Position numbers and translations under genes: made by a program
Shown here: positions 1 through 64,000 of the stretch, one piece after another
How the letters are laid out: each line of letters begins with the position of its first letter
Position numbering within the stretch: position 1 is the stretch's first letter
Origin: an uncultured Alphaproteobacteria bacterium
GTDB taxonomy: Bacteria; Pseudomonadota; Alphaproteobacteria; UBA6615
Assembly: GCA_964276015.1 (NCBI GenBank)
Contig: CAXYDO010000001.1
Span: forward strand, 74,627 to 138,626
Reading direction: 5' to 3'
Length of the DNA: 64,000 nucleotides
The notes under the pieces: generated by a model
What the model was told of the DNA's origin: nothing
Database searches by the model: none
What the model saw: the letters and a program-made list of their open reading frames with translations, nothing else

Positions 1-137
1 AACGCAGGGTCTTTCACGACCGCATCGGCGAAATAAGCGGGAATAACGAAGGTCAGCACCACAGCAGGGAAGGGTGAGCTGGCCCAGTCGAAGACGCACC
101 ATGCGCCGACGGCCTTCCGATCAAACGGGAGCCTCAC
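1..137 (-). CDS. Partial N-terminus of an MFS transporter (UMF1/Atg22-like); the gene continues past the window start
   Basis: Reverse translation gives MRLPFDRKAVGAWCVFDWASSPFPAVVLTFVIPAYFADAVVKDPA, matching the YDWANSAF...PAYF N-terminal motif of UMF1-family MFS proteins. GTG start at 137-135 overlaps the upstream gene stop as GTGA. Confidence 0.35.
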   Translation of the reverse strand, partial: MRLPFDRKAVGAWCVFDWASSPFPAVVLTFVIPAYFADAVVKDPA

Positions 138-1060
138 GTATCCTCTCCACTTGCTTTGACCTGGCGGCGACGCCAGTTGGCGATCACCACTCCCAGAATG
201 ACGAGCACAAACCCGCCAATCATCTTGGTATTCACCTCTTCACCGAGCAGTAACCCGCCCAGCAACAGCGCCATCAGAGGATTCATCGGCAGTGTCACGG
301 CCACAAGTGTGGGCGTCGTGTTGCGCAGGGCCCAGAGCCAGAGCATGTAGGAAATCACCGCCCCCCCGAACCCCAGAAACGCCACCACCGCCCAGCCGGT
401 TGATGAAAGGTCCGGCGTGAATGCTGGCGCCCCTGTCGCCGTTGCAAACAGAAACAATAGCGCCGATCCGGGCACCACGCCGGTCACAACCGCGACCAGT
501 GGGGGATAGCGCTGCAACCAGCGGCTCGACCACACGCCATAAATGGCGGTGACCAGGGCGCCGATCAACACCAGACCATCCCCAATCCACGCATCAGGCG
601 GTGCGCCCGCTGTCTGGCCAAGCGCAAAAACCACACCTGATGTGGCAATGATGATGCCGACGACTTTCTGCAGGGTCGGCTTCTCGATCCCGAACGCCCC
701 GGCGATCAGCAGGCTCATGAACGGCGCGGTCATGTAGGCCAGCGCCCCGCGCGAGGAGGTGGTAAAGGCCAGCGCATTTGAAAAGATGAACTGCAGGCCG
801 CCGAAGAACATCGCGCCCATTGCCCCCATGACGAGCAATTCGCGGGGCGACGGCCACCGGCGGATAACAACGAGGGCGATGGATGTCAGCACCACCGCCG
901 CGATGAAATTACGCAAAAAGGCAATCGTGACCGGCTCGGTTTCCATCACCAGGAACCGCATCGCGACGAACGCCGAGCCCCCCAGCGCGGTCGACAGGCA
1001 CGCCGCGAGCGCTGCCGGAATCGCAAGGTTTTTCGCAGGGGGCGTGGTGCTTTGGGTCAC
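134..1060 (-). CDS. DMT superfamily (EamA-like) transporter
   Basis: 308-aa polytopic membrane protein of about 10 TM helices arranged as two EamA-like halves. GTG start at 1060 with an upstream GGCGGA. Confidence 0.75.
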   Translation of the reverse strand: MTQSTTPPAKNLAIPAALAACLSTALGGSAFVAMRFLVMETEPVTIAFLRNFIAAVVLTSIALVVIRRWPSPRELLVMGAMGAMFFGGLQFIFSNALAFTTSSRGALAYMTAPFMSLLIAGAFGIEKPTLQKVVGIIIATSGVVFALGQTAGAPPDAWIGDGLVLIGALVTAIYGVWSSRWLQRYPPLVAVVTGVVPGSALLFLFATATGAPAFTPDLSSTGWAVVAFLGFGGAVISYMLWLWALRNTTPTLVAVTLPMNPLMALLLGGLLLGEEVNTKMIGGFVLVILGVVIANWRRRQVKASGEDT

Positions 1061-1147
1061 GTAGGGTCCGCCAATAACCGCCGACGCAAACCGCCGACAT
1101 TGCTGTTTAGCGCAGCCGTCTACCCGGCGCCATGCCCTCGCGCGGCC

Positions 1148-4100
1148 CTAAGAGGCCAACAACCCGCGCAACTGGCCATTCGCAACAGTTAGCATGGCCA
1201 GATCAACGGTTACACTTTCCCGCAGGGAATCGAGCACCTGGCAGGTGCGTTCCACAGCACCGTTGCGGGATTCGATCCACGTCGTGATCACGCCCTCGGC
1301 CGCACGCGGACCCAGCTTCCCGCCGCCGGCCACTTCGAGTACCCGGTTTGTCAGGGTGGATTGGTGCCCATAACTGTCATCAATAATCGATTCGATCGCC
1401 AGCCGTTCCCAGTCCGAAGCCGCTGAGACACCGCGCGCGGTGTGCCGCAACCAGTCGATGCCAAGGCGCGCGCCGAGTTCGAAATAGACCCGCCCCGTGT
1501 CGAGAACCGGAACATTTGAATCCCGGGCGATCTGCACGACGTCACCACCAGCGGCCAGAACATCCAGGCTCGCCACCTTGCGGGCCAACGCCTTGGGCAC
1601 CCCCGCCGAAACAAGCCGTTTGGTCTGAGCCTCGATATCCCGACGGTCTTCCTCGGCGACAATCTCGGGGAGGTTGTCGACCAGAGAATGAACCCCGGGG
1701 GCGTAGCACCCGATGGTGGATTCAATGTCGAGCGGACGACGTGCGTTGTTCAGAAACCAAACGGTCATGCGCTCGACGAGCATCTCCAGCTCATGGGCCA
1801 TATCCATTTGGACTTCGGCTTCAACCTTAAGGTCCAGACCTTCAATGTCGCGCCATACCGGACGCAGATCGAAGGCATCGCGCGCGATCACATAGGCCCG
1901 CGCGATATCGTCGGGCGCAGCACCCGAACGTTCCTGCAAGTCCTGCACGAAGGTGGCACCCACGCGATTAACGAGCGAGTTGGTGACATAGGTCGCCACA
2001 ATTTCGCGCCGCAAACGGTGGCGCGACAGCTGGGTTTCAAACCGTTCGCGCAAAGGTTTGGGGAAATACCGCGCCAAATCCTTGACCAGATAGGGGTCGT
2101 CGGGGACCTCGGTCGGCAGCAAATCACCATACAGCGCGATCTTGGCGTGGGAAAACAGAACCGCGTATTCCGGGCGGGTCAGTCCAAGATCATCGTCCTG
2201 AAGGCCCTGCATTTCTTCATCATCGGGGAGACGCTCGATTGCCCGATCGAGCAATCCGCGACGCTCCAGGGTGCGCATCACACGCCACTGGGCCTCCAGC
2301 ATTTCCGGGGCCCGTCGTTCGGCCTGGGAAATGGCCTGGGTCTGAAGATAGTTGTCGTTCAGCACGAGGCGGGACACTTCATCCGTCATCTTCACCAGCA
2401 GGGCATCGCGCTGCACCAGGGTCATCGCGCCGCCCGACACCACATCATCGAGGGCAATCTTGATATTCACCTCGTGATCCGAGCAGTCGACACCGGCCGA
2501 ATTATCGATGAAGTCCGTGTTCAGGCGTCCGCCCTTGCGGGCATATTCAATTCGCCCAAGCTGGGTGAGGCCCAGATTGGCACCTTCGCCAATGACCTTG
2601 CAGTTCAGGGTCTCCGCATCGACGCGCACCGCGTCGTTGGAGCGGTCATCCGCGTCGGTCTGGGATTCATCGGAGGACTTGATATAAGTCCCAATGCCGC
2701 CAAACCAGAGCAGGTTGACCTCCGCGACAAGGATCGCGCGGATCAGCTCATTGGGGGTCATGGCATCCCGGCTGACGCCGACCGCGGCCTTCATCTGGGG
2801 ACTCAGTTTGATCGACTTGGCGCTACGATCAAAAATCCCACCGCCCTTAGAAATCAGCTTCGCGTTGTAATCGGTCCAGCTGGAACGAGCCAGCGCAAAC
2901 AAGCGCTTGCGTTCGGCAAAACTTTTGGCCGGATCCGGATCCGGGTCAAAGAAGATATGCAGGTGATTGAACGCGGCAATCAGCCGGATGTGTTTGGATA
3001 ACAACATCCCATTGCCGAAGACGTCACCGGACATGTCGCCAACACCCACAACCGCGAAATCCTCGCTCTGGGTGTCATGACCGATCTCGCGGAAGTGGCG
3101 CTTGACCGATTCCCAGGCCCCCTTCGCGGTAATGCCCATTTTTTTGTGGTCGTAACCTGCCGAGCCACCCGACGCGAAAGCGTCACCCAGCCAGAATCCG
3201 TAATCCTGGCTGATGCCGTTGGCGATATCGGAGAAGGTCGCGGTTCCCTTGTCTGCGGCGACCACTAGATAAGGATCATCCGCATCAAGCCGCACCACAT
3301 CGCGGGGAGCCACGATCTTGCCGTCGACAAAATTATCGGTGATATCAAGCAAGCCCCGGATCAAGGTGCTGTAGCAGGCCACGACCTCTTCCTGGGTCGC
3401 CTGCCGGTCCGCCTGAGGATCACCAGTCGGGGCCGGCAGCGCCTTACAGACAAAACCGCCTTTCGCGCCGACCGGAACGATCACGGCATTCTTGACGGTC
3501 TGGGCTTTCTGCAGCCCAAGGATCTCGGTACGGAAATCTTCCCGCCGGTCCGACCAGCGTAGCCCCCCACGGGCAACATCGCCACCGCGTAAGTGACAAC
3601 CTTCCATCCGCGGGCTGTAGACAAAGACTTCCTTCATCGGTCGCGGCTCAGGCAGCTCGTCCACGTTCTGACTGTCGATCTTGAAGGACGCATAAGACTT
3701 CAGCGCCCCGTCGTCCTCGGTCATGAAGAAATTGGTGCGCAGGGTTGATTCAATGGCGTTGAAAAAACGGCGCAGGATTCGATCTTCATCCAGGTTGGCA
3801 ACCAGATCAAACCCCGTGGTAATCTGGCCCCAAAGTTTTTTGGCCCGCCGTGTTCCCGCGGTGGTGCCGGCAACTTCCGGATCAAACCGGGCAAAGAACA
3901 GCGCCACAATGGCGCCCGCCAAAGCCGGGTTGTTTGCCAAAGTCTCTTCCATATAGGCCTGGGAGAACTGGATCCGGCTTTGTAGCAGGAATTTGCAATA
4001 CGCCCGCAGGATCAGAATTTCACGCCATTCCAGGCCGGCGCCGAGCACAAGGTTATTGAACCCGTCATCAGCAACCTGGCCAGCGAACACTCGCGCAAAA

Positions 4101-6031
4101 CACGTATGAAACGGCTCGCGCACCGTCGCGAGATCAATATCGGCCCCGCTGCGGGATTCCATCGCAAAATCATGGACCCAGATTTCGCCGTCGGTTTCGC
4201 CGTAGAGATAGCTCACACCGAAAGGCTCTTCGCCAATCACCTTCAACCCCATGTTTTCGAGCATCGGGATGACGTCGGATAACGGCAGGGCCGAACCGGC
4301 GTGATAAAGTTTTAGATGCACCGTTGAGGCGGGCTCATCAGCCGGCCGGTACAGGTTGAGTTGCAAATCGCCCGAGACACGCGCGGCGTCAATCAACGCG
4401 ATATCGTCGACCCCATCAGCAGGCCTATAGCGGTCCCGATAGGCCGCCGTGAAAGCCTGGCCAAAGCGACGGAACATCGCCAGACCGGCTTCCTCGCCGC
4501 GGGCCTCTACCAGCGCATCGCACAGGCGGTCTTCCCATGATCGGGTGGCCTCGCGCAGCGAAGTCTCGATTTTCTCGACATCATAAGTCGGGATGCCATC
4601 CGGTCCGATTTTGATCACATAGAGAATTTGCGCCAAAACGGATTCGGTTCCGAATTCGGGATAGAACGCAGTCAGGCTACCCTTGAATGCGTCTTCGAGA
4701 ATATTCGAAAGCTTGATCCGCAAATTCGTATCGTAGCGGTCACGGGGCACATAGACGAGGCCGGTGACGTAGCGCTTGAACGGGTCCTCTCGCACAAACA
4801 ATGCAGTGCGTTGACGTTCCTGCAGGTGCAAAATCCCCAGACTGTTCTCCAGCAACAAATCGCCATTGATCTGTAACAGTTCATCGCGAGGATAGTTTTC
4901 CAGAATATGCGCCAACGCTTTGGCGTCATGGCTGGCCGGCGGGAATTTCGCGCGAGCGAGAGCCGTCTCCACCTTGCTGCGCAGCATCGGAATATTCATC
5001 GGGGACAGGCTGTAAGCCGCCGACGTGAACAAGCCGACAATCATCCGTTCGCCAGTCACATGGCCCTTGTCGTCAAAGGTTTTCACCCCGATCACATCCA
5101 TATGAACGCGGCGGTGAACCGTGGCGCGTTGATTGGCCTTGGTGATCATCGTCAGCTGAGGTTGTCGGATAAACGAACGTACCTCTTCGGGCAGCGAGGC
5201 ATCCTCGGCCCAGTTCTCGAATATCGCGCGATCGGCATCCCGCAAAACGCCGAGCCCGCCGGGTTTGGAGGTCAGGCGTTGCTTTGCCCCCTTGCCCTTA
5301 TGGCTGTACTCGCGATAGCCGAGGAAGGTGAAATGGTCATCGCACAGCCATCCTAAGAATTCCCGGGTCTGGTCAATTTCTTTCTTTTCGATGGCCGGAG
5401 GTCGGGCTTCCAGATCCGCAATAATATCGCGGACCTGGGCATTCATTTTCGGCCAATCCTCGACCGCCGCCCGGACATCCAGAAGCACTTGCTCCAGGCG
5501 GCCGGTCAATCGCGCCAGTGCCGCCGGATCGGTCTGCTCGCTGACTTCGATATGCATAAAGCTCTCGGACTGGGCGCTGCCGTTGATCGATGGCTGGCAG
5601 TCCGTGAGCTTCCCCTTTGCGGTTCGCGTAGCCGCAAATATCGGGTGAATCACGAGATAAACGGTCAGGCCCTGGTAGTTAAGTTCCGCGGTCAGCGAAT
5701 CCACCAGGAAGGGCATGTCATCCGTCACAATCTCGATGACGGTGTGGGACGACTGCCAGCCATGGGTCTCGAGACGCGGATTGAACACGCGGATCAATGG
5801 TTCGCCCGCCATGCGCTTCTGGGCGAGCGTCCAGCAGGACGCCCCCGCCCCGAACAGCATCTCCGGGCTTGAGGATGAAATATCTGCCGGTGGCACATTG
5901 GCGTAGAAAGCACCGATGAATGCGGCGCAGGCCTTGCCCGCATTCTTACCGAGCTTATCGGTGGCGATCGCTGCTGTTTTGGCGACGAGGTTCTTCTTCC
6001 GGGATTTGCTACGCGGTGCCATTCGGGTCAT
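1148..6031 (-). CDS. Large NAD-specific glutamate dehydrogenase (about 180 kDa GdhB/GdhZ type)
   Basis: 1627-aa ORF with the conserved GDH core GGLRWSDRREDFRTEILGLQKAQTVKNAVIVPVGAKGGF and the long N- and C-terminal extensions typical of this family. The real start may be the second ATG at 6022 (MAPRSK...), which has better SD spacing. Confidence 0.9.
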   Translation of the reverse strand: MTRMAPRSKSRKKNLVAKTAAIATDKLGKNAGKACAAFIGAFYANVPPADISSSSPEMLFGAGASCWTLAQKRMAGEPLIRVFNPRLETHGWQSSHTVIEIVTDDMPFLVDSLTAELNYQGLTVYLVIHPIFAATRTAKGKLTDCQPSINGSAQSESFMHIEVSEQTDPAALARLTGRLEQVLLDVRAAVEDWPKMNAQVRDIIADLEARPPAIEKKEIDQTREFLGWLCDDHFTFLGYREYSHKGKGAKQRLTSKPGGLGVLRDADRAIFENWAEDASLPEEVRSFIRQPQLTMITKANQRATVHRRVHMDVIGVKTFDDKGHVTGERMIVGLFTSAAYSLSPMNIPMLRSKVETALARAKFPPASHDAKALAHILENYPRDELLQINGDLLLENSLGILHLQERQRTALFVREDPFKRYVTGLVYVPRDRYDTNLRIKLSNILEDAFKGSLTAFYPEFGTESVLAQILYVIKIGPDGIPTYDVEKIETSLREATRSWEDRLCDALVEARGEEAGLAMFRRFGQAFTAAYRDRYRPADGVDDIALIDAARVSGDLQLNLYRPADEPASTVHLKLYHAGSALPLSDVIPMLENMGLKVIGEEPFGVSYLYGETDGEIWVHDFAMESRSGADIDLATVREPFHTCFARVFAGQVADDGFNNLVLGAGLEWREILILRAYCKFLLQSRIQFSQAYMEETLANNPALAGAIVALFFARFDPEVAGTTAGTRRAKKLWGQITTGFDLVANLDEDRILRRFFNAIESTLRTNFFMTEDDGALKSYASFKIDSQNVDELPEPRPMKEVFVYSPRMEGCHLRGGDVARGGLRWSDRREDFRTEILGLQKAQTVKNAVIVPVGAKGGFVCKALPAPTGDPQADRQATQEEVVACYSTLIRGLLDITDNFVDGKIVAPRDVVRLDADDPYLVVAADKGTATFSDIANGISQDYGFWLGDAFASGGSAGYDHKKMGITAKGAWESVKRHFREIGHDTQSEDFAVVGVGDMSGDVFGNGMLLSKHIRLIAAFNHLHIFFDPDPDPAKSFAERKRLFALARSSWTDYNAKLISKGGGIFDRSAKSIKLSPQMKAAVGVSRDAMTPNELIRAILVAEVNLLWFGGIGTYIKSSDESQTDADDRSNDAVRVDAETLNCKVIGEGANLGLTQLGRIEYARKGGRLNTDFIDNSAGVDCSDHEVNIKIALDDVVSGGAMTLVQRDALLVKMTDEVSRLVLNDNYLQTQAISQAERRAPEMLEAQWRVMRTLERRGLLDRAIERLPDDEEMQGLQDDDLGLTRPEYAVLFSHAKIALYGDLLPTEVPDDPYLVKDLARYFPKPLRERFETQLSRHRLRREIVATYVTNSLVNRVGATFVQDLQERSGAAPDDIARAYVIARDAFDLRPVWRDIEGLDLKVEAEVQMDMAHELEMLVERMTVWFLNNARRPLDIESTIGCYAPGVHSLVDNLPEIVAEEDRRDIEAQTKRLVSAGVPKALARKVASLDVLAAGGDVVQIARDSNVPVLDTGRVYFELGARLGIDWLRHTARGVSAASDWERLAIESIIDDSYGHQSTLTNRVLEVAGGGKLGPRAAEGVITTWIESRNGAVERTCQVLDSLRESVTVDLAMLTVANGQLRGLLAS

Positions 6032-6541
6032 TCCTTCGGGGGTTCAACCAGCGCCAACTGCCCTTGGTTATGCCGTGAAAGTCGGCGTACAGGCTAACCC
6101 TACGATTAGGTTCGGTAAAACATGGTTAACACACCAACCGTGCACCACGGCGGGAAACCCGGGGAACGTCATGACGTCAGACAGCCTTCACAACCACGAC
6201 AACACCGCCGCACAAAATGATCCACCCACCCGGTCGCCCTGCGACTGAGCCTGCCTTTGCAAGGCCGCCCGGTCTTCTTCTCGCTGATCGCGGGGCGCGA
6301 ACGCCGCTCGCCCCGTCGACTGGCCTTAGAGCACCACCAACACCCCCTGCGCACGTTCGGCAATATCGTATTCATGCTGTCGAGCCTGACCGGCTTTTAC
6401 GCGCTCGCCCTGTTTGGGGTTCTCCTGATCGGCTCAATCCTAGAATTCTAGGGATCATCGATTGGGGCCTTGCCTCATCCAGAGCTTTCAGGAACGCTGT
6501 CAGGTGACCACTTCCCGAGCCATCCGCCAGGAGTTCTTGCC

Positions 6542-7579
6542 TTGCGTCTCGTCACATTCAGCATTCCAGCCAAACCGGATTTCCGCCTCGGTGCGCTGGT
6601 CAACGGCGATGAGAAAATCATCGACCTCACCGCTGCCGCCCATAGTCTCGACACAGACATGGCGGATTTTGCCAGCATGCTGGATCTGATCGACGCTGGT
6701 CCGGCAGCGCTCGACCGCGCGCGGGTTCTATGCGACCGCGTCTTGCAGGATGGGGTCGAACCCGCGATTCACGCGAGTTCCCGTGCCACGTTGAATGCAC
6801 CCCTGCCAAACCCCCGACGTTTACGCGATTGCACCTGCTTTCTCCAGCACCTGCGAAATGCGCGCGCCGTCCGCTGCACCAGACTGGCCGCGCGGGAGGC
6901 CAATCCTGACGCGGCGATGGCAAAATTCCGGGCATCCGGCGCCCTCGACGTTCCGGCAGAGTGGGAGGCGGCCCCGGTCTATCTCAACAGCAACCATCTC
7001 AGCATCATCGGACCCGACGACGATATCGCCTGGCCCGACGAAGCCCGGCGCATGGATTACGAGCTCGAATGGGCGGTCGTGACCCGATCGGGCGGCAGCA
7101 ACATTCAGGCCGACACCGCCGCCGAACATTTTTTCGGCTTCACAATTTTTAACGACATCAGCGCCCGCGACCTGCAGGCCATTGAAATTCGCACTGGGGC
7201 GGGCATGGGGGGGCCCGGCAAGGATTTTGACGCCGGAAACATTCTCGGCCCCTGCATCGTGACCACCGATGAAATCTCTGACCCCTATAATCTGACCATG
7301 ACCGCCCGGGTGAACGGCGAAGAATGGAGCCGCGGGAACACCTCCATGATGGACCATCGCTTCGAAGACGTGCTGGCCCATCTCAGCCGCAGCCAGGCCG
7401 TCCACGCGGGAGAGGTCTTCGGTTCGGGCACCGTGCCCACCGGCTGCGGACTGGAGCACAATCGCTACCTCTCCGATGGGGATACCGTCGAACTGGAGGT
7501 CGAAGGAATCGGCACCCTGCAGAACCGGATCGTGAAACCCGCCGGATGGCGCGACCGCCCCACCCCCGACAAGAACTAG
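6542..7579 (+). CDS. Fumarylacetoacetate hydrolase (FAH) family protein
   Basis: FAH-fold motifs are present (GFTIFNDISARD, GKDFDAGNILGPCIV). The track ORF begins at a TTG at 6470. A TTG at 6542 preceded by AGGAG at 6527-6531 gives the usual MRLVTF-type N-terminus. Confidence 0.75.
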   Translation: MRLVTFSIPAKPDFRLGALVNGDEKIIDLTAAAHSLDTDMADFASMLDLIDAGPAALDRARVLCDRVLQDGVEPAIHASSRATLNAPLPNPRRLRDCTCFLQHLRNARAVRCTRLAAREANPDAAMAKFRASGALDVPAEWEAAPVYLNSNHLSIIGPDDDIAWPDEARRMDYELEWAVVTRSGGSNIQADTAAEHFFGFTIFNDISARDLQAIEIRTGAGMGGPGKDFDAGNILGPCIVTTDEISDPYNLTMTARVNGEEWSRGNTSMMDHRFEDVLAHLSRSQAVHAGEVFGSGTVPTGCGLEHNRYLSDGDTVELEVEGIGTLQNRIVKPAGWRDRPTPDKN

Positions 7580-7590
7580 GAAGCGATCAC

Positions 7591-8130
7591 ATGCCACGCG
7601 ATATCCGCCGGGTCATCACCGGCCACGACAAGAACGGCAAGGCCGTCGTCTTAATCGACGAGGCCATGACCCCCGACCTCGGCCATGTGCTGACCCCAAC
7701 CGGCCAGCCCAATGTGCGCCTGTCCGATATCTGGATGTCAGGGTCCGTGCCCGACACCAACGCCGGCAACAACGATAGCGTGGGGGACAGTGTCACGCTG
7801 GAACCCCCGGCAGGTGGTACGGTCTTCCGGGTGCTGGAACTGCCGCCGGATTCCGAGCGCAACTACGACCAGATGAAGGAATATTTCGAGAAAATGGGCG
7901 CCGGTGACCGTCTCGACGGACAGAAGCATCCCGGTATGCACAAAACCAAATCCATCGACTATCTGATCATGATGACCGGTGAAGTTTGGCTGATACTCGA
8001 CGACGAGGAGGTCTGCCTGAAAGCCGGGGATGTCTGCGTCCAGCGCGGCACAATCCACGCCTGGTCCAACCGGACGTCCGAACCCTGCCTGATCGCGGTC
8101 GTGCTGCTCGACGCCGACCCTCTCGATTAG
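7591..8130 (+). CDS. Cupin domain protein
   Basis: ATG at 7591 follows AGGAAG. The C-terminal cupin beta-barrel motif is GDVCVQRGTIHAWSN. The upstream part of the track ORF overlaps the FAH gene and is not coding. Confidence 0.7.
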   Translation: MPRDIRRVITGHDKNGKAVVLIDEAMTPDLGHVLTPTGQPNVRLSDIWMSGSVPDTNAGNNDSVGDSVTLEPPAGGTVFRVLELPPDSERNYDQMKEYFEKMGAGDRLDGQKHPGMHKTKSIDYLIMMTGEVWLILDDEEVCLKAGDVCVQRGTIHAWSNRTSEPCLIAVVLLDADPLD

Positions 8131-8240
8131 CCTGCCTTTTCGAATAAAATTTGTGCCCGGGCGCGGGTTGAGGCGACCGGGCCACTACGCCACAATCAAC
8201 CCAATATGATTTCGCGACAGCCAACATACGGAGCCAATCC

Positions 8241-8723
8241 ATGGGCCTGAATTTCATAGAGCATATTCTCATCCTCACCGATGACCCGGACGGGACGCGC
8301 GACTGGTGGGTCGCCAATCTCGGATTCCGGTCCGGTGACCATCCAGAGTTCGGATTTCCGGTCCATTGGCTCTATATCGGCGACCAGGACGTGGTCCATA
8401 TCGGCAAGGCCAACCACTCCGATCATCAAAATGAATATCTGCGCCCCGGCGACGAAAGCGCAGCCGCCAAGGCCGAAGCCAGCAGCGGCTCCGGACGGAT
8501 CGACCATGTCTGCTTCAATTGTTCGGGGATCCAGGAATTCGTGGACCGGCTGGAAAGCAACGATATCAAATACAACGAGCGACAGGCCCATGATCAGTCC
8601 CTTTATCAGCTGTTTTTTATGGAGCCAATCAATGGTATTAAAGTCGAATTGAACTTTTCGGCCGAAGAGGCGCGGGAATCTCTCCGTTTTGCCGGCCGCA
8701 CTGCTGCGGATGCAGCCCAATAG
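8241..8723 (+). CDS. VOC family (glyoxalase/bleomycin-resistance/dioxygenase) protein
   Basis: 160 aa with a VOC-like N-terminus MGLNFIEHILILTDDPDGTRDWW...HVCF. Confidence 0.7.
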   Translation: MGLNFIEHILILTDDPDGTRDWWVANLGFRSGDHPEFGFPVHWLYIGDQDVVHIGKANHSDHQNEYLRPGDESAAAKAEASSGSGRIDHVCFNCSGIQEFVDRLESNDIKYNERQAHDQSLYQLFFMEPINGIKVELNFSAEEARESLRFAGRTAADAAQ

Positions 8724-8839
8724 TTATGTAACTGGCAAAGATTGTTTCAATATTTGAAAAATTTTTCTCATTTTTGTTCCCTGAGGTGTCCCAACCCGAT
8801 ACAATTCCATACGACAATAACGATAAATCACTAAAAGGG

Positions 8840-9850
8840 ATGGTTCACCGCATGTTAAAATTTACCAAAATTCCGCTTCTAGCGGGTGCCGCTATTGCTG
8901 CACTCGGTCTGGCAGCGACCGCACCAAAGTCGGTTTCAGCCGCTGATTTCCCCAGCAAGCCTGTGCAACTTCAGGTGCCGTTTAAGCCGGGTGGCGGGGC
9001 GGACCGTACATTCCGACTCTTTGCCCCCTACCTATCAGAAGAGCTGGGCGTCCCAGTTAAGGTAACCAACGTAGCTGGCGGCGGCGGCTGGGTTTCTTGG
9101 GGACAAGTTACGAATACTTGGAACAAGAAAAAAGATGACCACAAGCTGGCCGTCGTAAATATTCCTCACATCTTTTCTATGCTGAATCCAGCAATGAAGA
9201 GAAAAGAAACACTTGAATCATTCAACTTTCTAGCTTGGCATTCCTACGACCCTGGTCTTTGGCTGGTGCGCTGGGATGATGAGCGGTTCAAAAATCTGCA
9301 GGACGTCCTCGATTATGCGGCGAAAACGCCCCTCATCGTCGCACCAGGCAGCTTAGGAAGTGATGACCACATAGGTGTTGCATTCGCACAGCAAGCTTTT
9401 CCAGATTTTAAGACAAAGTTTGTAATGAGTAAGGGGGACAATGCAAAGATCCAGCTACTCCTTGGCAAGCATGTCGATATGGTTGCAGCAAATGTTGGCT
9501 ACTACATTAATGGTATCCTTGAGCGCAAAATGCGCCCAATCGCTGTCATGCATACGGAGCCCTGGAGAATGCTGCCGAGCGTGCCAACATTCACTGAACT
9601 TACGGGTAAACCGAATGTCACATACGCTGGGCGGACTATTGCAACAGCGAATGGTCTTGAAGAAGAAAAACGTGCCGTTTACTTGGCGGCTGTTGAGCGT
9701 GCCATCACCAACCCTGCATACATGGCGAAGGAAGTGGCAAATAAAAATCACCTGATGTTCTTAAAAGGTGAAAACATGTGGAATATGCTGCGAGCTGGCC
9801 AAAAGGTCGCGGAACAAGCGGCATACTGGAAACAAAAGGACGTTCAGTAG
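8840..9850 (+). CDS. tctC: Tripartite tricarboxylate transporter substrate-binding protein (TctC/Bug family)
   Basis: Signal peptide MLKFTKIPLLAGAAIAALGLAATAPKSVSA followed by Bug-family motifs FPSKPVQLQVPFKPGGGADRTFR...VTNVAGGGG. ATG at 8840 (or 8852) is preceded by AAAGGGA. The track start at 8774 is a TTG. Confidence 0.85.
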   Translation: MVHRMLKFTKIPLLAGAAIAALGLAATAPKSVSAADFPSKPVQLQVPFKPGGGADRTFRLFAPYLSEELGVPVKVTNVAGGGGWVSWGQVTNTWNKKKDDHKLAVVNIPHIFSMLNPAMKRKETLESFNFLAWHSYDPGLWLVRWDDERFKNLQDVLDYAAKTPLIVAPGSLGSDDHIGVAFAQQAFPDFKTKFVMSKGDNAKIQLLLGKHVDMVAANVGYYINGILERKMRPIAVMHTEPWRMLPSVPTFTELTGKPNVTYAGRTIATANGLEEEKRAVYLAAVERAITNPAYMAKEVANKNHLMFLKGENMWNMLRAGQKVAEQAAYWKQKDVQ

Positions 9851-9882
9851 CCTAGAATTTTGGCATTTACGTTAATTTTAAA

Positions 9883-9912
9883 CACGCCCCGCCAGAATTT
9901 AGGCGGGGCGTG
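9883..9912 (+). terminator. Intra-operon stem-loop between tctC and tctB (attenuator/partial terminator)
   Basis: Inverted repeat CACGCCCCGCC-N8-GGCGGGGCGTG followed by a T-rich stretch, 33 nt after the tctC stop. Confidence 0.45.
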
Positions 9913-9950
9913 ATTGTTTCGAATTTGCTGATCACTAAGTGAGAAATTTC

Positions 9951-10400
9951 ATGACGAGATTGTTAGCGGAAAGACTAGTTGCCCTCGGCATTATCGTTGC
10001 CGGCGGATTTGTGTATTTATTAACACTAGAATTCCCTGGGCGCTCAGATGCATTTCCTGATTTTGCTGCAATCTCAATTGTGCTGCTAGCACTTGGTATG
10101 CTGGCAAGGTCATTTACAAGCCGAGATATTGAACGATTAAAGGGATCGGTAATATTTGATTTTCGTTACGAAGCATGGAAACCCCTTTACGTTATCATTG
10201 TTGGTGTAATTTATTCTATCTCCGTCATATATATCGGCTTCTATACGTCTTCATTTGTATTCTACTTTGTTGTGACCTACATGACCGGGCTTAGAAATCA
10301 TAAAGTTATAATAATGACCGCGGCATTCTTATTTCCTCTTCTTTACGCATTTTTTAGCCTGGTACTAGATGCCTACTTGCCAGAAGGACTGCTCTTTTAG
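9951..10400 (+). CDS. tctB: Tripartite tricarboxylate transporter small permease TctB
   Basis: About 150-aa protein with four TM helices, lying between tctC and tctA. ATG at 9951; the track GTG start is at 9939. Confidence 0.7.
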   Translation: MTRLLAERLVALGIIVAGGFVYLLTLEFPGRSDAFPDFAAISIVLLALGMLARSFTSRDIERLKGSVIFDFRYEAWKPLYVIIVGVIYSISVIYIGFYTSSFVFYFVVTYMTGLRNHKVIIMTAAFLFPLLYAFFSLVLDAYLPEGLLF

Positions 10401-10420
10401 AGCCGCTTCGAGGATAAGAC

Positions 10421-11950
10421 ATGGAAAGTTTTGAATTTCTCCTTAATGTGCTCACGCTCCAGAACATGGGGGCGATGTTTGTTGGCATTATTGTGGGGCT
10501 TATTATCGGCGCCATACCGGGACTCGGGCCACCTATGGCTATTGCATTGATGATTCCGATCTCATTCGAATGGCCACCTGAAACTGCTCTCATCCTGATG
10601 GTTTCGACCTATGCTGCTGGCATTTACGGGGGCTCGTTCACGGCAATTTTGCTTCGTGCGCCGGGTACATCAGCTTCAGCCGCCTCTGCTATCGAAGGCT
10701 ACGAAATGACAAAGCGGGGCCGGGCGATAGAGGCTATCCGCATGTCAACCTTTGCCTCCGTCATGGGCGGTCTGATTAGTGGCTTTGCTCTTCTATTTCT
10801 TGCGCCACCTTTGGCAAAAGTTTCCCTTTTATTCGGTCCATCTGAATACTTTGTTGTCGCCCTGCTTGGCTTAACGGCGATCGCAGCTGTTTCTTTTGGG
10901 GCTGTTCTTAAGGGTCTAATTGCTGGTTTATTAGGACTATTAATAAGCACTATAGGTGTTGATTCCGCATCATCTTTCCCTCGATTTGCTTTTGGACTTG
11001 ATGGACTTTATTCCGGAGTAGATATCTTACCGGCGGTCATAGGTTTGTTCGCTTTTGCGCAGGCCCTGACCTTATGTGAAGGGAGTCCGAGATCTAATAT
11101 CTCAGGTGTATCTAAGCTGAGTTGGAATATTTGGCCTAAACTAAGTGAAATAATTCACTGCAGATGGTCTCTTGTGCGCGGCTGGACAACTGGCCTTGTC
11201 ATGGGGGTTATCCCCGCAGCAGGTGGTAGCGTAGCGCAGTGGATAGCATACTCCTGGGAGATACAACGCGGCAAAGAGGGAGATAAATTTGGAGAAGGCG
11301 AGATAAAAGGTCTAGCCGCCACTGAGGGTTCCAATAATGGTGTAACTGGAACATCTCTTATCCCCATGTTCGTTCTGGGTATTCCTGGGGGGATATCCGC
11401 CGCAGTAATACTCGGTGCACTAATGATTCACGGCTTACAGCCGGGTGATCGGTTATTCCGGGACTCTCCCGAGGTTATATTCACCGTAATCTGGGGCTTT
11501 ATACTCGCGAATTTCTTCATGGGCGGAATTGCAGCAGTGCTTGCGCGCGTAATGGCTTACGTGACTTTGTTTCCGCGAGGGCTCTTGGCGCCAATTATCA
11601 TGATTTTTTGCGTGGTCGGTACATTCGCTGCAAGCGGGAATCCGTGGGACGTTTGGATAATGGTTGTTATGGGAGTTATCGGCTACTTGGCGCAGAAATA
11701 TAACTTTGCGCCAGCTGGTATCTTGCTCGGCATTATACTCGGCCCAATAGCCGAAGACGGGCTGCGCAACGTACTAGTAGTTTCAGATGATAGTCCGTTT
11801 TCTTTCATCTTTAGCCGCTGGATATCGGACGTCATTATTTTCATGATAGTAGTTGCCCTGTATTATTCCTTTAAGCCAAAAGCTTGGGATAAGGCAGTTG
11901 AGGATGGCGAAGCTACACTCGCGGCTGCCGAAGAAAAGAAAGACGACTAG
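10421..11950 (+). CDS. tctA: Tripartite tricarboxylate transporter large permease TctA
   Basis: 509-aa polytopic membrane protein with TctA-like Gly-rich segments (GIIVGLIIGAIPGLGPPMAIALMIP). ATG follows GAGGATAAG. Confidence 0.85.
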   Translation: MESFEFLLNVLTLQNMGAMFVGIIVGLIIGAIPGLGPPMAIALMIPISFEWPPETALILMVSTYAAGIYGGSFTAILLRAPGTSASAASAIEGYEMTKRGRAIEAIRMSTFASVMGGLISGFALLFLAPPLAKVSLLFGPSEYFVVALLGLTAIAAVSFGAVLKGLIAGLLGLLISTIGVDSASSFPRFAFGLDGLYSGVDILPAVIGLFAFAQALTLCEGSPRSNISGVSKLSWNIWPKLSEIIHCRWSLVRGWTTGLVMGVIPAAGGSVAQWIAYSWEIQRGKEGDKFGEGEIKGLAATEGSNNGVTGTSLIPMFVLGIPGGISAAVILGALMIHGLQPGDRLFRDSPEVIFTVIWGFILANFFMGGIAAVLARVMAYVTLFPRGLLAPIIMIFCVVGTFAASGNPWDVWIMVVMGVIGYLAQKYNFAPAGILLGIILGPIAEDGLRNVLVVSDDSPFSFIFSRWISDVIIFMIVVALYYSFKPKAWDKAVEDGEATLAAAEEKKDD

Positions 11951-12011
11951 CCCTAATGAACCGCCTCCGTTTGAATAAAACAAAACTTTCGGCAAATTCT
12001 GGGCAACCCTG

Positions 12012-14357
12012 ATGCGGGAATATGGCATCGGCCAATCGGTGCCGCGTGTAGAAGATCAGCGGCTCCTAACTGGCCAAGGAAATTATACGGACGATCGACA
12101 GGTTCCCGGGGCGGCGTTTATGGCTGTGCTGCGCTCCCCCCACGCGGCAGCTCACATAAAACAGATAAAAACAACCGCCGCTAAATTAATGCCGGGGGTT
12201 ATCGCTGTTCTAACAGCGGAGGACCTAGAAACCGATAACATTGGAGGGCTTTCCGTTGCGGTAAAACGCAAACAACGAGACGGTTCACCGATGATAGAGC
12301 CGCCTTATCCGCTGCTTGCCAATGGCAAAGTGCATTTAGTCGGTCAGGCTATTGCAGCTGTGGTAGCTGAGACATACGCACAGGCTGTCGATGCCACCGA
12401 GGCAATTGACGTTAGCTACGAGCTAATGGATGTCTTGACTAATACAGGTCGCGCGCGAGACCAAGACGTCACACAGGTCTGGGATAACGTGCCCAGAAAC
12501 GAGAGTTTCGTGTTTTCCCTTGGAGACAAGGATACGACGGACGCCGCTTTTGCCAATGCAGCCCATGTGACTGAGCTGGATTTCACAATCAGTCGGGTTT
12601 CCACCAACACGATGGAAGTGCGTGCGGCGATCGGGTTCTACGATCCACTCGAGGAACGCTACACACTTTATGCGGGCATGCAGTCACCCCACCGTATGCG
12701 GTCGGATTTGTGCAAAAACATCTTTAAAATCCCCGAAGCCAAATTACGAATCATCTCACCCGATATGGGCGGCGGCTTTGGCATGCGCGGCAGCACCTTT
12801 GCCGAGCACGGTCTTGTTCTTTGGGCTGCCAAACGCACTGGACGACCTGTCCGCTTCACCGCGACCCGCAGCGAAGCCCTCGCCAGCGACTATCACGCGC
12901 GTGACAATGTCTCGAAGTCGGCCCTTGCGCTGAACGAGAGTGGCAAATTTCTTGCCTTTCGGATTTCAACAGATGCTGCGCTTGGCGGTTTCATGAGCAA
13001 TGCCGGCCCCCATTCGCCCACCAACAATCTCGGCGGATTGTCCGGCGTCTACACCACGCCCCATCTGCACGCCGAAGCCCGTGGGGTGTTCACCCACACT
13101 AGCCCAACCGCAACCTATCGTGGAGCTGGCCGCCCGGAGGCATCCTACGCTATTGAGCGTACGATTGATGTGGCCGCCGCTGAGCTGGGAATAGATCCGG
13201 TGGAGTTGCGTCGCCGCAACATGATTTCGCCGGAAGCGATGCCCTACGACACTGGCTTTGTCTTCACCTATGACAGCGGCGAATTCGAGGTTTGCCTTGA
13301 TCGTGCCATAGAAGCTGCGGACCGGGATGGTTTCGCAGACCGCCAGAAAGAAGCAAAATCACGCGGCAAGCTGCGCGGCATGGGAATCGCCAGCGTGATT
13401 GAAATTGCTGGCGGACCGCTGCCCATTCCAAATGAAGAGAGCGCAGCTATAAGATTTGACACCGATGGCGGTGTCTCCGTGTTGATGGGCACCCATTCCC
13501 ACGGGCAGGGTCACGAGACAGCCTTTGCACAAATCGCATCGGAAAAACTCGGCGTTCCGTTTCACTCAATTCGCGTTCAATATGGTGATACGGACTTGGT
13601 CCATCACGGCAAGGGAACCTTTGGCTCACGCTCCATCAGTGTCGGCGGCGCCGCCCTGCAACGGGCTTCGGAAAAGATCATTGATCGCGCGCGCAAGATC
13701 GCAGCCCATTTGCTCGAGGCAGCCGAAGACGACATCACGTTTGATGACGGTGTCTTCACGGTCAGCGGAACGGATCGGGAAATCACCCTGATTGAGGTTG
13801 CCAAAACCTCCTACCAGGCAGCGAAAATGCCGCGAGAGTTAGAGATCGGCCTTTCGGAAAGCGCAATCATTCTGCCGCCTGGGCCAACCTATCCCAATGG
13901 CTGCCATGTGAGTGAAATCGAAATCGACCCGGAAACCGGAGTTGTCGAGATGATCGCCTATACGGTCGTCGACGATGTGGGGGTCGCTCTGAACCCGATG
14001 ATGGTGAAGGGTCAGGTCCATGGCGGTGTGGTCCAGGGAGCAGGACAAATCCTGCTCGAACAGGTGGTCTACGACCCCGAGAGCGGCCAGCTTCTAACCG
14101 GTTCCTTCATGGATTACGCCATGCCGCGCGCCGACAATTTTCCGTCCTTCGATGTGATCGAACACAACGTCCCCTCGAAGAACAATCCCATGGGCCTGAA
14201 GGGCGCCGGCGAAGCCGGGACGGTGGGCGCGTTGCCCGCGGTCATGAACGCGATCTGCGACGCGCTCCGCCCCCTCGGGATACGCCATATGGACATGCCT
14301 GCCACCCCGGAGCGGGTATGGCAGGTCATACAAACAGCAACCCAAAACACGGTATAA
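12012..14357 (+). CDS. Xanthine dehydrogenase/CO dehydrogenase family molybdopterin-binding large subunit (form II CoxL-like)
   Basis: N-terminus MREYGIGQSVPRVEDQRLLTGQGNYTDD. The active-site loop is AYRGAGR (form II type) rather than the AYXCSFR of genuine CO dehydrogenases. 781 aa. Confidence 0.85.
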   Translation: MREYGIGQSVPRVEDQRLLTGQGNYTDDRQVPGAAFMAVLRSPHAAAHIKQIKTTAAKLMPGVIAVLTAEDLETDNIGGLSVAVKRKQRDGSPMIEPPYPLLANGKVHLVGQAIAAVVAETYAQAVDATEAIDVSYELMDVLTNTGRARDQDVTQVWDNVPRNESFVFSLGDKDTTDAAFANAAHVTELDFTISRVSTNTMEVRAAIGFYDPLEERYTLYAGMQSPHRMRSDLCKNIFKIPEAKLRIISPDMGGGFGMRGSTFAEHGLVLWAAKRTGRPVRFTATRSEALASDYHARDNVSKSALALNESGKFLAFRISTDAALGGFMSNAGPHSPTNNLGGLSGVYTTPHLHAEARGVFTHTSPTATYRGAGRPEASYAIERTIDVAAAELGIDPVELRRRNMISPEAMPYDTGFVFTYDSGEFEVCLDRAIEAADRDGFADRQKEAKSRGKLRGMGIASVIEIAGGPLPIPNEESAAIRFDTDGGVSVLMGTHSHGQGHETAFAQIASEKLGVPFHSIRVQYGDTDLVHHGKGTFGSRSISVGGAALQRASEKIIDRARKIAAHLLEAAEDDITFDDGVFTVSGTDREITLIEVAKTSYQAAKMPRELEIGLSESAIILPPGPTYPNGCHVSEIEIDPETGVVEMIAYTVVDDVGVALNPMMVKGQVHGGVVQGAGQILLEQVVYDPESGQLLTGSFMDYAMPRADNFPSFDVIEHNVPSKNNPMGLKGAGEAGTVGALPAVMNAICDALRPLGIRHMDMPATPERVWQVIQTATQNTV

Positions 14358-14403
14358 CCGGTCAACAGCGACCGATAAAAATCCCAGCGAGGAGAAAGAC
14401 ACG

Positions 14404-15615
14404 ATGGCCAATCAAGAAATTCACAACATGACACTGCTGTCCCAGGATACGCTTGTCGGCTTTGGCGGTATGGGCGAAGGCATGGCCATGCAGGTCGCAC
14501 CGGATGGCCGCCGGATCATGTGGCTCGCCCATGAATCAGCCCCGAAAAATTTTACCGGCGTCGACGTTAGCGACCCGCGCAATCCCAAAGTTATCTGCCA
14601 GACCGATCTGCCGGTGATGGAAATGCGCTCGAACTCCCTCGAGGTGACCGGAGACATCATGGCCGTCGCTTACCAGACGCCCGGCGTGAACATGGAGAAG
14701 GTCGGCGTCGAGCTGTTCGATCTTTCCAACCCAGAAGACCCCAAATCGATTTCCTTCTTCGATTGCTCGGGCCCCCATTCACGTGGCGTCCATCAGCTTT
14801 GGTTTGCGGACGGGGAGTATGTCCATTTCGCGGGCGGCTCGGACGATTTCGTCCCGACCAACCCGAAAGATGATCAGTTCTATCGCTGCATCGACGTGCG
14901 CAACCCCACCAAGCCCGAAGAAGTCGGTCGCTGGTGGTATCCCGGCACCCGCGAAGGCGACAGCGCCCCGCCGCCGCCGCGCCACCCAGACATCGATTCC
15001 GGTTTCCGGGCTCACAACACCAATGTCTACCCGCAGCGTCCCAATCGGATGTATCTCGGCTATCTCGACGGTGGTACTTTCATCATGGACATTTCCGACA
15101 AATCCGACCCGAAGGTGCTCGGCGAGTGGAACCCGCACCCCCCCTATCCGGGTTTTGCCCATACGGTGCTGCCGCTGTTCAGCAAGGACATCCTCATCGT
15201 CACCGATGAAAGCGTCAAAGACGATGCCCTCGACTGGCCGAAGCTGGCCTGGGTTGTCGACGCCCGCAAGGAGGACAACATGGTCCCGATTGCGACCTTG
15301 CCGATGCCGCCGCTCGATGACTTCCGCAACCGCGGCGGTCGTTTCGGGGCCCATAACCTGCATGAGAACCGGCCAGGACCGTCTTTCCAGTCGGATGATT
15401 TGATCTTCGGCACCTTCTTCAATGGTGGCCTGCGGGTCTTCGATCTGAAGGATCCGCTGCAGCCCAAGGAAGTAGCCTATTTCGTGCCGCCCAAGCCGGA
15501 CAATTCACCGGTCGCGACGGCCCAGATCAACGACGTCTATGTGGATGAGAATCGGATCGTCTACTGCGTCGACCGCCATGCCGGTGGGCTTTACTGCCTC
15601 GAACTCAACATCTGA
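14404..15615 (+). CDS. LVIVD-repeat beta-propeller protein
   Basis: Five or more spaced repeats of the form [VFIM]D[VLI][SRK][DN]PxxPKx[VIL]: VDVSDPRNPKVI, FDLSNPEDPKSI, IDVRNPTKPEEV, MDISDKSDPKVL, FDLKDPLQPKEV. RBS GAGGAGAAAG. No signal peptide seen. Confidence 0.6.
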   Translation: MANQEIHNMTLLSQDTLVGFGGMGEGMAMQVAPDGRRIMWLAHESAPKNFTGVDVSDPRNPKVICQTDLPVMEMRSNSLEVTGDIMAVAYQTPGVNMEKVGVELFDLSNPEDPKSISFFDCSGPHSRGVHQLWFADGEYVHFAGGSDDFVPTNPKDDQFYRCIDVRNPTKPEEVGRWWYPGTREGDSAPPPPRHPDIDSGFRAHNTNVYPQRPNRMYLGYLDGGTFIMDISDKSDPKVLGEWNPHPPYPGFAHTVLPLFSKDILIVTDESVKDDALDWPKLAWVVDARKEDNMVPIATLPMPPLDDFRNRGGRFGAHNLHENRPGPSFQSDDLIFGTFFNGGLRVFDLKDPLQPKEVAYFVPPKPDNSPVATAQINDVYVDENRIVYCVDRHAGGLYCLELNI

Positions 15616-15617
15616 GT

Positions 15618-16214
15618 TCAGCCGCGCAGCCCCGCCAGGGCGCTGCGCACAAAAGGGTGCCGCGGGGCGGCGACGTGATGCCAGAATTCGGCAACGTCGT
15701 CGCCCAGTTGGCCCAGAAATTCCCCGCCCGACGCAGCGAGTTCCGCGTCTCCAAATATCACCGTCCGGATACCATTCGTATTTCCGCCCACTTCGAAGCG
15801 GATCGCCAGCGGTCCGTCTGTACACCAAAGCAAAACCGGCACATCGTGCCGGACCCCGTCCAGTTTAAAGGACGCATTCGACAGCGGTCGGTATGCCCCG
15901 TAGCTCCAGGCGCGATGTGAGACCGCCGGGTCGAGGCCCGCGATCGGAGCCAGGGATTCCGCCCGGGCATCCACCTGCGCCAGCACCGCACCGAAATACC
16001 GTTCCATCCAGCGTCGCAATCGGATGTTGAACACCGGACACAGGCTGAGATGCAGGGTCTTGAGGAAATCGATGCAATCGCCCGGATCGGCCACGCTCGC
16101 CGGGTCTGGCGGACGGAACAGCGGATAGGTTTCGCCGCTCAGGCGCAGGGCACGCCCCGGCATCACGTCAATCGTGTTGCTGCCGTCATAGGAAATTGTC
16201 ACGCGATCGGTCAT
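15618..16214 (-). CDS. Hypothetical protein
   Basis: 198-aa ORF from ATG (MTDRVTISYDG...) with genome-typical GC3. The longer track ORF adds an implausible Arg/Cys-rich leader. No family recognised. Confidence 0.45.
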   Translation of the reverse strand: MTDRVTISYDGSNTIDVMPGRALRLSGETYPLFRPPDPASVADPGDCIDFLKTLHLSLCPVFNIRLRRWMERYFGAVLAQVDARAESLAPIAGLDPAVSHRAWSYGAYRPLSNASFKLDGVRHDVPVLLWCTDGPLAIRFEVGGNTNGIRTVIFGDAELAASGGEFLGQLGDDVAEFWHHVAAPRHPFVRSALAGLRG

Positions 16215-16301
16215 TGTTCGACAACAAAACGCTTTTTCGCGCACCGTGCAAACCGCAATATGGCGCCGCACCGCAAACCGGGAATTCAGGAGAGAAGAAC
16301 C

Positions 16302-17231
16302 ATGCAGAAGCTCATCATCAATGTTTTCCCGGGAGCCATCAACCTGCCGCTTTGGGCCGGGGCTGCCCACGGCATGTTTGCGGCGCGCGACATCGAAACC
16401 GAACTGGTCATGACCCCCAATTCGGTCGAACAGCTGACCGGCCTGGCTGCGGGCAAGTTTGATATTGCGATGACCGCCATCGACAACATCGTTGCCTATC
16501 GCGAGAAACAGGGGGAAGCCCCGGCCGAGGGTAACACGGATTTCTTTGCCTTCATGGGATCTGACGATGCCTTCCTGAGACTTGTTGTTCAGCCTGATAT
16601 CCAGAGCTTTGAGGATTTGCGCGGCAAGATCCTGACCGTGGATGCCATGACCACGGGCTTTGCGTTCGTGCTGCGCCGCATGTTGGCCCTAAACGGCATC
16701 GACGAAGAGAAAGAAATCGAATGGATGTCGACCGGCGGTGTCCTGCAACGCTGGCAAGCGATGATGGAACATCCTGAACAAAAGGGGACCTTGCAGGTCA
16801 CCCCGTTCGAGGTTCTGGGGGCCTCCAAGGGGCACCATATCCTTGCACGGGCCAGCGACATTCTCGACAGCTATCAGGGCCTAGTCGGCGGCGCACGCAT
16901 CGCCTGGGCCAAAGAAAACGCAGAGACGCTTTCAGGCTTCATTGCCGCTTATCTGGAAGCCGTGAACTGGTGCTTCGACGACGGAAACCGTGCTGAATCA
17001 CTCGACCTGATCACCGCCAACATGCCCCAGATGTCACGCGAAGTGGCAAAGGCCGCCTGCAACGTATTTCTGGATCCCAAGACCGGGTTACAGCGCGACG
17101 GCAGCTTCGATTTGCCCGGCATCGCAACCGTCCTCAACCTGCGTGCCGAATTCGGCCCGGCCCCCGATGATCTGCACGGGCCCGAACACTACATCGACAC
17201 GACATATCTGGAGATGGCGAAGGGCCGCTAG
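16302..17231 (+). CDS. NMT1/THI5-like (NitT/TauT-type substrate-binding-like) protein
   Basis: ATG at 16302 after AGGAGAGAAG. Fold signature MQKLIINVFPGAINLPLWAGAAHGMFAARDIE...GKFDIAMTAIDN. No signal peptide and no ABC partner genes nearby. Confidence 0.55.
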   Translation: MQKLIINVFPGAINLPLWAGAAHGMFAARDIETELVMTPNSVEQLTGLAAGKFDIAMTAIDNIVAYREKQGEAPAEGNTDFFAFMGSDDAFLRLVVQPDIQSFEDLRGKILTVDAMTTGFAFVLRRMLALNGIDEEKEIEWMSTGGVLQRWQAMMEHPEQKGTLQVTPFEVLGASKGHHILARASDILDSYQGLVGGARIAWAKENAETLSGFIAAYLEAVNWCFDDGNRAESLDLITANMPQMSREVAKAACNVFLDPKTGLQRDGSFDLPGIATVLNLRAEFGPAPDDLHGPEHYIDTTYLEMAKGR

Positions 17232-17599
17232 ATCAGCAGCAGAAGCGCGCCCAGCACGGCGATATTCGAAAACAGGATCGACAAATGCATGTGGCGGCGC
17301 AGCGGGTCGTCCATGAGCCAGAAGCGATGAAAGATTGCGCTCGCCAGAAGCGTGAACACGACCAGGATGATCGCGCCAATATCCGTGTGCCAGTCGAGCG
17401 CAACCATCGCGCCGCCGACAGCCTGCAAGGCAAAGCCTGCCCACAACGCAATATACGGCATCGGCACGTTCATGGCCGCCATCCGGTCGGCGTGTTGCTT
17501 AACCTTGGTGGTGGCGTTGATCAGCAAGGTGCCGACAAACAAGGTCGCGATCATCAGCTGGGCGACGATCTCCAGATTTGTGTGGTTCTCATAAAACAC
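17228..17599 (-). CDS. DoxX family membrane protein
   Basis: 123 aa with four TM helices and the DoxX-like HRFWLMDDP segment. Confidence 0.7.
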   Translation of the reverse strand: MFYENHTNLEIVAQLMIATLFVGTLLINATTKVKQHADRMAAMNVPMPYIALWAGFALQAVGGAMVALDWHTDIGAIILVVFTLLASAIFHRFWLMDDPLRRHMHLSILFSNIAVLGALLLLI

Positions 17600-17603
17600 A
17601 AGC

Positions 17604-18803
17604 TCAGATCAGCCTTGCATCGGGTTCGAGGCCGAGCGCCACGCGCCCGTAGGTGGTGCCGGCGATATCCCAGCCCAGGGCCAGATGACCGCTCATGGCA
17701 TGAATGTCACGGAATTTTCGCTGGGCAGCATTATCAAGAAAGATGCCTTGTCCACCCACGGCCGTGAACAGGCGGCCCACCGCCTGGCGGCAAAGGCGCA
17801 CAATATAGGCGTGGTCCCACCGGTTACGCGCGCGCTCCAGCAGGGTGAGGTCGCACCCGTCTTGCATTGCCGTCATAGCATCGCCCGTGTCGCGCATCAG
17901 CAGCAGCCGCGCTGCGTCGATCTCGGCAGCCGCTTCGGCGATATGTAATTGCAGGCTTTGGTATTCAGCGATCGGCACACCCCGGGATGCCCGGGTCGTC
18001 ATCTCTGTTGTCACCTGATCGAGCAGGCTTTCCGCGACCCCCAGCGCCGGTGTGACTAGCAGGAACGGCACACAAGGCGGATGGGGCAGACGATAGAGCG
18101 CCGGGCCATCGACTTGCCCGAGTCCGGCACCGCCGACCGCCGCCAGACGGCCGGGCAACGTCCGATGGGCCGGCACGAAGGCGTCCTCAACGGAAAAATT
18201 CTTGCTGCCCGTCCCGGCCAGGCCCATGATGTTCCAATTGTCTTCGATCACGACCTCGGCGCGCGGAACCAGGCAGAAATTAGGTTCGACCGCGCCACTT
18301 TCGCCGCTCGGCAGCAGGGTCACCAGAATAAGCCAATCCGCGTGATCACACCCGCTCGACCAACCCCAGGTTCCGCTCACACGCCAGCCGCCATCGACCG
18401 GCGTGGCCTTGCCCGACGGGGCGAAGCCCGCCGAAACCAGATTGTCCGGGTTCTCGCCCCAGACATCATCCGCGACCTGATCGTTGAACATCCCAAGTAA
18501 AATCTGGTGGTCCGTATATACCCCGGCGACCCAGCCCGTGGACGAGCAGCCCCGGGCGAGTATCGCGACAATATCGCAGGCCTCATCGAGCGGGGTTTCC
18601 GCGCCCCCAAAGCGCGCTGGCTGACAGATCCGGTGCAGCCCCGCCGCCTTCAGATCGGCGATATTCTGATCGGGAATCCGGCGCAGGCTTTCGGTCTCTG
18701 CAGCCCGCGCGGCAAGGTCCGGCACAAGGGCTTCCGCCCGCGCGCGCAGGCCAGCCTGGACGGAAGCGGGAACAAAAACGGGTGGGGACACGGTGTCGGT
18801 CAT
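17604..18803 (-). CDS. Acyl-CoA dehydrogenase-fold flavin-dependent monooxygenase (group D, HpaB/DszC-like oxygenase component)
   Basis: About 400 aa with ACAD-like N-, middle and C-domains (RRIPDQNIADLKAAGLHRICQPARFGG...). The ATG at 18803 immediately follows the TTG the track used. Confidence 0.7.
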   Translation of the reverse strand: MTDTVSPPVFVPASVQAGLRARAEALVPDLAARAAETESLRRIPDQNIADLKAAGLHRICQPARFGGAETPLDEACDIVAILARGCSSTGWVAGVYTDHQILLGMFNDQVADDVWGENPDNLVSAGFAPSGKATPVDGGWRVSGTWGWSSGCDHADWLILVTLLPSGESGAVEPNFCLVPRAEVVIEDNWNIMGLAGTGSKNFSVEDAFVPAHRTLPGRLAAVGGAGLGQVDGPALYRLPHPPCVPFLLVTPALGVAESLLDQVTTEMTTRASRGVPIAEYQSLQLHIAEAAAEIDAARLLLMRDTGDAMTAMQDGCDLTLLERARNRWDHAYIVRLCRQAVGRLFTAVGGQGIFLDNAAQRKFRDIHAMSGHLALGWDIAGTTYGRVALGLEPDARLI

Positions 18804-18911
18804 CAATCAACTCCTCGGCCCCAGTGAACGGGGCCAGCATGCGCCGGTCAAGTCCATTGGTGTCCGCCGCCCATTGGACTAGACTTGATCCCGCAACGGG
18901 GAGGACCGGAC

Positions 18912-19835
18912 ATGGACGGATCAACACCACAGGCCACCAACACCGCGGATGACGACGTTTTCGTCGCCCGAGCGCGTTACTACAGCCCGGCAAATATCTT
19001 CAAGGTCGAGCGCCCGGACGTCCCGCAACATATCTTTGCCGACGAACTCAACACGGCCATGGCCGCAGCGACGCCAACCGGCTGGATTTCCCTCGATATC
19101 AGCACGACCATCGGACTCCAGGAGCCGGCGACGACACCGTTGATGCTCGCGCGATACGCCCGAATTGCCGCCGGTGAAACCCTGTCCGGCCAGTTCCGGG
19201 CGAGCGGCGAATTCTACTACGTCATCCAGGGTTCGGGCCGGGCTGCAAAAGCTGGAGAGACCCTCGCCTGGCAGACAGGCGATGTATTCTCCCTTCCCGG
19301 CGGCGGGGAAACCCTGCTCACGGCCGGCGCTGATGACGCTGTCCTCTTTCTGGTGACCAACGAGCCCGAGCTTGCCTTCCATGGTTTCGAAGCACCAATC
19401 CAGGGCGGCGCAAAGACCCAGGCAGTGCGCTATCCACTCGCCGATATCCGTACGCATATGGACAAGGTCCGCGACATCCAGAAAGCCGACCCCAACGTGT
19501 CCGGGCTGGCCCTGCACCTGACCAGCGAGCATGACGGCAATACGGATGCCGTACACCCAACCATCAAACTGGCGATGAACTCCCTCGACGCCGGTTCGGT
19601 CCAGCGCCCCCATCGACACAACTCGGTGGCGCTGACCCTGCCGATTCACTCAGAACGCGTTTATTCAGTGATCGAGGGCAATCGCCTCGACTGGCAACAA
19701 TACGCGCTGATGATCACGCCCCCGGCGGAACTTCATGAGCACCACAATGAGGGCGAAGATATGATGCTCTCCCTTGTCATCCAGGATGGCGGGCTCTATT
19801 TCCGGTGCCGCACCATCGGCTTCAGCTTCGACTAA
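18912..19835 (+). CDS. Bicupin protein (gentisate/1-hydroxy-2-naphthoate dioxygenase-like)
   Basis: Two cupin barrels with His residues (HRHNSVALTL...). ATG at 18912 is preceded by GGGGAGGA. The track start at 18885 is a TTG. Confidence 0.6.
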   Translation: MDGSTPQATNTADDDVFVARARYYSPANIFKVERPDVPQHIFADELNTAMAAATPTGWISLDISTTIGLQEPATTPLMLARYARIAAGETLSGQFRASGEFYYVIQGSGRAAKAGETLAWQTGDVFSLPGGGETLLTAGADDAVLFLVTNEPELAFHGFEAPIQGGAKTQAVRYPLADIRTHMDKVRDIQKADPNVSGLALHLTSEHDGNTDAVHPTIKLAMNSLDAGSVQRPHRHNSVALTLPIHSERVYSVIEGNRLDWQQYALMITPPAELHEHHNEGEDMMLSLVIQDGGLYFRCRTIGFSFD

Positions 19836-19859
19836 CCCAGACTCTCAGGAACCCAGAAC

Positions 19860-20396
19860 ATGTCCATTTCGATGTACGGGATTTCAGTCCCGGCCTATCA
19901 GCAAATGCTGACCAGTCTCGGCACAATCCTCGGCAAAGCTGCCGACTTCGCTGCTGAATCAGGCCTCGAAGAAAGTGAACTGATGGGCCGCCGGTTCGCC
20001 CCGGACATGCTCAATCTCGCCGAACAAATTCGCCAGGCCTGTGTTCATTCCACCCTGGCCATCGCGCGGCTCGCCGGCATTGACGGGCCGGAGATTTCCA
20101 TGGAACCCGATCCGGATATCACCAGCGCCCAGGCACGGATTGCGGGAACCCTCGATTTCTTCGCCAGCTTGACCCCCGAACAGCTCGAAGGGGATCCCGA
20201 TCGGGAAGTTCAGGTCAAAACCCGCCTGGGAGAACTCACCTTCGGTGCCGCCGAACATGTAATTCATTTTGCCAACCCACAGGTCTTTTTTCACGTGACC
20301 ACGGCCTATGATCTGCTCCGCGCCGAAGGCGTCGAGATCGGTAAGATCAATTTCATGGGCAAACCCATGCAGGATAAACTCGCGGCCCTGAAATAG
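19860..20396 (+). CDS. DUF1993 domain protein
   Basis: 178 aa with an N-terminus typical of the DUF1993 helical family (MSISMYGISVPAYQQMLTSLGTILGKA). Confidence 0.65.
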   Translation: MSISMYGISVPAYQQMLTSLGTILGKAADFAAESGLEESELMGRRFAPDMLNLAEQIRQACVHSTLAIARLAGIDGPEISMEPDPDITSAQARIAGTLDFFASLTPEQLEGDPDREVQVKTRLGELTFGAAEHVIHFANPQVFFHVTTAYDLLRAEGVEIGKINFMGKPMQDKLAALK

Positions 20397-20406
20397 CCGG
20401 GCGGGG

Positions 20407-21174
20407 CTAACGCCCCCGCAGCACCCGGTCGTACATCGCGAAAATATGCTCCCAGTCCCGATAGGCGGCATGCTTGTCGTACACATCCCGGTCGGGGATC
20501 GCGTAGCCGTGAGGCACGCCCGCATGAACCTCGTCAAAATAGGTCGTGGCCTGACCGTTGAAGGCGGCGCGCACGCCGGCGATCACTTCGGGCGGGGTGT
20601 AGTGATCCTCCTCGCCAAATCCGCCGTAGTATTCCCCGCGAATATTTCCCGCATCGCGATGAGGGGAATCCGTCCCCTCGACGACCAGACGGGTCGGGTG
20701 CAGGCTCGCGTTCGCCCGGAACAATTCGGGATGGGCCGCGGCCACCCGCAAGACATGGCGCCCGCCCATGCAATAGCCGATCGAGCCAGCAACATCGGAC
20801 CGGATCGTGGCTTCCCCGGCCAGGCGCGCCACCAGAGCGCCCGTATCAGCGACCGCCATAGCGTCGCTCAGATGGAGGCGGAACTCCTGAATTTTCTGCT
20901 GGTCGGCTTCGGGCAGGTCTTTGAGCGACGTGGTCGAGCCATCGGGCTGGCGATAGTCGAAATGCATCTCGCCCATCCGGTAATAAAGATCCGGAACCGC
21001 GACCGCATAACCCACGCTGGCGATGTGGCGCGCCAAATCAAACAGCTGCTCGCGTATCCCCCAGACATCCATGAACAGCACCACCGGCGCAAAGGGGCCG
21101 CCGGATTCGGGCTGCGCCACGAAGGTCTTCATAACGCCGTCTTGAGTCTCTACGGCGATCGTTTGTTCGTGCAT
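20407..21174 (-). CDS. Dienelactone hydrolase family protein
   Basis: Alpha/beta hydrolase with DLH-like segments (FAPVVLFMDVWGIREQLFDLARHIASVGYAVAVPDLYYR) and the catalytic GYCMGG nucleophile elbow. Confidence 0.8.
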   Translation of the reverse strand: MHEQTIAVETQDGVMKTFVAQPESGGPFAPVVLFMDVWGIREQLFDLARHIASVGYAVAVPDLYYRMGEMHFDYRQPDGSTTSLKDLPEADQQKIQEFRLHLSDAMAVADTGALVARLAGEATIRSDVAGSIGYCMGGRHVLRVAAAHPELFRANASLHPTRLVVEGTDSPHRDAGNIRGEYYGGFGEEDHYTPPEVIAGVRAAFNGQATTYFDEVHAGVPHGYAIPDRDVYDKHAAYRDWEHIFAMYDRVLRGR

Positions 21175-21285
21175 GGAAGCTTTCCGTTTCTACAGATTTA
21201 TTCGTGGCGCTGATTTCACTCGGTTGTGGCCCATTCGGCAAGGTGGCCGGCATTTTTTAGGGCCGAGACGCTTCGGCCTCTCAAT

Positions 21286-21320
21286 AGAAAAAGGCCCGGC
21301 TTGTTAAAGCCGGGCCTTTT
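21286..21320 (-). terminator. Rho-independent terminator downstream of tRNA-Gly (bidirectional hairpin)
   Basis: AAAAAGGCCCGGCTTGTTAAAGCCGGGCCTTTT: a perfect GC stem flanked by an A-run on one side and a T-run on the other. Confidence 0.6.
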
Positions 21321-21327
21321 AGAATTT

Positions 21328-21401
21328 GGAGCGGGAAACGAGATTCGAACTCGCGACCCTCACGTTGGCAACGTGATGCTCTACCACTGAGCTATTCCCG
21401 C
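21328..21401 (-). tRNA. tRNA-Gly (anticodon GCC)
   Basis: The reverse complement GCGGGAATAGCTCAGTGGTAGAGCATCACGTTGCCAACGTGAGGGTCGCGAGTTCGAATCTCGTTTCCCGCTCCA folds as a canonical cloverleaf with a GCC anticodon and an encoded CCA. Confidence 0.9.
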
Positions 21402-21492
21402 GTCGTGAGCGGGACATAACCGCAACCGACACATGATTTCAAGGGGTCATGTGACAATTCCGTCGGATTGATAAAAGCGCTATACCGCGAGC

Positions 21493-21996
21493 ATGGAAAA
21501 CGGACACAAAATCGAAGCCCCCTTGCTGGCGCGGCTGGCCGATCTCGGCATCGAAATCGCCATGCACCGCCACCCGCCACTACACACGGTGGAAGAATCG
21601 CGAGCCCTGCGCGGGGCCATGCCCGGAAGCCATATCAAGAATCTTTTTCTGCGCGACAAAAAGCGCAACCAGTGGCTGGTCACGGTGCCCGAGGACGCCT
21701 CGGTCGACCTCAAGGCCCTGCGTCACGTGCTGGGGGCTAGTGGTAATCTCAGTTTCGGTAGTGCGGAACGCCTGGAAACCGCGCTCGGGGTCCAGCCCGG
21801 CTCAGTGACCCCGTTTGCGGTGATGAACGACACCGAGGGTGACGTCACCATAGTGTTGGCTCACGCCGTCCTGGAGGCGGATCCGGTCAACGCCCACCCC
21901 CTGCACAACGAGGCCACGGCAGCGATCAGTAGCGCGGACCTGCTGCGCTTTCTGGAGGCCTGCCAACACAAGCCAGTACTGATAGATCTGCCCTGA
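21493..21996 (+). CDS. YbaK/ProX-type aminoacyl-tRNA deacylase domain protein
   Basis: 167 aa carrying the YbaK/ProX editing-domain signature GHIKNLFLRDKKRNQWLVTV...GSVTPFAV. Confidence 0.75.
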   Translation: MENGHKIEAPLLARLADLGIEIAMHRHPPLHTVEESRALRGAMPGSHIKNLFLRDKKRNQWLVTVPEDASVDLKALRHVLGASGNLSFGSAERLETALGVQPGSVTPFAVMNDTEGDVTIVLAHAVLEADPVNAHPLHNEATAAISSADLLRFLEACQHKPVLIDLP

Positions 21997-22105
21997 CCCG
22001 TGCCCTCGTCTGATCAAACCCGCAAACAGGGGTTGATACACCGCCCGCAAGGCTCCATCTTCTGGCTCAATCACCCAGAAAATCGCACGCAATAGAGTTA
22101 TCGCC

Positions 22106-23119
22106 ATGGACCCGATCGTCACAGACGCCAATGCCCCTATCCCCGATGCTGCCCCAGGTGCTGCCCCAGGTGCTGCCCCAGGTGCTGCACCCGTTATCGC
22201 ACCCGGCGCTGCGCCCGGTGCTAACGCGCGTCCCCTGATCATGGAAACCGACCAGAACGGCTTCATGGCCGACGTGATAGAAGCCTCGCGCGAAGGTCTG
22301 GTCATCGTCGACTTCTGGGCCACCTGGTGCGGCCCCTGCAAAACCCTGACCCCGATCATTGAAAAAGTCGTCCAGAAAGCTGGCGGCGCGGTTCGCCTGG
22401 TGAAGATCGATGTGGACAAGGCACCGGATATCTCCGGCCAACTGCAGATTAAGTCGATCCCGACCATTTATGCGTTCAAGGACGGTCAGCCCGTGGATGG
22501 CTTCCAGGGTGCGCTTCCCGAAAGCCAGGTCCAGGCCTGGGTTGACGAACTGATCACGAAGTATGGCGGCGTAGCCGATGCCGGCCCTTCTCCGCTCGAG
22601 CAGGCCCTCGACGCCGCTGATGCGGCCCTGGCCGAAGACGACATCGCCAATGCCGGCGGGCTGTATGCGCAGGTTCTCAACCAGGAACCCGAAAACCCCC
22701 GCGCCCTCACCGGTATGATCCGCGCCTATCTGAAGGCAGGCCAGCACGAGAAGGCCCGAGACATCGCCAACCAGGCGACCCCTGAAATCCTGAAGTCAGA
22801 CCTGTTAAGCAGTGCCATGGCCGCGCTGGAGCTGGCCGAAGCGGGCAGCGCTGTAGCGGGCGAGATCGATTCATTACGCGCCGCAATGGAAGCTGACCCG
22901 GCCGACAATCAGGCGGCCTACGACTTCGCCGTGGCGGCCTTCGCCTCCGGCGACCCTGAGGCCGCGATCGAGGCGCTTGTGGGAATCATCCGACGCAAGC
23001 GCGACTGGAACGAGGACGCGGCCCGGGTCGAACTCCTGAAAATCTTCGAGGCCCTCGGACCGACGGACCCGATCACCAATGACGGGCGACGCAAGCTCTC
23101 CTCCGTCCTGTTTTCATGA
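22106..23119 (+). CDS. Thioredoxin domain protein with C-terminal TPR-like domain (YbbN/CnoX-like co-chaperone)
   Basis: WCGPC active site inside a thioredoxin fold (VIVDFWATWCGPCKTLTPIIEKV) followed by a helical TPR-like tail. The N-terminus carries an (AAPG)n low-complexity tract. Confidence 0.8.
   Translation: MDPIVTDANAPIPDAAPGAAPGAAPGAAPVIAPGAAPGANARPLIMETDQNGFMADVIEASREGLVIVDFWATWCGPCKTLTPIIEKVVQKAGGAVRLVKIDVDKAPDISGQLQIKSIPTIYAFKDGQPVDGFQGALPESQVQAWVDELITKYGGVADAGPSPLEQALDAADAALAEDDIANAGGLYAQVLNQEPENPRALTGMIRAYLKAGQHEKARDIANQATPEILKSDLLSSAMAALELAEAGSAVAGEIDSLRAAMEADPADNQAAYDFAVAAFASGDPEAAIEALVGIIRRKRDWNEDAARVELLKIFEALGPTDPITNDGRRKLSSVLFS
22147..22182 (+). repeat. Perfect 12-bp tandem repeat (GCTGCCCCAGGT x3, with degenerate copies out to about 22221) encoding (AAPG)n
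   Basis: Read directly from the sequence inside the thioredoxin gene N-terminus. Confidence 0.85.
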
Positions 23120-23784
23120 TCGGGGACATCCCCGGCAACGCGCTCCCGGTCGAGCTTCCTCTTTTTCCCCTCAACGGGGTGCTGTTGCTGCCCCGCGGGA
23201 CCCTCCCCCTGAATGTGTTTGAGCCCCGCTATCTCGCGATGGTCGATGCCGCTTTGGCCGGGGATCGCATGATCGGTATCGTGCAACCCGCCGCAGACGG
23301 GGTCGCCGGGTTAAGCGCACCAGACGGTACAAACCTCTATCGAATCGGTTGTGTCGGTCGCATCCGCGCCTTCCAGGAGACCGATGACGGCCACTACATG
23401 ATTGAGCTGCGCGGGCTAAGCAGATTCACCATCGCCGAGGAGCTCGACCTGCGCGACGGCTATCGCCGGATCCGCACCGATTATTCGGGCTTCCCGAATG
23501 ATCTGGCACCTGCCGCCGACACCCCGATCGAACGAGAGCGCCTGCTCGCCAGCCTGAAAGGCTATTTCGAGCTCCAGAGTATCCAGGCCGACTGGGACTC
23601 TCTGGTCAAAACTCCCGACGCACGTCTGATCACCACCCTGGCGATGGTCTGTCCGTTCGATACAGCTGAAAAACAAGTGCTACTGGAAAGTGAAAACCTC
23701 GCCCAATTGTGCAAATTGCTGATCGGGTTTATCGAATCCAACCTGCGGGCCAACAATGACAACGGCAATCCCGCGCTAAATTGA
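23116..23784 (+). CDS. LON N-terminal substrate-binding domain protein
   Basis: LFPLNGVLLLPRGTLPLNVFEPRYLAMVD is the Lon-N (PUA-like) signature. The start overlaps the upstream stop as ATGA. Confidence 0.75.
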   Translation: MIGDIPGNALPVELPLFPLNGVLLLPRGTLPLNVFEPRYLAMVDAALAGDRMIGIVQPAADGVAGLSAPDGTNLYRIGCVGRIRAFQETDDGHYMIELRGLSRFTIAEELDLRDGYRRIRTDYSGFPNDLAPAADTPIERERLLASLKGYFELQSIQADWDSLVKTPDARLITTLAMVCPFDTAEKQVLLESENLAQLCKLLIGFIESNLRANNDNGNPALN

Positions 23785-23793
23785 GGACACGTC

Positions 23794-23994
23794 ATGGCTC
23801 CGCCAGATTCCACCACCGTGGATCCCAAACTGCTCGAAATTCTGGTCTGCCCCCTGACCAAGGGCCCGCTCACCTATGATGCCGGCGCCCAGGAGCTGAT
23901 AAGCAAACAAGCCGGTCTGGCCTACCCGATCCGCGATGGCATTCCGATCATGCTGGCCGAAGAAGCCCGCAAGCTGGATGCAGACCCCTCGTGA
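23794..23994 (+). CDS. Trm112 family protein (UPF0434)
   Basis: 66 aa with the [14 protein letters not shown]...[14 protein letters not shown] signature. Confidence 0.8.
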
Positions 23995-24356
23995 GTGATA
24001 CCGATATCCACGTCACCGCGCTGCGTTACAGCAAGGACAGCAAGGCCCTGTCCGTCACCTTTGACGATGGATTTTCCTATGATCTACCGACCGAATATAT
24101 GCGGGTCTACAGCCCGTCTGCCGAGGTCCGCGGCCACGGCGCCGATGAACGCAAAATTATCGCCGGACGGCGTCATGTGGGAATTATGAAAATTGAGCCG
24201 GTGGGCAATTACGCCGTGCAGATTCATTTCGACGATTTACACGACACCGGCTTGTTCAGCTGGGCCTATCTTCGCGAGCTCGCCGACCGCCACACCGAAT
24301 GGTGGGATCGGTACCTAAAAGATCTGGAAGATCGTGGGCTTTCCCGCGACCCCTGA
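23991..24356 (+). CDS. DUF971 domain protein (gamma-butyrobetaine hydroxylase-like N-terminal domain)
   Basis: The GTG start overlaps the Trm112 stop as GTGA. The sequence has the DUF971-like pattern (...[15 protein letters not shown]...[20 protein letters not shown]). Confidence 0.65.
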
Positions 24357-24365
24357 GGGCCACGG

Positions 24366-25622
24366 CTAAAGCGCTTCGCCCCTCACGAGCCGCGGCAAAT
24401 CACCGACCACGCCCATGGCATGACGCATGAATAATTTTCGCAGGGGCGGGGTTGCGTTAACCGCGGCCAGGCCCAGATCGCGAACAGCGCGCACCGGCGC
24501 AACGTCATTCGAAAACAACCGCGTTAGCCCGTCGGTGGTGACCGTGAGCATCATGTTGTCGACCCGGCGCCACCGCTCGTAATCCGAAAGAATATCTGGA
24601 TCGCCAATGTCACGCCCAAGCCGGCGCGCATCGACCACCAACTCGGCCAACGCAGCCACATCGCGGATGCCCATGTTCAGGCCCTGGCCGGCAATCGGAT
24701 GGATCGCGTGGGCGGCATCACCCACCAGCGCCAGGCGTTGGTCGGTATATCTGGTCGCATGGCTGAGGCCGAGGGGGTGAACCCAACGTGGGCTCGCCAC
24801 GGCAATCTCGCCAAGGAACCCACCGACGCATTGCGCCAAGGCTTCGGTGAAGGCGGCATCATGGAGGTCGCGCAAACTTGGAACCAGAGCGTTGGATTCG
24901 CTCCAGACCACCGACGACTGATGGCGTAACCCCGCGACCGGGGTCGCCAGATCGTTCATCGGGAGCAACGCGAAAGGGCCGCCGGGCAAAAATCTTTCAT
25001 GGGCGATGTTCTGATGCGGACGCTCATGGGCGATCGAGCAGACAAAACTTGACTGGTCATATCGCCATTCGGTGACGGGAATCCCGGCGTCACGCCGCAG
25101 GGTTGAGTTACGTCCGTCACACGCAAACACGACCCGCCCCCGGATCGTTGAACCATCTGTGAGTTCTGCGGTCACACCAGTTTCAGTTCGCGTGATCTCA
25201 GCGATCTCCGCCGGGGCCAACAGTTGCAAATTATCGACCGCTTTTACCCGGTCAAATAGTGCCGAACGGATCAGCCGGTTCGCGATGATGTGTCCCAAGG
25301 GGACATCGCCGGTCTCACGATGGTCGAAATGCAGAAACATCAGTGAATCACCATCACTGACCCGGATTGTATCGATCGGGCAGGCATGGGCAGTGATCCC
25401 GTCCCACAACCCGACCCCGTCGAGCACATTGGCACTACCGGCCGCGATGGCGGTGGTGCGTCCGTCCAGCGCCCCATCGGCAAGCATCGTGGGGTCGGCC
25501 CGGTCGATGACCGCGACCTCGATTCCAGCCGAAGCAAGAGCATGCCCCAGGGTCATCCCCGCCATACCAGCCCCGATCACAATCGCTTCGACACTTTGGG
25601 TCTGCGGCAATGCATTCGTCAT
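24366..25622 (-). CDS. UbiH/UbiF/VisC/COQ6 family FAD-dependent hydroxylase
   Basis: GxGxxG FAD fingerprint (IVIGAGMAGMTLGHALASAGIEVAVIDR) and a UbiH-family C-terminal region. ATG at 25622 (MTNALPQ) has a GAGG four nt upstream. The track start at 25658 adds 12 residues. Confidence 0.75.
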   Translation of the reverse strand: MTNALPQTQSVEAIVIGAGMAGMTLGHALASAGIEVAVIDRADPTMLADGALDGRTTAIAAGSANVLDGVGLWDGITAHACPIDTIRVSDGDSLMFLHFDHRETGDVPLGHIIANRLIRSALFDRVKAVDNLQLLAPAEIAEITRTETGVTAELTDGSTIRGRVVFACDGRNSTLRRDAGIPVTEWRYDQSSFVCSIAHERPHQNIAHERFLPGGPFALLPMNDLATPVAGLRHQSSVVWSESNALVPSLRDLHDAAFTEALAQCVGGFLGEIAVASPRWVHPLGLSHATRYTDQRLALVGDAAHAIHPIAGQGLNMGIRDVAALAELVVDARRLGRDIGDPDILSDYERWRRVDNMMLTVTTDGLTRLFSNDVAPVRAVRDLGLAAVNATPPLRKLFMRHAMGVVGDLPRLVRGEAL

Positions 25623-25710
25623 GCCTCGAAGATCGCGCGACCGCCGGGCCATGTCCATGCGTCACAAACGCCCGAACGTAATGTCTATTATTTATACAGA
25701 TAAATAAAAT

Positions 25711-25727
25711 TGCACATAATTTGTGCA
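25711..25727 (+). promoter_or_regulatory. Candidate NtrC enhancer-binding site (TGCACATAATTTGTGCA)
   Basis: A perfect TGCAC-N7-GTGCA dyad that resembles the NtrC consensus TGCACC-N5-GGTGCA, about 170 bp upstream of glnK. Confidence 0.4.
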
Positions 25728-25799
25728 CAGGCGCGGGCTCTCCTCGCTGTCGAGATCCCTTAAGCCTTTGTTTATGGGCGATTTTTTTTCCCGAAATGC

Positions 25800-25815
25800 T
25801 GGCACGGGGCTTGTA
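25800..25815 (+). promoter_or_regulatory. Candidate sigma-54 (-24/-12) promoter, TGGCACGGGGCTTGTA
   Basis: TGGCAC-N5-TTGT matches the sigma-54 consensus TGGCACG-N4-TTGC except at the final C. It ends about 67 bp upstream of the glnK ATG. Confidence 0.4.
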
Positions 25816-25881
25816 ATGAAGACCCCGACATCCGCACCCAAATCATTGGGTGCGGCCACTGGTGACGCAAAGGGGATTTTC

Positions 25882-26220
25882 ATGAAGCTGGTCATGGCGG
25901 TGATCAAACCGTTCAAACTCGACGATGTGCGTGAAGCGCTCAATGAACTCGGCGTCCAGGGCCTGACCGCGTCTGAAGTCAAAGGCTACGGGCGCCAAAA
26001 GGGACAAACAGAAATTTATCGCGGCGCTGAATACGCCGTGAGCTTTCTGCCCAAGGTGAAGGTGGAGGTCGTTGTCGACGATAACCAGATCGATTCCATC
26101 GTCGAAGTCATCGCCAAGGCCGCCAATACCGGCCGGATCGGGGACGGCAAGGTTTTTGTCATCGACGTGCAAAGCGCCATGCGAATTCGGACCGGTGAAA
26201 CCGGCTCCGAAGCGCTTTAG
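25882..26220 (+). CDS. glnK: Nitrogen regulatory protein P-II (GlnK-type, linked to amtB)
   Basis: 112 aa, MKLVMAVIKPFKLDDVREALNELGVQGLTASEVKGYGRQKGQTEIYRGAEY..., with the T-loop Tyr51. RBS AAGGGGA. Confidence 0.92.
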   Translation: MKLVMAVIKPFKLDDVREALNELGVQGLTASEVKGYGRQKGQTEIYRGAEYAVSFLPKVKVEVVVDDNQIDSIVEVIAKAANTGRIGDGKVFVIDVQSAMRIRTGETGSEAL

Positions 26221-26239
26221 ACAAAGGGAGATACTCAGA

Positions 26240-27595
<1,356 letters not shown>

Positions 27596-27628
27596 ACGCC
27601 TTACTTTTCCAATCCCTCCACACCTGTC

Positions 27629-27660
27629 AGAGCCCGGCGTCAATCGCCGGGCTCTTTTTG
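27629..27660 (+). terminator. Rho-independent terminator after amtB
   Basis: AGAGCCCGGCG-tcaat-CGCCGGGCTCT followed by TTTTT. Confidence 0.65.
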
Positions 27661-27889
27661 TGCCCACTACCCTTTTGCACCCGGAAATGACCCGGAGGGC
27701 TTCAAATTGTGACATTTTCACGTTTTTCACCCGTCATGTGATGATTTAGGTCCCGAGAAATCTCCTCAGATTCGCAACGCACGGACGCATTTTTCTTGAG
27801 TGATTTATTAGCTTGTGGATACAAGCGTATGACTCTGATAGTGTTTTTGTGATCTCAGCTCTTTTTTGCGGCGAGAACGGCGAGCCTGG

Positions 27890-29093
27890 CATGCACAACG
27901 ATATACTCGATTCACTCTCTGACTATCCGTTCGACCGGCTGCGCGCGCTGCTTGGCACGACGGAAGCGCCTGCCGGGATGACGCCTATCCACATGCAAAT
28001 CGGTGAGCCCAAGCACGCCCCACCGGAGTTCATCGAGCCCATCCTGACCCAGGACATGTCAGAATGGGGTCGATATCCGCCCCCCAATGGCACTGCCGGT
28101 CTCAGGGACGCGATCGCAGCCTGGCTTGAACAGCGCTACGCATTGGCCGCCGACACGATTGACCCCAATCAGCACATCGCGATTGTCTCGGGCACAAGAG
28201 AAGCGCTGTTCATGGCCGCGTTGCTGGCGGTCCCCACAGCGAAGAACGGCGTCCAACCTGCTGTTTTAATGCCCAATCCCTTCTACCAGGTCTATGTCGG
28301 GGCCGGCGCACTGGCCCGGGCGGATGTGGTCTATCTCCCGGCGGGGTCCGAGACCGGATTCCAGCCCAATTTCGATCAGGTTCCCGAGGCGGACCTTGCC
28401 CGTGTGGCTTTGGCCTATATCAACACCCCGGCTAATCCCCAGGGTTCGGTTGCAACCCTCGATCAGCTCAAAAATGCTATCGGGCTCGCCCGGCGCAACG
28501 ATTTCGTTCTCGCCGTCGACGAATGCTATTCCGAGATTTACACCGGCGCGAAGCCGCCAGGCCTGTTTGATGCCTGCCGGGGGCTGGGCGGGGATGAGCC
28601 GTTTAAAAACACTCTGGTCTTCCACAGTCTGAGCAAGCGCTCCAACGTCCCCGGCCTGCGGTCGGGCTTTGTGGCCGGTGATCCCGACCTCATTCGCCTG
28701 TTGCTGCGCCTGCGCCAGTATGGCGGCGCCCAGGTGCCTCTCCCGGTCATGAACGCGTCCGCCGCGCTGTGGCGTGACGAAACCCATGTTGAGGAAAGCC
28801 GGGCGCTGTATCAGACCAAATTTGACCTCGCGCTCGAAATGCTCGACGGCAAGTTTGGCGCTTTCCGGCCCGGGGGCGGATTCTACCTGTGGCTCGATGT
28901 GGGCGACAGCGAAGCCGCAACCTACAAGCTTTGGACCGAGGCTGGTCTCCGGGTTTTGCCCGGTGCCTACCTCGCACGGGACAATGCGAACGGCACCAAT
29001 CCGGGTGCCGCGTATATCCGTATGGCCCTGGTACACGATCTCGACACCACCCGCGATGCGATCGCGCGGCTCCTTAATACTCTCGACCACTAG
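27890..29093 (+). CDS. Class I PLP-dependent aminotransferase (succinyldiaminopimelate aminotransferase DapC-like)
   Basis: The DYPFDRLRALLG N-terminal motif and overall similarity point to the DapC/ArgD-related aminotransferase I family. The ATG at 27890 is chosen over the TTG track start at 27813. Confidence 0.65.
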
Positions 29094-29123
29094 TCACGAA
29101 CGTGCAGACGAAAGACGACTGAC

Positions 29124-31559
29124 ATGGCGACAAAGACACAAACCGGACCCGCGCGCGGCTTTGCCCGCGGCCTGGCACAACGGCTGACCTTCCTGCCCGA
29201 TCCCGTCCGTGAGTTTCTCTACCGCCGCGGGCTCGAGGTGTTCGGACTTGTTTTGATCGCCGCCGCCGCTGCTCTGGCTTTGGCGCTGGCCAGCTATGAC
29301 AGCCTCGATATTTCCCTGAACAACGCGAGCGGCCAGGCCGCCGGCAACCTTTTAGGAGCAACTGGAGCCACCCTGGCCGATCTGTCCCTGCAATCCTTCG
29401 GCATCGTGGCCCTGATGCCGGTGCTGGTGTTTCTGGCCTGGGGCACCCGCCTGATGCGCCATCTTCCGGTCCGTCGGCTTGGCTGGCGCGTCTTGTGCCT
29501 GCTACTGGCCCTGTGTGCGGCCGCGTTCGCCCTGCAAATTGTCCCGGTGCCCGCGGGCTGGCCATTACGTGCCGGACTTGGTGGCACGTTCGGCGCCCTG
29601 ACCTTCGCTCCGGCCTCTGGTTGGCTTGGGGGATACGGGATCGCACCGGTGTATCTCGGCCTGGCATTCGCCCCGATGGCCGCACTGTTCCTGTTTGTGG
29701 CCCTCGGCCTCTCCCGTACCGAGTGGCACGGATTGGGCCACGGCATCACCAGTCTGACCCGGCTCAGCGCCCAGGGGGCCGGCTGGGCCGCGCGCCTGGG
29801 TAGCAAAACCGCGCGCCGCGGCAGCGATAGTCTCCGCGGCCTGGTCGCCGAACGCGGCACCGTGCGGGCTGAACCCCGCTTGCTTCCCGCCAAGACGCCC
29901 GCACCGCCTTCGCGGGGCCGAACTGCGGATGACGACGAGGAAGATCAGTCCCCGCCCGCCCCGCGCCGGGTCGCCCCACGGGCCCAGAAACCCAAGCCCG
30001 GCAAACGTGCCGAGGCGTCCCGCCAGCGTAAGCTCGACCTGCCCACACCGGGCGGCGAATACGAATTTCCCCCGCTCGATCTGCTCGAAGAGGCGGACGA
30101 ATCTGTCCGCGTGGCCGGCCGCGCCAAGGACGACAACCTCGAAGCCAATGCACGGTTGCTGGAATCGGTGCTGGAGGATTTCGGCGTTCACGGTGAAATT
30201 GTTCAGGTCCGCCCCGGCCCCGTGGTCACGCTTTATGAGCTAGAGCCCGCCCCGGGCACCAAGACCAGCCGGGTGATCGGCCTGGCCGGTGACATCGCCC
30301 GTTCGATGAGCGCGGTTTCCGTCCGCATCGCCGTGGTCCCAGGCCAGAACGTCATCGGGATCGAATTGCCCAACGCGTCGCGCGAGATGGTGTATCTGCG
30401 CGAGTTGCTGTCCTCCCGACCCTTCGAGAAGCACAACGGAGATCTCAATCTTGCCCTCGGCAAAGATATCGGAGGCGATCCGGTCACCGTCGATCTGGCC
30501 CGTATGCCCCATCTGCTGATCGCAGGCACAACCGGGTCGGGCAAGTCGGTCGGCGTCAACTCGATGATCGCCTCGCTCCTCTACCGGCTGCGGCCCGAGG
30601 AATGCCGTTTCATCATGATCGATCCCAAAATGCTCGAGCTCTCCGTCTATGACGGGATCCCGCATCTGCTGTCGCCAGTAGTGACCGACCCGAAAAAGGC
30701 CGTGGTGGCCCTCAAATGGGTCGTGCGGGAAATGGAAAACCGCTACCGGTCCATGTCAAAGCTCGGCGTGCGCAATGTCGCCGGCTACAACCAGCGGATC
30801 GAAGAAGCGCGCAAGAAGGGGGAGATTCTTTCCCGCAAGGTGCAGACCGGTTTCGACGAGGAAACCGGCAAGCCGGTCTTCGAGGAACAACCCCTCGACA
30901 TGGTCGCGCTGCCCTTTATCGTGGTGGTCGTCGACGAGATGGCCGACCTGATGCTGGTCGCCGGCAAGGATGTCGAAGCCGCCATTCAGCGTCTCGCCCA
31001 GATGGCGCGCGCCGCGGGCATTCATCTCATTCTGGCCACCCAGCGACCCTCGGTTGATGTGATCACCGGCACCATCAAGGCCAATTTGCCCACCCGGATC
31101 AGTTTCCAGGTGACAACAAAGATCGACAGCCGGACCATCCTCGGCGAACAAGGGGCCGAGCAGCTGCTGGGTCAGGGCGATATGCTCTACATGGCTGGCG
31201 GCGGGCGGATCACCCGTGTCCATGGTCCGTTCCTGGCCGATGCCGAAGTCGAGGATTTGGTCGCGTTCCTGAAAGCCCAGGGCGAGCCGGAATATCTCGA
31301 TGAGGTGACCGAGGATAGCGCCGCCGCAGACGGCATCCCCGGCTTCGAACCCAGCGAAGACAGCGGCGACGATCTCTATGATCGCGCCGTCGCTCTGGTA
31401 GCTCGTGAGCAGAAGGCTTCCACCAGCTTTATCCAGCGCCACCTGCAAATCGGCTACAACCGCGCCGCGCGCATCATCGAACAGATGGAAAAAGAAAGCG
31501 TGGTCGGTCAGGCAAACCACGTGGGCAAACGTGAAGTCCTGGTCAGCGATCACGGTTAA
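29124..31559 (+). CDS. ftsK: DNA translocase FtsK
   Basis: N-terminal TM segments, a Pro/Ala/Arg-rich linker, a motor domain with Walker A ([18 protein letters not shown]) and Walker B ([10 protein letters not shown]), and a C-terminal gamma domain. Confidence 0.92.
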
Positions 31560-31629
31560 TCGACCAGGCAGGCCCAAAATCACAAAATCATCACTCGCGG
31601 TTTGCCTTCGAGACACCTATCTTGAGACC

Positions 31630-32277
31630 ATGTTCAAGCTCAAGACATTGGTGCTTTCGGGCGCTTTGCTCTCTGTCGCGTTTCTGACACCTCTCGCCCA
31701 CGCTGCTGACCCGATTCCGGCGCATCTCAACCCTGCAGACCAAGCAGACCTGACCCGGATCGAGACCTATCTGAACGAACTCGGCACCATGGAAAGCCGC
31801 TTTTTGCAGTTTTCCGAACAGGGCATCGCCGAAGGCCGGATCTTTCTAGATCGGCCCGATCATCTACGGATCGAATACTCGCCCCCCGTCCCGGTTCTGA
31901 TGATCGCCAGCGACCTTGTGCTGATGTTTCACGATACCGAGCTCGGCCAGACCACCTACCTGCCGGTCGGCCAAACCCCGGCCGGTTTCCTACTCGAAGA
32001 CAAGATCGAGCTGAGCGACGATGTGACTGTGACCGAGTTCGAGCGCAGCGCCCAGGCTTTCCGGATCACCCTGGTCCAAACCGAATCCCCTGTTTCCGGG
32101 ACCGTAACCCTGATGTTCGAGGACAACCCCATGCGGCTGGCCAAGTGGCGGGTGATCGATGCCCAGGGCGCAAGGGTTGAGATTGCGTTGCTCGAACCGC
32201 GCTTCGGGGTCTCGTTCAAAAACCCCCGCGAATTGTTCTCGACGGTCGATCCCAACGCCGGTATCTCTGTAGACTAA
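31630..32277 (+). CDS. lolA: Outer-membrane lipoprotein carrier protein LolA
   Basis: Signal peptide MFKLKTLVLSGALLSVAFLTPLAHA, then a LolA-like beta-barrel sequence. The ftsK-lolA synteny is conserved. Confidence 0.75.
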   Translation: MFKLKTLVLSGALLSVAFLTPLAHAADPIPAHLNPADQADLTRIETYLNELGTMESRFLQFSEQGIAEGRIFLDRPDHLRIEYSPPVPVLMIASDLVLMFHDTELGQTTYLPVGQTPAGFLLEDKIELSDDVTVTEFERSAQAFRITLVQTESPVSGTVTLMFEDNPMRLAKWRVIDAQGARVEIALLEPRFGVSFKNPRELFSTVDPNAGISVD

Positions 32278-32327
32278 TCGCACCCGCCCGTTCCGGCGGG
32301 CGATCTCAGGATACACACGAGTTTCGA

Positions 32328-33140
32328 ATGGCCCGCTCCGACACGATCCACCCCCTGATCGGCGTAAATGCTGATCTGAAAGACAGTAACGGCTTCGACA
32401 TGCTCGCCGCGGGCTACAAGTATGTCGCCTCGGTGGTTGAAGCTTCGCAAGCCGTGGCCGTGATGGTGCCGACCATGGGCGATATCGAATTCGGTGGCGA
32501 CTATCCCGTCGACAGCCTGCTCGACCGGCTCGACGGCATGGTGCTCACTGGTGGGCGCAGCAATGTCGAACCCCACCATTACGATGGCGAGCCGTTTCGC
32601 CCCGAGACCATGCGAGATCCGCTGCGCGATGCTTCAACCCTGTCGATCGCCCGCAAGGCCATTGAACGTGGCTTGCCTCTGTTTGGAATTTGTCGCGGGA
32701 TCCAGGAAATCAACGTCGCGTTGGGCGGAAGCCTGCATCCCTATCTTTGGGAAGTTGAAGGCCATGACGACCACCGCATGATCCAGACGGACAAGATGTC
32801 GACCCGGTTCGGACCCCGCCACCCCGTCACCCTGACCGAGGGGGGCCTGTTCGCCGATATCGCCCGGGGTGCAGGCATCGAAGGCCCGGAGGTCATCGTG
32901 AACTCGCTACACGGTCAGGGCGTAAACCAGGTCGCCGATGGGCTGGTGGTCGAAGCGCTCAGTGCTGACGGGGTCGTCGAGGGCGTATCGATGCCCGGAG
33001 CGCCGAGCTTTGTTGTCGGCGTGCAGTGGCACGCGGAATACCGAACCGAAACCCATGCCTTCAACCGCGGCCTGTTTGAAGCCTTCGGCGCCGCCGCACG
33101 GCGCCGGGCAGCAGCCCGGACCGGGGCCCACGTCGCCTGA
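32328..33140 (+). CDS. Peptidase C26 / class I glutamine amidotransferase-like hydrolase (PuuD-like gamma-glutamyl hydrolase)
   Basis: GICRGIQEINVALGGSL nucleophile-Cys region and a C-terminal His/Glu region. Confidence 0.7.
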   Translation: MARSDTIHPLIGVNADLKDSNGFDMLAAGYKYVASVVEASQAVAVMVPTMGDIEFGGDYPVDSLLDRLDGMVLTGGRSNVEPHHYDGEPFRPETMRDPLRDASTLSIARKAIERGLPLFGICRGIQEINVALGGSLHPYLWEVEGHDDHRMIQTDKMSTRFGPRHPVTLTEGGLFADIARGAGIEGPEVIVNSLHGQGVNQVADGLVVEALSADGVVEGVSMPGAPSFVVGVQWHAEYRTETHAFNRGLFEAFGAAARRRAAARTGAHVA

Positions 33141-33259
33141 TACGCGCCCTTGCGATCAACTGTTTTCCCCTTTTTAGGCGGTCCAGACAGGTGACAAGGG
33201 TACGCCCGGCGCTCTAGAACATCGGCCACAACAACGCATTTACATAAACGAGGTCAGGG

Positions 33260-33943
33260 ATGGATTACGTCATTCCGGCACCAGAGCAGGTGTCGATCGC
33301 CATTGTCGGTGAAAGCAAAAGATTTCCCGTGCGCCGTATCTTCTGCGTCGGGCGCAACTATGTCGCCCATATCCGCGAAATGGGAGGCGACGAGCGTGAT
33401 CCGCCATTCTATTTCTGTAAGCCCACCGACGCCATCGTGCCGACCGGCGGCAGAATCGACTATCCGCCTCAGACCGGCAATTTCCACTACGAGATGGAGC
33501 TGGTTGCCGCGATCGGAAAGGGCGGGGCCAATATCAGTGAGGCCAACGCGCTCGACCATGTCTATGGCTACGCCACCGGCCTCGACATGACCCGTCGTGA
33601 TGTCCAGATTGCCCACCGCGAAAAGGGCCGCCCCTGGGACATGGGCAAAGGCTTCGACCAATCCGCGCCGTGCGGTGACATCCACCCGGTTTCCGACGTG
33701 GGCCATTTCCCCGAGGGCAATCTCTGGCTCAAGGTCAACGGCGAAACCAAACAGGATTCAGACCTCAAGCTGATGATCTGGAACCTGCAGGAAACCATCG
33801 CCAATTTGTCGGGCCTGGTCTCGCTTGCGCCCGGCGATCTGATCTATACCGGCACCCCCGACGGCGTCGGTCCGGTGGTCTCCGGCGACAAGATGCACGG
33901 TCATATCGACGGTTTGAGCGATATCGAGATCAGCGTTCGTTAG
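33260..33943 (+). CDS. FAH family protein (HpcE/MhpD-like hydratase/isomerase)
   Basis: RIFCVGRNYVAHIREMG...FYFCKPTDAIVP...YEMELVAAIGK is the FAH fold signature. RBS AGGTCAGGG. Confidence 0.8.
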   Translation: MDYVIPAPEQVSIAIVGESKRFPVRRIFCVGRNYVAHIREMGGDERDPPFYFCKPTDAIVPTGGRIDYPPQTGNFHYEMELVAAIGKGGANISEANALDHVYGYATGLDMTRRDVQIAHREKGRPWDMGKGFDQSAPCGDIHPVSDVGHFPEGNLWLKVNGETKQDSDLKLMIWNLQETIANLSGLVSLAPGDLIYTGTPDGVGPVVSGDKMHGHIDGLSDIEISVR

Positions 33944-34069
33944 TTCGTCCCTTCCAGCCTGCTTCGAGGCGCCGCCTTCGACGGCACCTCGGCATGAGGG
34001 TTGTCATTAAAACCTCACCCTGAGGAGACCGCGCAGCGGTCATCTCGAAGGGTCGACCGGAGCAAGCCC

Positions 34070-34858
34070 ATGCGGATCGTGACCTGGAATATCAACTCGG
34101 TTCGCCTGCGTGCCCCACTCTTTGCAAAGCTCGAAAAGCAGGCGGCTCCCGACATCGTTTGCCTGCAGGAAACCAAGGTGATCGATGAGCTGTTTCCCCA
34201 TGACGCCCTGAGCGATCTCTATCCGCATCGCCATATGCGGGGCATGAAGGGCTATAACGGGGTCGCGATCCTTTCCAAGGTACCGTTCACGGCCACCGGC
34301 GGAAACGACTGGTGCGGCCGCGAAGACACCCGCCACATCTCGGTGAAAATCGCCGGTGGCGTGGAGATTCATAATTTCTATATACCCGCCGGCGGCGATG
34401 AGCCCAACCCGGTCAAGAACGAGAAGTTCGCCCACAAGCTCGCTTTCCTCGACGAGGTCACAGCCTGGCTGAAAGAGACTGCCAGCCCGCGGGCCAAACG
34501 TATCCTGGTGGGGGATTTGAACATTGCGCCGCTGGAATCAGATGTCTGGTCCCACAAGCAGTTGCTCAAGGTTGTCAGCCACACCCCGGTCGAAATTGAG
34601 CGACTGAACCTGATGATGGCCGCCCATGACTGGGTGGACGCGGTCCGGCATTTCGCGCCGGAACCCGAGAAACTCTACAGCTGGTGGAGCTATCGTTCGA
34701 AAGACTGGAAGGTCGGTGATCGCGGACGCCGTCTCGACCATGTCTGGGTCACGCCGCCTTTGAAAAGCAAACTCCGCGGGTTCGAAATTCTGAGAGATGC
34801 CCGCGACTGGCCGAAATGTTCCGACCACGTGCCGGTGATCGTCGACCTCGAGCTTTAG
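34070..34858 (+). CDS. xthA: Exodeoxyribonuclease III
   Basis: MRIVTWNINSVRLR...DIVCLQETK...WSYR...DHVPV are EEP-family AP endonuclease motifs. Confidence 0.85.
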   Translation: MRIVTWNINSVRLRAPLFAKLEKQAAPDIVCLQETKVIDELFPHDALSDLYPHRHMRGMKGYNGVAILSKVPFTATGGNDWCGREDTRHISVKIAGGVEIHNFYIPAGGDEPNPVKNEKFAHKLAFLDEVTAWLKETASPRAKRILVGDLNIAPLESDVWSHKQLLKVVSHTPVEIERLNLMMAAHDWVDAVRHFAPEPEKLYSWWSYRSKDWKVGDRGRRLDHVWVTPPLKSKLRGFEILRDARDWPKCSDHVPVIVDLEL

Positions 34859-34880
34859 CGCTGGGCGTAACGCTGCGGGC

Positions 34881-35369
34881 TCAGGCCGGCACTCGGTACA
34901 TGAAGTAGCGCTCGGCGGGAACACCGTCAGGGAGCGGAAGTTCATCCCAGGCATCTGCCGGAAACCGGTTATTGGCGACCAGAATGCCGCCGGGCCGCAA
35001 CATCGGCACAAGTAACGGCACGATGCGCGCAGCAAGTACCGCATCCGCGTCCGTGCCGGTTCCCAGATCCGAATGGATCAAAGCGACCGTACGACCGAAG
35101 CGGGCCCCCGCGAATGCGAGTTGTTCATCGGCTTCCCCCAGAAAGATATGCTCGTGATCCGGTGTGCTTTTCGGATTGGAGTTCACGACCCGGTCAAACA
35201 CGAACACCTTGCGCCCCACCATGGTTTCGCGCAGGTGATCGAAGGTGCGGCCATTGCCCAACCCAAGATCGAGAACCGGACCGGGGGTGTCGGCCAGCAT
35301 TTGCGCGGCCGCGTTGAGGCAATCGCGCTGGGCCTGCATCCGGCGTATAAAACTGTCGAGACGACTCAT
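34881..35369 (-). CDS. Putative class I SAM-dependent methyltransferase-like protein
   Basis: 162 aa with a Gly-rich motif I-like LDLGLGNGRT. The assignment is tentative. Confidence 0.45.
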   Translation of the reverse strand: MSRLDSFIRRMQAQRDCLNAAAQMLADTPGPVLDLGLGNGRTFDHLRETMVGRKVFVFDRVVNSNPKSTPDHEHIFLGEADEQLAFAGARFGRTVALIHSDLGTGTDADAVLAARIVPLLVPMLRPGGILVANNRFPADAWDELPLPDGVPAERYFMYRVPA

Positions 35370-35389
35370 AATGGCTTGATCCGTGCAGA

Positions 35390-35842
35390 CTATTTTCTCT
35401 GCGCTAGGGCCTCGCGCAATTGCTGCGTCGTGTGCTCCAGACGTGAGGCCAGTTCGCGCATGATCTCGACCGACATTTCAGGGAATTCCGCCACCAGGCG
35501 AAAGAACAGATCCTTGGTAATCCGCAACGTCACCGTCTTGGCCGAAGCCTTCACGGTCGCGGTGCGCGGCACATCGCAGAGAATGGCAATTTCACCGACA
35601 AAGTCGTTCCGGCCCAGCGCGGCGACCTCGATCTGACCCTGATCGGTATCCACCAGCACCTTGGCCGCGCCTTCGATTATGATATAGGCCGCGTCCCCAA
35701 CATCGCCCTGACAAAACAGCACCTGGCCCGCCTCATAGGTGATGCGCTCGGATGTGAACGCCAGCAGCTTGAGCTTCGAGGGCTCCAGCTTGGCGAAAAG
35801 CGGAATGTTCCGCAGCAGCTCAACTTCTTCGTTCAGGCTCAC
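35390..35842 (-). CDS. Stand-alone cyclic nucleotide-binding (cNMP) domain protein
   Basis: 150 aa: the cNMP-binding beta-roll motifs (FGEIAILCDVPRTATVKA) and a C-terminal helix, but no DNA-binding or other effector domain. GTG start with GGGAGAG upstream. Confidence 0.75.
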   Translation of the reverse strand: MSLNEEVELLRNIPLFAKLEPSKLKLLAFTSERITYEAGQVLFCQGDVGDAAYIIIEGAAKVLVDTDQGQIEVAALGRNDFVGEIAILCDVPRTATVKASAKTVTLRITKDLFFRLVAEFPEMSVEIMRELASRLEHTTQQLREALAQRK

Positions 35843-35890
35843 GTCTTTTCTCTCCCATCGGTCCCGATAAGTACCAACTAATTGCCCGCA

Positions 35891-38545
35891 CTAGGCGGAT
35901 TCCAGCAACGCGTGAAGCGCTGTCCCATCCTGGTTTAGGTCGTCGAACGCGCCTTCTTCAACAAGGCGGCCATCATCAAGAACCACCACACGATCGAATT
36001 TTGAAGCCATCCCCACCCGGTTCACGATCCAGACGACACCCTTACGGGCGCGGGTCGCGAGGACTTTTTCAGCCAGGCGGTCCTGTGCTGAGGGGTCTAG
36101 CGCCGAGGTGGTCTCATTCAGGATCAGGAAATTAGCCCGCTTCAGTAAGGCCCGGGCAATCCCCAGCTTCTGACGCTGTCCAGTCGACAACCGGCTGCCA
36201 CTCACCCCGACCTGGAATTCCAACCCGGCCTCCAACACGGCGCCGCGCAAGCCCAGATTGTCGAGGGTATCCGCCACCAGGGCGCCGATACGGCCGCTGC
36301 CTTCAGCTTGCCCATGGACCAGTTTGCCGAACAGGATGTTGTCCTGCAGCGACCCGGCCGCATTGTAGTTTTGAGGATCGAAGAACTCGACCGCCCCTTT
36401 AAGAGAGTCGGGAAGCTTGGCGGCGAAAATCGCGCGCGCCTTCAAAATTTTGGCCTGCAATGTCTCATCGATCACGCCGAGACGATGCTGTGCCGTCACG
36501 AGCTTGAAGGGCAGGGAGAGCAGCGCGATCCGGTCCTCGGGACGCATATCGTCGAAGCCGTGTTTGTCCGTTCGCGAGAGCAGCGTACGAAACTCCGGCA
36601 GGTCTTCCGAGCTGATGAACGAATACTGTTCGAAGAACTCATGACCCGGCGGCAGATCGGCGAAAATCTCGATCATGGTTTCAGCCACTTCGCGACCGGC
36701 CTTGAGCATATCGTCGATCAAGTCGGCTTCACGCAGCACCTCGATGACGTATTCATTTTCCGCCATCAGATTGTGTTTAAAGGCGTCTCCCACCGTGGTA
36801 CCGAACAAGAGGTTTTCCGCGACACTGGCATTGGTGTTGTAGACCGCGCGGTCGAATTTCTCGACCAGGCCACGATACTCATCTTCGCCCAAACGGTCCG
36901 CCAGACCGGCCCGCGCCTTGAGAACCGATTCCGCAATATCCGGGCGCAATTCGGGGTCGACCGTGCCACGCAGACCGAGGTTGTAAATATCCTCAGAGAG
37001 CTCGACGATCTCGAGAATTTCGATCATCCGGACGAACAATTCAGCGGCGTCCGCGACCCCGGCGGCGTCATAATCGATCCAGTCCGCGCGGTAGTCGAAA
37101 TCGATATTCCCTGTCCCCGCCGCTTCCACGAAGTCACGCGCGCGTTTTATCGCTTCCGTGTCGTCATAGGCTGCCGACCGGACCGGTCGGTATTTGAGAC
37201 CGTAAAGCAGATTGTCGCGCACCGAGGCGGACTGCATGAAGGGGGCTGCGGAGACATAGGTGATCCGTCGACCGGTCACCGATTCCGGCAGTTCAATAAT
37301 ATTGTGCCCGGCGACCTGAAGCTGTCCCGATGTGGGTCGCGCCAGTCGGGCGAGCATCAGTCCGAAATAGTCCTTGCCGCTGCTGCCCGAGCCCGCCACG
37401 GCCACATTCCCGTCGATCGCGAGCTTTATACTGAGATTGGCCAGGCGGCCCACTTCGTCTTCATCGACGAGGCTGACATTGGAGATATCAAAATCGCCCT
37501 CGAACTTCAGATTTGCATCGGGATCGCCAAGCTGGAGAGTGTCATCGAGCATGTCGGGTACTTCGAACTGGCTGACCACCTGATCGTATTTGACCCGCGC
37601 ATCAGCCTGCTGCTGATACCAGTTCAGCATTTCCTTCCAAGGAGAGGACATTTCCCGATGGGCGCCGATCACCGCGACGAGCTGACCAATGTCCAAAGAC
37701 CCCTTGATCACCAGCAAGCCGCCCAAAAGATAGAAAAGAAACGGTGCCAGCTTGTCGAGGAAGTTGTTGAGGAACTTGATCATGTACTTCCGCTCAAAAA
37801 TCTCGAAGCGGATGTTGTAGATATTGCCCAGACGGTCGGCGAAGCGGCTCAGTTCCAGGTTCGATGTATCGTTCGCGTGGATGTCGACAATCCCACCGAC
37901 GGTCTCACCCACATGGTCAGACAGATGGCGGATCTGGCGCAAACGGGCCTTGCCGAGCGCGCTGACTTTCCTTTGCAGACGCGGCACCACGTAAATCTGC
38001 AGCGGGTAGAACGCCGCCGCCGCAACGCCCAGCAGCGGGTCCTGGACGATGATGAAGCCGATCGCGACAAGCAGCAATCCGCCCTGAAAGATCGGGTCGA
38101 CCACAGCACCGACGAAAAAGGCGCCGATGGGCTCAGATTCTGCGGTGATCATCGAAATGACCTCGCCCTGGCTGGCGCGCTTGAAATGAGGGATCGGGAA
38201 CCGCAAAACGCGTGAATAAAGGGAATAACGCAGCCGGCGCAACAGTCGCTCTGCCGTGCGGCCCTTCGTAATGTTGATTTTGAACTTCAGGCCGTTATTG
38301 ACGATGACGAGGGCCAAAAACAGCAGGCAGAGGGACACCAGGAAGGTGGGTTGTGATACCGCGAAGGGTATTTCGGCAAACCCAAGCAACGCCAGGGAAT
38401 AGACGTCCTGGGAGGCCCCGAGCGCCCGGTTGATGATCTGCTTGGGCAGATCGAGCAGCATGAATCCGATCGGCCAGGAAAAGACCACAAAAATCAAAAT
38501 GAAGAGTTGCTGACGTTTGCTATACCGCAGCACGAAGCTATACAT
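35891..38545 (-). CDS. Atypical ABC transporter (N-terminal type-I-exporter-like TMD plus one NBD with a triplicated helical-subdomain segment and degenerate catalytic motifs)
   Basis: 884 aa from the ATG at 38545. A six-helix TMD is followed by Walker A GSGSSGKD (Ser/Thr replaced by Asp), then three tandem copies of an S-x-x-[DE]-N-[LI]-L-[YF]-G segment (SVRDNLLYG, SVAENLLFG, SLQDNILFG). The signature LSTGQRQ follows, then Walker B ILNETT (Asp to Asn) and an H-loop IVNRV (His to Asn). Confidence 0.75.
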   Translation of the reverse strand: MYSFVLRYSKRQQLFILIFVVFSWPIGFMLLDLPKQIINRALGASQDVYSLALLGFAEIPFAVSQPTFLVSLCLLFLALVIVNNGLKFKINITKGRTAERLLRRLRYSLYSRVLRFPIPHFKRASQGEVISMITAESEPIGAFFVGAVVDPIFQGGLLLVAIGFIIVQDPLLGVAAAAFYPLQIYVVPRLQRKVSALGKARLRQIRHLSDHVGETVGGIVDIHANDTSNLELSRFADRLGNIYNIRFEIFERKYMIKFLNNFLDKLAPFLFYLLGGLLVIKGSLDIGQLVAVIGAHREMSSPWKEMLNWYQQQADARVKYDQVVSQFEVPDMLDDTLQLGDPDANLKFEGDFDISNVSLVDEDEVGRLANLSIKLAIDGNVAVAGSGSSGKDYFGLMLARLARPTSGQLQVAGHNIIELPESVTGRRITYVSAAPFMQSASVRDNLLYGLKYRPVRSAAYDDTEAIKRARDFVEAAGTGNIDFDYRADWIDYDAAGVADAAELFVRMIEILEIVELSEDIYNLGLRGTVDPELRPDIAESVLKARAGLADRLGEDEYRGLVEKFDRAVYNTNASVAENLLFGTTVGDAFKHNLMAENEYVIEVLREADLIDDMLKAGREVAETMIEIFADLPPGHEFFEQYSFISSEDLPEFRTLLSRTDKHGFDDMRPEDRIALLSLPFKLVTAQHRLGVIDETLQAKILKARAIFAAKLPDSLKGAVEFFDPQNYNAAGSLQDNILFGKLVHGQAEGSGRIGALVADTLDNLGLRGAVLEAGLEFQVGVSGSRLSTGQRQKLGIARALLKRANFLILNETTSALDPSAQDRLAEKVLATRARKGVVWIVNRVGMASKFDRVVVLDDGRLVEEGAFDDLNQDGTALHALLESA

Positions 38546-38747
38546 GCTTCGTTCTAATCGCTCGCTCACACACGTCTCCTTCGACCAACACTTGTCTGCA
38601 ACGCCGATGACAGTAGCGCATTCGGACAAGGGGGGTAAAACTATTGCCGGGGCGCTTGAAATCGACCCAAATTCAATGGGTTCCAGCCGGTGATAGGGAT
38701 GTGGCATAGTCCGCGCCGAATTCGCCAAGAACTTTAAGGAACGGCGC

Positions 38748-40007
38748 ATGGCGACCCGCAACAGGCGAGTCCTGATCTATAGCCACGATACGTTCGGCCT
38801 CGGGCATTTGCGCCGGTGCCGTGCGATCGCACATTCTCTGGTCGCCCACGATCCGGGCATCAGCGTACTTATTCTGTCCGGCTCCCCGATCATCGGCAAT
38901 TTCGAGTTTGGTGAACGGGTCGATTTCGTACGCATTCCCGGTGTGATCAAGCTGCAGAACGGCGAATACAAGCCCCTCAAGCTGCCGATGGACATCGAAG
39001 AAACCGTCGCGTTGCGCGCCAACATCATTCGCCACACCGCCCTTTCCTATGAGCCCGACGTGTTCATCGTCGACAAAGAACCCCACGGCATGCGGGGCGA
39101 GGTGCTCGACACACTGGTGGCTCTCAAAGAACGGGGCACCCAGCTGGTTCTCGGCCTGCGCGATATCCTCGACGACCCGGTGTTACTGGCCCCGGAGTGG
39201 CTGAACAAGAACGTGCTGCCGACCCTGGAAAACCTTTACGATGAAATCTGGATCTACGGCCTGCCCCAGGTCAGCAATCCGCTCGACGGCCTCGACCTGC
39301 CGGGCAAGGTCGTACGCAAGACGGTCTATACCGGCTATCTGCGTCGGGCCCTGCGCTCGAACTCGCTGCCGGTCGCTGAGCTACCTTTCAGGAACAAGCC
39401 CTATGTTCTGGTCACCGCGGGCGGCGGCGGCGACGGTGAGCAGGTATTCGACTGGGTGCTGCGCGCCTACGAGAATGACCCCGGCCAGCCCGTCCCTGCA
39501 TTTTTCGTCTTCGGGCCGTTTCTCGATCCCGACCTCCAGGCCCAGTTCAACGCCCGTATGGCGCGGCTCGACAATGTGGAATCGATCACCTTCGACAACC
39601 ACCCCGAGGCCTTCATCTCGAACGCCAGCGGCATCGTCGCCATGGGTGGTTACAACACGGTCTGTGAAATTCTCTCCTTCGACAAACCCGCCCTGATCGT
39701 GCCCCGGACCCGACCCCGGCTCGAACAGTTCCTGCGCGCCTCGCGAATGCAAGAAATGGGTTTGATCAAGATGCTGATGCCGGATTCGCCCGAAATCCTG
39801 GATAATCCACAGGAAGACTGGAAGATCATGGCAACGGCGTTGCGCCATCTGCCGCAGCAAAGCCTGCCCTCCGAGGTTGTCGTGCCCGGGCTTCTCGACG
39901 GGCTGCGCAACGTGGACCGCCTCGTCGATATCGCCGCCGGCCGCCGACGCGCCAAGATGCGGCTGGTCGAGCGCGACGTTCCAGGCCAGCACACCGGACA
40001 ATCCTGA
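38748..40007 (+). CDS. GT-B fold glycosyltransferase (GT1/GT28-like, 'predicted glycosyltransferase' family)
   Basis: N-terminus VLIYSHDTFGLGHLRRCRAIAHSL and a C-terminal Rossmann region GGYNTVCEIL. Paralogous to the gene at 43042-44253. Confidence 0.7.
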   Translation: MATRNRRVLIYSHDTFGLGHLRRCRAIAHSLVAHDPGISVLILSGSPIIGNFEFGERVDFVRIPGVIKLQNGEYKPLKLPMDIEETVALRANIIRHTALSYEPDVFIVDKEPHGMRGEVLDTLVALKERGTQLVLGLRDILDDPVLLAPEWLNKNVLPTLENLYDEIWIYGLPQVSNPLDGLDLPGKVVRKTVYTGYLRRALRSNSLPVAELPFRNKPYVLVTAGGGGDGEQVFDWVLRAYENDPGQPVPAFFVFGPFLDPDLQAQFNARMARLDNVESITFDNHPEAFISNASGIVAMGGYNTVCEILSFDKPALIVPRTRPRLEQFLRASRMQEMGLIKMLMPDSPEILDNPQEDWKIMATALRHLPQQSLPSEVVVPGLLDGLRNVDRLVDIAAGRRRAKMRLVERDVPGQHTGQS

Positions 40008-41279
40008 GTGCGCACGCGCCGGGACAACGGCGCCGACGCCGGAGTCGGGCGGGTTGCCGTCGTGCTCAAAGGCTATCCACGGCTCTCGGAAACCTTTGTC
40101 GCCCAGGAGCTGCTCGGACTTGAAGCCCGCGGCCACACAATCGACATCCATTCCCTGCGCCACCCCTACGATCCCACGACCCATCCGATCCACGACGAGA
40201 TCGCCGCCGCGGTCAGTTACCTGCCGGAGTATCTCTGGCGCGCGCCCATGCGGGTGCTGCGCGGCTGGTGGGCCGCCCGCAAGCTGCCGGGCTACGCGAC
40301 TGCCTCGCGTGATTTCTGGCAGGATTTTCGCCGCGACCGCACGTCGAACCGGCTCCGGCGGTTTGGCCAGGCTTGCGTGCTGGCCCAGGACCTGCACCCA
40401 GGGACCCGCCTGATCTACGCCCATTTTCTGCACACCCCGGCCTCGGTGGCGCGCTACGCCGCCCGGATGCGCGGCTTGCCCTTCGCAGTATCGGCCCATG
40501 CCAAGGATATCTGGACCACACCGGATTGGGAGAAACGCGAGAAGATCAGCGACGCGGCATGGATAACCACCTGCACCGCTTGCGGTGCTGACCATCTGCG
40601 CGCGCTGGTCCCGGGACAAGGTCACAAGGTTCTGCTGCACTATCACGGGCTCGATTTTGATCGCTTTACCGCGCCGGCCGCCGCCGAACGAGACCCAGGC
40701 GCGATCCGAATCGTCTCCGTGGGGCGCGTAGTCGAAAAAAAAGGTTATGACGATTTGCTGTCGGCCCTGGCGCAGCTGCCCGACACCCTTGACTGGGGTT
40801 TCGAACATATCGGCGGCGGTGCGCTCGAGGACATGATGCAGGCCCGGGCCGAACGTCTGGGCATCGCGGCGCGGATCACCTGGCAAGGACGCCAACCCCA
40901 AAGCGCAGTGAAGGCGCTGCTTGCCCAGGCCGATGTTTTTGTGCTGGCCAGCAAGATCGCCACCGATGGTGACCGGGACGGGCTGCCCAATGTTCTAATG
41001 GAAGCCCAGGCCCTTGGTGTGGCCTGTCTCTCCACCGCCGTGTCCGCCATCCCCGAGCTCATCACCGAGGGCGAAACCGGATTACTGGTGCCGCCGGGCG
41101 ATCCCGACGCGCTCGCCGCTGGGCTTGTGACATTGTCTACCGATGGTGCGCTGCGCGAACGGTTGGCCGCTGCTGGCAGCGCGCGGGTACACGCCGCGTT
41201 CAACATGGATGCCGGCATCGATGCGATTGCGGCCGCGCTGCTCGACCCCCAAACCCCGCAAACCCGGGCGGCCGCCTGA
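40008..41279 (+). CDS. Glycosyltransferase family 4 (GT4, GT-B)
   Basis: RVAVVLKGYPRLSETF N-terminus and a C-terminal EX7E-type region (EAQALGVACLSTAVSAIPELI). The GTG start abuts the upstream TGA. Confidence 0.8.
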   Translation: MRTRRDNGADAGVGRVAVVLKGYPRLSETFVAQELLGLEARGHTIDIHSLRHPYDPTTHPIHDEIAAAVSYLPEYLWRAPMRVLRGWWAARKLPGYATASRDFWQDFRRDRTSNRLRRFGQACVLAQDLHPGTRLIYAHFLHTPASVARYAARMRGLPFAVSAHAKDIWTTPDWEKREKISDAAWITTCTACGADHLRALVPGQGHKVLLHYHGLDFDRFTAPAAAERDPGAIRIVSVGRVVEKKGYDDLLSALAQLPDTLDWGFEHIGGGALEDMMQARAERLGIAARITWQGRQPQSAVKALLAQADVFVLASKIATDGDRDGLPNVLMEAQALGVACLSTAVSAIPELITEGETGLLVPPGDPDALAAGLVTLSTDGALRERLAAAGSARVHAAFNMDAGIDAIAAALLDPQTPQTRAAA

Positions 41280-41281
41280 TA

Positions 41282-42438
41282 TGCGGGTCGCGTTTTATGC
41301 TCCGATGAAGCCCCCCGACCACCCGGTTCCCTCGGGCGACCGGCATCTTGCCCGCTTGCTAATGACCGCGCTACGCCATAGTGGCCACACCCCGGAACTG
41401 ATCTCCCGCTTCGTCAGTCGCGATGGCGCCGGCGACCCGGACCGGCAAGCCCGGCTGCAAGGGCTCGGCGACAAGCTGGTCGACCGCCTCACCCGGCAAC
41501 TGGCCGCCCGGCCGCTCGAGCAACGCCCGAAAGCCTGGCTGACCTATCACCTCTATCACAAAGCCCCGGACTGGCTCGGGCCGCGAATCGCGGATGCTTT
41601 TCACATTCCCTATATCGTGGTCGAAGCTTCTTCAGCGCCGAAGCGCGCGGGCGGGCCCTGGGATATCGGCTATCAGGGCGCCAATGCGGCGATCGCACGC
41701 GCCGATGCCATCCTCACCCTCAACAGCGACGATTGGGACTGCTTGCAGCCGGTCCTGCGCGAACCGGTGCTGCACCGACGCCTGCTACCCTTCGTGGACG
41801 CCGCTCCATTCACAAAATCCCGGACGCGCCGCACCAATCTGCGGGACTGGTTCGCAGCCCGGGGCGGCTGGGACCCCGATACTGTCCTGTTACTCGCCGT
41901 GGGCATGATGCGGCCGGGCGCCAAGGAAAAGTCATACGCCGTGTTGGCCGAAGCGCTGACCCAGCTCTCCCGAACGAACTGGCATCTTTTGGTGGCGGGT
42001 GACGGACCCCAGCGCGACGCGATCACCGCGCAGCTGAACAACGCCGCGCCGGGGCGGGTCACCTTTCTTGGCACCCTCGATGAACCCGCGCTCACTGAAG
42101 CTTATACGGCCAGTGACATGCTGGTCTGGCCAGCCATCGACGAAGCCATCGGCATCGCTTTGCTGGAGGCCCAAGCCGCCGGGCTGCCTGTGGTCGCGGG
42201 CAAACAGCGCGGCGTTCCCGATATCATCGCCTCTGGGATCACCGGCCTGCTGCCCAAGCCCGGGGATGCCACCGCCTTCGCCCAGGCCCTGCAGCGGCTG
42301 ATCGACGATCCCGAGGCCCGCACCCGCATGGGCGAAGCCGCTTCCCGCCGGGTACTTGAACAATTCGATGTGCCGGTCGCTGCCGAACGCCTCGACGCCA
42401 CTTTGAAAACCGTCGCTTCTGTGGTCCGCGCCTCATGA
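41282..42438 (+). CDS. Glycosyltransferase family 4 (GT4)
   Basis: MRVAFYAPMKPPDHPVPSGDRHLARL N-terminus and a GT4 C-terminal region (EAQAAGLPVVAGKQRGVPDII). The track ORF start lies inside the upstream gene. Confidence 0.75.
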
Positions 42439-43022
42439 CCCGGCTGGTGTTTTTACGGCACGGCCTGACCGACTGGAACGTCGCGCGGCGGATGCAGGGC
42501 CACAAGGATATCCCGATCAATGACGACGGTCGGGACATGGTCGGGGTTTGGCGATTACCCCCCGACCTGGCCGACGCGAAAATCATTTCCAGCCCGCTGA
42601 TCCGGTGCATCGAAACCGCAGAAATCCTCAAATTAGCCCACCCCGAACTGGGCCCGATCGAAACCGACAAGCGGTTGATGGAGAAATCCTGGGGCATCTG
42701 GGAAGGGCGTGACCTGCACGAGATGGAGGCCGCCGTGGGCCCCGAAATCCACAGCGCAGACCACCGGCCCGAAAACGGTGAAAGCCGCCGGGACATGCTC
42801 GGACGGATCGGGGCGTTTCTGGCAGACGCGGCCCAAAGCGAGGCCCCCCGGATCGTCATCGCCCATCGCGGGGTGATCCGCACCGTCTACGGAATCGCCA
42901 CCGGCTGGGACTTGACCGGTGAAACCCCCGACGAGATGTCCCGACGACGGGCGCAGGTCTTCCGCGCAGCCCCGGACGGCACCGCGCAGATCGAACAACT
43001 CAACCTGCCCCTCAACGGTTGA
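42435..43022 (+). CDS. Histidine phosphatase superfamily protein (phosphoglycerate mutase/CobC-like)
   Basis: LVFLRHGLTDWN catalytic RHG motif; 195 aa. ATGA overlap with the upstream gene. Confidence 0.8.
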   Translation: MTRLVFLRHGLTDWNVARRMQGHKDIPINDDGRDMVGVWRLPPDLADAKIISSPLIRCIETAEILKLAHPELGPIETDKRLMEKSWGIWEGRDLHEMEAAVGPEIHSADHRPENGESRRDMLGRIGAFLADAAQSEAPRIVIAHRGVIRTVYGIATGWDLTGETPDEMSRRRAQVFRAAPDGTAQIEQLNLPLNG

Positions 43023-43041
43023 GCACAGGCAGCCCAGACCC

Positions 43042-44253
43042 ATGACCCAGCGCCCCAAAGTCTTCTTCTATGTGCAGCATCTGCTCGGTATCGGTCACCT
43101 GATGCGCGCCGGTGTCCTGACCCGCGCGATGGAATCCGCCGGGCTCGAGGTCACGCTCGTATCGGGGGGCGCCCCGGTCCCGGGATTCCAATCCGGCGCG
43201 AGCCACTTCGAACAACTGCCCCCGACCCGGGCCACAGACAAGTTTTTCAAGGTCCTGGTCGATGCGGATGATCGTCAGATCGACGATGCCTGGAAGGCCG
43301 GGCGCCGGGCGCGGTTGGTCGACGCCTTTGAACGCGTCCAGCACGACATTCTCATGATCGAATTGTTTCCGTTCGGGCGTCGCCAGATGCGGTTCGAACT
43401 CGAGCCCTTGCTCGACGCCGCGCAGGCCCGCGGATCAGACCGCCCGCTCATTGTTTCTTCCGTGCGCGACATCCTGGTCGAGCCCGGCAAGCCCGAGCGG
43501 ATCGACGAAATGGTCAGCCGCACCCGCACCTATTTCGACATGGTGCTGATTCACGGTGACGCGACCTTCATTTCCTTCGACGCGACGTTTCCCCGTATGG
43601 CAGAGATCGCCGACCTGTCGCACTACACAGGCTATGTAGCCGACCCGGCAGCATCCCGCGACGAAAACGGACCGGGCGCGGGAGAAGTGATCGTCTCCAC
43701 CGGCGGCGGTGCGGTCAGTGACGATATGCTGCAGGCCACCCTCGATGCGCGCGGACTTTCACCCCTTGCCAACACCCCCTGGCGCGTCCTGATCGGCCAC
43801 AACCTTCCCGAAGCCGAATTTACCGCTTATCGGAAAAACGTCCCAAACGGCGTCACGGTCGAGCGCGCCCGACCAGACTTCCCCGAACTGTTGGCCAATT
43901 GCGCGCTCTCAATATCCCAGGGCGGCTACAACACGGTGATGGAATTGCTGGCGGCGGGCACCCGCGCGGTCTGCATTCCCTACGCCGGCGGCCTCGAAAG
44001 TGAACAAACCCTGCGCTGCGGGCTACTAGCCGAAAAAGGTGCACTCGAAATTGTCGACTCCGACGCGGTCACCGCAGCAAATGTTGCCGCCGCAATCACC
44101 CGCGCGATGGCCCGTCCCGATCAATTTTCTGTGCCTGTAGACATGGCCGGCGCCCCAAAAACCGCCGCGATGCTTCACTCGGCACTGAATAAACATCGAA
44201 AAGCCGATTTTGGGGCCGAAACTGACGAAATCGTAGTTAACCCCGAGCCCTGA
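43042..44253 (+). CDS. GT-B fold glycosyltransferase, paralogue of 38748-40007
   Basis: VFFYVQHLLGIGHLMRAGVLTRAM N-terminus and a C-terminal GGYNTVMELL region. ATG at 43042. Confidence 0.7.
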   Translation: MTQRPKVFFYVQHLLGIGHLMRAGVLTRAMESAGLEVTLVSGGAPVPGFQSGASHFEQLPPTRATDKFFKVLVDADDRQIDDAWKAGRRARLVDAFERVQHDILMIELFPFGRRQMRFELEPLLDAAQARGSDRPLIVSSVRDILVEPGKPERIDEMVSRTRTYFDMVLIHGDATFISFDATFPRMAEIADLSHYTGYVADPAASRDENGPGAGEVIVSTGGGAVSDDMLQATLDARGLSPLANTPWRVLIGHNLPEAEFTAYRKNVPNGVTVERARPDFPELLANCALSISQGGYNTVMELLAAGTRAVCIPYAGGLESEQTLRCGLLAEKGALEIVDSDAVTAANVAAAITRAMARPDQFSVPVDMAGAPKTAAMLHSALNKHRKADFGAETDEIVVNPEP

Positions 44254-44326
44254 TCCGGCTAGTGTGAACACAACAAGGTGATCTGGGTTTAGGGGCTCGG
44301 ATACGCAGGGAGAGCTGTACGGACCC

Positions 44327-45136
44327 ATGGCCTTGGCGATGACCAAAGGCGCGCTTCAGCCAGAAACGGCATGGGAAGCCCTCACGCGCGAGCTCGACCT
44401 CTGGGAGGAGGACGGGCGCACTGCCACATTCTGGTGGCGCGACGACGATGCGGCGGACCACACGGACGCGCTCAATGAATTGCTGCTCTTGCGCACCGCC
44501 CTCGGCGTACCGCTCGCGCTTGCCGTTATTCCGGCCACCGCGACGTCTGAACTTCGTGCCGCGCTGGACCAGGGCAACGCGATCGCCGTGCTCCAGCATG
44601 GGTATTCCCACACCAATTTCGCCGGCCCCGACGACCGCAAGATCGAGCTCGACGGCAGTCGGCCCGCCACCTATGTGATCGGTGATCTGGCGACCGGGTT
44701 GCAGGCGATGGAACGCTTTGCCGGGTTTGTCCCGGTGATAGTGCCCCCCTGGAACCGCATCGCGCCGCATTTGATTCCGTTCCTGCCCGAACTCGGGTTT
44801 CGCGGCCTCAGCACTCTCGGACCCCGCAACCGGCCCTCGCCGATTGCCGGTCTGAACGCGAATAATGTCCATCTGGACGTGATCGACTGGCGGGGGCATG
44901 CGACCGGCACCGCCGGTGGCTTCCGCGGCGGCGAAGCCATCCTGGCCGACGCGGTGGCCCATCTCGAAGCACGGCGCACCGGCGCGGTAGACGCCGACGA
45001 AGCCACCGGCCTCATGACCCATCACGCGGTTATGAAAACGGATTCGAAAGAGTTTGTGCGCCAGTTTGTTGACCACACCAACCAACACCCGGCGAGCCAA
45101 TGGTTATCCGCCGAGGAAGTCTTTCCCACCCCATGA
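44327..45136 (+). CDS. Putative polysaccharide deacetylase-like protein (divergent NodB-type)
   Basis: FWWRDDDAADHTD ...VLQHGYSHTNF resembles the Asp-Asp and His-x-x-x-His metal-binding motifs of CE4 deacetylases. Family membership is inferred from these motifs only. Confidence 0.4.
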   Translation: MALAMTKGALQPETAWEALTRELDLWEEDGRTATFWWRDDDAADHTDALNELLLLRTALGVPLALAVIPATATSELRAALDQGNAIAVLQHGYSHTNFAGPDDRKIELDGSRPATYVIGDLATGLQAMERFAGFVPVIVPPWNRIAPHLIPFLPELGFRGLSTLGPRNRPSPIAGLNANNVHLDVIDWRGHATGTAGGFRGGEAILADAVAHLEARRTGAVDADEATGLMTHHAVMKTDSKEFVRQFVDHTNQHPASQWLSAEEVFPTP

Positions 45137-45687
45137 GCACGCACCGTTATCATCGCCGCGATCTGAACGCGGATTTGTTGCGCGCCGGACTGGGCAGCGC
45201 GGCCTGCATCACGCCGTTATTCCTCCTCGAGCCTGGTGCCATCGCCAGCTATGTGCTGGCCGTGCCCGCCGCGTTCTTTATTCTTTTTGGATTGCGCACC
45301 TGGGCCCATGGCCACACCCGGGTCACTCTGGACGACAGCGGCGTCGTGATCAACGGCTGGACCGCGTCTCGTCTTTCATGGCGCGATTTGGAAACCCTGA
45401 AGCTTTCCTATTTTTCGACCCGCCGCGATCGTGAGGCCGGCTGGATGCATCTCACCCTGCGGGGAGCCGGCACCAAGTTGAGCATCCATTCGAACCTCAA
45501 AGGGTTCGAAGACGTCTGCCGGCAGGCGCTGCGCGCCGCCCAGACCCACGACGTGGAATTATCAGATGCCACGGCGCGTAATTTTGCCGCCCTGGGTATG
45601 GGCAGCACGGGCGAGTTGGCCCCTCCCATTGATACAACCCCGGCCGCGCTGACCGGCTGGGGCAACCCGGCGGATTGGCGGCGATGA
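45133..45687 (+). CDS. Membrane-anchored bacterial PH-like domain protein (hypothetical)
   Basis: Two N-terminal TM helices then a soluble domain. ATGA overlap with the upstream gene. No confident family assignment. Confidence 0.4.
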   Translation: MSTHRYHRRDLNADLLRAGLGSAACITPLFLLEPGAIASYVLAVPAAFFILFGLRTWAHGHTRVTLDDSGVVINGWTASRLSWRDLETLKLSYFSTRRDREAGWMHLTLRGAGTKLSIHSNLKGFEDVCRQALRAAQTHDVELSDATARNFAALGMGSTGELAPPIDTTPAALTGWGNPADWRR

Positions 45688-47572
45688 AAGATCTTTTGAG
45701 TGTACGCGACCTGAAGGTCGAGTTCACTGTCCACGGCGAGCAGATTCGTGCTGTTGACGGCGTCTCGTTCCGCATTCGTCCCGGCAGAACCACCGCTCTG
45801 GTCGGTGAATCCGGCTCGGGAAAATCGGTTTGCAGCCAGGCGATCATGGGAATTCTCCCCAATATCGGATCTGTGGCTGGCGGGGAAATCCTGTTTACCG
45901 ACCCGAATGGCGACGGTGAAACCATTGACCTGGCCAAGCTCGATCGGGACGGCCCAAAGCTGCGGTCGATCCGTGGCGGCCGGGTGTCGATGATCTTCCA
46001 GGAGCCCATGACATCGCTATCGCCCCTGCACACGATCGGCGATCAGATTTCCGAAGCCCTGCATCTGCACCGCAAAGTGAACAAGCCAGCGGGCCGGGAA
46101 TTGTCGACCGACATGCTGCGTCTGGTTGGGTTTCCCGATCCCGCACGGGCCATGAAAACCTATCCGTTCGAACTTTCAGGCGGGCTCCGTCAGCGGGCCA
46201 TGATCGCCATGGCGCTGGTCTGCCGACCGGCTCTGCTCATTGCCGACGAGCCGACCACCGCCCTCGATGTGACAATCCAGGCCCAAATTCTCAAGCTGAT
46301 CAAGGATTTGCAATCCGAGCTGCACATGGCCGTGCTGATGATCACCCATGATCTCGGCGTGGTCGCGAATGTGGCCGAGGAAGTCGTGGTGATGTTCCGC
46401 GGCAAAGTCATGGAAAGCGGCAGCCTCGAAGCGGTCTATCAGAACCCGGGGCATCCCTATCTGAAGGCTCTTTTGAACGCTGTCCCCCGGTTCGAACTCA
46501 AGGAAGGCGAACGACTTGTCCCCCTGCGCGAGATCAAGGCAGAGACCGGCAATATGCTCAAGCCGGACGCCGACCGTGCGCGCACCAAAACCGACGGGCC
46601 GGTCCTGCGCGTCGAAAATCTGTCAAAGAGCTTCACGATCCGAAAAGGAAGCTATTTCGGCTCCCAGGAATCACGTGAGGTTCTGGCTGTCGACGATGTC
46701 AGTTTCGAGATTGCCCCCGGCGAATGCCTCGGGCTGGTGGGCGAGTCTGGCTGTGGCAAAACAACCACCTCCAAACTGATCATGCGCGCCCTGAGTACCG
46801 ATACCGGCACGGTGACCTTCTTCGAAGGCGGCCAGCCCGTTAACGTGCTGGCTCTTCAGGGGCGCGAGCTCAAGGATTTCCGCCGCCGGGTCCAGTTCAT
46901 GTTCCAGGACCCGTTCGGATCGCTGAACCCGCGCATGACCGTGTTCGATATCATTTCCGAACCGCTTATCATCCACAAGATAGGGACAGCGCAAACCCGC
47001 GCAGACGCCGTACGCGAATTGATGCGGCTGGTTGGCCTCGACCCGCGCTTCCTCAATCGCTACCCGCACAGCTTCTCCGGCGGGCAGCGCCAGCGCATCG
47101 GCATCGCCCGCGCTTTGGCTCTGAAGCCTGACGTGCTGATTTGCGACGAACCGGTCAGCGCGCTCGATGTCTCGATTCAGGCTCAGATCCTGAACCTGCT
47201 GAAGGGACCTGCAATCCGAGCTCGGGGCTGACCTATCTGTTCATCAGTCACAATCTGGCGGTTGTCGACTATATCGCCGACCGGATCGCCGTCATGTGCG
47301 CCGGGCGCCTCGTCGAAATGGCGCCAAGCAAAACCCTGTTCCGCAATCCGGCCCATCCCTACACACAGGCATTGTTGTCGGCGGTGCCCGAACCCAATAT
47401 CGAACGCAAGCTCGATCTGAGCTTGTTGATGGCGGACCGTGCGTCCGACCCGGCCAGCTGGCCTGCCCCCTTTACCATCGACGCCGATAGCCGCCCGCGG
47501 CTTGTCGAACTCGGCGATGGCCATTTTGTTCGCGCCGATCCCGATCGCGGCGCACTCCCGGAGGTCGCGTGA
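45684..47572 (+). pseudogene. Fused double-NBD ABC ATPase of a peptide/opine/nickel-type importer (DppD-DppF fusion), interrupted by a +1 frameshift near 47204
   Basis: NBD1 has Walker A, signature and Walker B intact ([28 protein letters not shown]) and NBD2 does too ([27 protein letters not shown]). Frame 1 stops at 47231 (..[13 protein letters not shown]). The true continuation [19 protein letters not shown]... is in the next frame. An extra G in AAGGGA at 47201-47206 explains the break. Confidence 0.75.
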
Positions 47573-47573
47573 C

Positions 47574-49474
47574 ATGAATTCCAGGCACACTCTTGCCATC
47601 CTCGGTCTCACCACAATTCTGGCGCTACCAACCGGAGCCGCGCAGGGCTTTGAACAGGCACCCATGCTGGCTGCCGAAGTCGAAGCCGGCAAATTGCCCC
47701 CCCTCGACCAACGCCTGCCGCAGCCGCCGCGGGTGGTCGAGACCGAATCCCTTGGTACGTATGGCGGCGATCTTCGGATCGCCATGGCCCGGTCCCCGCG
47801 ACACCCGCCTGATGACGGTTTACGGCTATGCCCGGCTGGTCGGTTACGACCAATCCTACAATCTGGTCGCCGACATTCTGGAGTCCTTCCACAGCGAGGA
47901 CGACAAGGTTTTCACCCTGACCCTGCGTGCGGGACACAAATGGTCCGACGGACATCCATTCACGACGGAGGATTTCCGTTACTGGTGGGATGACGTCGCC
48001 AACAATATCGATCTGGCACCCCTGGGGCCGCCGGTCCTGCTCAAAGTGGATGGCGAAGTCGCCAAGGTCGAGATCCTCGACGCGCGCACGATCCGCTACA
48101 GCTGGACGAAGCCAAATCCATTTTTTCTGCCCGCCCTGGCTGGCCCAAGTCCGCCCTTTCTGTTCCGGCCTGCGCATTTCCTGAAACAGTTCCACGAGAA
48201 ATATGCCGAGCCCGAAGCTCTTGCCGCATTCATCAAGAAGCGGCGCATGCGGGGCTGGGCGCCGCTACACAACAGCCAGGATAATCTCTACGACCTCGAC
48301 AACCCGAAACTGCCGACCCTTCAGCCTTGGCAGAACACAGTGCGCCCGCCGGCGCAGCAGTTTGTGTTCGTGCGCAACCCGTATTTCCACCGGGTCGACA
48401 CGGCAGGAAACCAGCTGCCTTATATCAACCGCGTATTAATGAATATTTCCGACGGCAAGCTGATCCCCGCGAAGGTCAGCGCCGGAGAGATCGACCTGCA
48501 GGCCCGCAGCCTGTTCATGAGCCATTTCACTTTCCTGAAGCGGGCGGAGAAGAAGGAAACCTTTAAAACCCGGCTTTGGGATACGGCGACAGGCGCCCGG
48601 ATCGCGATCTACCCGAACATGCATGTGGCCGACCTGGAATGGCGCAAACTGTTCCGCAACCGTGACTTCCGCCATGCGCTCAGCCTTGCGATTGATCGCG
48701 AGGAAATCAACGAAGTAATTTATTTCGGCCTCGCCGAGGCGTCCAACAACACCGTCCTGGCCCGCAGCCCCTTGTTCAAGGACAAGTACCGAGACGCCTG
48801 GGCGCGGCTGGATATCAACAAAGCCAACGCGTTGCTCGACGGGCTCGGGCTCGACAAGCGCGACGGCGATGTCCGCCTGCTTCCTGACGGGCGCCGCATG
48901 GAGATCGTAGTCGAGACTGCCGGCGAAGAAACCGAGCAGACCGACGTTCTGGAGTTGGTCCACGACACATGGTTGGAGATCGGCATCAAGATTTTCACCC
49001 GGCCGTCCCAGCGCGAAGTATTCCGCAACCGGATTTTCTCTGGCGAAACCCAGATGTGGCGTCTGGTCTGGCGTCAACAACGGGATCGTCACTGCTAATA
49101 TGAGCCCGGCCGAATTCGTGCCAACCCAGCAGGTCCAGTACCAGTGGCCCAAATGGGGACAGTATTTTGAGACCGGCGGCAAAGCTGGCGCCCCGATTGA
49201 TATGCCCGCTGCGATCGAACTTTTCGACCTATTCAAGAACTGGCAGGTCGCCCAGTCAGAAGCCGAGAGAAACACAATCTGGGAACGCATTCTCGACATC
49301 AATGCCGAGGAAACGTTCACCATTGGTGTTGTCTGCTGCACCAAACAGCCCGTTGTCGTGGCCGATGCCCTGCGCAATGTGCCCGGCGAGGCCATCTATG
49401 CCTGGGACCCCGGTGCGCATTTCGGCATTTACCTGCCTGACACGTTCTATTTCGACGACGCTGCGAGCCGCTAG
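47574..49474 (+). pseudogene. Family-5 (peptide/nickel) ABC substrate-binding protein, split across three frames by two single-base indels (about 47797 and about 49060)
   Basis: Signal peptide MNSRHTLAILGLTTILALPTGAAQG. After the TCCCCGCG run at 47793-47800 the conserved DTRLMTVYGYARLV continues in the +1 frame, which requires one missing base. The C-terminal conserved block WSGVNNGIVTANMSPAEF...QWPKWGQ is displaced again at ATGTGGCGTCTGG (about 49056-49066), which requires one extra base. Confidence 0.75.
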
Positions 49475-49477
49475 ACA

Positions 49478-50476
49478 ATGCTGCGCTATATTGCCCATCG
49501 CCTGCTCTTAATGATCCCGACCCTGCTCGCGGTGAGCGCGATCGTGTTCCTTATTATTCAGCTGCCCCCCGGGGACTATCTGGAAACCCTGATCGCAGAA
49601 ATGCAGTCCCGGGGAGAGGCCGTCGACAAGAACCAGATCGAGGCGCTACGCAGTGCCTATGGTCTCGATAAGTCGGCCATCGAACAATACTTCACGTGGT
49701 TGTTCGGCTTGCTCCAGGGCGATTTTGGGTGGTCGTTTGAACATAACCGTCCGGTGTCCGAGCTGATCGGACAGCGCATCCTCCTGACCTTCGTGGTAAC
49801 CTTCTCCACCATCCTGTTCATCTGGGTGGTGAGCTTCACCATCGGCACTTATGTCGCCACCCGCCAGTACAGCGTGCCCGACCACATCGCGACCCTGATC
49901 GGCTATCTTGGCCTGGCCACACCAAATTTCTTGCTCGCCCTTGTGCTGATGTATTTCGCCAACCAATGGTTCGACACGTCGATCGGCGGGATCATGGATG
50001 ACAAATACCGCAACCAGCCCTGGTCCCTCGACAAGATGTTCTCGGTGCTCGAGCATCTCTGGATTCCCGTGATCGTGATCGGCACCTCCGGCACCGCCGG
50101 GATGATCCGCCGCCTGCGCGCTAATCTTCTCGACGAATTACAGAAACAATATGTGGTGACCGGCCGCGCCAAAGGGCTCCACCCGCGCAAGCTGCTCTGG
50201 AAGTACCCGTTGCGCGTTGCGCTCAACCCCTTCATCGCCGATATCGGGTCGATCCTGCCCGAGGTGATCTCCGGCTCCGCCGTGGTTGCCGTGGTCCTCA
50301 ATCTCGATATTACCGGTCGTATGTTGCTCGACGCACTGCGCGCCCAGGACATGTTCCTCGCCGGGTCGTTCCTGATGTTGCTCTCCACGCTGGTGGTGGT
50401 CGGCACCCTGGCGTCGGATCTCGCGCTAGCCGCACTCGATCCCCGAATACGTCTCAGCGGGGGGGCAACCCGATGA
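49478..50476 (+). CDS. ABC transporter permease (DppB/OppB-like)
   Basis: 332 aa, six TM helices, an N-terminal MLRYIAHRLLLMIPTLL motif and an EAA-like loop. Intact. Confidence 0.85.
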   Translation: MLRYIAHRLLLMIPTLLAVSAIVFLIIQLPPGDYLETLIAEMQSRGEAVDKNQIEALRSAYGLDKSAIEQYFTWLFGLLQGDFGWSFEHNRPVSELIGQRILLTFVVTFSTILFIWVVSFTIGTYVATRQYSVPDHIATLIGYLGLATPNFLLALVLMYFANQWFDTSIGGIMDDKYRNQPWSLDKMFSVLEHLWIPVIVIGTSGTAGMIRRLRANLLDELQKQYVVTGRAKGLHPRKLLWKYPLRVALNPFIADIGSILPEVISGSAVVAVVLNLDITGRMLLDALRAQDMFLAGSFLMLLSTLVVVGTLASDLALAALDPRIRLSGGATR

Positions 50477-51678
50477 CCGACCCCAAAGACCCTGATCTGC
50501 CAACGACACCCCCGGACGACATCCCGCATTTCGTGTCTGAGGAACCCTTTGACCCGGATGTCGAAGTCGTACTGACTGAGGAGCAGGAAAAATACTACAT
50601 GGCGTCCCAGTGGCGGCTGATGTGGTGGAAGCTCAAGCGCCACAAGATCGCAGTCGCGGCCGGCTTTTTCCTGATCGCAATGTATCTGGTTGCCACGTTT
50701 GCCGAACTCTTCGCCCCCTACGAACTGCAACACCGCGACGTGCGCCACACTTTTGCGCCTCCGCAAGGCATCCACCTGTTCCGTGAAGGCGCGCTGGTGG
50801 GCCCGTTTGTCTATGGCTACACGTCCAAGCGCGACCCCGAAACCCTGCAGAAAATTTACACCCCGGATCCGGACAAGGTGCACCGCCTGCGCTTCTTCTG
50901 TTCCGGCGGCTATAAGGGTTCAGAGTACAAATTCTGGGGCCTGTTCAAGGGCGACTTCCACTTCATCTGTCCGCAAGGCACCCGCCAGCCGGTCTTCCTT
51001 CTCGGCACCGATCGACTGGGTCGTGATATGTTCTCGCGGATTCTTTATGGCTCGCGAATTTCGCTCACCATCGGTCTGATCGGTATCATCCTGAGTTTCA
51101 CACTGGGGATCGGGATCGGCGGGATTGCCGGCTTCTACGGCGGCTGGGTCGATAATGCGGTCCAGCGCGTCATCGAAATCCTGAAGTCTTTTCCGCGATT
51201 ACCGCTCTGGATGGCCCTGTCGGCCTCCCTCCCGGCCAAGTGGTCGCCGATCTATATCTATTTTGGTATCACGATGATTCTGGCCCTGCTGGATTGGCCA
51301 TCGCTGGCCCGCGCCGTGCGTTCAAAGCTGCTCTCCTTGCGGGAGGAAGATTTTGCTGTCGCAGCCAGCCTGATGGGGGCCAACACCAAACGCATCATCG
51401 GAAAACATCTGGTGCCGAGTTTCGCCAGCCACCTGATCGCGTCGGCCAGTCTTGCTATCCCCGAAATGATCCTCGGGGAAACCGCCCTGAGCTTCCTCGG
51501 ATTGGGCCTGCGCCCGCCGGTGACAAGCTGGGGAGTCTTGCTCAACGAAGCCCAGAATATTCAAGTGGTGGTACTTTACCCGTGGCTGATGGCGCCGATG
51601 ATCCCGGTTATTCTGGTCATCCTGGCCTTCAATTTTCTCGGCGACGGACTGCGCGACGCGGCAGATCCCTACAAGTAG
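50473..51678 (+). CDS. ABC transporter permease (DppC/OppC-like) with an acidic N-terminal extension
   Basis: 401 aa. ATGA overlap with the upstream permease. The DppC-like core has an EAA loop. Intact. Confidence 0.85.
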   Translation: MTDPKDPDLPTTPPDDIPHFVSEEPFDPDVEVVLTEEQEKYYMASQWRLMWWKLKRHKIAVAAGFFLIAMYLVATFAELFAPYELQHRDVRHTFAPPQGIHLFREGALVGPFVYGYTSKRDPETLQKIYTPDPDKVHRLRFFCSGGYKGSEYKFWGLFKGDFHFICPQGTRQPVFLLGTDRLGRDMFSRILYGSRISLTIGLIGIILSFTLGIGIGGIAGFYGGWVDNAVQRVIEILKSFPRLPLWMALSASLPAKWSPIYIYFGITMILALLDWPSLARAVRSKLLSLREEDFAVAASLMGANTKRIIGKHLVPSFASHLIASASLAIPEMILGETALSFLGLGLRPPVTSWGVLLNEAQNIQVVVLYPWLMAPMIPVILVILAFNFLGDGLRDAADPYK

Positions 51679-51682
51679 GAAC

Positions 51683-52407
51683 TCACGACACGATCGCCTC
51701 GGCGTCCACGACCACCAGGTCGAGTTTCGCCCCGACCCCATCGACCTGTCGGGCGCGCTGGCGCTCATAGACATGGTGCGGCTGAAACCCCTGCGCGTGG
51801 GCCAGATCGTAGATCGCCGCCAAGGTGATGGCCCGGGCGTTCTCAAATTTGGAATGCTTTTCCAGCTTGGCGGCGAGATTAACCGTGTCCCGATCACCGT
51901 GTATTCCAGTCGCGCATCATCTCCGACCGCGGCAAAGATCAGGTGCCCGGATGCCGCCGACGCGTTGACCGTAAGACTTAACTCACCGCCCTTTACCCGT
52001 TGTGCGTTCCAGTCATCCATAGACCCGATCGCGCTTTCGATAGCCCGCATGCCATCCCGGGCGTAGGTCTGGCTCGGCACCGCCGTCCCGAACGTCGCCA
52101 TAACGCCAACCCCCAAGAACTTGTCGATCACACCGTTGTTCTTTTGCACCACCGGCACGATCCGTGATTGATACTCGGAAAGCAGGCGCACCAGGCCCGC
52201 GGTGTCGAGACGATCGGACAGGGCGGTAAACCCGCGAATGTCAAAGAACACCACGGCGGCGTCACGCGGCTGGCCCTCCCCCGGATGGAGCTCGTGGTCA
52301 CCACCAATGATGTGTTCAGCGACATAGCTGTCGAAGAACCGGGATAGGTTGCGCTTTGCCGAGCCCTCGGAAGTCGCCGTCAGCAGCACGCCCCGGGCCC
52401 GCACCAC
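51683..52407 (-). pseudogene. Class III adenylate/guanylate cyclase domain protein with a -1 frameshift near 51890
   Basis: Cyclase homology domain (VVFFDIRGFTALSDRLD...EYTVIG). After EYTVIG the current frame reads junk. The conserved continuation DTVNLAAKLEKHSKFENARAITLAAIYDLAHAQGF... is in the adjacent frame up to a TGA at about 51683. The break is consistent with one missing G/C in the CCC run at 51890-51892. Confidence 0.65.
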
Positions 52408-52571
52408 CGCGGACGATCGAAGCGAGAAGGGTGAAAATGAACGAGGCGTCCCAATGTAGCCTGCGATACCGCCGGCTGGATCAAGTGGTACAACGGATAT
52501 AGGGAAGCCAAAGCGCGGCTGCCGTTCAAAGCCGTGTGATCGCCCTGTGTGCGCCGATTAAATAACCGGTG

Positions 52572-53405
52572 TCAAAGCGTCAGGGTCAGACCTTCGCGCG
52601 CCACAATCGTATCTTTGTATCGGTCCTGCGCTGCGCGCTCGATCCCCGCCATGGTGTTATCATCGTGGGACGGATGATGGTGGAACGGCACATAGGTTCC
52701 GACCTGAGCGATCTCGGCCAGGGCAGCGCCTTCTTCCCAGGTTGAATGGCCCCAGCCACGATGGGCCGGATACTCGGCTTCGGTGTAGGTTGTGTCATAG
52801 ATAAACACATCCGCACCATCGATCAGCGCGAGGATGTTTTCGTCTTGGGACCCTTCGACATGCTCGGTATCGGTGATGTAGCAAATCGAGTGGCCGTCAT
52901 ATTCAATCCGATAGCCGGTCGCGCCATTGGGATGGTTCAGCGGGCAAGTCCGTACTTCCGCACCGCAGCTCAGTGAGAATGTGTCGCCGGCCCTAAAATC
53001 ATTGAACGTCTTTGCCGCCGACATCACTCCCATGGGGACCGGGAAGAGCGGCGCGACCATGATCGCGCAAAGGATTTCCTCGAGCGTGTGGGCGGGCTGC
53101 AAATGGCCCGCCCACATACGCAGACTACTGCCCTCTGCATAGGCTGGTCCGAAAAACGGCATGCCAACAATATGATCGAGATGGGTGTGGCTAAACAGCA
53201 GGTCGGCATCCACCGGCGCGCCGCGCTCAAATGAATTACTCAACGGGCGAATACCGGTTCCCGCATCAAGAATGATCCGGCCGTCACCGCAAAGAACTTC
53301 GATACAAGACGTGTTGCCGCCGAATTGTGCGGTCTCGGGACCCGGGCACGCGATAGATCCACGCACGCCCCAGAACCGGACGGTTACGTCATCTGTATCA
53401 GTCAT
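52572..53405 (-). CDS. MBL-fold metallo-hydrolase
   Basis: HTHLDHIVG metal-binding motif; 277 aa. Confidence 0.8.
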   Translation of the reverse strand: MTDTDDVTVRFWGVRGSIACPGPETAQFGGNTSCIEVLCGDGRIILDAGTGIRPLSNSFERGAPVDADLLFSHTHLDHIVGMPFFGPAYAEGSSLRMWAGHLQPAHTLEEILCAIMVAPLFPVPMGVMSAAKTFNDFRAGDTFSLSCGAEVRTCPLNHPNGATGYRIEYDGHSICYITDTEHVEGSQDENILALIDGADVFIYDTTYTEAEYPAHRGWGHSTWEEGAALAEIAQVGTYVPFHHHPSHDDNTMAGIERAAQDRYKDTIVAREGLTLTL

Positions 53406-53618
53406 GTCAGGTCATCCGCACACGCATGGATCGCTGTCCGTCGCGTGTGGTCATGGGCAAGAGAAATTTCATAGCCAACAAGGTGCCATGAACGGATGGG
53501 TGACCGAAAGTGCCAGTCTGATATAGTTTTTCACCGAACTCAAGTCAGCCCAGGCCGGGCTTGTTTCGCGGGAACCCACACGACATGATCCGCGGCTTGC
53601 CAAGTATCGGATGTTGTT

Positions 53619-54866
53619 ATGTCTAACCCCGCCACACAAACCACAGAGACCAACTGGACCGGCGTGTCCTACGGGATCGTCCTTGGTTTCGTCGCCGCCT
53701 ATTTCCAGTTCAAGGTGCCCCCGGTTCTGCCGGTGCTGATCGATCTCTACGGCTACGAAAAAATCGTCGCCGGCAGCATGATGTCGATCTTTGCCGCAGC
53801 CGGGATGCTGGCCAGCGTCCGGATCGGACGCGGCATCAGGCGCGAAGGGGCGATCCGCTACCTGGTGGGCGCCTTCGCGCTAATGCTGATCGGCACCACG
53901 CTCGGCCTGCTCGAACCCGAGAACGTCACAATAATGCTGATCTCGCGGGCGATCGAAGGGCTCGGTGCCGCTGTTCTGGCTGTTTGTATGCCGGCCTTTG
54001 CCAATATGAGCGCCGGCCCGCGCCACCTGCCGGTTGTCATCGCCGCCCAGGCCACATGGATCCCGATCGGGCAACTCGTCGCAAACCTGGTCGCCCAGCC
54101 CGCCGTCGCCCAGTCCCTATGGCAGCCTGTCTGGTGGTTTGGTGCCGCAGCCACTGTGGTGATTGCCCTGTGGACCTGGCACATCCTGGCCCGTGGCAAG
54201 GTTTCAGGAATGGCGTACCGATCGGCGGCAACCCAGGCGGAAAACGCTGTCGCCGCCAGCGAGCCTCTGACAAAGCCGGAAACCCAGGCACTCTGGCTTG
54301 CGGCGAGTCTATTTTTCCTGTGGCAGGCCCAATTCATGGGCTACTTCACCTGGTTCAACGTCTATCTAGTTGATGTTTTCACCGTTCCGGCCGATGACGC
54401 GGTCGCGATCAATCAGATTCCAGTGGTGGTGTTGCTTATTTTCGCGCTGATCGGCGGGTTTCTTTTGAAAACCGGCCTTGGCGTGATCCGCCTGTTGACC
54501 CTCGCTTTAGCTTTGCAAACCCTGGGATGGTTGATGATCCCGTTTGCCGGCAATCTCTGGATCGGCCTTGGCAGCCTCGTCATCTGGGGTGTTGCCGGCG
54601 GGCTTACCCCCACATCCCTGTGGGCGCTGCCCTCGACCTTATTGGGGGGTCATCGCGCAGGAACCGAAGCATTTGCCGTGGTTTTGACCGGGCGCTACCT
54701 GGGCATCCTCGCCGGACCGCTGATTGCATCAGGGGTCTTCCTGCTGACCGGGTCCTGGAGCACCGCGCCGCTTGTGTTTGCAGCCATGGCGGTGACCACG
54801 ATCATCGGGACACTGATACTGGGAGTGCAAATGCGAAAATTGCACGCCGCGCGGCCGGCCGATTAA
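53619..54866 (+). CDS. MFS transporter
   Basis: 415 aa and 12 predicted TM helices, with an MFS-like motif A in loop 2-3 (GRGIRREG-like positive cluster). Confidence 0.75.
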   Translation: MSNPATQTTETNWTGVSYGIVLGFVAAYFQFKVPPVLPVLIDLYGYEKIVAGSMMSIFAAAGMLASVRIGRGIRREGAIRYLVGAFALMLIGTTLGLLEPENVTIMLISRAIEGLGAAVLAVCMPAFANMSAGPRHLPVVIAAQATWIPIGQLVANLVAQPAVAQSLWQPVWWFGAAATVVIALWTWHILARGKVSGMAYRSAATQAENAVAASEPLTKPETQALWLAASLFFLWQAQFMGYFTWFNVYLVDVFTVPADDAVAINQIPVVVLLIFALIGGFLLKTGLGVIRLLTLALALQTLGWLMIPFAGNLWIGLGSLVIWGVAGGLTPTSLWALPSTLLGGHRAGTEAFAVVLTGRYLGILAGPLIASGVFLLTGSWSTAPLVFAAMAVTTIIGTLILGVQMRKLHAARPAD

Positions 54867-55570
54867 GGAACGAGTTTGTAGCCGCCCGGCTCGGTCACCA
54901 GAATACGCGCATTAGAGGGGTCCGCCTCGATCTTTTGCCGCAAGCGGTAGACATGGGTTTCCAGGGTGTGGGTCGTGACCCCGACGTTGTACCCCCAGAC
55001 TTCCCCGAGCAGCGTATCGCGACTGACCACTTTATCGCCGGCGCGATACAGGTATTTCAGGATTGCGGTTTCTTTCTCGGTGAGGCGCACCTTGCGTTCG
55101 TCGGCGTCGAGCAGCATTTTCTGCGCCGGCTGGAACGTATAGGGCCCGATCGTGAACACAGCATCTTCGCTTTGCTCGTGCTGACGCAACTGGGCCCGCA
55201 GCCGGGCCAGCAAGACGTTCAGCCGAAACGGCTTGGCGATATAGTCGTTGGCGCCCGCATCCAGACCGAGAATCTGATCTGCATCGGTGTCGTGGCCGGT
55301 CAGCATGATGATCGGCGACTTGACCCCGTTGCGGCGCATCCGGCGACACACCTCGCGCCCGTCCATATCCGGCAGACCCACATCGAGCAGGATCGCGTCG
55401 AAATACTCGGTTTTGATAATTTCCAGGGCGTCTGACGCACTGGCCAATTCCGTGGTCACGAATTCCTCGTGCAGCCGGAGTTGCTCCGACAATGAATCGC
55501 GCAGGGCGTCATTATCATCGATCAGCAAGACCTTCTTTCCCTTTGCTACCTTGGTTTCCGCCACATTCAT
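54863..55570 (-). CDS. OmpR/PhoB-family response regulator (orphan; no adjacent histidine kinase)
   Basis: Receiver domain (KVLLIDDNDALRDSL...DAILLDVGLPDMDG...) and a winged-helix output (TEKETAILKYL...VYRLRQKI). ATG at 55570 with AGGA ten nt upstream. The track start at 55687 adds 39 residues that overlap nothing recognisable. Confidence 0.7.
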   Translation of the reverse strand: MNVAETKVAKGKKVLLIDDNDALRDSLSEQLRLHEEFVTTELASASDALEIIKTEYFDAILLDVGLPDMDGREVCRRMRRNGVKSPIIMLTGHDTDADQILGLDAGANDYIAKPFRLNVLLARLRAQLRQHEQSEDAVFTIGPYTFQPAQKMLLDADERKVRLTEKETAILKYLYRAGDKVVSRDTLLGEVWGYNVGVTTHTLETHVYRLRQKIEADPSNARILVTEPGGYKLVP

Positions 55571-55602
55571 AGCCAATTGTCCTATCGCCATGCCAGCCAT
55601 AT

Positions 55603-55887
55603 CTATGCGCTCACTTCGATGCCGCGCCAGAACGCCACGTGGTCGCAAATATTGTCCGCCGCCGGCTTCGGGTAAGAATAATACCATGCGGCATCGGGGT
55701 TTTCCTTACCGTTTACCTGCACCGTGAAATAATTCGACGTACCCTTCCAGTAACAGCCCGTCGTGGTGGCGCTTTCGGTGAAATACTCACGGTTGAGCAA
55801 GCTTAGGGGAAAATAGATATTTCCCTCGACGGTCTCGAAGCTCTAGCTTTCGGCGAGAACGACGTCGTTCCAGATTGCCTTGGCCAT
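55603..55887 (-). pseudogene. DUF427 domain protein interrupted by an in-frame amber codon at codon 15
   Basis: Reverse-strand reading from the ATG at 55887 gives MAKAIWNDVVLAES*SFETVEGNIYFPLSLLNREYFTES...CYWKG...AAWYY...HVAFWRGIEV. This is a full DUF427 signature with a TAG (plus-strand CTA at 55843-55845) where Asp/Glu is normally found. Confidence 0.65.
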
Positions 55888-55947
55888 GGATATGCCCTCC
55901 TGTTCGCTAAACACGTGGCGATGACGGACGTCAAAACAAGGGGCAGA

Positions 55948-55956
55948 GGGGGGGGG
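55948..55956 (+). repeat. Poly-G tract (G9) in the intergenic region about 125 bp upstream of ribA
   Basis: CAGAGGGGGGGGGTGAC, read directly. Confidence 0.9.
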
Positions 55957-56083
55957 TGACGCGACCTCACATTCGATCACACACAAGCGAGCACAACGCC
56001 AACCCAACGGCGATGACAGCGGTTGCCGCCCCGAACTCCATAGCGCATATTAAGTTTTCTTACGCCCTGTCCGTCCGGTGACC

Positions 56084-57214
56084 ATGAGCCAGCTTCCCAA
56101 TACCCTACAACCCGTCGAACGGGCTATCAGCGATCTCCGCCGCGGTGCCACCATCGTTCTGATGGGCGACAACCACGCCCTTCTGGTGCAGGCCGCCGAA
56201 GGCACAACCACATCGGGCCTGGCGCGGATCTCCGGGCTTTCGAAATCCACGACCGCATTGCTGGTGACCGCCCGCCGGGCGGCAATCCTGGGGCTGGGTG
56301 AAAAATCTGAGGGCGCTGTGCGCTTGTCCCTGTCAGGCGGTGTAACTGCAGATACTGTGCGCATGATGGCCGACCCGGCGGTCCCCCGTTCGGATACGGA
56401 AACCCTGCCGCAACCGATCTCGATATCCCATATCGACCCTGATACGGTACCCGGTGCAGCCGAAATTGGCGCCATTGAGTTGCTCAAGCTGGCCAGCCTG
56501 CTACCCGCCGCGGTGGTGGCAACGATCCCTGTCGAACGCCTCCCGTATTTGTCGTCCTGGGCAGAGAACGAAGCCCTGCTAACGGTCGAGGTTGACCATG
56601 TCCGCAATTATCAGGAAATTGAATCCCGCACCCTGAACCGGGTCGGCGCGGCTCGGGTGCCTCTGGACGTCAGTGACGATGTCGAAATCATCGCGTTCCG
56701 ACCGAGCGACGGTGGGCGAGACCATCTCGCTTTGCTCATCGGCAGCCCCGACATCGACAAACCCGTTCTGGTTAGACTGCACTCCGAGTGTTTCACCGGG
56801 GATTTGCTCGGTAGCTTGCGATGCGATTGCGGCGATCAGCTGCGCGGTGCGATCACCGAGATCGGCACCCAAGGCGGCGGCCTGGTGCTTTATCTAGCTC
56901 AGGAAGGCCGTGGCATTGGCCTGGTCAATAAGCTGCGGGCCTACACCCTTCAAGACAAAGGCTTCGACACGATCGATGCCAATCAGCAACTGGGTTTCGA
57001 CGCCGATGAGCGGCTGTACCGCCCGGCCGCTGAAATTCTCCGCCAGCTCGGGATCGGCAATGTAAGGCTGATGACCAACAATCCGGACAAAGTGGCCGCT
57101 CTGGAGGAATGGGACATCACCGTCAGCGAACGGGTGCCGCACAGTTTCCCCCCCAATGCGCACAATGAATTCTACCTGGCCACAAAGAAAGCCCGTGCGG
57201 GTCATTTGTACTAA
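56084..57214 (+). CDS. ribA: GTP cyclohydrolase II (RibA) with a degenerate DHBP-synthase-like N-terminal domain
   Basis: The C-terminal half has the zinc-binding motif RLHSECFTGDLLGSLRCDCG and the GTP cyclohydrolase II motifs QEGRGIGL...MTNNPDK. The N-terminal ~170 aa lacks the RibB acidic catalytic motif. ATG at 56084; the track GTG is at 56078. Confidence 0.8.
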   Translation: MSQLPNTLQPVERAISDLRRGATIVLMGDNHALLVQAAEGTTTSGLARISGLSKSTTALLVTARRAAILGLGEKSEGAVRLSLSGGVTADTVRMMADPAVPRSDTETLPQPISISHIDPDTVPGAAEIGAIELLKLASLLPAAVVATIPVERLPYLSSWAENEALLTVEVDHVRNYQEIESRTLNRVGAARVPLDVSDDVEIIAFRPSDGGRDHLALLIGSPDIDKPVLVRLHSECFTGDLLGSLRCDCGDQLRGAITEIGTQGGGLVLYLAQEGRGIGLVNKLRAYTLQDKGFDTIDANQQLGFDADERLYRPAAEILRQLGIGNVRLMTNNPDKVAALEEWDITVSERVPHSFPPNAHNEFYLATKKARAGHLY

Positions 57215-57318
57215 GCACCCGGCAGGATTTACCGGATATATTGCTGTCCAGTACAAGTAGTGTTTTGGATCATGCCTGTAAGTCTTTGTTATTTTATCTA
57301 AATATAGATCGGCCGGCG

Positions 57319-57986
57319 ATGCTCACTCAATCGCTGACGGATCCGTTCCATCCCTATCCGGATTCTGCCGATAACACGGCCCCTGGGGCAATAGCAGATG
57401 CAGGCGAGTTCTTTTCCACCCTGCTCGACATCATCAATCCCCTGCAACACATCCCGCTTGTGTCCAAAATTTACCGGGAATGGACCGGAGAAGAGATAAA
57501 CTCAACGGCCCGCATGGTCGGGGGGGGGGGGCGGCGGTTTTTGGTGGCCCTATCGGGTTCGCGGCCGCGACAGCCAATGTCCTACTGGAACAGGCGTCCG
57601 GGGATAACCTTTTGGGCCACGCCGTGACGCTCTTGTCGGATGACGCCAAACCTTCCGGAACGGACCTGGCTGATCCAAATCTCTTCGCTGCGCGGCCCCC
57701 GGAAAAAGTGGCCATACCAGCTGCCGCTGCTGATGCAGATACGACGACTACACTACTCCCGGAAGCCGCTACCGCTGTCTCTCAACCCAAATCTCTCGAA
57801 TGGCTGCCCGACGCATTGAGTCTGGCCCAACAAAACGCAACTGCCCGGGCCGCCGGCAGTCCGATACCGCCGGCAACAGCCCAGCCATGGGTCGCCAAAG
57901 CCATGTTTGATGCTCTCGACAAATACGAAGCACTGGCTCGTGCTCGGAACCTCGCCGATAGCCAAACGCCTGACGACAGGTCGTAG
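57319..57986 (+). pseudogene. Hypothetical Ala/Pro-rich protein whose ORF is split by a G12 homopolymer (candidate phase-variable gene or homopolymer sequencing error)
   Basis: Frame A (ATG 57319 ...STARMVGGGG) and frame C (GGGAAVFGGPIGFAAATANVLL... to the stop at 57986) join into a single 222-aa ORF if the G tract at 57520-57531 is G13 or G10 instead of G12. Confidence 0.5.
57520..57531 (+). repeat. Poly-G tract (G12) inside a coding region
   Basis: GCATGGTC-GGGGGGGGGGGG-CGGCGG, read directly. Confidence 0.95.
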
Positions 57987-58033
57987 CGCGCGTTCTGACC
58001 TGCGCGCCAGCGCATTCGTTTATAGTGCAGACC

Positions 58034-58546
58034 ATGATTATTACTGTGACAGCTCAAAATGGCGGCCCAGTCACCCTCAACGCCAATGACGGGGAATTCC
58101 CCGCGGCGATCGGGCCAGCCGGGATCACAAAGGATAAATACGAGGGCGACGGGGCCACACCGGCAGGCCGGTTTCCGTTTCGGGCCGTCTATTTTCGACC
58201 GGACCGCCTGGCTTCACCGGTTACAGCTCTGCCGGTGTATGCGATTCAGACCAATGACGGCTGGTGCGACGCTCCCGAGGACCCCCTCTACAACCGGGCG
58301 GTCAAGCTGCCCTACCCAAGCTCAGCAGAGGCATTTTGGCGCGATGACGGGGTTTACGACCTGCTTGTGGTTCTGGGACACAATGATAGACCCGTGGTTC
58401 CCGGCGCCGGCAGTGCTATTTTCCTGCATATCGCACGTGCAGATTTCGCGCCTACCCAAGGATGTGTGGCTGTAACGCGGGAGGTCTTGCTTGGTCTGAT
58501 CGAATGCCTGGATGACGAAAGCGTTATCGAGATCAACGCCACCTAG
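58034..58546 (+). CDS. L,D-transpeptidase catalytic-domain family protein (YkuD-like)
   Basis: ...SAIFLHIARADFAPTQGCVAVTREVLLGLIE contains the conserved His and Cys of the YkuD fold. ATG at 58034; the track GTG is at 58025. Confidence 0.6.
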   Translation: MIITVTAQNGGPVTLNANDGEFPAAIGPAGITKDKYEGDGATPAGRFPFRAVYFRPDRLASPVTALPVYAIQTNDGWCDAPEDPLYNRAVKLPYPSSAEAFWRDDGVYDLLVVLGHNDRPVVPGAGSAIFLHIARADFAPTQGCVAVTREVLLGLIECLDDESVIEINAT

Positions 58547-59217
58547 GGCGTGACGGCCCGCGCCCCGAATATTCCGCGCCCGACCCGCACATGGGTCGCG
58601 CCCAATTCGGCGGCCACGTCGTAATCAGCCGACATCCCCATGCTCAGACCCGACAACCCGTTGCGTACGGCAATTTTTCGCAGCAGGGCGAAATGCGGGG
58701 CGACGGGAACATCAACTGGCGGAATGCACATCAGACCCTCAATGGGCAATTCCAGCGCACGACATGTTTGGATAAATTCATCCGCATCACCAGGCAGCAC
58801 ACCGGCCTTCTGGGGCTCTTCGCCCGTGTTGAGCTGGATGAAACAACGCCGGACCAACCCGGCCGCCGCAAAGGCCCGCGCCAGATGCTCCGCCAGTTTG
58901 GGTCGATCGACGGTCTGAATCACATCAAACAACGCCACCGCATCCTTAACTTTGTTGGTCTGCAACGGCCCGACCAGGTGCAATTCCAGCGTGTCGGTGC
59001 TTGCGCGTCGATCAGCCCAATGGTCTTGGGCTTCCTGGACTCGGTTCTCGCCAAATACGCGCTGTCCCGCGGTCAGTGCGGCTGCGATGCGTTCATCGGA
59101 TTGCGTTTTGCTAATCGCGACCAAGGTCACATCATCGGCCTGACGCGCCGCGCGCGCCGCGGCGGCGGTTAAACGATCCTGCACATTGCGAAGGTTCTCC
59201 GCGATTTCCTGTCCCAC
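58543..59217 (-). CDS. yggS: YggS family pyridoxal-phosphate homeostasis protein
   Basis: IAENLRNVQDRLTAAAARA...VTLVAISKT (PLP-binding Lys) ...LHLVGPLQTNKVK. GTG at 59217 with GGAAAG nine nt upstream. Confidence 0.8.
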   Translation of the reverse strand: MGQEIAENLRNVQDRLTAAAARAARQADDVTLVAISKTQSDERIAAALTAGQRVFGENRVQEAQDHWADRRASTDTLELHLVGPLQTNKVKDAVALFDVIQTVDRPKLAEHLARAFAAAGLVRRCFIQLNTGEEPQKAGVLPGDADEFIQTCRALELPIEGLMCIPPVDVPVAPHFALLRKIAVRNGLSGLSMGMSADYDVAAELGATHVRVGRGIFGARAVTP

Positions 59218-59303
59218 ACACACAGCTTTCCACCTGCCAGAGCTTGACGTTGTACTGCTTCATCGCAATGTTCGACGCATCGCAAACATACTATAAACGG
59301 ACC

Positions 59304-60506
59304 ATGACGAACCGGATCGAATCATTCGCGGAACTTATCGCGCCCATCAGCGAAGAGCAGTTCTTTGCCGAGTACCACGACAAGAAGCCGCTGCATATCC
59401 GCGCCCAAACGCCGGACAAGCTCGACGATGTCATGACCTGGGACACGTTAAGTGAAATCCTCAACATGACTGCGATCTGGACCCCGGAAACCCTCAAGCT
59501 GTTTCTCGATACCAAGCCGATCCCGCCGGAGCAGTATTGTCGACAGACCACGGACCGGCACGGCATGCCGAGCCTGCAGCCAGATTCCCGCAAGGTCAAA
59601 AGCTGGCTCCGGCGCGGGGCCTCGATTGTGGCCAATGACATCGACACATTGACCCCAGGCCTGATTGCGGCCGCCAACGCATTGGAGCTTCGCCTGGGCG
59701 GCAAGGCCCAGAGCAATCTTTATTGTTCGTGGAACCAGCATCAGGCCTTTCCGACCCATTTCGATACCCACGAAGTCTTCGCGCTGCACGTCGCCGGCGA
59801 GAAAGTCTGGCGGATTTACGAGGGGCGGCTGGAAAACCCGATCGCCAGTGACGACTTCAAGGCCCTCGACGACGATTTCCATGCGGCCCATCGTGGGGAG
59901 TTACTCGAAGAGGTCACTCTGCAGCCCGGCGATATTCTTTATATCCCCCGGGGCCAATATCACGACGCACTGGCGTCCAGCGACGGCTGCATCCATCTAT
60001 CCTTCGGTATTACGCATATTATCGGCTTCGACTTGATGTCTCTGCTCTTCGAGCGCGCAATGACCGATCCGTTGTTTCGCCGGAACATGCCGCTTGCAGA
60101 CGACGGCGCGGCCCGCGACTGGATCAACACGATGGTCGCCCGCCTGTCTGAAATCGGCCAGAGCGACGATATCTGGGCCGCCATCGAAACCTTTCGCAAA
60201 GGCTTCGAATACCCGCGGGGGGGCTTCAATCTACCCGGCGATGCCTATGAAGAGGACAACTCGGCGCGCTTTGCGGTCACCGCCACGAGCCTGAAGGTGG
60301 TGCGCCACAAGGGCCGGGCGATCCTAGAAAGTGACAAGGGCAAGGTCCCGATTCCCACGGATATCGCCGATCCTGTCGACTGGATAGTGGAAAAAGGGCA
60401 GTTTTCCGGCGATGAACTCGCCGAGAACTTTCCAGACCTGACAGCGGCGGCCCGCTCCAAGCTGATTCAGGATCTGGTGGGCATGCGAGTACTCGCTCCG
60501 CGGTAG
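59304..60506 (+). CDS. JmjC/cupin-4 family 2-oxoglutarate/Fe(II)-dependent oxygenase-like protein
   Basis: HFDTHEVFALHVAGEKVWRIY...ILYIPRGQYHDALASSDGCIHLSFG gives the HxD...H facial triad in a cupin-4/JmjC context. ATG at 59304; the track TTG is at 59244. Confidence 0.65.
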   Translation: MTNRIESFAELIAPISEEQFFAEYHDKKPLHIRAQTPDKLDDVMTWDTLSEILNMTAIWTPETLKLFLDTKPIPPEQYCRQTTDRHGMPSLQPDSRKVKSWLRRGASIVANDIDTLTPGLIAAANALELRLGGKAQSNLYCSWNQHQAFPTHFDTHEVFALHVAGEKVWRIYEGRLENPIASDDFKALDDDFHAAHRGELLEEVTLQPGDILYIPRGQYHDALASSDGCIHLSFGITHIIGFDLMSLLFERAMTDPLFRRNMPLADDGAARDWINTMVARLSEIGQSDDIWAAIETFRKGFEYPRGGFNLPGDAYEEDNSARFAVTATSLKVVRHKGRAILESDKGKVPIPTDIADPVDWIVEKGQFSGDELAENFPDLTAAARSKLIQDLVGMRVLAPR

Positions 60507-60594
60507 GGCCCACATCCTGACCGCTGCTTTCATGAAGAACGATTATGTGGTCCCGGGCTGAGTATTTGCAGCCACTTAGCCGACTGTGCCCAAA

Positions 60595-60610
60595 TTATCA
60601 CATGTGATAA
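60595..60610 (+). promoter_or_regulatory. Perfect 16-bp palindrome TTATCACATGTGATAA in the porin upstream region (candidate operator)
   Basis: Self-complementary, about 180 bp upstream of the porin ATG in an AT-rich leader. Confidence 0.3.
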
Positions 60611-60788
60611 AAAATTGGGCGCGCCCGTCGCAGATTTTATTGCAGACCCGGCATTTCCGGCGCTTTATCGTATTAAGGTTTCGTTACACGGAGTTGGCGT
60701 CCGCGAAAACGCCAGTGTTACGAAGCTGATCGGCCCGTTTAAGGGTCATATCGCGGACGCAAGTCCATGATTATGGAGATTGAAAACT

Positions 60789-61943
60789 ATGAAAAAGACA
60801 CTTCTTGCCAGCTCAGCGCTGGTTGCTGCCTCGCTTCTTGCCGCACCGGCAATGGCAGGCACAGTCGGATCCAAAGATTCGATGGCCGTCAAAGTTAGCG
60901 GTACCCTTTGGTTCGCTGTTCAGATCGTTGACGAAGACCTCTCTGCAGGTCAGGGCCAGGGTTACGGCTTCAAGATCAACGAGACAGAGGTCCACGTTGG
61001 TGCGTCGGCCACTGCCGACAACGGCATCAAGTATGGCGTGAACATTGAGCTCAATGCTGGTGGCAGCGACGCGACCGCAGCTGACGAAGCTTATGCCTTC
61101 ATCGACAGTGATGTCTGGGGCCGCCTGGAACTGGGCGATAATGACGACGTCTCTAACCGCATGATGCTCGGCTCGTGGAACGCCCATAAGGGTCTCGGCG
61201 GACCGTTCGGTGGTCTCGGAATGCTTCTCTCCGGTTGGGAAGGTCTGGGCGCCGCTACAATTATGTCCCGTGCGGACTGGCAGCCTCTGACATCTACCGA
61301 TGACACGAAGGCCAGTTACTTCTCGCCACGCTTCTCGGGCTTCCAGGTCGGCGCTTCGCTGACCCCGGATACTGGTGTTAGCTCGGGTGCCGTCGCTTCC
61401 CTAGTCGACACCGATAACGACGCCGATTACAACAATGTCATGGGCCTCGCCGCCAACTATGTCGGCAAGTTCGACGACGTTGGTGTTGGGCTTTCTGTTG
61501 TTTACGAAACTGGTGATGACAACAACATCATTGGTGGTAACAGCGTTCAGATCGAAGATCTGGAGATCCTCGGTGTTGGCGGTCACGTCAAGGTCGCTGG
61601 CTTCACCATCGGTGCGCATTATCGTGACTACAACAACACTAACCTGACTCAGGCTGCTGTTGCTGCCGGCGCCAGCGCTGGTGATCAGTGGTCCGTTGGT
61701 CTTGGCTATCAGGCCGGCCCATGGGGCGTCAGCGTCTGGTATCTGGACGCCGAGCGTAACGCTGCAACTTCGGCCGTCACGACTGAAGTCACTCGTATGG
61801 GCTTGGGTGCAGGTTACACTGTCGCACCGGGTTGGTTGCTACGTGCGGACCTCGAGTTCCTGTCGCATGACGCTATTGCTGGCGTCGCGACTACTGACAA
61901 CGACGGTCGTGGCTTCTTGCTCACGAACATGTTCTTCTTCTAG
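60789..61943 (+). CDS. Outer-membrane porin (alphaproteobacterial general porin family)
   Basis: Signal peptide MKKTLLASSALVAASLLAAPAMA, alternating amphipathic beta-strands, the aromatic girdle and a C-terminal ...NMFFF Phe terminus. RBS GGAGAT. Confidence 0.75.
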   Translation: MKKTLLASSALVAASLLAAPAMAGTVGSKDSMAVKVSGTLWFAVQIVDEDLSAGQGQGYGFKINETEVHVGASATADNGIKYGVNIELNAGGSDATAADEAYAFIDSDVWGRLELGDNDDVSNRMMLGSWNAHKGLGGPFGGLGMLLSGWEGLGAATIMSRADWQPLTSTDDTKASYFSPRFSGFQVGASLTPDTGVSSGAVASLVDTDNDADYNNVMGLAANYVGKFDDVGVGLSVVYETGDDNNIIGGNSVQIEDLEILGVGGHVKVAGFTIGAHYRDYNNTNLTQAAVAAGASAGDQWSVGLGYQAGPWGVSVWYLDAERNAATSAVTTEVTRMGLGAGYTVAPGWLLRADLEFLSHDAIAGVATTDNDGRGFLLTNMFFF

Positions 61944-61966
61944 GCCTTATTTTAGCTTGAAGATGA

Positions 61967-62001
61967 AACAGGGCGACAGTTTACTGTCGCCCTGTTTTTT
62001 T
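61967..62001 (+). terminator. Rho-independent terminator after the porin gene
   Basis: AAACAGGGCGACAG-ttta-CTGTCGCCCTGTTTTTTTGTG. Confidence 0.85.
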
Positions 62002-62081
62002 GTGCGTCATTGTCTGTTAATGACTGGTGCACAAATACACCGAAAGCTACTCTGCGGTGTCACCGGACTCAGGATCGAACC

Positions 62082-62606
62082 ATGATCAAGAATGTAATCT
62101 CCAGTCGCGCTCTTCGTATTGCTGCGACATGTGCGATTTTGAGCCTGACTGCCTGCGAAGGTCTCGCGCGCGAGCGCGCGGACGCGGATGGCGAGCGAGA
62201 CAAACTCGCCAAGCAAGGCGGGAAGCTTTTCGGGGACTTCAATCTGCTCGGCGGGAACGACGATACGAACACCAACAGTGGTATTGGCGTCAACGGATTC
62301 CTCTGGCGCGCCTCGCTCGATATGGTTTCGTTTCTGCCCTTGTCCTCCGCCGATCCGTTTGGCGGCGTCATCATCACAGACTGGTACACGCCACCGGAAA
62401 GCCCGAGTGAACGCTTCAAGGTCACCGTCTATATTCTCGGTCGCGAACTTCGCTCCGACGGCATCCGCGTCTCGGTGTTTCGCCAGAAACGTGACCAAAG
62501 CCGCGAATGGCTCGATGCCAATACCGGCGACAACACATCGACCAGCCTGGAGAACGCGATCCTGACCCGGGCGCGTGAGTTGCGCGTTTCCCGAACGGGC
62601 GGCTAG
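62082..62606 (+). CDS. DUF3576 domain lipoprotein
   Basis: Lipobox LSLTAC. Its position immediately upstream of leuS is the conserved alphaproteobacterial location for this family. Confidence 0.65.
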   Translation: MIKNVISSRALRIAATCAILSLTACEGLARERADADGERDKLAKQGGKLFGDFNLLGGNDDTNTNSGIGVNGFLWRASLDMVSFLPLSSADPFGGVIITDWYTPPESPSERFKVTVYILGRELRSDGIRVSVFRQKRDQSREWLDANTGDNTSTSLENAILTRARELRVSRTGG

Positions 62607-62711
62607 ACACCAGCGACGCATTCATTTCTGTATTCAGTGTTGTGCTGACTTATTCCAGTTGAACAGACCGGCATCGCCGACATCCAATCGGCGCCGAAAG
62701 AGTATCCGTCG

Positions 62712-64000
62712 ATGGCAGAGCGTTACAATTTCCGAGAAGCCGAGCAGAAGTGGCAGGCCGTCTGGGACGATGATGGCACCTTCCAGGTCATCGCTGATTC
62801 CGAGAAGCCCAAATACTACGTGCTCGAGATGTTCCCCTATCCTTCGGGGCGCATCCATATGGGCCATCTGCGTTGCTACACGTTGGGTGACGTGGTCGCA
62901 CGCTATAAACGCAGCCAGGGATTCAATGTCCTGCACCCGATGGGCTGGGACGCTTTCGGCCTGCCCGCCGAGAATGCCGCGATGGAAAAGAATGTCCATC
63001 CGGCCGCCTGGACCTACGAAAATATCGCCACCATGCGCGGTCAGTTGCGCGCCATGGGCCTGTCGATCGATTGGTCGCGGGAGATCGCAACCTGTGATCC
63101 AAGCTACTATCGCCACGAGCAGGCCATCTTCATTGATTTTCTCGAAAAGAACCTGGTCTATCGCCAGGACGGCTGGGTCAACTGGGATCCGATAGACCAC
63201 ACCGTACTCGCTAATGAACAGGTGATCGACGGCAAGGGATGGCGCTCAGGGGCCCCGATCGAACGCCGCCGTCTGGCCCAGTGGTTCTGCCGTATTACCG
63301 ATTACAGCGATGAACTTCTGGAAGCTTTCGGCGAACTTGGACGCTGGCCGGCAAAAGTCCGGGCGATGCAGGAAAACTGGATCGGCCGGTCCGAAGGCGC
63401 CTATATCAGCTTCAACTTCACCGACGCGCGGACCGACACGCTGCGGGTCTATACCACCCGCCCGGATACCATCTTCGGCGCCAGTTTCTGTGCAATCGCG
63501 GCCGACCATCCGTTAGCCGAAGAACTCTCGCAACAAGACCCCAAGGCGGCCGCCTTCATCGAGGAATGCCGCCAGCTGGGTACCAGCGAAGAAGCCATTC
63601 AGACGGCCGATAAACGCGGCCATGATACCGGCCTGCGCGTTGCACACCCATTCATCGAGGGCAAAGAACTCCCGGTCTACATCGCCAATTTCGTCCTGAT
63701 GGGTTACGGAACCGGTGCTATCTTTGGATGTCCGGCCCATGATCAGCGCGACCTTGATTTTGCCCACACTTATGAGCTGCCCGTACTCCCGGTTGTTGTT
63801 CCCGCCGATACGGATGCCGGAACATTCAGCGTCGGAGACGAGGCCTATACAGGCCCCGGCGCGCTTGCCAATTCCGAGTTTCTCAATGGTCTGGCGGTGG
63901 ACGCCGCCAAACAGGAAATCATTTCGCGTCTTGAAACGATGGGTCAGGGCGAAGGCGCGGTCAACTACCGCCTGCGCGACTGGCTGGTCTCCCGCCAGCG
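62712..64000 (+). CDS. leuS: Leucyl-tRNA synthetase (N-terminal part; continues beyond the window)
   Basis: [26 protein letters not shown]...[33 protein letters not shown] carries the HIGH motif (HMGH). The ORF runs off the end of the window. Confidence 0.92.

What the first reader, a model, noticed from the sequence alone, without database searches (positions are those of the whole stretch)
35390..38545. ABC 'exporter' with a triplicated NBD helical-subdomain segment and three degenerate catalytic motifs, co-transcribed with a stand-alone cNMP-binding protein
The 884-aa protein has a normal six-helix type-I exporter TMD, but its single NBD departs from the canonical layout in several ways.
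- Walker A reads GSGSSGKD: the Mg-coordinating Ser/Thr is Asp.
- About 300 residues sit between the Q-loop and the signature LSTGQRQ, made of three tandem copies of the S-x-x-[DE]-N-[LI]-L-[YF]-G stretch (SVRDNLLYG, SVAENLLFG, SLQDNILFG). Two of these copies are also followed by an NLGLRG[TA]V element.
- Walker B is ILNETT (Asp to Asn) and the H-loop His is Asn (IVNRV).
Three of the four residues needed for ATP hydrolysis are therefore substituted while the LSGGQ-type signature is kept. That pattern is expected for a non-catalytic or regulatory half-transporter rather than a pump. The next gene in the operon is a 150-aa protein that is essentially only a cNMP-binding domain. This pairing suggests a cyclic-nucleotide-gated or cyclic-nucleotide-sensing membrane complex. 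I do not know of a characterised system with this architecture.
Basis: partly seen in the sequence, partly recalled or inferred. Interest (0 to 1): 0.8.

Follow-up and report, generated by a model that had tools for sequence, protein, structure and literature searches.

The report
ATPase-dead ABC exporter with cyclic-nucleotide sensor
This is a widespread but unstudied alphaproteobacterial membrane protein built like an ABC export pump, whose ATP "engine" has lost its catalytic residues, gained two extra copies of one engine sub-part, and is always paired or fused with a cyclic-nucleotide sensor next to sugar-transferase genes.

Summary

It is not an assembly artefact. At least 588 species carry the same architecture. 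ATPase motifs are degenerate family-wide: Walker A Lys is present in 32/67 cluster representatives, catalytic Glu in 21/67 and H-loop His in 5/67. The repeat motifs are almost invariant (N578 and G582 in 67/67). Rhizobium and Sinorhizobium orthologues in the same gene cluster lack both the Walker A Lys and the catalytic Glu.

The cNMP-binding gene lies directly downstream in 80/80 loci. It is fused to the C-terminus in all 9 long homologues tested. Its phosphate-binding cassette is invariant.

ABC*-cNMP-methyltransferase faces a conserved divergent operon of four glycosyltransferases, a histidine phosphatase, two unknown proteins and an Opp-type importer.

Best reading: a non-hydrolysing ABC-fold membrane component switched by a dedicated cyclic-nucleotide receptor, serving a methylated-glycoside pathway. 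I found no characterised member. I rate it a new variant of a known kind, interest about 0.7.

The parts
35891..38569 (-). ABC* gene. A type IV (ABCB-like) half-transporter with a degenerate NBD. It is 892 aa from GTG 38569, or 884 aa from ATG 38545, which is the numbering used throughout.
   Evidence: The ORF is. An AAGGAG Shine-Dalgarno sequence plus GTG is seen, and the exact 892-aa sequence is in the public collection. Pfam gives ABC_membrane plus a split ABC_tran. The AF2 model has pLDDT 79.5 and pTM 0.70. Foldseek hits TmrAB, PCAT1, TAP and P-gp at E 1e-16 to 1e-19.
37556..38545 (-). Transmembrane domain, aa 1-330, with six long helices.
   Evidence: Pfam ABC_membrane covers 67-293. The AF2 helices are listed. 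Conservation is 0.6-0.85 per 20-aa block.
37226..37513 (-). N-terminal part of the RecA-like core, aa 345-440. It carries a degenerate A-loop (Leu359), Walker A GSGSSGKD (385-392) and a Q-loop without Gln (VSAAP).
36875..37273 (-). Helical-subdomain copy 1, aa 425-557. It contains SVRDNLLYG, an internal ~55-aa insert, and YNLGLRG.
   Evidence: hhalign matches copy 1 to copies 3 and 2. G524, L525 and R526 are invariant in 118 homologues.
36392..36874 (-). Helical-subdomain copy 2 plus a ~110-aa helical extension, aa 558-718. It contains NTNASVAENLLFG, DLPPGHEFFEQ and H687-R688, and is the most conserved part of the family.
36146..36391 (-). Helical-subdomain copy 3, in the canonical position, aa 719-800. 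It contains YNAAGSLQDNILFGK, an X-loop-like QVGVSG, and the signature LSTGQRQ.
   Evidence: It aligns to the signature region of P-gp and MsbA. Conservation is shown.
35894..36145 (-). C-terminal part of the RecA-like core, aa 801-884. Walker B is ILNE (Asp to Asn, Glu kept), the D-loop SALD is kept, and the H-loop His is replaced by Asn (IVNRV).
35390..35842 (-). Stand-alone cNMP receptor, 150 aa. It consists of a CNB domain plus a long C-terminal helix, with no DNA-binding domain.
   Evidence: Pfam PF00027 matches at E=4.9e-21. The best PDB matches are PKG and PKA CNB domains. The phosphate-binding cassette G83-E84...P92-R93-T94-A95 is invariant in 80 orthologues. The gene lies directly downstream of ABC* in 80/80 loci and is fused in 9/9 long homologues tested.
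34881..35369 (-). SAM methyltransferase (Methyltransf_17), third gene of the ABC*-cNMP operon, 20 bp after the cNMP stop.
   Evidence: Pfam matches at E=4e-56. PDB 3IHT matches at E=3.5e-38. It is present downstream in 59/80 loci. In S. meliloti an FkbM-type methyltransferase occupies this position.
38748..44253 (+). Divergent operon, first half. It encodes a GT1/GT28-like GT (38748-40007), a GT4 (40008-41279), a second GT4 (about 41143-42438), a His_Phos_1 phosphatase (42435-43022), and a second GT28_C-type GT (ORF from 42919, probable start ATG 43042, to 44253).
   Evidence: Pfam and NCBIfam assignments are. The genes are conserved upstream and divergent in 64-76 of 80 loci. The same order is found in L087 and L088. 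Rhizobiaceae orthologues are 40-52% identical.
44327..51678 (+). Divergent operon, second half. It encodes two unknown proteins (44327-45136; 45100-45687, which has a TM-like segment), a fused double ABC ATPase of GsiA/YejF type (45675-47231), an SBP_bac_5 protein (47593-49098) and two permeases (49478-50476; 50473-51678).
   Evidence: Pfam and NCBIfam assignments are. The same gene order is found in L087 and L088. The SBP and permeases are 52-63% identical to those next to the GTs in R. lentis and S. meliloti.

Best explanation
ABC* is the membrane component of a conserved alphaproteobacterial module. It is an ABCB-type (type IV exporter fold) half-transporter, presumably a homodimer, and its nucleotide-binding domain has become a pseudo-ATPase.

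The catalytic residues are lost or decaying. Meanwhile the helical subdomain, which in normal ABC proteins holds the Q-loop groove for the TMD coupling helix and leads to the signature motif, has been triplicated and extended. The result is a large, highly conserved cytoplasmic platform.

A dedicated cyclic-nucleotide receptor with an intact phosphate-binding cassette is either co-translated from the next gene or fused to the NBD C-terminus. I infer that it binds this platform. On cAMP or cGMP binding it would take over the switching role that ATP binding and hydrolysis play in ordinary ABC exporters. That switch would open or close the TMD pathway, or alter the activity of partner enzymes.

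The cargo or target is the product of the divergently transcribed operon of four soluble GT-B glycosyltransferases, a histidine phosphatase and a methyltransferase. That product is most likely a small methylated glycoside or glycolipid. The same operon also encodes an Opp/Gsi/Yej-type uptake system.

Shown here: the fold, the triplication, the motif decay, the synteny, the fusions and the intact cNMP site.

Inferred: absence of hydrolysis, physical contact with the receptor, homodimer formation, gating, and the identity and direction of the cargo.

My confidence by step:
- non-hydrolytic NBD, about 0.8
- cNMP receptor is a physical partner, about 0.85
- works with the GT/importer operon, about 0.7
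- acts as a cNMP-gated translocation path rather than a pure scaffold or regulator, about 0.4
For: Fold:
- Pfam gives ABC_membrane plus a split ABC_tran.
- The AF2 model has pLDDT 79.5.
- Foldseek hits TmrAB, PCAT1, TAP and P-gp.

Insert and triplication:
- The insert is about 297 aa.
- hhalign copy 2 vs copy 3 gives E=1.7e-10.

Motif decay:
- Among 118 close homologues, Walker B is Asn in 106, the H-loop is Asn in 98, Walker A S/T is Asp/Glu in 88, and the Q-loop Gln is present in only 9.
- Among 67 broad representatives, Walker A Lys is present in 32, Walker B Asp in 18, catalytic Glu in 21 and H-loop His in 5.
- In the same set, N578 and G582 are present in 67/67, G740 in 66, N736 in 63 and R688 in 64.
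- The S. meliloti and R. lentis orthologues sit in the orthologous cluster but read GGTSGGGE / GPNGSGAE at Walker A and FNQP / FNRP at Walker B.

Partner:
- The cNMP gene is directly downstream on the same strand in 80/80 loci, with gaps of 6-127 bp in 79 of them.
- A C-terminal cNMP_binding fusion is present in 8/8 long representatives plus Ruegeria TM1040. Of 66 full-length representatives, 19 are at least 1010 aa.
- The phosphate-binding cassette is invariant.

Operon context.

No second ABC exporter gene is adjacent in any locus inspected.
Against: - There is no biochemical or genetic data for any member.
- In the window's own clade the Walker A Lys (107/118; Arg in 11), the catalytic Glu (110/118) and the D-loop are kept. 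ATP binding, and perhaps slow hydrolysis, cannot be excluded there. The Walker A Ser/Thr to Asp/Glu change together with the Walker B Asp to Asn change could be a compensatory re-arrangement of Mg2+ ligands rather than a loss.
- The glycosyltransferase link is clade-specific. Ruegeria fused forms and a Methylobacterium plasmid copy have no GT neighbours, and the Methylobacterium copy has no cNMP gene or domain either.
- CNB-type domains can bind other ligands. The CNB domain of HetC binds ppGpp in vitro (PMC10986499).
- Only a monomer could be modelled. No contact between the receptor and the insert was computed.
- Two fused forms carry a GGDEF-like tail. This fits a signalling-scaffold role at least as well as a transport role.
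Confidence: 0.6

Rival explanations
1. ABC* is still an ATP-driven exporter or flippase for the glycoconjugate made by the neighbouring GTs, like MsbA, PglK or NdvA, but with an unusual active site. Walker A Asp/Glu would replace Walker B Asp as the Mg2+ ligand. The cNMP protein would merely modulate its rate.
For: The window clade keeps the Walker A Lys, the catalytic Glu, the D-loop, and the Ser and Gln of the signature. The TMD is as conserved as in real exporters. The best NCBIfam similarities are to MsbA, HepA and the glucan exporter. The GT operon context also fits.
Against: Orthologues in the same gene cluster in Rhizobium and Sinorhizobium lack the Walker A Lys, the Walker B Asp and the catalytic Glu. 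Half of the family representatives lack the Lys, and only 5/67 have the H-loop His. The A-loop aromatic and the Q-loop Gln are also absent. A homodimer would have two equally degenerate sites, which is not known for any active ABC pump (established knowledge reviewed in PMC7756269, listed).
Confidence: 0.17
2. ABC* does not translocate anything. It is a membrane-anchored signalling or scaffold protein, in the way SUR regulates Kir6.2. It would recruit and regulate the soluble GTs, or the importer, in response to cNMP. The extra helical subdomains would serve as docking grooves.
For: The strongest conservation lies in the cytoplasmic insert rather than in the catalytic motifs. Some fused forms have an added GGDEF-like output domain. 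Family members occur without GT neighbours. The GTs have no TM segments and would need a membrane anchor if the acceptor is a lipid.
Against: The six-helix TMD and its intracellular coupling regions are well conserved, at 0.7-0.85 identity to consensus per block. That is more than an anchor would need. There is no direct evidence of GT binding.
Confidence: 0.2
3. The odd NBD is a local artefact or a decaying pseudogene, caused by assembly duplication or recent in-frame tandem duplication.
For: Three near-identical 9-residue motifs in one protein could suggest a mis-assembly.
Against: The same 884-892-aa architecture is found in at least 588 species-level genomes. The exact protein occurs on independent contigs, in a cluster of 38 members. 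There is no DNA repeat beyond the 15 nt of the motif codons. The repeats are the most conserved residues of the family. The AF2 model of the insert is confident.
Confidence: 0.01

Closest known systems
Homodimeric ABCB-type (type IV fold) bacterial exporters of lipid-linked or soluble glycans: MsbA, NdvA/ChvA, PglK, HepA
   Same: The architecture is one TMD of six helices plus one NBD per chain. The best sequence and fold matches are to this group: MsbA TIGR02203 at E=5e-50, NdvA 7znu, and TmrAB, PCAT1 and TAP by Foldseek. The gene also lies next to glycosyltransferase genes.
   Different: Scores are far below every NCBIfam cut-off, for example 170 against 602 bits for MsbA. A 297-aa insert triplicates the helical subdomain. 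The A-loop, Walker A S/T, Q-loop, Walker B Asp and H-loop are all substituted. An obligate cNMP receptor partner is present. S. meliloti MsbA2 (SMb21191) is a different gene at a different pSymB position: about 938 kb against about 843 kb.
ABC proteins with degenerate nucleotide-binding sites that act as channels or regulators: CFTR, SUR1/2, and heterodimeric exporters such as TM287/288, TmrAB and BmrCD
   Different: Those proteins always retain one consensus, hydrolysing site, contributed by a second non-identical NBD. Here there is a single NBD type and no partner gene, so both sites would be degenerate. Regulation is by a CNB protein rather than by an R-domain or Kir6.2. The CFTR insertions are short disordered loops, not duplicated subdomains.
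CNB-domain-bearing ABC exporters of cyanobacteria (HetC-type PCATs; NCBIfam TIGR03796/TIGR03797 with the accessory protein TIGR03896 'cyc_nuc_ocin')
   Same: A cyclic-nucleotide-binding-type domain is physically attached to, or encoded next to, an ABCB-type exporter. The 150-aa protein hits TIGR03896 weakly (E=1.3e-11, below cut-off).
   Different: In HetC the CNB domain is N-terminal and sits alongside a C39 peptidase. The ATPase catalytic residue is essential, and the domain binds ppGpp in vitro (PMC10986499). Here the CNB is C-terminal or separate, there is no peptidase, the ATPase is degenerate, and the context is glycosyltransferases rather than peptides.
ABC-superfamily ATPases with large insertions between Walker A and the signature motif (Rad50/SMC coiled coils, UvrA insertion domains). 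This comparison rests on my own knowledge.
   Same: The topological position of the insertion is the same: after the Q-loop region and before the signature motif.
   Different: Those insertions are coiled coils or unrelated domains in soluble, catalytically active ATPases. Here the insert consists of duplicated helical subdomains in a membrane half-transporter with dead motifs.
Second-messenger receptors that gate polysaccharide synthesis or export post-translationally (c-di-GMP with the BcsA PilZ domain, Alg44 or PelD). This is a functional analogy from my own knowledge.
   Same: A dedicated nucleotide second-messenger receptor is attached to the membrane export or synthesis machine of a glycan gene cluster.
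   Different: The messenger class differs (cNMP rather than c-di-GMP), as do the receptor fold and the membrane machine.

Membership tests
ABC transporter, type IV / ABCB-like exporter fold | N-terminal six-helix ABC_membrane TMD with long intracellular helical extensions | tested here: met
   Pfam PF00664 matches at E=1.3e-16 over residues 67-293. Foldseek gives TMt 0.60-0.66 to TmrAB, PCAT1 and TAP.
ABC transporter, type IV / ABCB-like exporter fold | C-terminal NBD with a RecA-like core plus a helical subdomain carrying the signature motif | tested here: met
   PF00005 matches in two pieces. The protein aligns to the P-gp NBD on both sides of the insert. The signature is LSTGQ.
Catalytically competent ABC ATPase | Consensus Walker A GxxGxGK[ST], Q-loop Gln, Walker B hhhhD-E, H-loop His and an A-loop aromatic residue | tested here: not met
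   In the window protein Walker A reads K-D, the Q-loop residue is Ala, Walker B is N-E, the H-loop residue is Asn and the A-loop residue is Leu. The same holds family-wide. Rhizobiaceae orthologues lack both the Lys and the Glu.
MsbA / NdvA(ChvA) / HlyB / CydDC equivalogs (NCBIfam) | Whole-protein score at or above the curated cut-off | tested here: not met
   The best hit is TIGR02203 MsbA at 170.5 bits against a cut-off of 602. All 168 hits fall below their cut-offs.
Heterodimeric ABC exporters with one degenerate site | Two different half-transporter genes, normally adjacent, one of them supplying a consensus site | tested here: not met
   No second ABC exporter gene lies within 6-10 kb in the 80 loci or in L081, L082, L087 and L088. 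A partner encoded elsewhere in the genome cannot be excluded.
Cyclic-nucleotide-binding (CNB, PF00027) domain proteins | CNB beta-barrel with a phosphate-binding cassette: Gly-Glu ... Arg-[Thr/Ser]-Ala | tested here: met
   PF00027 scores 74.9 bits against a cut-off of 27.5. GEIAIL-DVP-RTA aligns to the cassettes of PKG and PKA. The cassette is invariant in 80 orthologues. Actual ligand binding cannot be tested here.
CRP/FNR transcription factors | C-terminal helix-turn-helix DNA-binding domain after the CNB domain | tested here: not met
   The protein ends after the C-helix at residue 150. CRP-type NCBIfam hits cover only the CNB part and fall below cut-off (54 against 266 bits). There is no HTH Pfam hit.
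HetC-type / NHLP CNB-associated peptidase-containing ABC exporters | N-terminal CNB and/or C39 peptidase domain, together with an active ATPase | tested here: not met
   There is no peptidase or N-terminal CNB domain. TIGR03796 and TIGR03797 score far below their cut-offs. The CNB domain is C-terminal in the fused relatives.

The most novel reading that the evidence does not exclude
The family is an ABC-exporter scaffold in which ATP has been replaced as the conformational switch. Binding of cAMP or cGMP to the attached CNB receptor, transmitted through the triplicated helical-subdomain platform, would open and close the transmembrane pathway. That would make it a second-messenger-gated, ATP-independent ABC-fold channel or facilitator, a bacterial invention analogous to CFTR. 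It would release or flip a methylated glycoside made by the adjacent operon, which the co-encoded Opp-type importer can take back up.
Probability: 0.25. Interest if true: 0.9.

Novelty: new variant of a known kind. Interest (0 to 1): 0.7.

Why it matters
ABC exporters are defined by ATP-powered NBD dimerisation. This family spans hundreds of species and includes genetic model organisms: Sinorhizobium meliloti pSymB, Rhizobium leguminosarum plasmids and Azospirillum.

Three things make it a natural experiment on what the ABC scaffold can do without ATP hydrolysis:
- It keeps the exporter fold but lets the ATPase motifs decay.
- It conserves a triplicated helical subdomain instead.
- It is obligately coupled to a cyclic-nucleotide receptor.

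It would also give cAMP or cGMP a direct, post-translational membrane target in Alphaproteobacteria, where few cNMP effectors other than CRP-like regulators are known. It further flags an unstudied conserved glycoside synthesis and uptake operon. All of this is directly testable in tractable organisms.

Tried and rejected
1. Identity with S. meliloti MsbA2 (SMb21191), a symbiosis-essential ABC exporter in a GT operon. Rejected. SMb21188 lies at about 938 kb on pSymB (PMC3687685), whereas the homologue of this protein lies at about 843 kb. That operon also has an acyltransferase and no cNMP gene.

2. Assembly artefact or recent duplication. Rejected.

3. Heterodimer partner nearby. None found.

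4. Regulatory elements. The promoter and terminator scan of 34600-39000 gave nothing above shuffle expectation. Rfam on 34000-52000 gave no hit.

5. Literature. Six full-text searches found no paper on this family. I could not recover the SMb locus tag, because the PLSDB copies of pSymB are unannotated.

6. Foldseek against afdb50 was not available.

7. Whole-protein Foldseek against PDB said nothing about the insert. An insert-only model was needed.

8. Search for a nucleotide cyclase near the locus. None was found among the 33 window ORFs scanned with Pfam. The rest of the window was not scanned.

9. The product of the GT operon could not be identified. The GT28-like enzymes match MurG, MGT and MJ1255 only weakly. 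The two unknown proteins have no Pfam or NCBIfam match.

10. Docking of the cNMP protein on ABC* could not be modelled, because only single chains can be predicted and no coordinates are returned.

Full report
**What is there**

The finding covers two co-directional genes on the minus strand. The first is a large ORF at 35891..38545 (884 aa from the ATG). The second is a 150-aa ORF at 35390..35842, starting 48 bp after the stop of the first.

- GSGSSGKD, 385-392
- SVRDNLLYG, 441
- SVAENLLFG, 574
- SLQDNILFG, 732
- NLGLRG, 522 and 763
- LSTGQRQ, 786
- ILNETT, 808
- IVNRV, 840

The true start is probably the GTG at 38569. It lies six bases after an AAGGAG and gives 892 aa. Most homologues are 892 aa, and the exact 892-aa sequence is on record in the public collection.

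**Fold and insert**

- Pfam finds an ABC_membrane domain (67-293) and an ABC_tran domain split in two.
- Against PDB sequences, residues 270-451 align with P-glycoprotein 312-493. That stretch runs through Walker A, the Q-loop position and the 'ENIxYG' helix. Residues 777-873 align with P-gp 522-618, covering the X-loop, signature, Walker B, D-loop and H-loop. P-gp has 29 residues between these two blocks, whereas this protein has 326. The insert is therefore about 297 aa and sits inside the helical subdomain.
- An AlphaFold2 model built on 67 family sequences is confident (pLDDT 79.5, pTM 0.70). The NBD and insert reach pLDDT 80-94 and the insert is mostly helical.
- Foldseek places the whole chain with type IV/ABCB exporters, including TmrAB, PCAT1, TAP and P-gp.

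**The triplication is real and ancient**

- hhalign on family sub-alignments gives copy 2 (558-718) against copy 3 (716-800) a probability of 96.9% and E=1.7e-10 over 55 columns. The shared pattern is VExFDxxxYNxxAS..N.LFG followed by a 'VL..l.L....G' helix.
- Copy 1 matches copy 3 over its first 22 columns (P=8.8e-5). It matches copy 2 over the later helix (P=4.5e-4). Copy 1 therefore carries an internal insert of about 55 aa, and copy 2 a helical extension of about 110 aa.
- Each unit corresponds to a canonical stretch of an ABC NBD: the beta-strand, Q-loop, 'SxxxNIxFG' helix and 'vLe.vgL' helix. Only copy 3 continues into the signature motif.
- At the DNA level only the 15 nt encoding N-[IL]-L-F-G recur. 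This is neither a recent duplication nor a mis-assembly.
- In the hhalign register the invariant equivalents are G524, G617 and G774.

**It is a family, and the family is losing its ATPase**

*Spread.* The word-indexed protein search returned more than 120 full-length homologues of 884-892 aa at 49-99% identity. Almost all are Alphaproteobacteria, including Azospirillum, Thalassobaculum, Inquilinus, Nisaea, Sneathiella and Oceanibacterium. The insert alone, searched against 1.84 billion cluster representatives, hits 1015 clusters at E<=1e-3 and 693 at E<=1e-10. tblastn against plasmids and chromids finds it in 144 Rhizobium and 80 Sinorhizobium replicons, including S. meliloti pSymB.

*Close homologues.* Counts below are among the 118 full-length homologues.

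| Position | Residues found |
|---|---|
| After the Walker A Lys | Asp 49, Glu 39, Thr/Ser 25 |
| Walker B Asp | Asn in 106 |
| H-loop His | Asn in 98 |
| Q-loop | Gln in 9 |
| A-loop aromatic | Leu in 107 |
| Walker A Lys | kept in 107 (Arg in 11) |
| Catalytic Glu | kept in 110 |
| D-loop Asp | kept in 118 |

*Broad family.* Counts below are among 67 sequences: 66 full-length 50%-identity representatives plus the query.

| Residue | Present in |
|---|---|
| Walker A Lys | 32 |
| Walker B Asp | 18 |
| Catalytic Glu | 21 |
| H-loop His | 5 |
| Signature Ser | 29 |
| Copy-2 Asn578 | 67 |
| Copy-2 Gly582 | 67 |
| Copy-3 Gly740 | 66 |
| Copy-3 Asn736 | 63 |
| His687 | 62 |
| Arg688 | 64 |

Selection therefore acts on the insert and not on the catalytic site.

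*The decisive comparison.* The S. meliloti and R. lentis proteins lie in the orthologous gene cluster. Their neighbours are 40-60% identical to the window's. Yet they read GGTSGGGE / GPNGSGAE at Walker A and FNQP / FNRP at Walker B. They have no Lys, no Asp, no catalytic Glu and no H-loop His. From established ABC enzymology, such sites cannot hydrolyse ATP and probably cannot bind it. Whatever the shared function is, it does not need ATP hydrolysis.

**The cyclic-nucleotide receptor is an integral partner**

- The 150-aa protein is a CNB domain (PF00027, E=4.9e-21) followed by a long C-terminal helix. It has no DNA-binding domain.
- Its closest solved relatives are the CNB domains of PKG and PKA. 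The phosphate-binding cassette GEIAIL-DVP-RTA aligns with theirs.
- That cassette is invariant in 80 orthologues.
- In the 80 fetched loci the cNMP gene is on the same strand downstream of ABC* in 80/80. It is immediately adjacent (6-127 bp) in 79. In the remaining locus the methyltransferase lies between the two genes.
- Family representatives fall into two length classes, and 19 of 66 are at least 1010 aa. All eight long proteins scanned have the architecture ABC_membrane, split ABC_tran, then C-terminal cNMP_binding. Two of them have an additional GGDEF-like tail. Ruegeria TM1040 has the same fused architecture.
- Gene fusion together with invariant adjacency is strong genomic evidence that the receptor works on the NBD side of ABC*.
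- One exception was seen. A Methylobacterium plasmid copy has neither a fused nor an adjacent CNB.

**The system is larger than the finding**

*Downstream of the cNMP gene.* A Methyltransf_17 SAM methyltransferase starts 20 bp after the cNMP stop (34881..35369). It is present in 59/80 loci and is similar to PDB 3IHT. In S. meliloti an unrelated FkbM-type methyltransferase occupies that slot. This suggests that methylation is part of the pathway.

*The divergent operon.* It begins 178 bp upstream of ABC* on the other strand and contains:
- a GT1/GT28-like glycosyltransferase
- two GT4 enzymes
- a His_Phos_1 phosphatase (42435..43022)
- a second GT28_C-type enzyme
- two proteins without any family match
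- a fused double ABC ATPase of GsiA/YejF type
- an SBP_bac_5 binding protein
- two permeases

*Conservation.*
- The four GTs are conserved in 64-76 of the 80 loci.
- The whole order, importer included, recurs in two distant genomes at 69% and 50% ABC* identity.
- In Rhizobium and Sinorhizobium the order is rearranged to SBP-permease-permease-GT-GT-GT-ABC*-cNMP on one strand. The components remain orthologous: SBP 52%, permeases 60-63%, GTs 40-52% and cNMP 57-60% identity.
- Retention of the linkage through a rearrangement argues for a functional unit.
- The Roseobacter fused forms have no GT neighbours. The ABC*-CNB pair is therefore the core, and the glycoside pathway is one application of it.

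**How it most likely works**

*Shown:*
- exporter fold
- triplicated helical subdomain
- decaying catalytic motifs
- intact cNMP site
- obligate adjacency or fusion with the receptor
- a conserved GT, phosphatase, methyltransferase and importer neighbourhood

*Inferred:*
- ABC* is a homodimer, since no partner gene is present.
- Its NBDs no longer cycle on ATP.
- The enlarged helical platform holds the family's most conserved residues. It repeats the very element that forms the coupling-helix groove in normal NBDs. I infer that it docks the CNB receptor and perhaps the soluble GTs.
- cNMP binding takes over the switching role and controls the TMD pathway for the operon's product. That product is probably a small methylated glycoside or glycolipid, and the co-encoded importer may retrieve it or supply its precursor.

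I put about 0.6 on this overall picture. The specific claim that ABC* still translocates something, rather than acting only as a regulated scaffold, gets about 0.4.

*Main rivals:*
- An atypical but active ATP-driven exporter (about 0.17). The Rhizobiaceae orthologues weaken this reading.
- A pure signalling or scaffold protein (about 0.2). The GGDEF-tailed fusions and the GT-less lineages favour this reading.

**Comparison with known systems and novelty**

- Structurally ABC* belongs to the ABCB/type IV exporter fold. It fails the catalytic-motif test and every NCBIfam equivalog cut-off.
- It is not S. meliloti MsbA2.
- Degenerate sites are well known, but only in heterodimers or full transporters that keep one consensus site (review PMC7756269, listed).
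- CNB domains on ABC exporters are known from HetC-type PCATs. Those are N-terminal, sit with a peptidase and an essential ATPase, and bind ppGpp in vitro (PMC10986499).
- Large insertions at this topological position are known from Rad50/SMC and UvrA (my own knowledge). They are not duplicated helical subdomains.
- All database names for family members are generic, and six full-text searches found no study of the family.

I therefore rate it a new variant of a known kind. The upside is that it could be the first ABC-fold membrane protein family switched by a cyclic nucleotide instead of ATP.

Noticed in passing
window 45675-51678 (+): An Opp/Gsi/Yej-type ABC importer (fused double ATPase, SBP_bac_5, two permeases) closes the glycosyltransferase operon. 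Its SBP and permeases are 52-63% identical to the ones next to the orthologous GT-ABC*-cNMP cluster in Rhizobium and Sinorhizobium, although the gene order differs. Its ligand is unknown.
   Followed up: partly
window 44327-45136 (+) and 45100-45687 (+): Two conserved operon members have no Pfam or NCBIfam match. The 269-aa protein has an N-terminal 'FWWRDDDA' motif that recalls deacetylase-like enzymes (my impression only). The 195-aa protein has a TM-like segment at residues 37-69. Both recur at the same position in L087 and L088.
   Followed up: partly
P0203 and P0210 (family representatives): Two fused family members carry a GGDEF-like region after the C-terminal cNMP domain (TMD, NBD*, CNB, GGDEF). 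The GGDEF E-values are 3.9e-4 and 3.2e-8. This hints at cross-talk between cNMP and c-di-GMP signalling in some lineages.
   Followed up: no
L082:11956-12705 (S. meliloti pSymB) compared with window 34881-35369: The gene after the cNMP gene is a methyltransferase in both lineages, but from unrelated families: FkbM/Methyltransf_21 in S. meliloti and Methyltransf_17 in the window. This looks like a non-orthologous replacement at the same operon position.
   Followed up: partly
window 38569 compared with 38545: The ABC* start codon is most likely the GTG at 38569, preceded by AAGGAG, which gives 892 aa rather than 884. The mechanical ORF extends further, to the TTG at 38761, and there overlaps the divergent GT gene start at 38748.
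   Followed up: yes
window 36308-38215 (+): A 635-aa open frame runs antisense inside the ABC* gene. It has no independent support and is typical of high-GC DNA. I treated it as non-coding.
   Followed up: no
window 1148-6031 (-): A 1627-aa NAD-specific glutamate dehydrogenase of the large bacterial type (Bac_GDH_CD plus ACT domains). Ordinary housekeeping genes surround the locus: TctA/TctC transporter, a molybdopterin oxidoreductase and FtsK at 29124-31559. This indicates a chromosomal rather than a mobile context.
   Followed up: no
L085 (Methylobacterium radiotolerans plasmid pNYY1_4, 2826-5621): A 931-aa family member sits on a 48.5-kb mobilizable plasmid. It has neither a fused nor an adjacent cNMP domain and no GT genes. 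It is the only exception to the ABC*-CNB pairing that I saw.
   Followed up: partly
Genome-contig hits L003 and L027: Two loci with typical alphaproteobacterial synteny come from MAGs labelled Flavobacteriales and Mycobacteriaceae. These are probably binning or labelling errors rather than horizontal transfer.
   Followed up: no

Follow-up and report, generated by a model that had tools for sequence, protein, structure and literature searches.

A conserved alphaproteobacterial glycosyltransferase operon that probably makes a protective envelope glycan

Introduction

What does a compact set of glycosyltransferase genes produce when the usual genes for a surface polysaccharide are missing around it? 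This question is raised by a 64,000-nucleotide stretch of DNA from an uncultured alphaproteobacterium (here, the window), which carries seven such co-directional genes beside a divergently encoded, atypical ABC protein. An initial annotation, made from the sequence alone, read the seven genes as one operon and proposed that a phosphorylated acceptor is glycosylated and then dephosphorylated, in the manner of GpgS/GpgP-like compatible solutes.

Results

Between 38748 and 45687, seven tightly packed plus-strand genes (G1 to G7, Table 1) lie at the coordinates first annotated, and the junctions read from the sequence confirm that they form one operon. The TGA stop of G1 directly abuts the GTG start of G2 (40005-40010), a single nucleotide separates the G2 stop from the ATG of G3, and ATGA overlaps join G3 to G4 (at 42435) and G6 to G7, while spacers of 19 and 73 nt separate G4 from G5 and G5 from G6, respectively. 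The starts of G3, G5 and G7 were placed inside longer open reading frames, which begin at 41143, 42919 and 45100. In contrast to the initial annotation, position 45687 is not the end of the operon: the G7 stop overlaps the start of an importer ATPase gene through a further ATGA at 45684, which couples the cluster to a four-gene, solute-binding-protein-dependent importer continuing to 51678. No Wzx, Wzy, OPX/PCP, priming transferase, nucleotide-sugar or cob genes were found among the window ORFs above the length cut-offs used, which agrees with the earlier view that the locus departs from the canonical Wzx/Wzy or LPS type.

Table 1. Features of the module and its surroundings, with S. meliloti orthologues and percentage identity.
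Feature	Description	Position	Strand	Basis or remark	S. meliloti orthologue
G1	GT-B glycosyltransferase, COG4671 / GT28_C-like, motif GLGHLRR	38748-40007	+	Glyco_tran_28_C match	redA (SMb21264), 50%, synteny conserved
G2	WcaL/EpsE-like GT4	40008-41279	+	Glycos_transf_1 5.7e-33	redB (SMb21265), 52%
G3	Second GT4, EX7E motif at residue 288	41281-42438	+	Glycos_transf_1 (Pfam)	SMb21252, 38%, full length
G4	Histidine phosphatase, branch 1; RHG at residue 8, AHRG at 143	42435-43022	+	His_Phos_1 3.4e-34	
G5	Second COG4671 / GT28_C-like GT-B, motif GIGHLMR	43042-44253	+	Glyco_tran_28_C match	SMb21266, 41%
G6	Predicted cytoplasmic CE4-fold (NodB/DUF2334-like) deacetylase	44327-45136	+	AlphaFold/Foldseek	SMb21253, 36%
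G7	Small membrane protein, two-helix hairpin then soluble domain	45133-45687	+	Hydropathy	
Importer ATPase	Two fused ABC domains, Opp/Yej-type	45684-47572	+	Translationally coupled to G7	
Solute-binding protein	Family 5, oligosaccharide-binding branch	47574-49474	+	Intact L068 orthologue has SBP_bac_5	
Importer permeases	Two permeases	49478-50476 and 50473-51678	+	ATGA overlap between them	60-63% (S. meliloti and R. etli copies)
ABC protein	Atypical, ABC-exporter fold	35891-38545	-	ABC_membrane and ABC_tran matches	SMb21269
cNMP-binding protein	Stand-alone, 150 aa, lacking a DNA-binding domain	35390-35842	-	Pfam cNMP_binding 4.9e-21	SMb21270, 60%
Methyltransferase	Small SAM methyltransferase (Methyltransf_17), last in divergent operon	34881-35369	-	Pfam PF12692 4e-56	
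Cyclase	Class III adenylate/guanylate cyclase catalytic domain, convergent with importer	51838-52407	-	FFDIRGFT motif only	
MBL hydrolase	MBL-fold hydrolase	52572-53405	-	Lactamase_B_2 3.4e-23	Gene at 824434-825264, inside PPP region, 42%

The GT-B pair, the two GT4 enzymes, the histidine phosphatase and the deacetylase of the initial annotation all stood, except that the phosphatase gene lies between the second GT4 gene (G3) and the second GT28-like gene (G5), not between the two GT4 genes. G1 and G5 are distant full-length paralogues (25% identity, E=3e-14) with weak matches to MurG and the MGT family; the structure model of G1 is poor (pLDDT 61), and the mean column identity of this protein is 70% over 25 homologues. 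G2 matches the EpsE and WcaL families over its full length, with scores under the family cut-offs, and the nearest solved structures of G3 include BshA, MshA and sucrose-phosphate-synthase-like enzymes. By hydropathy, G1 to G5 have no membrane segments.

G6 has no match in Pfam, and its homologues match DUF2334 and Polysacc_deac_1 weakly. Its AlphaFold model (pLDDT 90.1) has CE4 deacetylases as the top Foldseek matches (E about 5e-7), and residues D40, H91 and H95 are invariant; judged by this model, G6 is a CE4-fold deacetylase. G7 carries its hydrophobic hairpin at about residues 17-56. The earlier PH-like label corresponds to sub-threshold matches of the G7 family to bPH_6 (E=0.005, one homologue) and DUF6585, and the soluble domain may be PH-like. 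The importer ATPase gene lies directly downstream in 30/30 loci with G7, and by gene context it is the importer, not the set of glycosyltransferases, that G7 accompanies.

Conservation was counted over 47 fully flanked alphaproteobacterial loci. Both paralogous glycosyltransferases are found in every one (G1 and G5, 47/47 each, 100%), followed by G2 (46/47, 98%), G3 (39/47, 83%), G6 (81%), G4 (34/47, 72%) and G7 (38%). The ABC protein, the cNMP-binding protein and the importer accompany the module in no fewer than eight different arrangements of the genes. In the five lineages read gene by gene the flanks are unrelated, with a neighbouring Wzx-type cluster in S. meliloti only; orthologous clusters are thus not always embedded in larger Wzx/Wzy loci. 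Many of the hosts are marine. In a distant relative on an E. coli plasmid, genes resembling G1 and G2 are accompanied by those for a canonical ABC exporter, an alginate-export porin and a nucleotide-sugar dehydrogenase.

G4 is an accessory, lineage-variable member of the module: it is missing from 13/47 loci (28%), S. meliloti among these, and its co-inheritance with G3 is not strict, as eight loci have G3 without G4 and three G4 without G3. Where it sits, between G3 (or G2) and G5, is kept in 41/48 loci. We considered whether G4 could be an unrelated CobC and rejected this, given that it scores 89 bits where CobC requires 162.9, that its position is conserved and that no cob gene is among the window ORFs examined. 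Indeed, G4 scores under every NCBIfam cut-off, CobC included.

The ORF of the divergent ABC protein extends to 38761, with the Met at 38545 as the probable start. Its membrane domain belongs to the MsbA/PglK/NdvA type, and its nucleotide-binding domain carries an insertion of about 300 aa, with a constant Walker A-to-signature spacing of 397-403 aa. The Walker A, Walker B and H-loop residues are substituted family-wide, and this degeneracy makes ATP-driven export doubtful. The cNMP gene, present in 34/47 loci, invariably adjoins the ABC gene wherever the latter is present, and it is in turn adjoined by the Methyltransf_17 gene in 16/47. Roughly 30% of loci lack the ABC and cNMP genes within 10 kb, and in Sulfitobacter an MscS-family channel takes their place.

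In the window, the cyclase frame is lost after about 190 aa, and Pfam and NCBIfam scans of this 190-aa fragment gave no match; cyclase genes adjoin the module in S. meliloti, R. etli, Roseibium and others. The MBL hydrolase, whose gene in Roseibium lies beside cyclase and cNMP genes, weakly matches a cyclic-nucleotide-degrading phosphodiesterase family (41 bits vs a cut-off of 400) and is possibly a cyclic-nucleotide phosphodiesterase.

The importer is the most constant partner of the module (about 81% of loci). In the window, the frame of its ATPase gene is broken near 47205-47227, with homopolymer indels, and the frame of the solute-binding protein gene is broken too; an intact ATPase orthologue of 628 aa is found in locus L068. 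The nearest solved relatives of the solute-binding protein are 5IPW, the pectin-binding SPH1118, the alpha-galactoside-binding AgpA and a chitin-oligosaccharide binding protein, with OppA and MppA far behind.

Sequence comparison establishes the module as orthologous to the red/PPP locus of S. meliloti (SMb21252-SMb21271). The pSymB region at 831-845 kb matches G1, G2, G5, the ABC and cNMP proteins and the importer at 37-63% identity, while SMb21252, SMb21253 and the next gene match G3, G6 and the MBL hydrolase at 36-42%. Tn-seq and mutants assigned the S. meliloti genes to an uncharacterised 'phazolicin-protecting polysaccharide' (PMC10128002). According to the Tn-seq matches listed there, fitness under phazolicin drops by a log2 of about -3.5 to -5 upon insertion in SMb21252, SMb21253, SMb21256, SMb21259, redA, redB, SMb21266, SMb21269 or SMb21271; cyaA is likewise among the matches, the top matches listed include no importer gene, and the MIC is 8-fold lower in smb21252 and smb21265 mutants (PMC10128002). 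SMb21269 thus shares its phenotype with the glycosyltransferases, and this, together with their co-occurrence across rearrangements, upholds the suggested functional tie between the cluster and the ABC protein. Similarly, Atu2577-Atu2592 of A. tumefaciens is an 'uncharacterised glycan' locus, reportedly required for phenazine tolerance, and its glycan is thought to consume UDP-GlcNAc (PMC9790009). The label 'polysaccharide' in this literature reflects annotation and phenotype.

Discussion

Our preferred reading, to which we give a probability of roughly 65% as a whole, is that the seven genes form the biosynthetic heart of a larger conserved module, which comprises one operon of 11 genes and a divergent one of three and makes an envelope glycan acting as a protective barrier; the ABC-fold protein would assist in the export of this glycan, and fragments of it would be recaptured. 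As soluble cytoplasmic proteins, the inverting GT28/GT1-like enzymes G1 and G5 and the retaining GT4 enzymes G2 and G3 would build the glycan at the inner membrane face, probably from GlcNAc-derived and uronic-type sugars, and G6 would remove acetyl groups. G4 could be a lineage-specific helper that strips phosphate off an intermediate or primer. Passage across the inner membrane would be aided by the ABC-fold protein despite its degenerate ATP site, probably under the control of the adjacent cNMP-binding protein, the cyclase and the MBL hydrolase. The oligosaccharide-type importer, co-transcribed with the cluster and associated with G7, may then bring fragments back into the cell.

Several lines hint that this glycan is acidic: a WecC-like dehydrogenase that both S. 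meliloti and R. etli possess, a secreted PF14099 polysaccharide lyase encoded inside the S. meliloti module (its phenotype in the listed data matching that of the transferases), the pectin-type binding protein and the E. coli relative. The sugar composition and polymer length proposed here are extrapolated from such lineages, since the window ORFs examined include no dehydrogenase, lyase, priming transferase or outer-membrane component.

A product other than a polymer could also be envisaged, namely a glycolipid or lipid-linked glycan, in which a short, defined oligosaccharide (3-4 sugars) is assembled on undecaprenyl, a similar carrier or a membrane lipid, trimmed by the phosphatase while lipid-linked and flipped by the MsbA/PglK-like ABC-fold protein. 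Glycosyltransferases number just three or four, genes for a polymerase or for chain length are missing, G1 and G5 resemble GT28-type enzymes with lipid acceptors through their weak MurG and MGT matches, the ABC membrane domain is of a suitable type, and a surface glycolipid would explain the envelope-barrier phenotypes equally well. However, the transferase-like phenotype listed for the secreted S. meliloti lyase argues for a polymeric, uronate-containing substrate, the E. coli relative has an alginate-export-type porin, the conserved importer is better suited to soluble fragments, and genes for lipid-binding proteins or acyltransferases are missing. We consider this alternative unlikely.

The initially proposed phosphorylated acceptor fares worse against the distribution of G4. 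In that model, a GT4 enzyme would glycosylate a small acceptor carrying a phosphate, which the histidine phosphatase would then take off (as in GpgS/GpgP, SPS/SPP or MshA). Further transferases would lengthen the product into a small soluble glycoside or osmolyte, which would be released via the ABC-fold protein or a channel and regained through the importer. Translational coupling of G4 to G3, glucosyl-3-phosphoglycerate phosphatase as one of the PDB matches of G4 (E=4.7e-11), the closest solved relatives of G3, the missing polymer machinery, the Sulfitobacter channel, an importer fit to recapture a leaked solute and the marine origin of many hosts would all be in keeping with it. But G4 is lacking in S. 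meliloti, where the module still yields a phenotype, and the published genetics favour an abundant envelope glycan, thought to be UDP-GlcNAc-based, over a small cytoplasmic solute; the compatible-solute reading is therefore unsupported. Moreover, G3 and G4 can be inherited separately, all G4 matches are generic and under family cut-offs, no GT81, GT78 or GT20 synthase is present, the mutants show envelope-barrier phenotypes with a proposed UDP-GlcNAc drain, and the lyase, dehydrogenase and pectin-type binding protein favour an acidic glycan, all of which makes a small glycoside quite improbable.

Finally, a catabolic or salvage locus, whose importer takes up acidic or acetylated oligosaccharides for GT-B phosphorylases or transglycosylases, the deacetylase and the phosphatase to process, would suit the constant, co-transcribed importer, the cytoplasmic CE4 esterase/deacetylase and phosphatase, and the secreted lyase upstream in S. 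meliloti, but it is hardly credible when genes for glycoside hydrolases and sugar catabolism are missing, four GT-B transferases keep intact donor-binding motifs (EX7E) typical for biosynthesis, loss of orthologues brings antibiotic sensitivity and a proposed sparing of UDP-GlcNAc, which indicates synthesis and not breakdown, and the exporter-fold ABC protein is listed as required for the same phenotype.

The protective envelope glycan that we favour would place this operon with what is already known from Sinorhizobium and Agrobacterium, an envelope glycan locus that protects against antibiotics and is chemically undefined.

Results

In our survey of the window, seven plus-strand ORFs span positions 38748 to 45687, and their junctions were read directly from the sequence. 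The TGA stop of G1 (a GT28_C-like, COG4671 GT-B glycosyltransferase) abuts the GTG start of G2 (a GT4) with no base between them, the ATG of G3 (the second GT4) lies 1 nt from the G2 stop, and ATGA overlaps join G3 to the histidine phosphatase gene G4 and G6 (deacetylase-like) to G7, which encodes a small membrane protein. Gaps of 19 nt and 73 nt separate G4 from G5 (the second COG4671 protein) and G5 from G6, respectively. Therefore, the junctions listed in the initial annotation were right, and the packing bears out its proposal of a single operon. The description of a seven-gene unit needs amendment: the packing is real, but three ORF starts had to be moved and the tight packing runs beyond 45687 into an importer. 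There, the G7 stop shares an ATGA with the start codon of a fused double-ATPase gene; genes for a family-5 binding protein (SBP) and two permeases come next, ending at 51678. Moreover, the phosphatase gene, which had been placed between the GT4s, follows the second GT4 and precedes the second GT28-like gene.

The neighbours of the locus in the window are housekeeping genes, encoding FtsK, LolA, an exonuclease III-family (Exo_endo_phos) nuclease, AmtB and RibBA. Among the larger ORFs examined across the 64 kb, there are no Wzx, Wzy, export, priming, nucleotide-sugar or cob genes, and no PCP/OPX protein or priming phosphoglycosyl transferase was found among the window ORFs examined. Thus, the view that this is not a canonical EPS/LPS locus stands. 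Similarly, a gene-by-gene reading of the flanks in Dongia, a close marine relative (L068), the R. etli plasmid p42e, Sulfitobacter and Roseibium found no Wzx/Wzy or lipid A-core genes. A promoter and terminator scan of 34.5-53.6 kb gave a number of sites not above that of shuffled sequence. Elsewhere in the window, the G+C content falls to 0.47-0.51 at 8000-12000, where TctC/TctA tricarboxylate transporter genes lie, compared with about 0.60 in the rest. Two long antisense ORFs look like high-G+C shadow frames without independent support (see the table).

Features of the locus, with the share of the 47 compared loci in which each gene was found
Feature	Position	Strand	Share of loci	Remark
cNMP-binding protein	35390-35842	-	72%	150 aa; divergent from G1, with the ABC and Methyltransf_17 genes
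ABC-exporter-fold protein	35891-38545	-	68%	probable start 38545
Antisense ORF	36308-38215	+		635 aa; opposite the ABC gene
G1		+	100%	
Antisense ORF	39381-40901	-		506 aa; opposite G1/G2
G2		+	98%	
G3	from 41281	+	83%	
G4		+	72%	
G5	from 43042	+	100%	corrected start
G6		+	81%	
G7	from 45133	+	38%	corrected start
Importer ATPase	from 45684	+	81%	
Class III cyclase domain	within 51322-52407	-		opposite strand to the importer; FFDIRGFT motif only
MBL-fold hydrolase	52572-53405	-		weak likeness to a cyclic-nucleotide phosphodiesterase family

None of the proteins G1 to G5 has membrane segments. G1 and G5 match only the C-terminal GT28 domain (3.5e-5 and 1.3e-10), with weak matches to the MJ1255, MGT, MurG and PseG families that are far under the cut-offs. 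A full-length alignment of the two (25% identity, E=3e-14) upholds the earlier claim that they are paralogues. Conservation of G1 is unusually high, with 62-93% identity to the window protein in 24 aligned homologues and 48-65% in more distant orders. The predicted model of G1 has low confidence (pLDDT 61) because its input alignment was too uniform, and its fold matches only generic GT-B proteins (LpxB, BshA, UGTs, MurG and epimerases). Searching the PDB by sequence with G1 and G6 returned nothing specific. Both G2 and G3 have the Glycos_transf_1 C-terminal domain and EX7E-type motif expected of GT4 enzymes (G2, 5.7e-33, DX7E at residue 324; G3, 1.2e-31, EX7E at residue 288). G2 aligns end to end with the EpsE and WcaL models, under their cut-offs, and G3 is nearest to BshA, MshA and PimB-type enzymes.

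G4 is a branch-1 histidine phosphatase with the RHG motif and the second catalytic His, and it scores under every curated family cut-off. Its identification as the alpha-ribazole phosphatase CobC was rejected: it reaches 89 bits against the TIGR03162 cut-off of 162.9, the 64-kb window holds no cob genes, and G4 lies inside the transferase operon in 48 loci. For G6, Pfam matches are below threshold; its predicted model (pLDDT 90) matches CE4 peptidoglycan, chitin and xylan deacetylases in Foldseek (E of about 5e-7 to 1e-5, TM-score at most 0.63). Residues D40, H91 and H95, corresponding to the Asp-His-His metal site of CE4, are invariant, and some homologues show weak DUF2334 and Polysacc_deac_1 matches. 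Judged by this model, G6 has the CE4 (NodB-type) fold and metal site and is a predicted deacetylase or esterase. G7 forms a two-helix hydrophobic hairpin. Relaxed Pfam scans gave no significant match to a PH domain in G7: the window protein matches no bPH profile, and one of nine homologues matches bPH_6 below threshold (E=0.005). In 30 of 30 loci, G7 immediately precedes the importer ATPase gene and hence belongs with the importer.

Scanning one genome per species yielded 66 loci, onto each of which all window proteins were mapped; the gene shares in the table are restricted to the 47 loci with at least 9 kb on each side. The initial annotation had proposed to check the neighbourhood of the two paralogous transferases, and G1 and G5 occur together in 47 of these 47 loci. 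The module genes remain linked despite many different gene orders, with rearrangements in Azospirillum, marine Rhodospirillaceae, Roseibium, Hyphomicrobiales, Sulfitobacter and Rhizobiaceae. For example, Azospirillum has the order importer-G7-G6-G5-cNMP-ABC, divergent from G1-G2-G3-G4. G4 always follows G3 or G2, usually before G5; it is missing from Roseibium and Rhizobiaceae, among others, and the inheritance of G3 and G4 is not strictly linked. This comparison shows that the module is conserved in Rhodospirillales, Hyphomicrobiales and Rhodobacterales, with a small number of relatives in Gammaproteobacteria. The minimal core that emerges consists of two COG4671 paralogues and one GT4, and its constant partners are the oligosaccharide importer, a pseudo-ATPase ABC protein and cNMP signalling genes.

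The ABC protein departs from its fold's usual motifs throughout the 47 homologues surveyed. In place of the Walker A lysine there is often R, G or A, and the next position is never S or T; most aligned homologues have N or S for the Walker B aspartate, the catalytic glutamate is variable, and the H-loop histidine is missing from the majority. Walker A and the signature motif are a constant 397-403 residues apart, about 300 above the usual. As read from the sequence, these degenerate motifs and the long insertion make an ordinary ATP-driven pump unlikely. Sulfitobacter lacks the ABC and cNMP genes and has, at that divergent position, an 809-aa MscS-family mechanosensitive channel; a channel gene of this family is divergent from G1 in all 14 Sulfitobacter-type loci, among them L047 (7238-9667, minus strand). 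Regarding the putative signalling genes beyond the importer, Pfam and NCBIfam scans of the cyclase fragment gave no match. The MBL hydrolase gene lies beside cyclase and cNMP genes in Roseibium and inside the corresponding S. meliloti region, and its product may be what degrades the nucleotide in a local cNMP circuit.

When plasmid records were searched at the protein level, the cluster turned up on megaplasmids of Rhizobium and Sinorhizobium. The S. meliloti records in PLSDB carry no gene annotation, and locus tags were obtained by exact-sequence look-ups together with the published supplement. G1 corresponds to redA (SMb21264), G2 to redB (SMb21265), G5 to SMb21266 and the ABC protein to SMb21269; we did not find the origin of the name 'red' in the literature. 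The genes on pSymB run cyclase, secreted PF14099 polysaccharide lyase (SMb21259), importer, G1, G2, G5, ABC, cNMP and FkbM-type methyltransferase. The window and SMb21252-SMb21271 have in common G1, G2, G3, G5, G6, the ABC and cNMP proteins, the importer, the MBL hydrolase and the class III cyclase, and the local order of importer, G1-G2-G5 and ABC-cNMP is kept. Identity is 50% for G1, 52% for G2 and 41% for G5 over nearly the full length and in the same order, 38% over 377 aa for G3 (SMb21252), 36% over 259 aa for G6 (SMb21253), 37% for the ABC protein, 60% for the cNMP-binding protein, 42% for the MBL hydrolase and 52-63% for all four importer genes, of which the window ATPase and SBP are frameshifted. 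Both ABC proteins have 402 aa between Walker A and the signature motif. Another S. meliloti locus, the msbA2 operon (SMb21188-21191; glycosyltransferases and an ABC exporter), had been our first suspicion; it was rejected on its pSymB position of about 938 kb, 100 kb from the true match at 837 kb.

The two loci also differ. The S. meliloti locus lacks G4, G7 and Methyltransf_17, all present in the window, and has in addition a WecC-like NDP-sugar dehydrogenase, the secreted lyase and the FkbM-type methyltransferase. It is split, with the orthologues of G3, G6 and the MBL hydrolase, together with the COG0677 dehydrogenase SMb21256, 14 kb upstream of the red genes, whereas the window transferases form one operon. 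Moreover, it adjoins a Wzx-type cluster (nodP2-smb21248) just upstream, a neighbour found in no other lineage examined, while the window locus has its housekeeping chromosomal context. The lyase gene (L070, 2645-3625), between cyclase and importer, is confined to Sinorhizobium among the loci compared.

The S. meliloti counterpart has a phenotype. The passages of Travin et al. 2023 (PMC10128002) on this region state that insertions in nine genes, from smb21252 to smb21271, strongly reduced fitness under phazolicin, the Tn-seq hits considered here falling inside that interval; the adenylate cyclase gene cyaA was a hit as well. Constructed smb21252 and smb21265 mutants had an 8-fold lower MIC, and the product was provisionally named PPP, 'phazolicin-protecting polysaccharide' (PMC10128002). 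In the same Tn-seq data, losing the SMb21259 lyase matches losing the transferases in effect, and the phenotype that depends on the transferases also requires SMb21269 (PMC10128002). The latter lends functional weight to the tie, suggested in the initial annotation, between the cluster and its atypical ABC protein.

The nearest solved relatives of the importer SBP are 5IPW (E=2e-86) and SPH1118 (1e-71), which binds pectin (PMC9314435), followed by the alpha-galactoside-binding AgpA (3e-30) and a chitin-oligosaccharide binder (7e-15). Peptide binders reach only about 1e-8 to 1e-10, and orthology to YejA, OppA or MppA was rejected, the sugar-binding relatives being far closer. From these relatives, the importer most likely carries oligosaccharides, perhaps acidic ones; the latter agrees with the lyase and dehydrogenase of Rhizobiaceae and with a cluster on an E. 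coli plasmid. Linkage of a lyase or NDP-sugar dehydrogenase to the module was found in Rhizobiaceae only, the E. coli plasmid cluster having a distant dehydrogenase, so an acidic glycan composition would be an extrapolation for the window. The importer ATPase and SBP genes (45684-49474) contain single-base indels in G/C homopolymers relative to an intact relative (at about 47205, 47227, 47794 and 49057), and about 190 aa into the cyclase ORF the frame is lost; the glycosyltransferase genes are intact. These frameshifts are either assembly errors or real decay of importer and signalling genes.

Discussion

The best-supported reading is that the locus is a further example of a red/PPP-type glycan module. 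By sequence, the window has the linked transferases, deacetylase, ABC and cNMP genes and importer that would mark such a module. In this module, cytoplasmic GT-B enzymes would build a GlcNAc-derived, possibly uronate-containing glycan, which G6 would deacetylate and which would leave the cytoplasm with the ABC-fold protein under the control of cyclic nucleotides. The glycan would then serve as an envelope barrier, with the importer recapturing its fragments. Since the locus is genetically defined in two model bacteria, this is no new kind of system. The second of these is A. tumefaciens, where Atu2577-Atu2592, orthologous to the window according to the papers, likewise combines an ABC exporter, several glycosyltransferases and an envelope-tolerance phenotype. 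Its members are the ABC exporter Atu2577, the UDP-GlcNAc dehydrogenase Atu2582, which has no equivalent in the window, and the glycosyltransferases Atu2583, Atu2590 and Atu2592 (Gilmore & Cava 2022, PMC9790009). The section of that paper on the cluster, citing Perry & Newman 2019, says that it makes an 'uncharacterised glycan', seemingly from UDP-GlcNAc (PMC9790009). Similarly, a statement in PMC10128002 mentions that A. tumefaciens orthologues of PPP genes came up in a pyocyanin-sensitivity screen. Sensitisation of the cell to phazolicin or phenazines on loss of the genes, an envelope-barrier phenotype, is known for S. meliloti and A. tumefaciens only (PMC10128002, PMC9790009).

A more distant likeness is found on the E. 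coli plasmid NZ_AP025755.1 (173-183 kb), where G1-like (34%) and G2-like (32%) genes keep the order of the window and an exporter-fold ABC gene comes next. However, its ABC motifs are canonical where those of the window are degenerate, it lacks the G5 paralogue, the importer and the cNMP genes, and it has two kinases in place of the phosphatase, as well as an outer-membrane alginate-export porin. In full, this cluster (L073) comprises the G1-like gene, two GT4s, the ABC exporter, two kinase-fold proteins, the porin and a nucleotide-sugar dehydrogenase. It sits on an IncF plasmid that also bears F4 fimbria genes.

Our analysis establishes the orthology, operon structure, folds and motif degeneracy, and published work on the orthologues supplies the phenotypes; glycan composition, polymer length, the part played by G4 and cNMP gating are inferred. 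A short lipid-linked glycan is a serious alternative as the product. A bolder proposal is that the module represents a distinct and widespread form of glycan secretion and turnover. A hydrolysis-dead ABC-fold protein with a conserved insertion of about 300 aa would act as a cNMP-gated conduit or scaffold for the soluble GT-B enzymes, with a dedicated SBP transporter continually taking the released glycan back up as oligosaccharides, and with accessories tuning the chemistry, those specific to the window's lineage being the histidine phosphatase and the small membrane protein. Taken as a whole, we consider this unlikely. The cyclic beta-1,2-glucan system NdvB/NdvA (ChvB/ChvA) is alike in making its glycan in the cytoplasm and exporting it through an MsbA-like fused ABC half-transporter with no Wzx/Wzy, and the window ABC protein partially matches glucan exporter families (140 bits against a cut-off of 733). 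In contrast, the window has no GT84 synthase, its transferases belong to different families, and its nucleotide-binding domain is degenerate with the insertion of about 300 aa.

One idea in the initial annotation centred on the phosphatase and a compatible solute, and the GpgS/GpgP pair of the glucosylglycerate pathway and its like do resemble the window in having a GT-B transferase gene followed by a histidine-phosphatase-superfamily gene. This idea is weakened because G4, absent from 13 of the 47 loci, is an accessory and because the orthologue phenotypes concern the envelope. Moreover, such pairs have one transferase where the window has four, none of which matches a GT81, GT78 or GT20 synthase, and G4, dispensable in many lineages, is not strictly tied to G3; on this sequence basis, a GpgS/GpgP-type pathway was rejected. 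A Wzm/Wzt or KpsMT pathway does not fit an ABC protein with a fused MsbA-type fold and degenerate Walker A, Walker B and H-loop, and a Wzx/Wzy-dependent EPS or O-antigen locus is dismissed by the absence of the required genes from the window ORFs examined and the flanks of five lineages.

The breadth of the red/PPP-type module, its minimal core, the oligosaccharide-type importer, the pseudo-ATPase ABC protein and the cNMP genes have not been brought together in the cited literature. In S. meliloti and A. tumefaciens, the orthologous loci influence how well cells withstand phenazines and a ribosome-targeting peptide antibiotic, and may affect symbiosis; they also appear to draw enough UDP-GlcNAc to interact with cell-wall recycling. 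The core and its constant partners offer concrete handles on the structure, export and regulation of the glycan. Finally, the conservation described here makes the module a general envelope feature of many marine and soil Alphaproteobacteria and not a rhizobial peculiarity.

What the first reader, a model, noticed from the sequence alone, without database searches (positions are those of the whole stretch)
57319..57986. G12 homopolymer inside a hypothetical ORF: a candidate slipped-strand phase-variation switch
A 12-G run is very rare even at 62% GC. It lies exactly at the junction of two ORF fragments that fuse into one 222-aa Ala/Pro-rich protein when the tract is G13 or G10. G12 or G11 gives the OFF state. 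This is the classic architecture of a contingency locus, and the gene is preceded by an AT-rich promoter-like leader at 57230-57318. The alternative reading is a homopolymer sequencing error.
Basis: partly seen in the sequence, partly recalled or inferred. Interest (0 to 1): 0.6.

Follow-up and report, generated by a model that had tools for sequence, protein, structure and literature searches.

The report
Slippery poly-G tract in a decaying gene
The 12-G run is real and truly hypervariable in wild marine relatives, flipping a conserved gene of unknown function in and out of frame, but this particular copy has also lost its promoter and start codon, so it is most likely a dead gene and not a poised on/off switch.

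Summary
G12 lies at 57520-57531 and is the only homopolymer longer than 9 in 64 kb. G10 or G13 fuses the two ORFs into a 221/222-aa protein that has more than 500 full-length homologues. In 66 Rhodospirillales species the site encodes an invariant Gly-Gly with G-runs of only 2-6. Only the window's tight marine clade has a long tract. Across 28 DNA-verified sequences its length is 7, 8, 9, 10, 12, 13 or 16, and it is often the only difference between otherwise identical contigs of 1-2.4 kb. A C7 control run never varies.

The "classic contingency locus" reading is only partly supported. The family carries a conserved sigma54-type -24/-12 promoter just upstream of its ATG. The window has deleted 49 nt that contain this promoter and the native start codon. 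It also shares a 144-nt in-frame deletion of a conserved motif. Other clade alleles carry a nonsense codon, a frameshifting deletion or promoter-core mutations.

Best reading: a hypermutable tract in a gene being lost from this clade, with the window copy a pseudogene. A working phase switch remains a credible minority reading. Sequencing error alone is unlikely.

The parts
57520..57531 (+). G12 homopolymer, the slippage-prone tract. It occupies the codons for the family-invariant Gly-Gly. It is out of frame here and needs +1 or -2 to restore the ORF.
   Evidence: Length at the homologous site in 28 clade sequences: 7, 8, 9, 10, 12, 13, 16.
57532..57537 (+). CGG-CGG. This is an in-frame duplication of the CGG that follows the tract and adds one Ala. 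It is shared only with the window-type alleles L090 and L091.
57319..57627 (+). Upstream ORF fragment. Residues 1-71 are the conserved N-terminal domain (LDIINPLQHIP...ARMVGGGG). After the tract comes a 31-aa out-of-frame tail. ATG 57319 is not the ancestral start; the 49-nt deletion brought it into frame.
57532..57986 (+). Downstream part of the same gene in the other frame (AAVFGGPIGFAAATAN ... QPWVAKAMFDALDKYEALARAR, stop at 57984-57986). The ORF listed as 57480-57986 begins at a spurious out-of-frame ATG.
   Evidence: P0002 is exactly this fragment.
57323..57324 (+). Junction of a 49-nt deletion relative to all other clade alleles. The missing sequence is CAACGTGGCATCAGGCTCGCAATTTACTTGCTGCCATGGCCACGATACC, which holds the sigma54-type -24/-12 element and the native ATG (MATIPTQ...).
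   Evidence: Also present in L003.
57709..57710 (+). Junction of a 144-nt in-frame deletion between GGCCAYACC direct repeats. It removes the IVWxGPR motif conserved in distant orthologues. Shared with L001, L090 and L091.
57230..57318 (+). AT-rich (39% GC) intergenic leader, conserved within the clade. It has no sigma70-like + strand promoter and no significant RNA structure or terminator.
56078..57214 (+). Upstream neighbour, a GTP cyclohydrolase II (ribA-like) gene. It is intact and its C7 run (57148) is invariant in all 22 related contigs. It is a possible source of read-through transcription.
58025..58546 (+). Downstream neighbour, a YkuD-type L,D-transpeptidase gene. It is intact and adjacent to the focal gene in about 47 of 60 genomes.

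Best explanation
The G12 run is a genuine slipped-strand mutational hotspot inside a conserved Rhodospirillales gene of unknown function. Outside this clade the gene is driven by a sigma54-type promoter placed 14-15 nt before its ATG. In the window's marine clade, an ancestral GTC-GGG-GGG-GCG (G7, encoding the invariant Gly-Gly) expanded. The tract now changes length far faster than any other site, producing in-frame (G7/10/13/16) and out-of-frame (G8/9/12) alleles in natural populations.

The window's copy is out of frame at G12. It has also lost 49 nt that carry the promoter and native start codon, and it carries a 144-nt in-frame deletion of a conserved motif. It is therefore most likely a pseudogene. 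The gene is being lost from this clade, with the tract as the main but not the only route of inactivation. It is probably not a poised, adaptively maintained ON/OFF switch.

Shown: the tract, the frame logic, the length polymorphism on identical backgrounds, the extra lesions, and the conserved -24/-12 motif and its deletion. Inferred: that the motif is a functional sigma54 promoter, that the length changes arise in vivo by replication slippage, and that the window copy is not expressed.
For: Tract and frame.

Real gene: more than 500 homologues and a full-length alignment, and conserved synteny in about 45 of 60 genomes.

The tract is clade-specific: 66 of 69 species have the NPLQH-to-FGGP spacing at exactly 90 nt in frame, with G-runs of 2-6.

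Hypervariability: 28 DNA-verified sequences give G7x1, G8x1, G9x2, G10x12, G12x5, G13x6 and G16x1, while the C7 control equals 7 in all 22 contigs. Contigs from different samples show 0 mismatches over 1.1-2.4 kb yet carry G10, G12 or G13. JGI and Logan assemblies each yielded G10, G12 and G13 contigs. GGG is only 20-25% of Gly codons, so an all-GGG run is not codon choice.

Decay: the 49-nt deletion; a sigma54-type motif in 40 of 76 loci (strict; shuffles 0.26%) and 60 of 75 (relaxed; shuffles 1.3%); the promoter core mutated differently in every clade sublineage and deleted in the window; consensus per PMC2831329; CAA to TAG in the L004 group, a roughly 136-nt out-of-frame deletion in L005, and the 144-nt in-frame deletion. 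The neighbouring DUF427 gene is also a pseudogene in this strain. On the window branch there are about 12 nonsynonymous and 8 synonymous changes (dN/dS about 0.5), against 0.17-0.24 for the other clade pairs.
Against: dN/dS within the clade is well below 1. Neutrality is rejected at P = 4e-5 for L002-L004 and P = 0.008 for L001-window. The gene was therefore functional through most of the clade's history and any decay is recent. The window-branch excess of nonsynonymous changes is not significant (Fisher P = 0.086).

In-frame lengths predominate (20 of 28 sequences, or 6 of 11 allele types against 1/3 expected, P = 0.12). This sample is biased and non-independent.

L002 has no coding lesion other than G9. 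A near-identical in-frame sibling of the window allele exists, L090/L091 with G10+CGGCGG.

The 49-nt deletion happens to leave an in-frame ATG, and no terminator separates the ORF from the upstream ribA-like gene. Read-through expression after a +1 slip cannot be excluded.

The sigma54 assignment rests on motif conservation only.
Confidence: 0.55

Rival explanations
1. This is a working contingency locus. The poly-G tract is maintained by selection as a reversible ON/OFF switch for this protein, which may be envelope-associated, in a free-living marine alphaproteobacterium. The window simply shows the OFF phase, and a +1 slip (G13) would restore expression from read-through or an unrecognised promoter.
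For: Seven tract lengths occur, with both ON and OFF alleles on identical backgrounds. The tract has stayed uninterrupted in all sublineages despite dS of about 0.05-0.1. The coding sequence is under purifying selection. In-frame lengths are over-represented. The tract lies at about 30% of the ORF, so a frameshift is inactivating. An ON sibling of the window allele exists. No terminator lies upstream.
Against: In the window the conserved -24/-12 promoter and native ATG are deleted. Second irreversible lesions occur in several alleles, including in-frame ones: TAG in at least 17 contigs, and the L005 deletion. The promoter core is mutated in every sublineage. The tract is absent from 66 other species that keep the gene. 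The gene class is not typical of contingency genes, and there are no hits in PADLOC, PHROGs or Pfam. Reversibility and within-clone heterogeneity are untested.
Confidence: 0.25
2. Sequencing or assembly artefact. The true tract is in frame (for example G13) and G12 is a homopolymer under-call. The OFF alleles in relatives (G9, G12) would likewise be -1 errors of G10 and G13.
For: Apart from one G8, the OFF lengths are ON minus one (G9, G12); G11 and G14 are not seen. Illumina can create spurious indels in homopolymers (PMC8808543). Many related contigs are short and probably of low coverage.
Against: Two assemblies give the same G12. Other runs (C7, G7) are identical across contigs, and the only indels against L001 in 5.5 kb are the two long G-runs and the 49-nt deletion. 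Twelve contigs agree on G10, so under-calling at G10 is rare, yet the L002-type sublineage is G9 in all three samples. G10 and G13 differ by 3 nt on identical backgrounds and recur in many samples and in both pipelines, which cannot be stutter. The cited paper places the main Illumina problem above 14 bp. Even if the tract were G13, the promoter/start deletion remains.
Confidence: 0.1
3. Recoding. G12 is fixed, and the frame is restored in a fraction of transcripts or translations by RNA-polymerase slippage or ribosomal frameshifting on the G-run, so the gene is still expressed at a low level.
For: All OFF alleles except G8 need the same +1 correction. Homopolymer runs of 9 or more can cause transcriptional slippage (own knowledge: Thermus dnaX, Shigella mxiE, endosymbiont poly-A tracts).
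Against: Known cases use A/T runs, and G/C runs slip poorly in RNA polymerase (own knowledge). The out-of-frame state is not conserved, since relatives carry in-frame DNA alleles. The promoter and start are deleted in the window.
Confidence: 0.04

Closest known systems
Poly-G/C contingency loci of Campylobacter jejuni, Neisseria and Haemophilus (SSR-mediated phase variation)
   Same: An intragenic mononucleotide G-run of 8-13 in the first third of an ORF. Changes of +/-1 toggle the frame. Tract length differs between otherwise identical genomes.
   Different: The host is an uncultivated free-living marine alphaproteobacterium of about 60% GC. The gene is a conserved core gene of unknown function, not a surface or restriction-modification gene. 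Many alleles carry additional irreversible lesions. Reversibility and phenotype are untested.
Homopolymeric-tract phase variants in Mycobacterium tuberculosis (for example glpK and ESX-1-associated genes; abstracts of 10.1101/2022.06.10.495637 and PMC11898584)
   Same: A high-GC genome, G/C homopolymer frameshifts in ordinary chromosomal genes, and recurrent emergence across a phylogeny inferred from comparative sequence data.
   Different: Tracts there are shorter (about 7-9), and reversion and selection have been demonstrated. Here the tract is longer (up to 16) and the evidence is from metagenome assemblies only.
Homopolymer-driven pseudogenisation, where long SSRs act as indel hotspots that are generally selected against (Lin and Kussell, PMC3315296)
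   Same: A long monomeric SSR of about 10 bp or more in a coding region acts as the dominant indel hotspot, and frameshifted alleles accumulate alongside other disabling mutations.
   Different: The flanking coding sequence still shows purifying selection, and in-frame lengths dominate, so loss is recent or incomplete.
Sigma54 (RpoN)-dependent -24/-12 promoters (consensus TGGca-N4-5-ttGCaa; PMC2831329)
   Same: The family's upstream motif TGGCAY-N5-TTGCW has the correct GG...GC spacing and sits at a fixed short distance from the ATG.
   Different: No transcription start site, rpoN gene or enhancer-binding protein has been demonstrated. In the tract-bearing clade the core is mutated, and in the window it is deleted.

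Membership tests
SSR-mediated phase-variable (contingency) locus | A simple-sequence repeat long enough to be hypermutable, located in an ORF or promoter | tested here: met
   G12 within the ORF. Monomeric SSRs of about 10 bp or more are regarded as highly mutable (PMC3315296).
SSR-mediated phase-variable (contingency) locus | Repeat-number changes switch the reading frame between ON and OFF | tested here: met
   G10 and G13 give the full ORF, while G11 and G12 truncate it. Relatives with G7/10/13/16 are in frame and those with G8/9/12 are out of frame.
SSR-mediated phase-variable (contingency) locus | Tract length is polymorphic among closely related strains and changes faster than point substitutions | tested here: met
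   Seven lengths in 28 sequences. There are 0 mismatches over 1.1-2.4 kb between G10, G12 and G13 contigs. The C7 control is invariant.
SSR-mediated phase-variable (contingency) locus | OFF alleles are otherwise intact, so the switch is reversible and maintained by selection | tested here: not met
   The window has the 49-nt promoter/start deletion. The L004 group has a TAG codon. L005 has an out-of-frame deletion. The promoter core is mutated in all sublineages. Only L002 is otherwise intact in its coding sequence.
SSR-mediated phase-variable (contingency) locus | Within-clone heterogeneity and demonstrated reversion | not testable with these tools
   No reads or cultures were available.
SSR-mediated phase-variable (contingency) locus | ON/OFF changes an expressed phenotype | not testable with these tools
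   Function is unknown. There are no hits in Pfam, NCBIfam, PDB, PADLOC or PHROGs, and the AlphaFold2 model is poor (pLDDT 61).
Pseudogene (decaying copy of a conserved gene) | ORF disrupted relative to intact orthologues | tested here: met
   Frameshift at the tract compared with the intact P0001 and P0122 and more than 60 species.
Pseudogene (decaying copy of a conserved gene) | More than one independent disabling lesion, including loss of expression signals | tested here: met
   The frameshift, the 49-nt deletion of the conserved -24/-12 motif and native ATG, and the 144-nt deletion of a conserved motif.
Pseudogene (decaying copy of a conserved gene) | Relaxed selection (dN/dS approaching 1) | tested here: inconclusive
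   Pairs with the window give 0.36-0.44, and the window branch about 0.5, against 0.17-0.24 elsewhere and 0.07-0.37 for neighbouring genes. Fisher P = 0.086.
Sigma54-dependent gene (applies to the protein family as a whole) | -24 GG / -12 GC element with canonical spacing upstream of the gene | tested here: met
   40 of 76 loci (strict) and 60 of 75 (relaxed), against 0.26% and 1.3% in shuffles. Absent from the window because it is deleted.
Sigma54-dependent gene (applies to the protein family as a whole) | rpoN and a cognate enhancer-binding protein are present, and the transcription start site is mapped | not testable with these tools
   No GAFTGA or RpoN-box signature occurs in the 64-kb window, and the whole genome was not available.
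Programmed transcriptional slippage or frameshift recoding site | The out-of-frame arrangement is conserved among relatives | tested here: not met
   Relatives carry in-frame DNA alleles, and distant orthologues have no run.

The most novel reading that the evidence does not exclude
A genuine contingency locus in a free-living, uncultivated marine alphaproteobacterium. On this reading a recently evolved poly-G tract stochastically switches a conserved, sigma54-linked protein of unknown function that sits next to an L,D-transpeptidase gene, and ON/OFF alleles coexist in ocean populations. That would extend SSR phase variation beyond host-associated pathogens and make it visible directly in metagenomes.
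Probability: 0.22. Interest if true: 0.6.

Novelty: new member of a known kind. Interest (0 to 1): 0.4.

Why it matters
Homopolymer slippage is a textbook mechanism, so the kind is known. The useful results are three. First, a suspected assembly error turns out to be a real tract that varies at the population level (G7 to G16 on identical backgrounds) in ocean metagenomes. Second, the window's copy should be annotated as a pseudogene with several lesions, not as two hypothetical ORFs or a poised switch. Third, as a by-product, this work defines an uncharacterised, widely conserved Rhodospirillales protein family with a conserved sigma54-type, nearly leaderless promoter and fixed synteny beside an L,D-transpeptidase gene, which is a concrete target for functional study. 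If the minority reading is right, it would be an unusual documented case of SSR phase variation in a free-living marine alphaproteobacterium.

Tried and rejected
Function searches found nothing. Pfam, NCBIfam, PADLOC, PHROGs and a PDB profile search all gave no hit. AlphaFold2 on a 44-sequence alignment gave mean pLDDT 61 and pTM 0.28, which is too poor for a fold search, so none was run.

The sigma70 promoter scan of the AT-rich leader gave no + strand site. An RNA fold of the leader was not significant (z = -1.17). Rfam found only one tRNA in the window.

The genome-contig scan did not contain the window's own species; the best match was 52% identity. The organism is therefore known only as an uncultivated marine alphaproteobacterium, from the source names. 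The metagenome DNA-pattern scan returned four loci, two of which (L086, L089) were chance matches with G4 in unrelated sequence. DNA for the third G9 allele (P0133) could not be fetched, so that allele is inferred from the protein only.

General assembly error-proneness was considered and rejected. Shorter runs are invariant, and the neighbouring broken gene (DUF427) is broken by a substitution, not an indel. I also considered that the 57480 ATG marks a real internal start and rejected it: gene callers use the same out-of-frame ATG in other frameshifted relatives (P0003, P0026, P0127), and it encodes the out-of-frame peptide MDRRRDKLNGPHGR.

Full report
**1. The observation**

The sequence at 57511-57540 reads CCGCATGGTC-G12-CGGCGGTTTT, and the run occupies 57520-57531. 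It is the only homopolymer longer than 9 in the window. The next longest is a G9 at 55948, and no other run exceeds 8. The i.i.d. expectation for a G-run of 12 or more is 0.013. Starting from ATG 57319, the reading frame reaches a stop at 57627 with G12 (102 aa) and after 95 aa with G11. With G10 or G13 it runs through to 57986, giving 221 or 222 aa. Window GC is 59.5%.

**2. It is one real gene**

The repaired protein has more than 500 homologues. P0001 is 92% identical over 99% of its length, and P0002 is exactly the 168-aa downstream fragment from the same organism. The alignment shows a strongly conserved N-terminal core (LDIINPLQHIP...Y-R-E-x-T-G-D ... GG-x-x-FGGP-x-G), a variable Ala/Pro-rich linker and a conserved C-terminal helix pair.

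The family has no match in Pfam, NCBIfam, PDB, PADLOC or PHROGs. An AlphaFold2 model is of low confidence (pLDDT 61), so function is unknown.

The gene sits in a conserved neighbourhood: response regulator (-), ribA-like, this gene, YkuD L,D-transpeptidase, YggS (-). This order holds in about 45 of 60 Rhodospirillales-type genomes. It is therefore a core gene and not an accessory surface gene.

**3. The tract is recent and clade-specific**

In 69 species-level orthologues the site encodes Gly-Gly with G-runs of 2-6. In 66 of them the distance from the NPLQH codons to the FGGP codons is exactly 90 nt and in frame. Only the window's own clade (more than 90% amino-acid identity, all from marine metagenomes including a Tara Oceans sample) has a long run. 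GGG is only 20-25% of Gly codons in this genome, so three or four consecutive GGG codons are not codon choice (P about 0.016 and 0.004). The run most likely grew by slippage from a G7 ancestor (GTC GGG GGG GCG), a state still present in L103.

**4. The tract is hypervariable in nature**

The DNA of 28 clade sequences, taken from the window, ENA, JGI and Logan assemblies of many samples, gives G7x1, G8x1, G9x2, G10x12, G12x5, G13x6 and G16x1. Lengths 7, 10, 13 and 16 are in frame; 8, 9 and 12 are not. Protein-level evidence adds further G9 and G12 alleles.

A C7 run in the adjacent ribA-like gene is 7 in all 22 contigs that cover it. The only other long run, the intergenic G9 at 55948, is 7, 8 or 9.

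Within one sublineage, contigs from different samples have 0 mismatches over 1.1-2.4 kb and differ only in the tract. Examples are L101 G12 against L097 G10, L101 G12 against L109 G13, and L092 G10 against L106 G13. JGI and Logan assemblies each yielded G10, G12 and G13 contigs. The window's own allele type also exists in frame: L090 (Tara) and L091 have G10+CGGCGG and encode the 224-aa P0122.

The window's G12 is reproduced by a second assembly that differs at 1 of 5695 bases. Twelve contigs agree on G10. Differences of 3 nt between G10 and G13 cannot be stutter. Illumina homopolymer indels are said to be mainly a problem above 14 bp (PMC8808543).

One caveat remains. Apart from one G8, the OFF lengths are ON minus one (G9, G12), and G11 and G14 are never seen. 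This fits a deletion bias in vivo, but it would also fit under-calling.

**5. The window copy is more than frameshifted**

Against L001, the 5.5 kb around the gene contains only three indels: the two long G-runs and a 49-nt deletion at 57323/57324. All other clade alleles retain those 49 nt, which contain their annotated start (ATG GCC ACG ATA..., MATIPTQ).

Comparing start regions across the family revealed a conserved motif, TGGCAY-N5-TTGCW, upstream of the gene. The strict form occurs in 40 of 76 loci (shuffle rate 0.26% per region) and the relaxed form TGG-N8-YTGCW in 60 of 75 (shuffle rate 1.3%). It matches the sigma54 -24/-12 consensus TGGca-N4-5-ttGCaa with its conserved GG and GC (PMC2831329). 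In the nearest tract-less relatives it lies 14-15 nt before the ATG, with no Shine-Dalgarno sequence, which implies a nearly leaderless transcript (inference).

The window's deletion removes this whole element and the ATG. ATG 57319 is a fortuitous in-frame replacement with no ribosome-binding site.

**6. Decay across the clade**

Every clade allele examined is altered at a core promoter position, differently in each sublineage:
- L001 has TCGCA.
- L002 has TTACA (GC to AC).
- The L004/L092-L105/L103 group has TAGCAT (GG to AG).
- L087 has CAGCAT.
- L090 and L091 have TTGTA (GC to GT).

The coding lesions are as follows:
- A CAA to TAG nonsense codon occurs in at least 17 contigs of one sublineage, whatever their tract length.
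- L005 has a roughly 136-nt out-of-frame deletion between TGCCCG repeats.
- The window type and L001 share a 144-nt in-frame deletion between GGCCAYACC repeats, which removes the conserved IVWxGPR motif.
- The L002 type has an Arg to Pro change in the conserved C-terminal helix.

The neighbouring DUF427 gene is also dead in the window strain, with GAG to TAG at 55843-55845 plus four amino-acid changes.

**7. Counter-evidence**

Nei-Gojobori dN/dS for the focal gene is 0.17-0.24 for pairs without the window, against 0.07-0.37 for the neighbouring genes, and neutrality is rejected (P = 4e-5 to 3e-3). Pairs with the window give 0.36-0.44, and the window branch has about 12 nonsynonymous to 8 synonymous changes (dN/dS about 0.5). 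That excess over the neighbours is not significant (P = 0.086).

The gene was therefore constrained for most of the clade's history while already carrying a long tract. In-frame lengths predominate (20 of 28 sequences; 6 of 11 allele types, P = 0.12). L002 has no coding lesion other than G9. No terminator separates the ORF from the ribA-like gene. A functioning switch in some lineages cannot be excluded.

**8. Verdict**

The tract is a genuine slipped-strand hotspot, and the ON/OFF frame polymorphism in natural populations is real. For the window itself, the combination of frameshift, promoter/start deletion and motif deletion makes a pseudogene the best reading (0.55). An adaptively maintained contingency locus is a credible minority reading (0.25). 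Artefact (0.10) and recoding (0.04) are unlikely.

Mechanistically it works like the poly-G contingency loci of Campylobacter and Neisseria and the homopolymer phase variants of M. tuberculosis. It fails the membership criterion that OFF alleles be otherwise intact. Reversibility and phenotype could not be tested. Read-level tract-length counts in the source sample, the status of rpoN in the genome, and transcript evidence would settle the question.

Noticed in passing
Family-wide. Loci L006-L085, about 15-40 nt upstream of each orthologue's ATG. In the window the site is deleted at 57323/57324.: A conserved sigma54-type -24/-12 motif (TGGCAY-N5-TTGCW) precedes this uncharacterised gene family in 60 of 75 diverse Rhodospirillales genomes. 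In the closest tract-less relatives it lies 14-15 nt before the ATG with no Shine-Dalgarno sequence, which suggests a nearly leaderless sigma54 transcript.
   Followed up: partly
window 55603-55887 (- strand): The DUF427 gene is a pseudogene in this strain. It has an in-frame GAG to TAG at 55843-55845 plus four amino-acid changes relative to the intact 94-aa copy in L001. The same TAG is present in the Logan contig L003.
   Followed up: yes
window 55948-55956: A second long homopolymer, G9 (C9 on the - strand), lies about 60 nt upstream of the DUF427 start, in the divergent intergenic region facing the ribA-like gene. It is also length-polymorphic in relatives: G7 in L001, G8 in L092, G9 in L093, L096 and L105. 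The two runs of 9 or more in the window lie within 1.6 kb of each other, and both vary.
   Followed up: partly
window 54863-59223 and loci L006-L085: The gene order response regulator (-) / ribA-like GTP cyclohydrolase II / hypothetical gene / YkuD L,D-transpeptidase / YggS (-) is conserved in about 45 of 60 genomes across Magnetospirillum, Kiloniella, Sneathiella, Pelagibius and others. The hypothetical family has no Pfam, NCBIfam or PDB match.
   Followed up: partly
window 57709/57710; L002 461-590 region: A 144-nt in-frame deletion between 9-nt direct repeats (GGCCAYACC) removes the IVWxGPR motif that is conserved in distant orthologues. It is shared by the window type (window, L003, L090, L091) and L001, but not by L002, L004 or L103.
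   Followed up: yes
L088 3979-4015 (MEHZ011356747.1): The longest allele is G16. It appears to have formed when a C to G substitution merged G13 with the following CGG. It is still in frame (five Gly, then V-F-G-G). It lies at the very end of its contig, so assembly may break at the tract.
   Followed up: no
Clade loci: Apart from a single G8, the out-of-frame tract lengths are in-frame lengths minus one (G9, G12). G11 and G14 were not seen in 28 sequences. This could reflect a deletion bias of slippage, short-lived OFF variants, or systematic under-calling. It remains unexplained.
   Followed up: partly
window 21327-21401 (- strand): tRNA-Gly(GCC) is the only RNA gene that Rfam and ARAGORN detect in the 64-kb window.
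   Followed up: no
window 55690: This is the single difference (G in the window, A in L003) between the window and the independently assembled Logan contig from run ERR12117715 over 5695 bases.
   Followed up: no
window 25782 and 40735: T8 and A8 are the longest A/T homopolymers in the window. I did not examine their context or variability.
   Followed up: no
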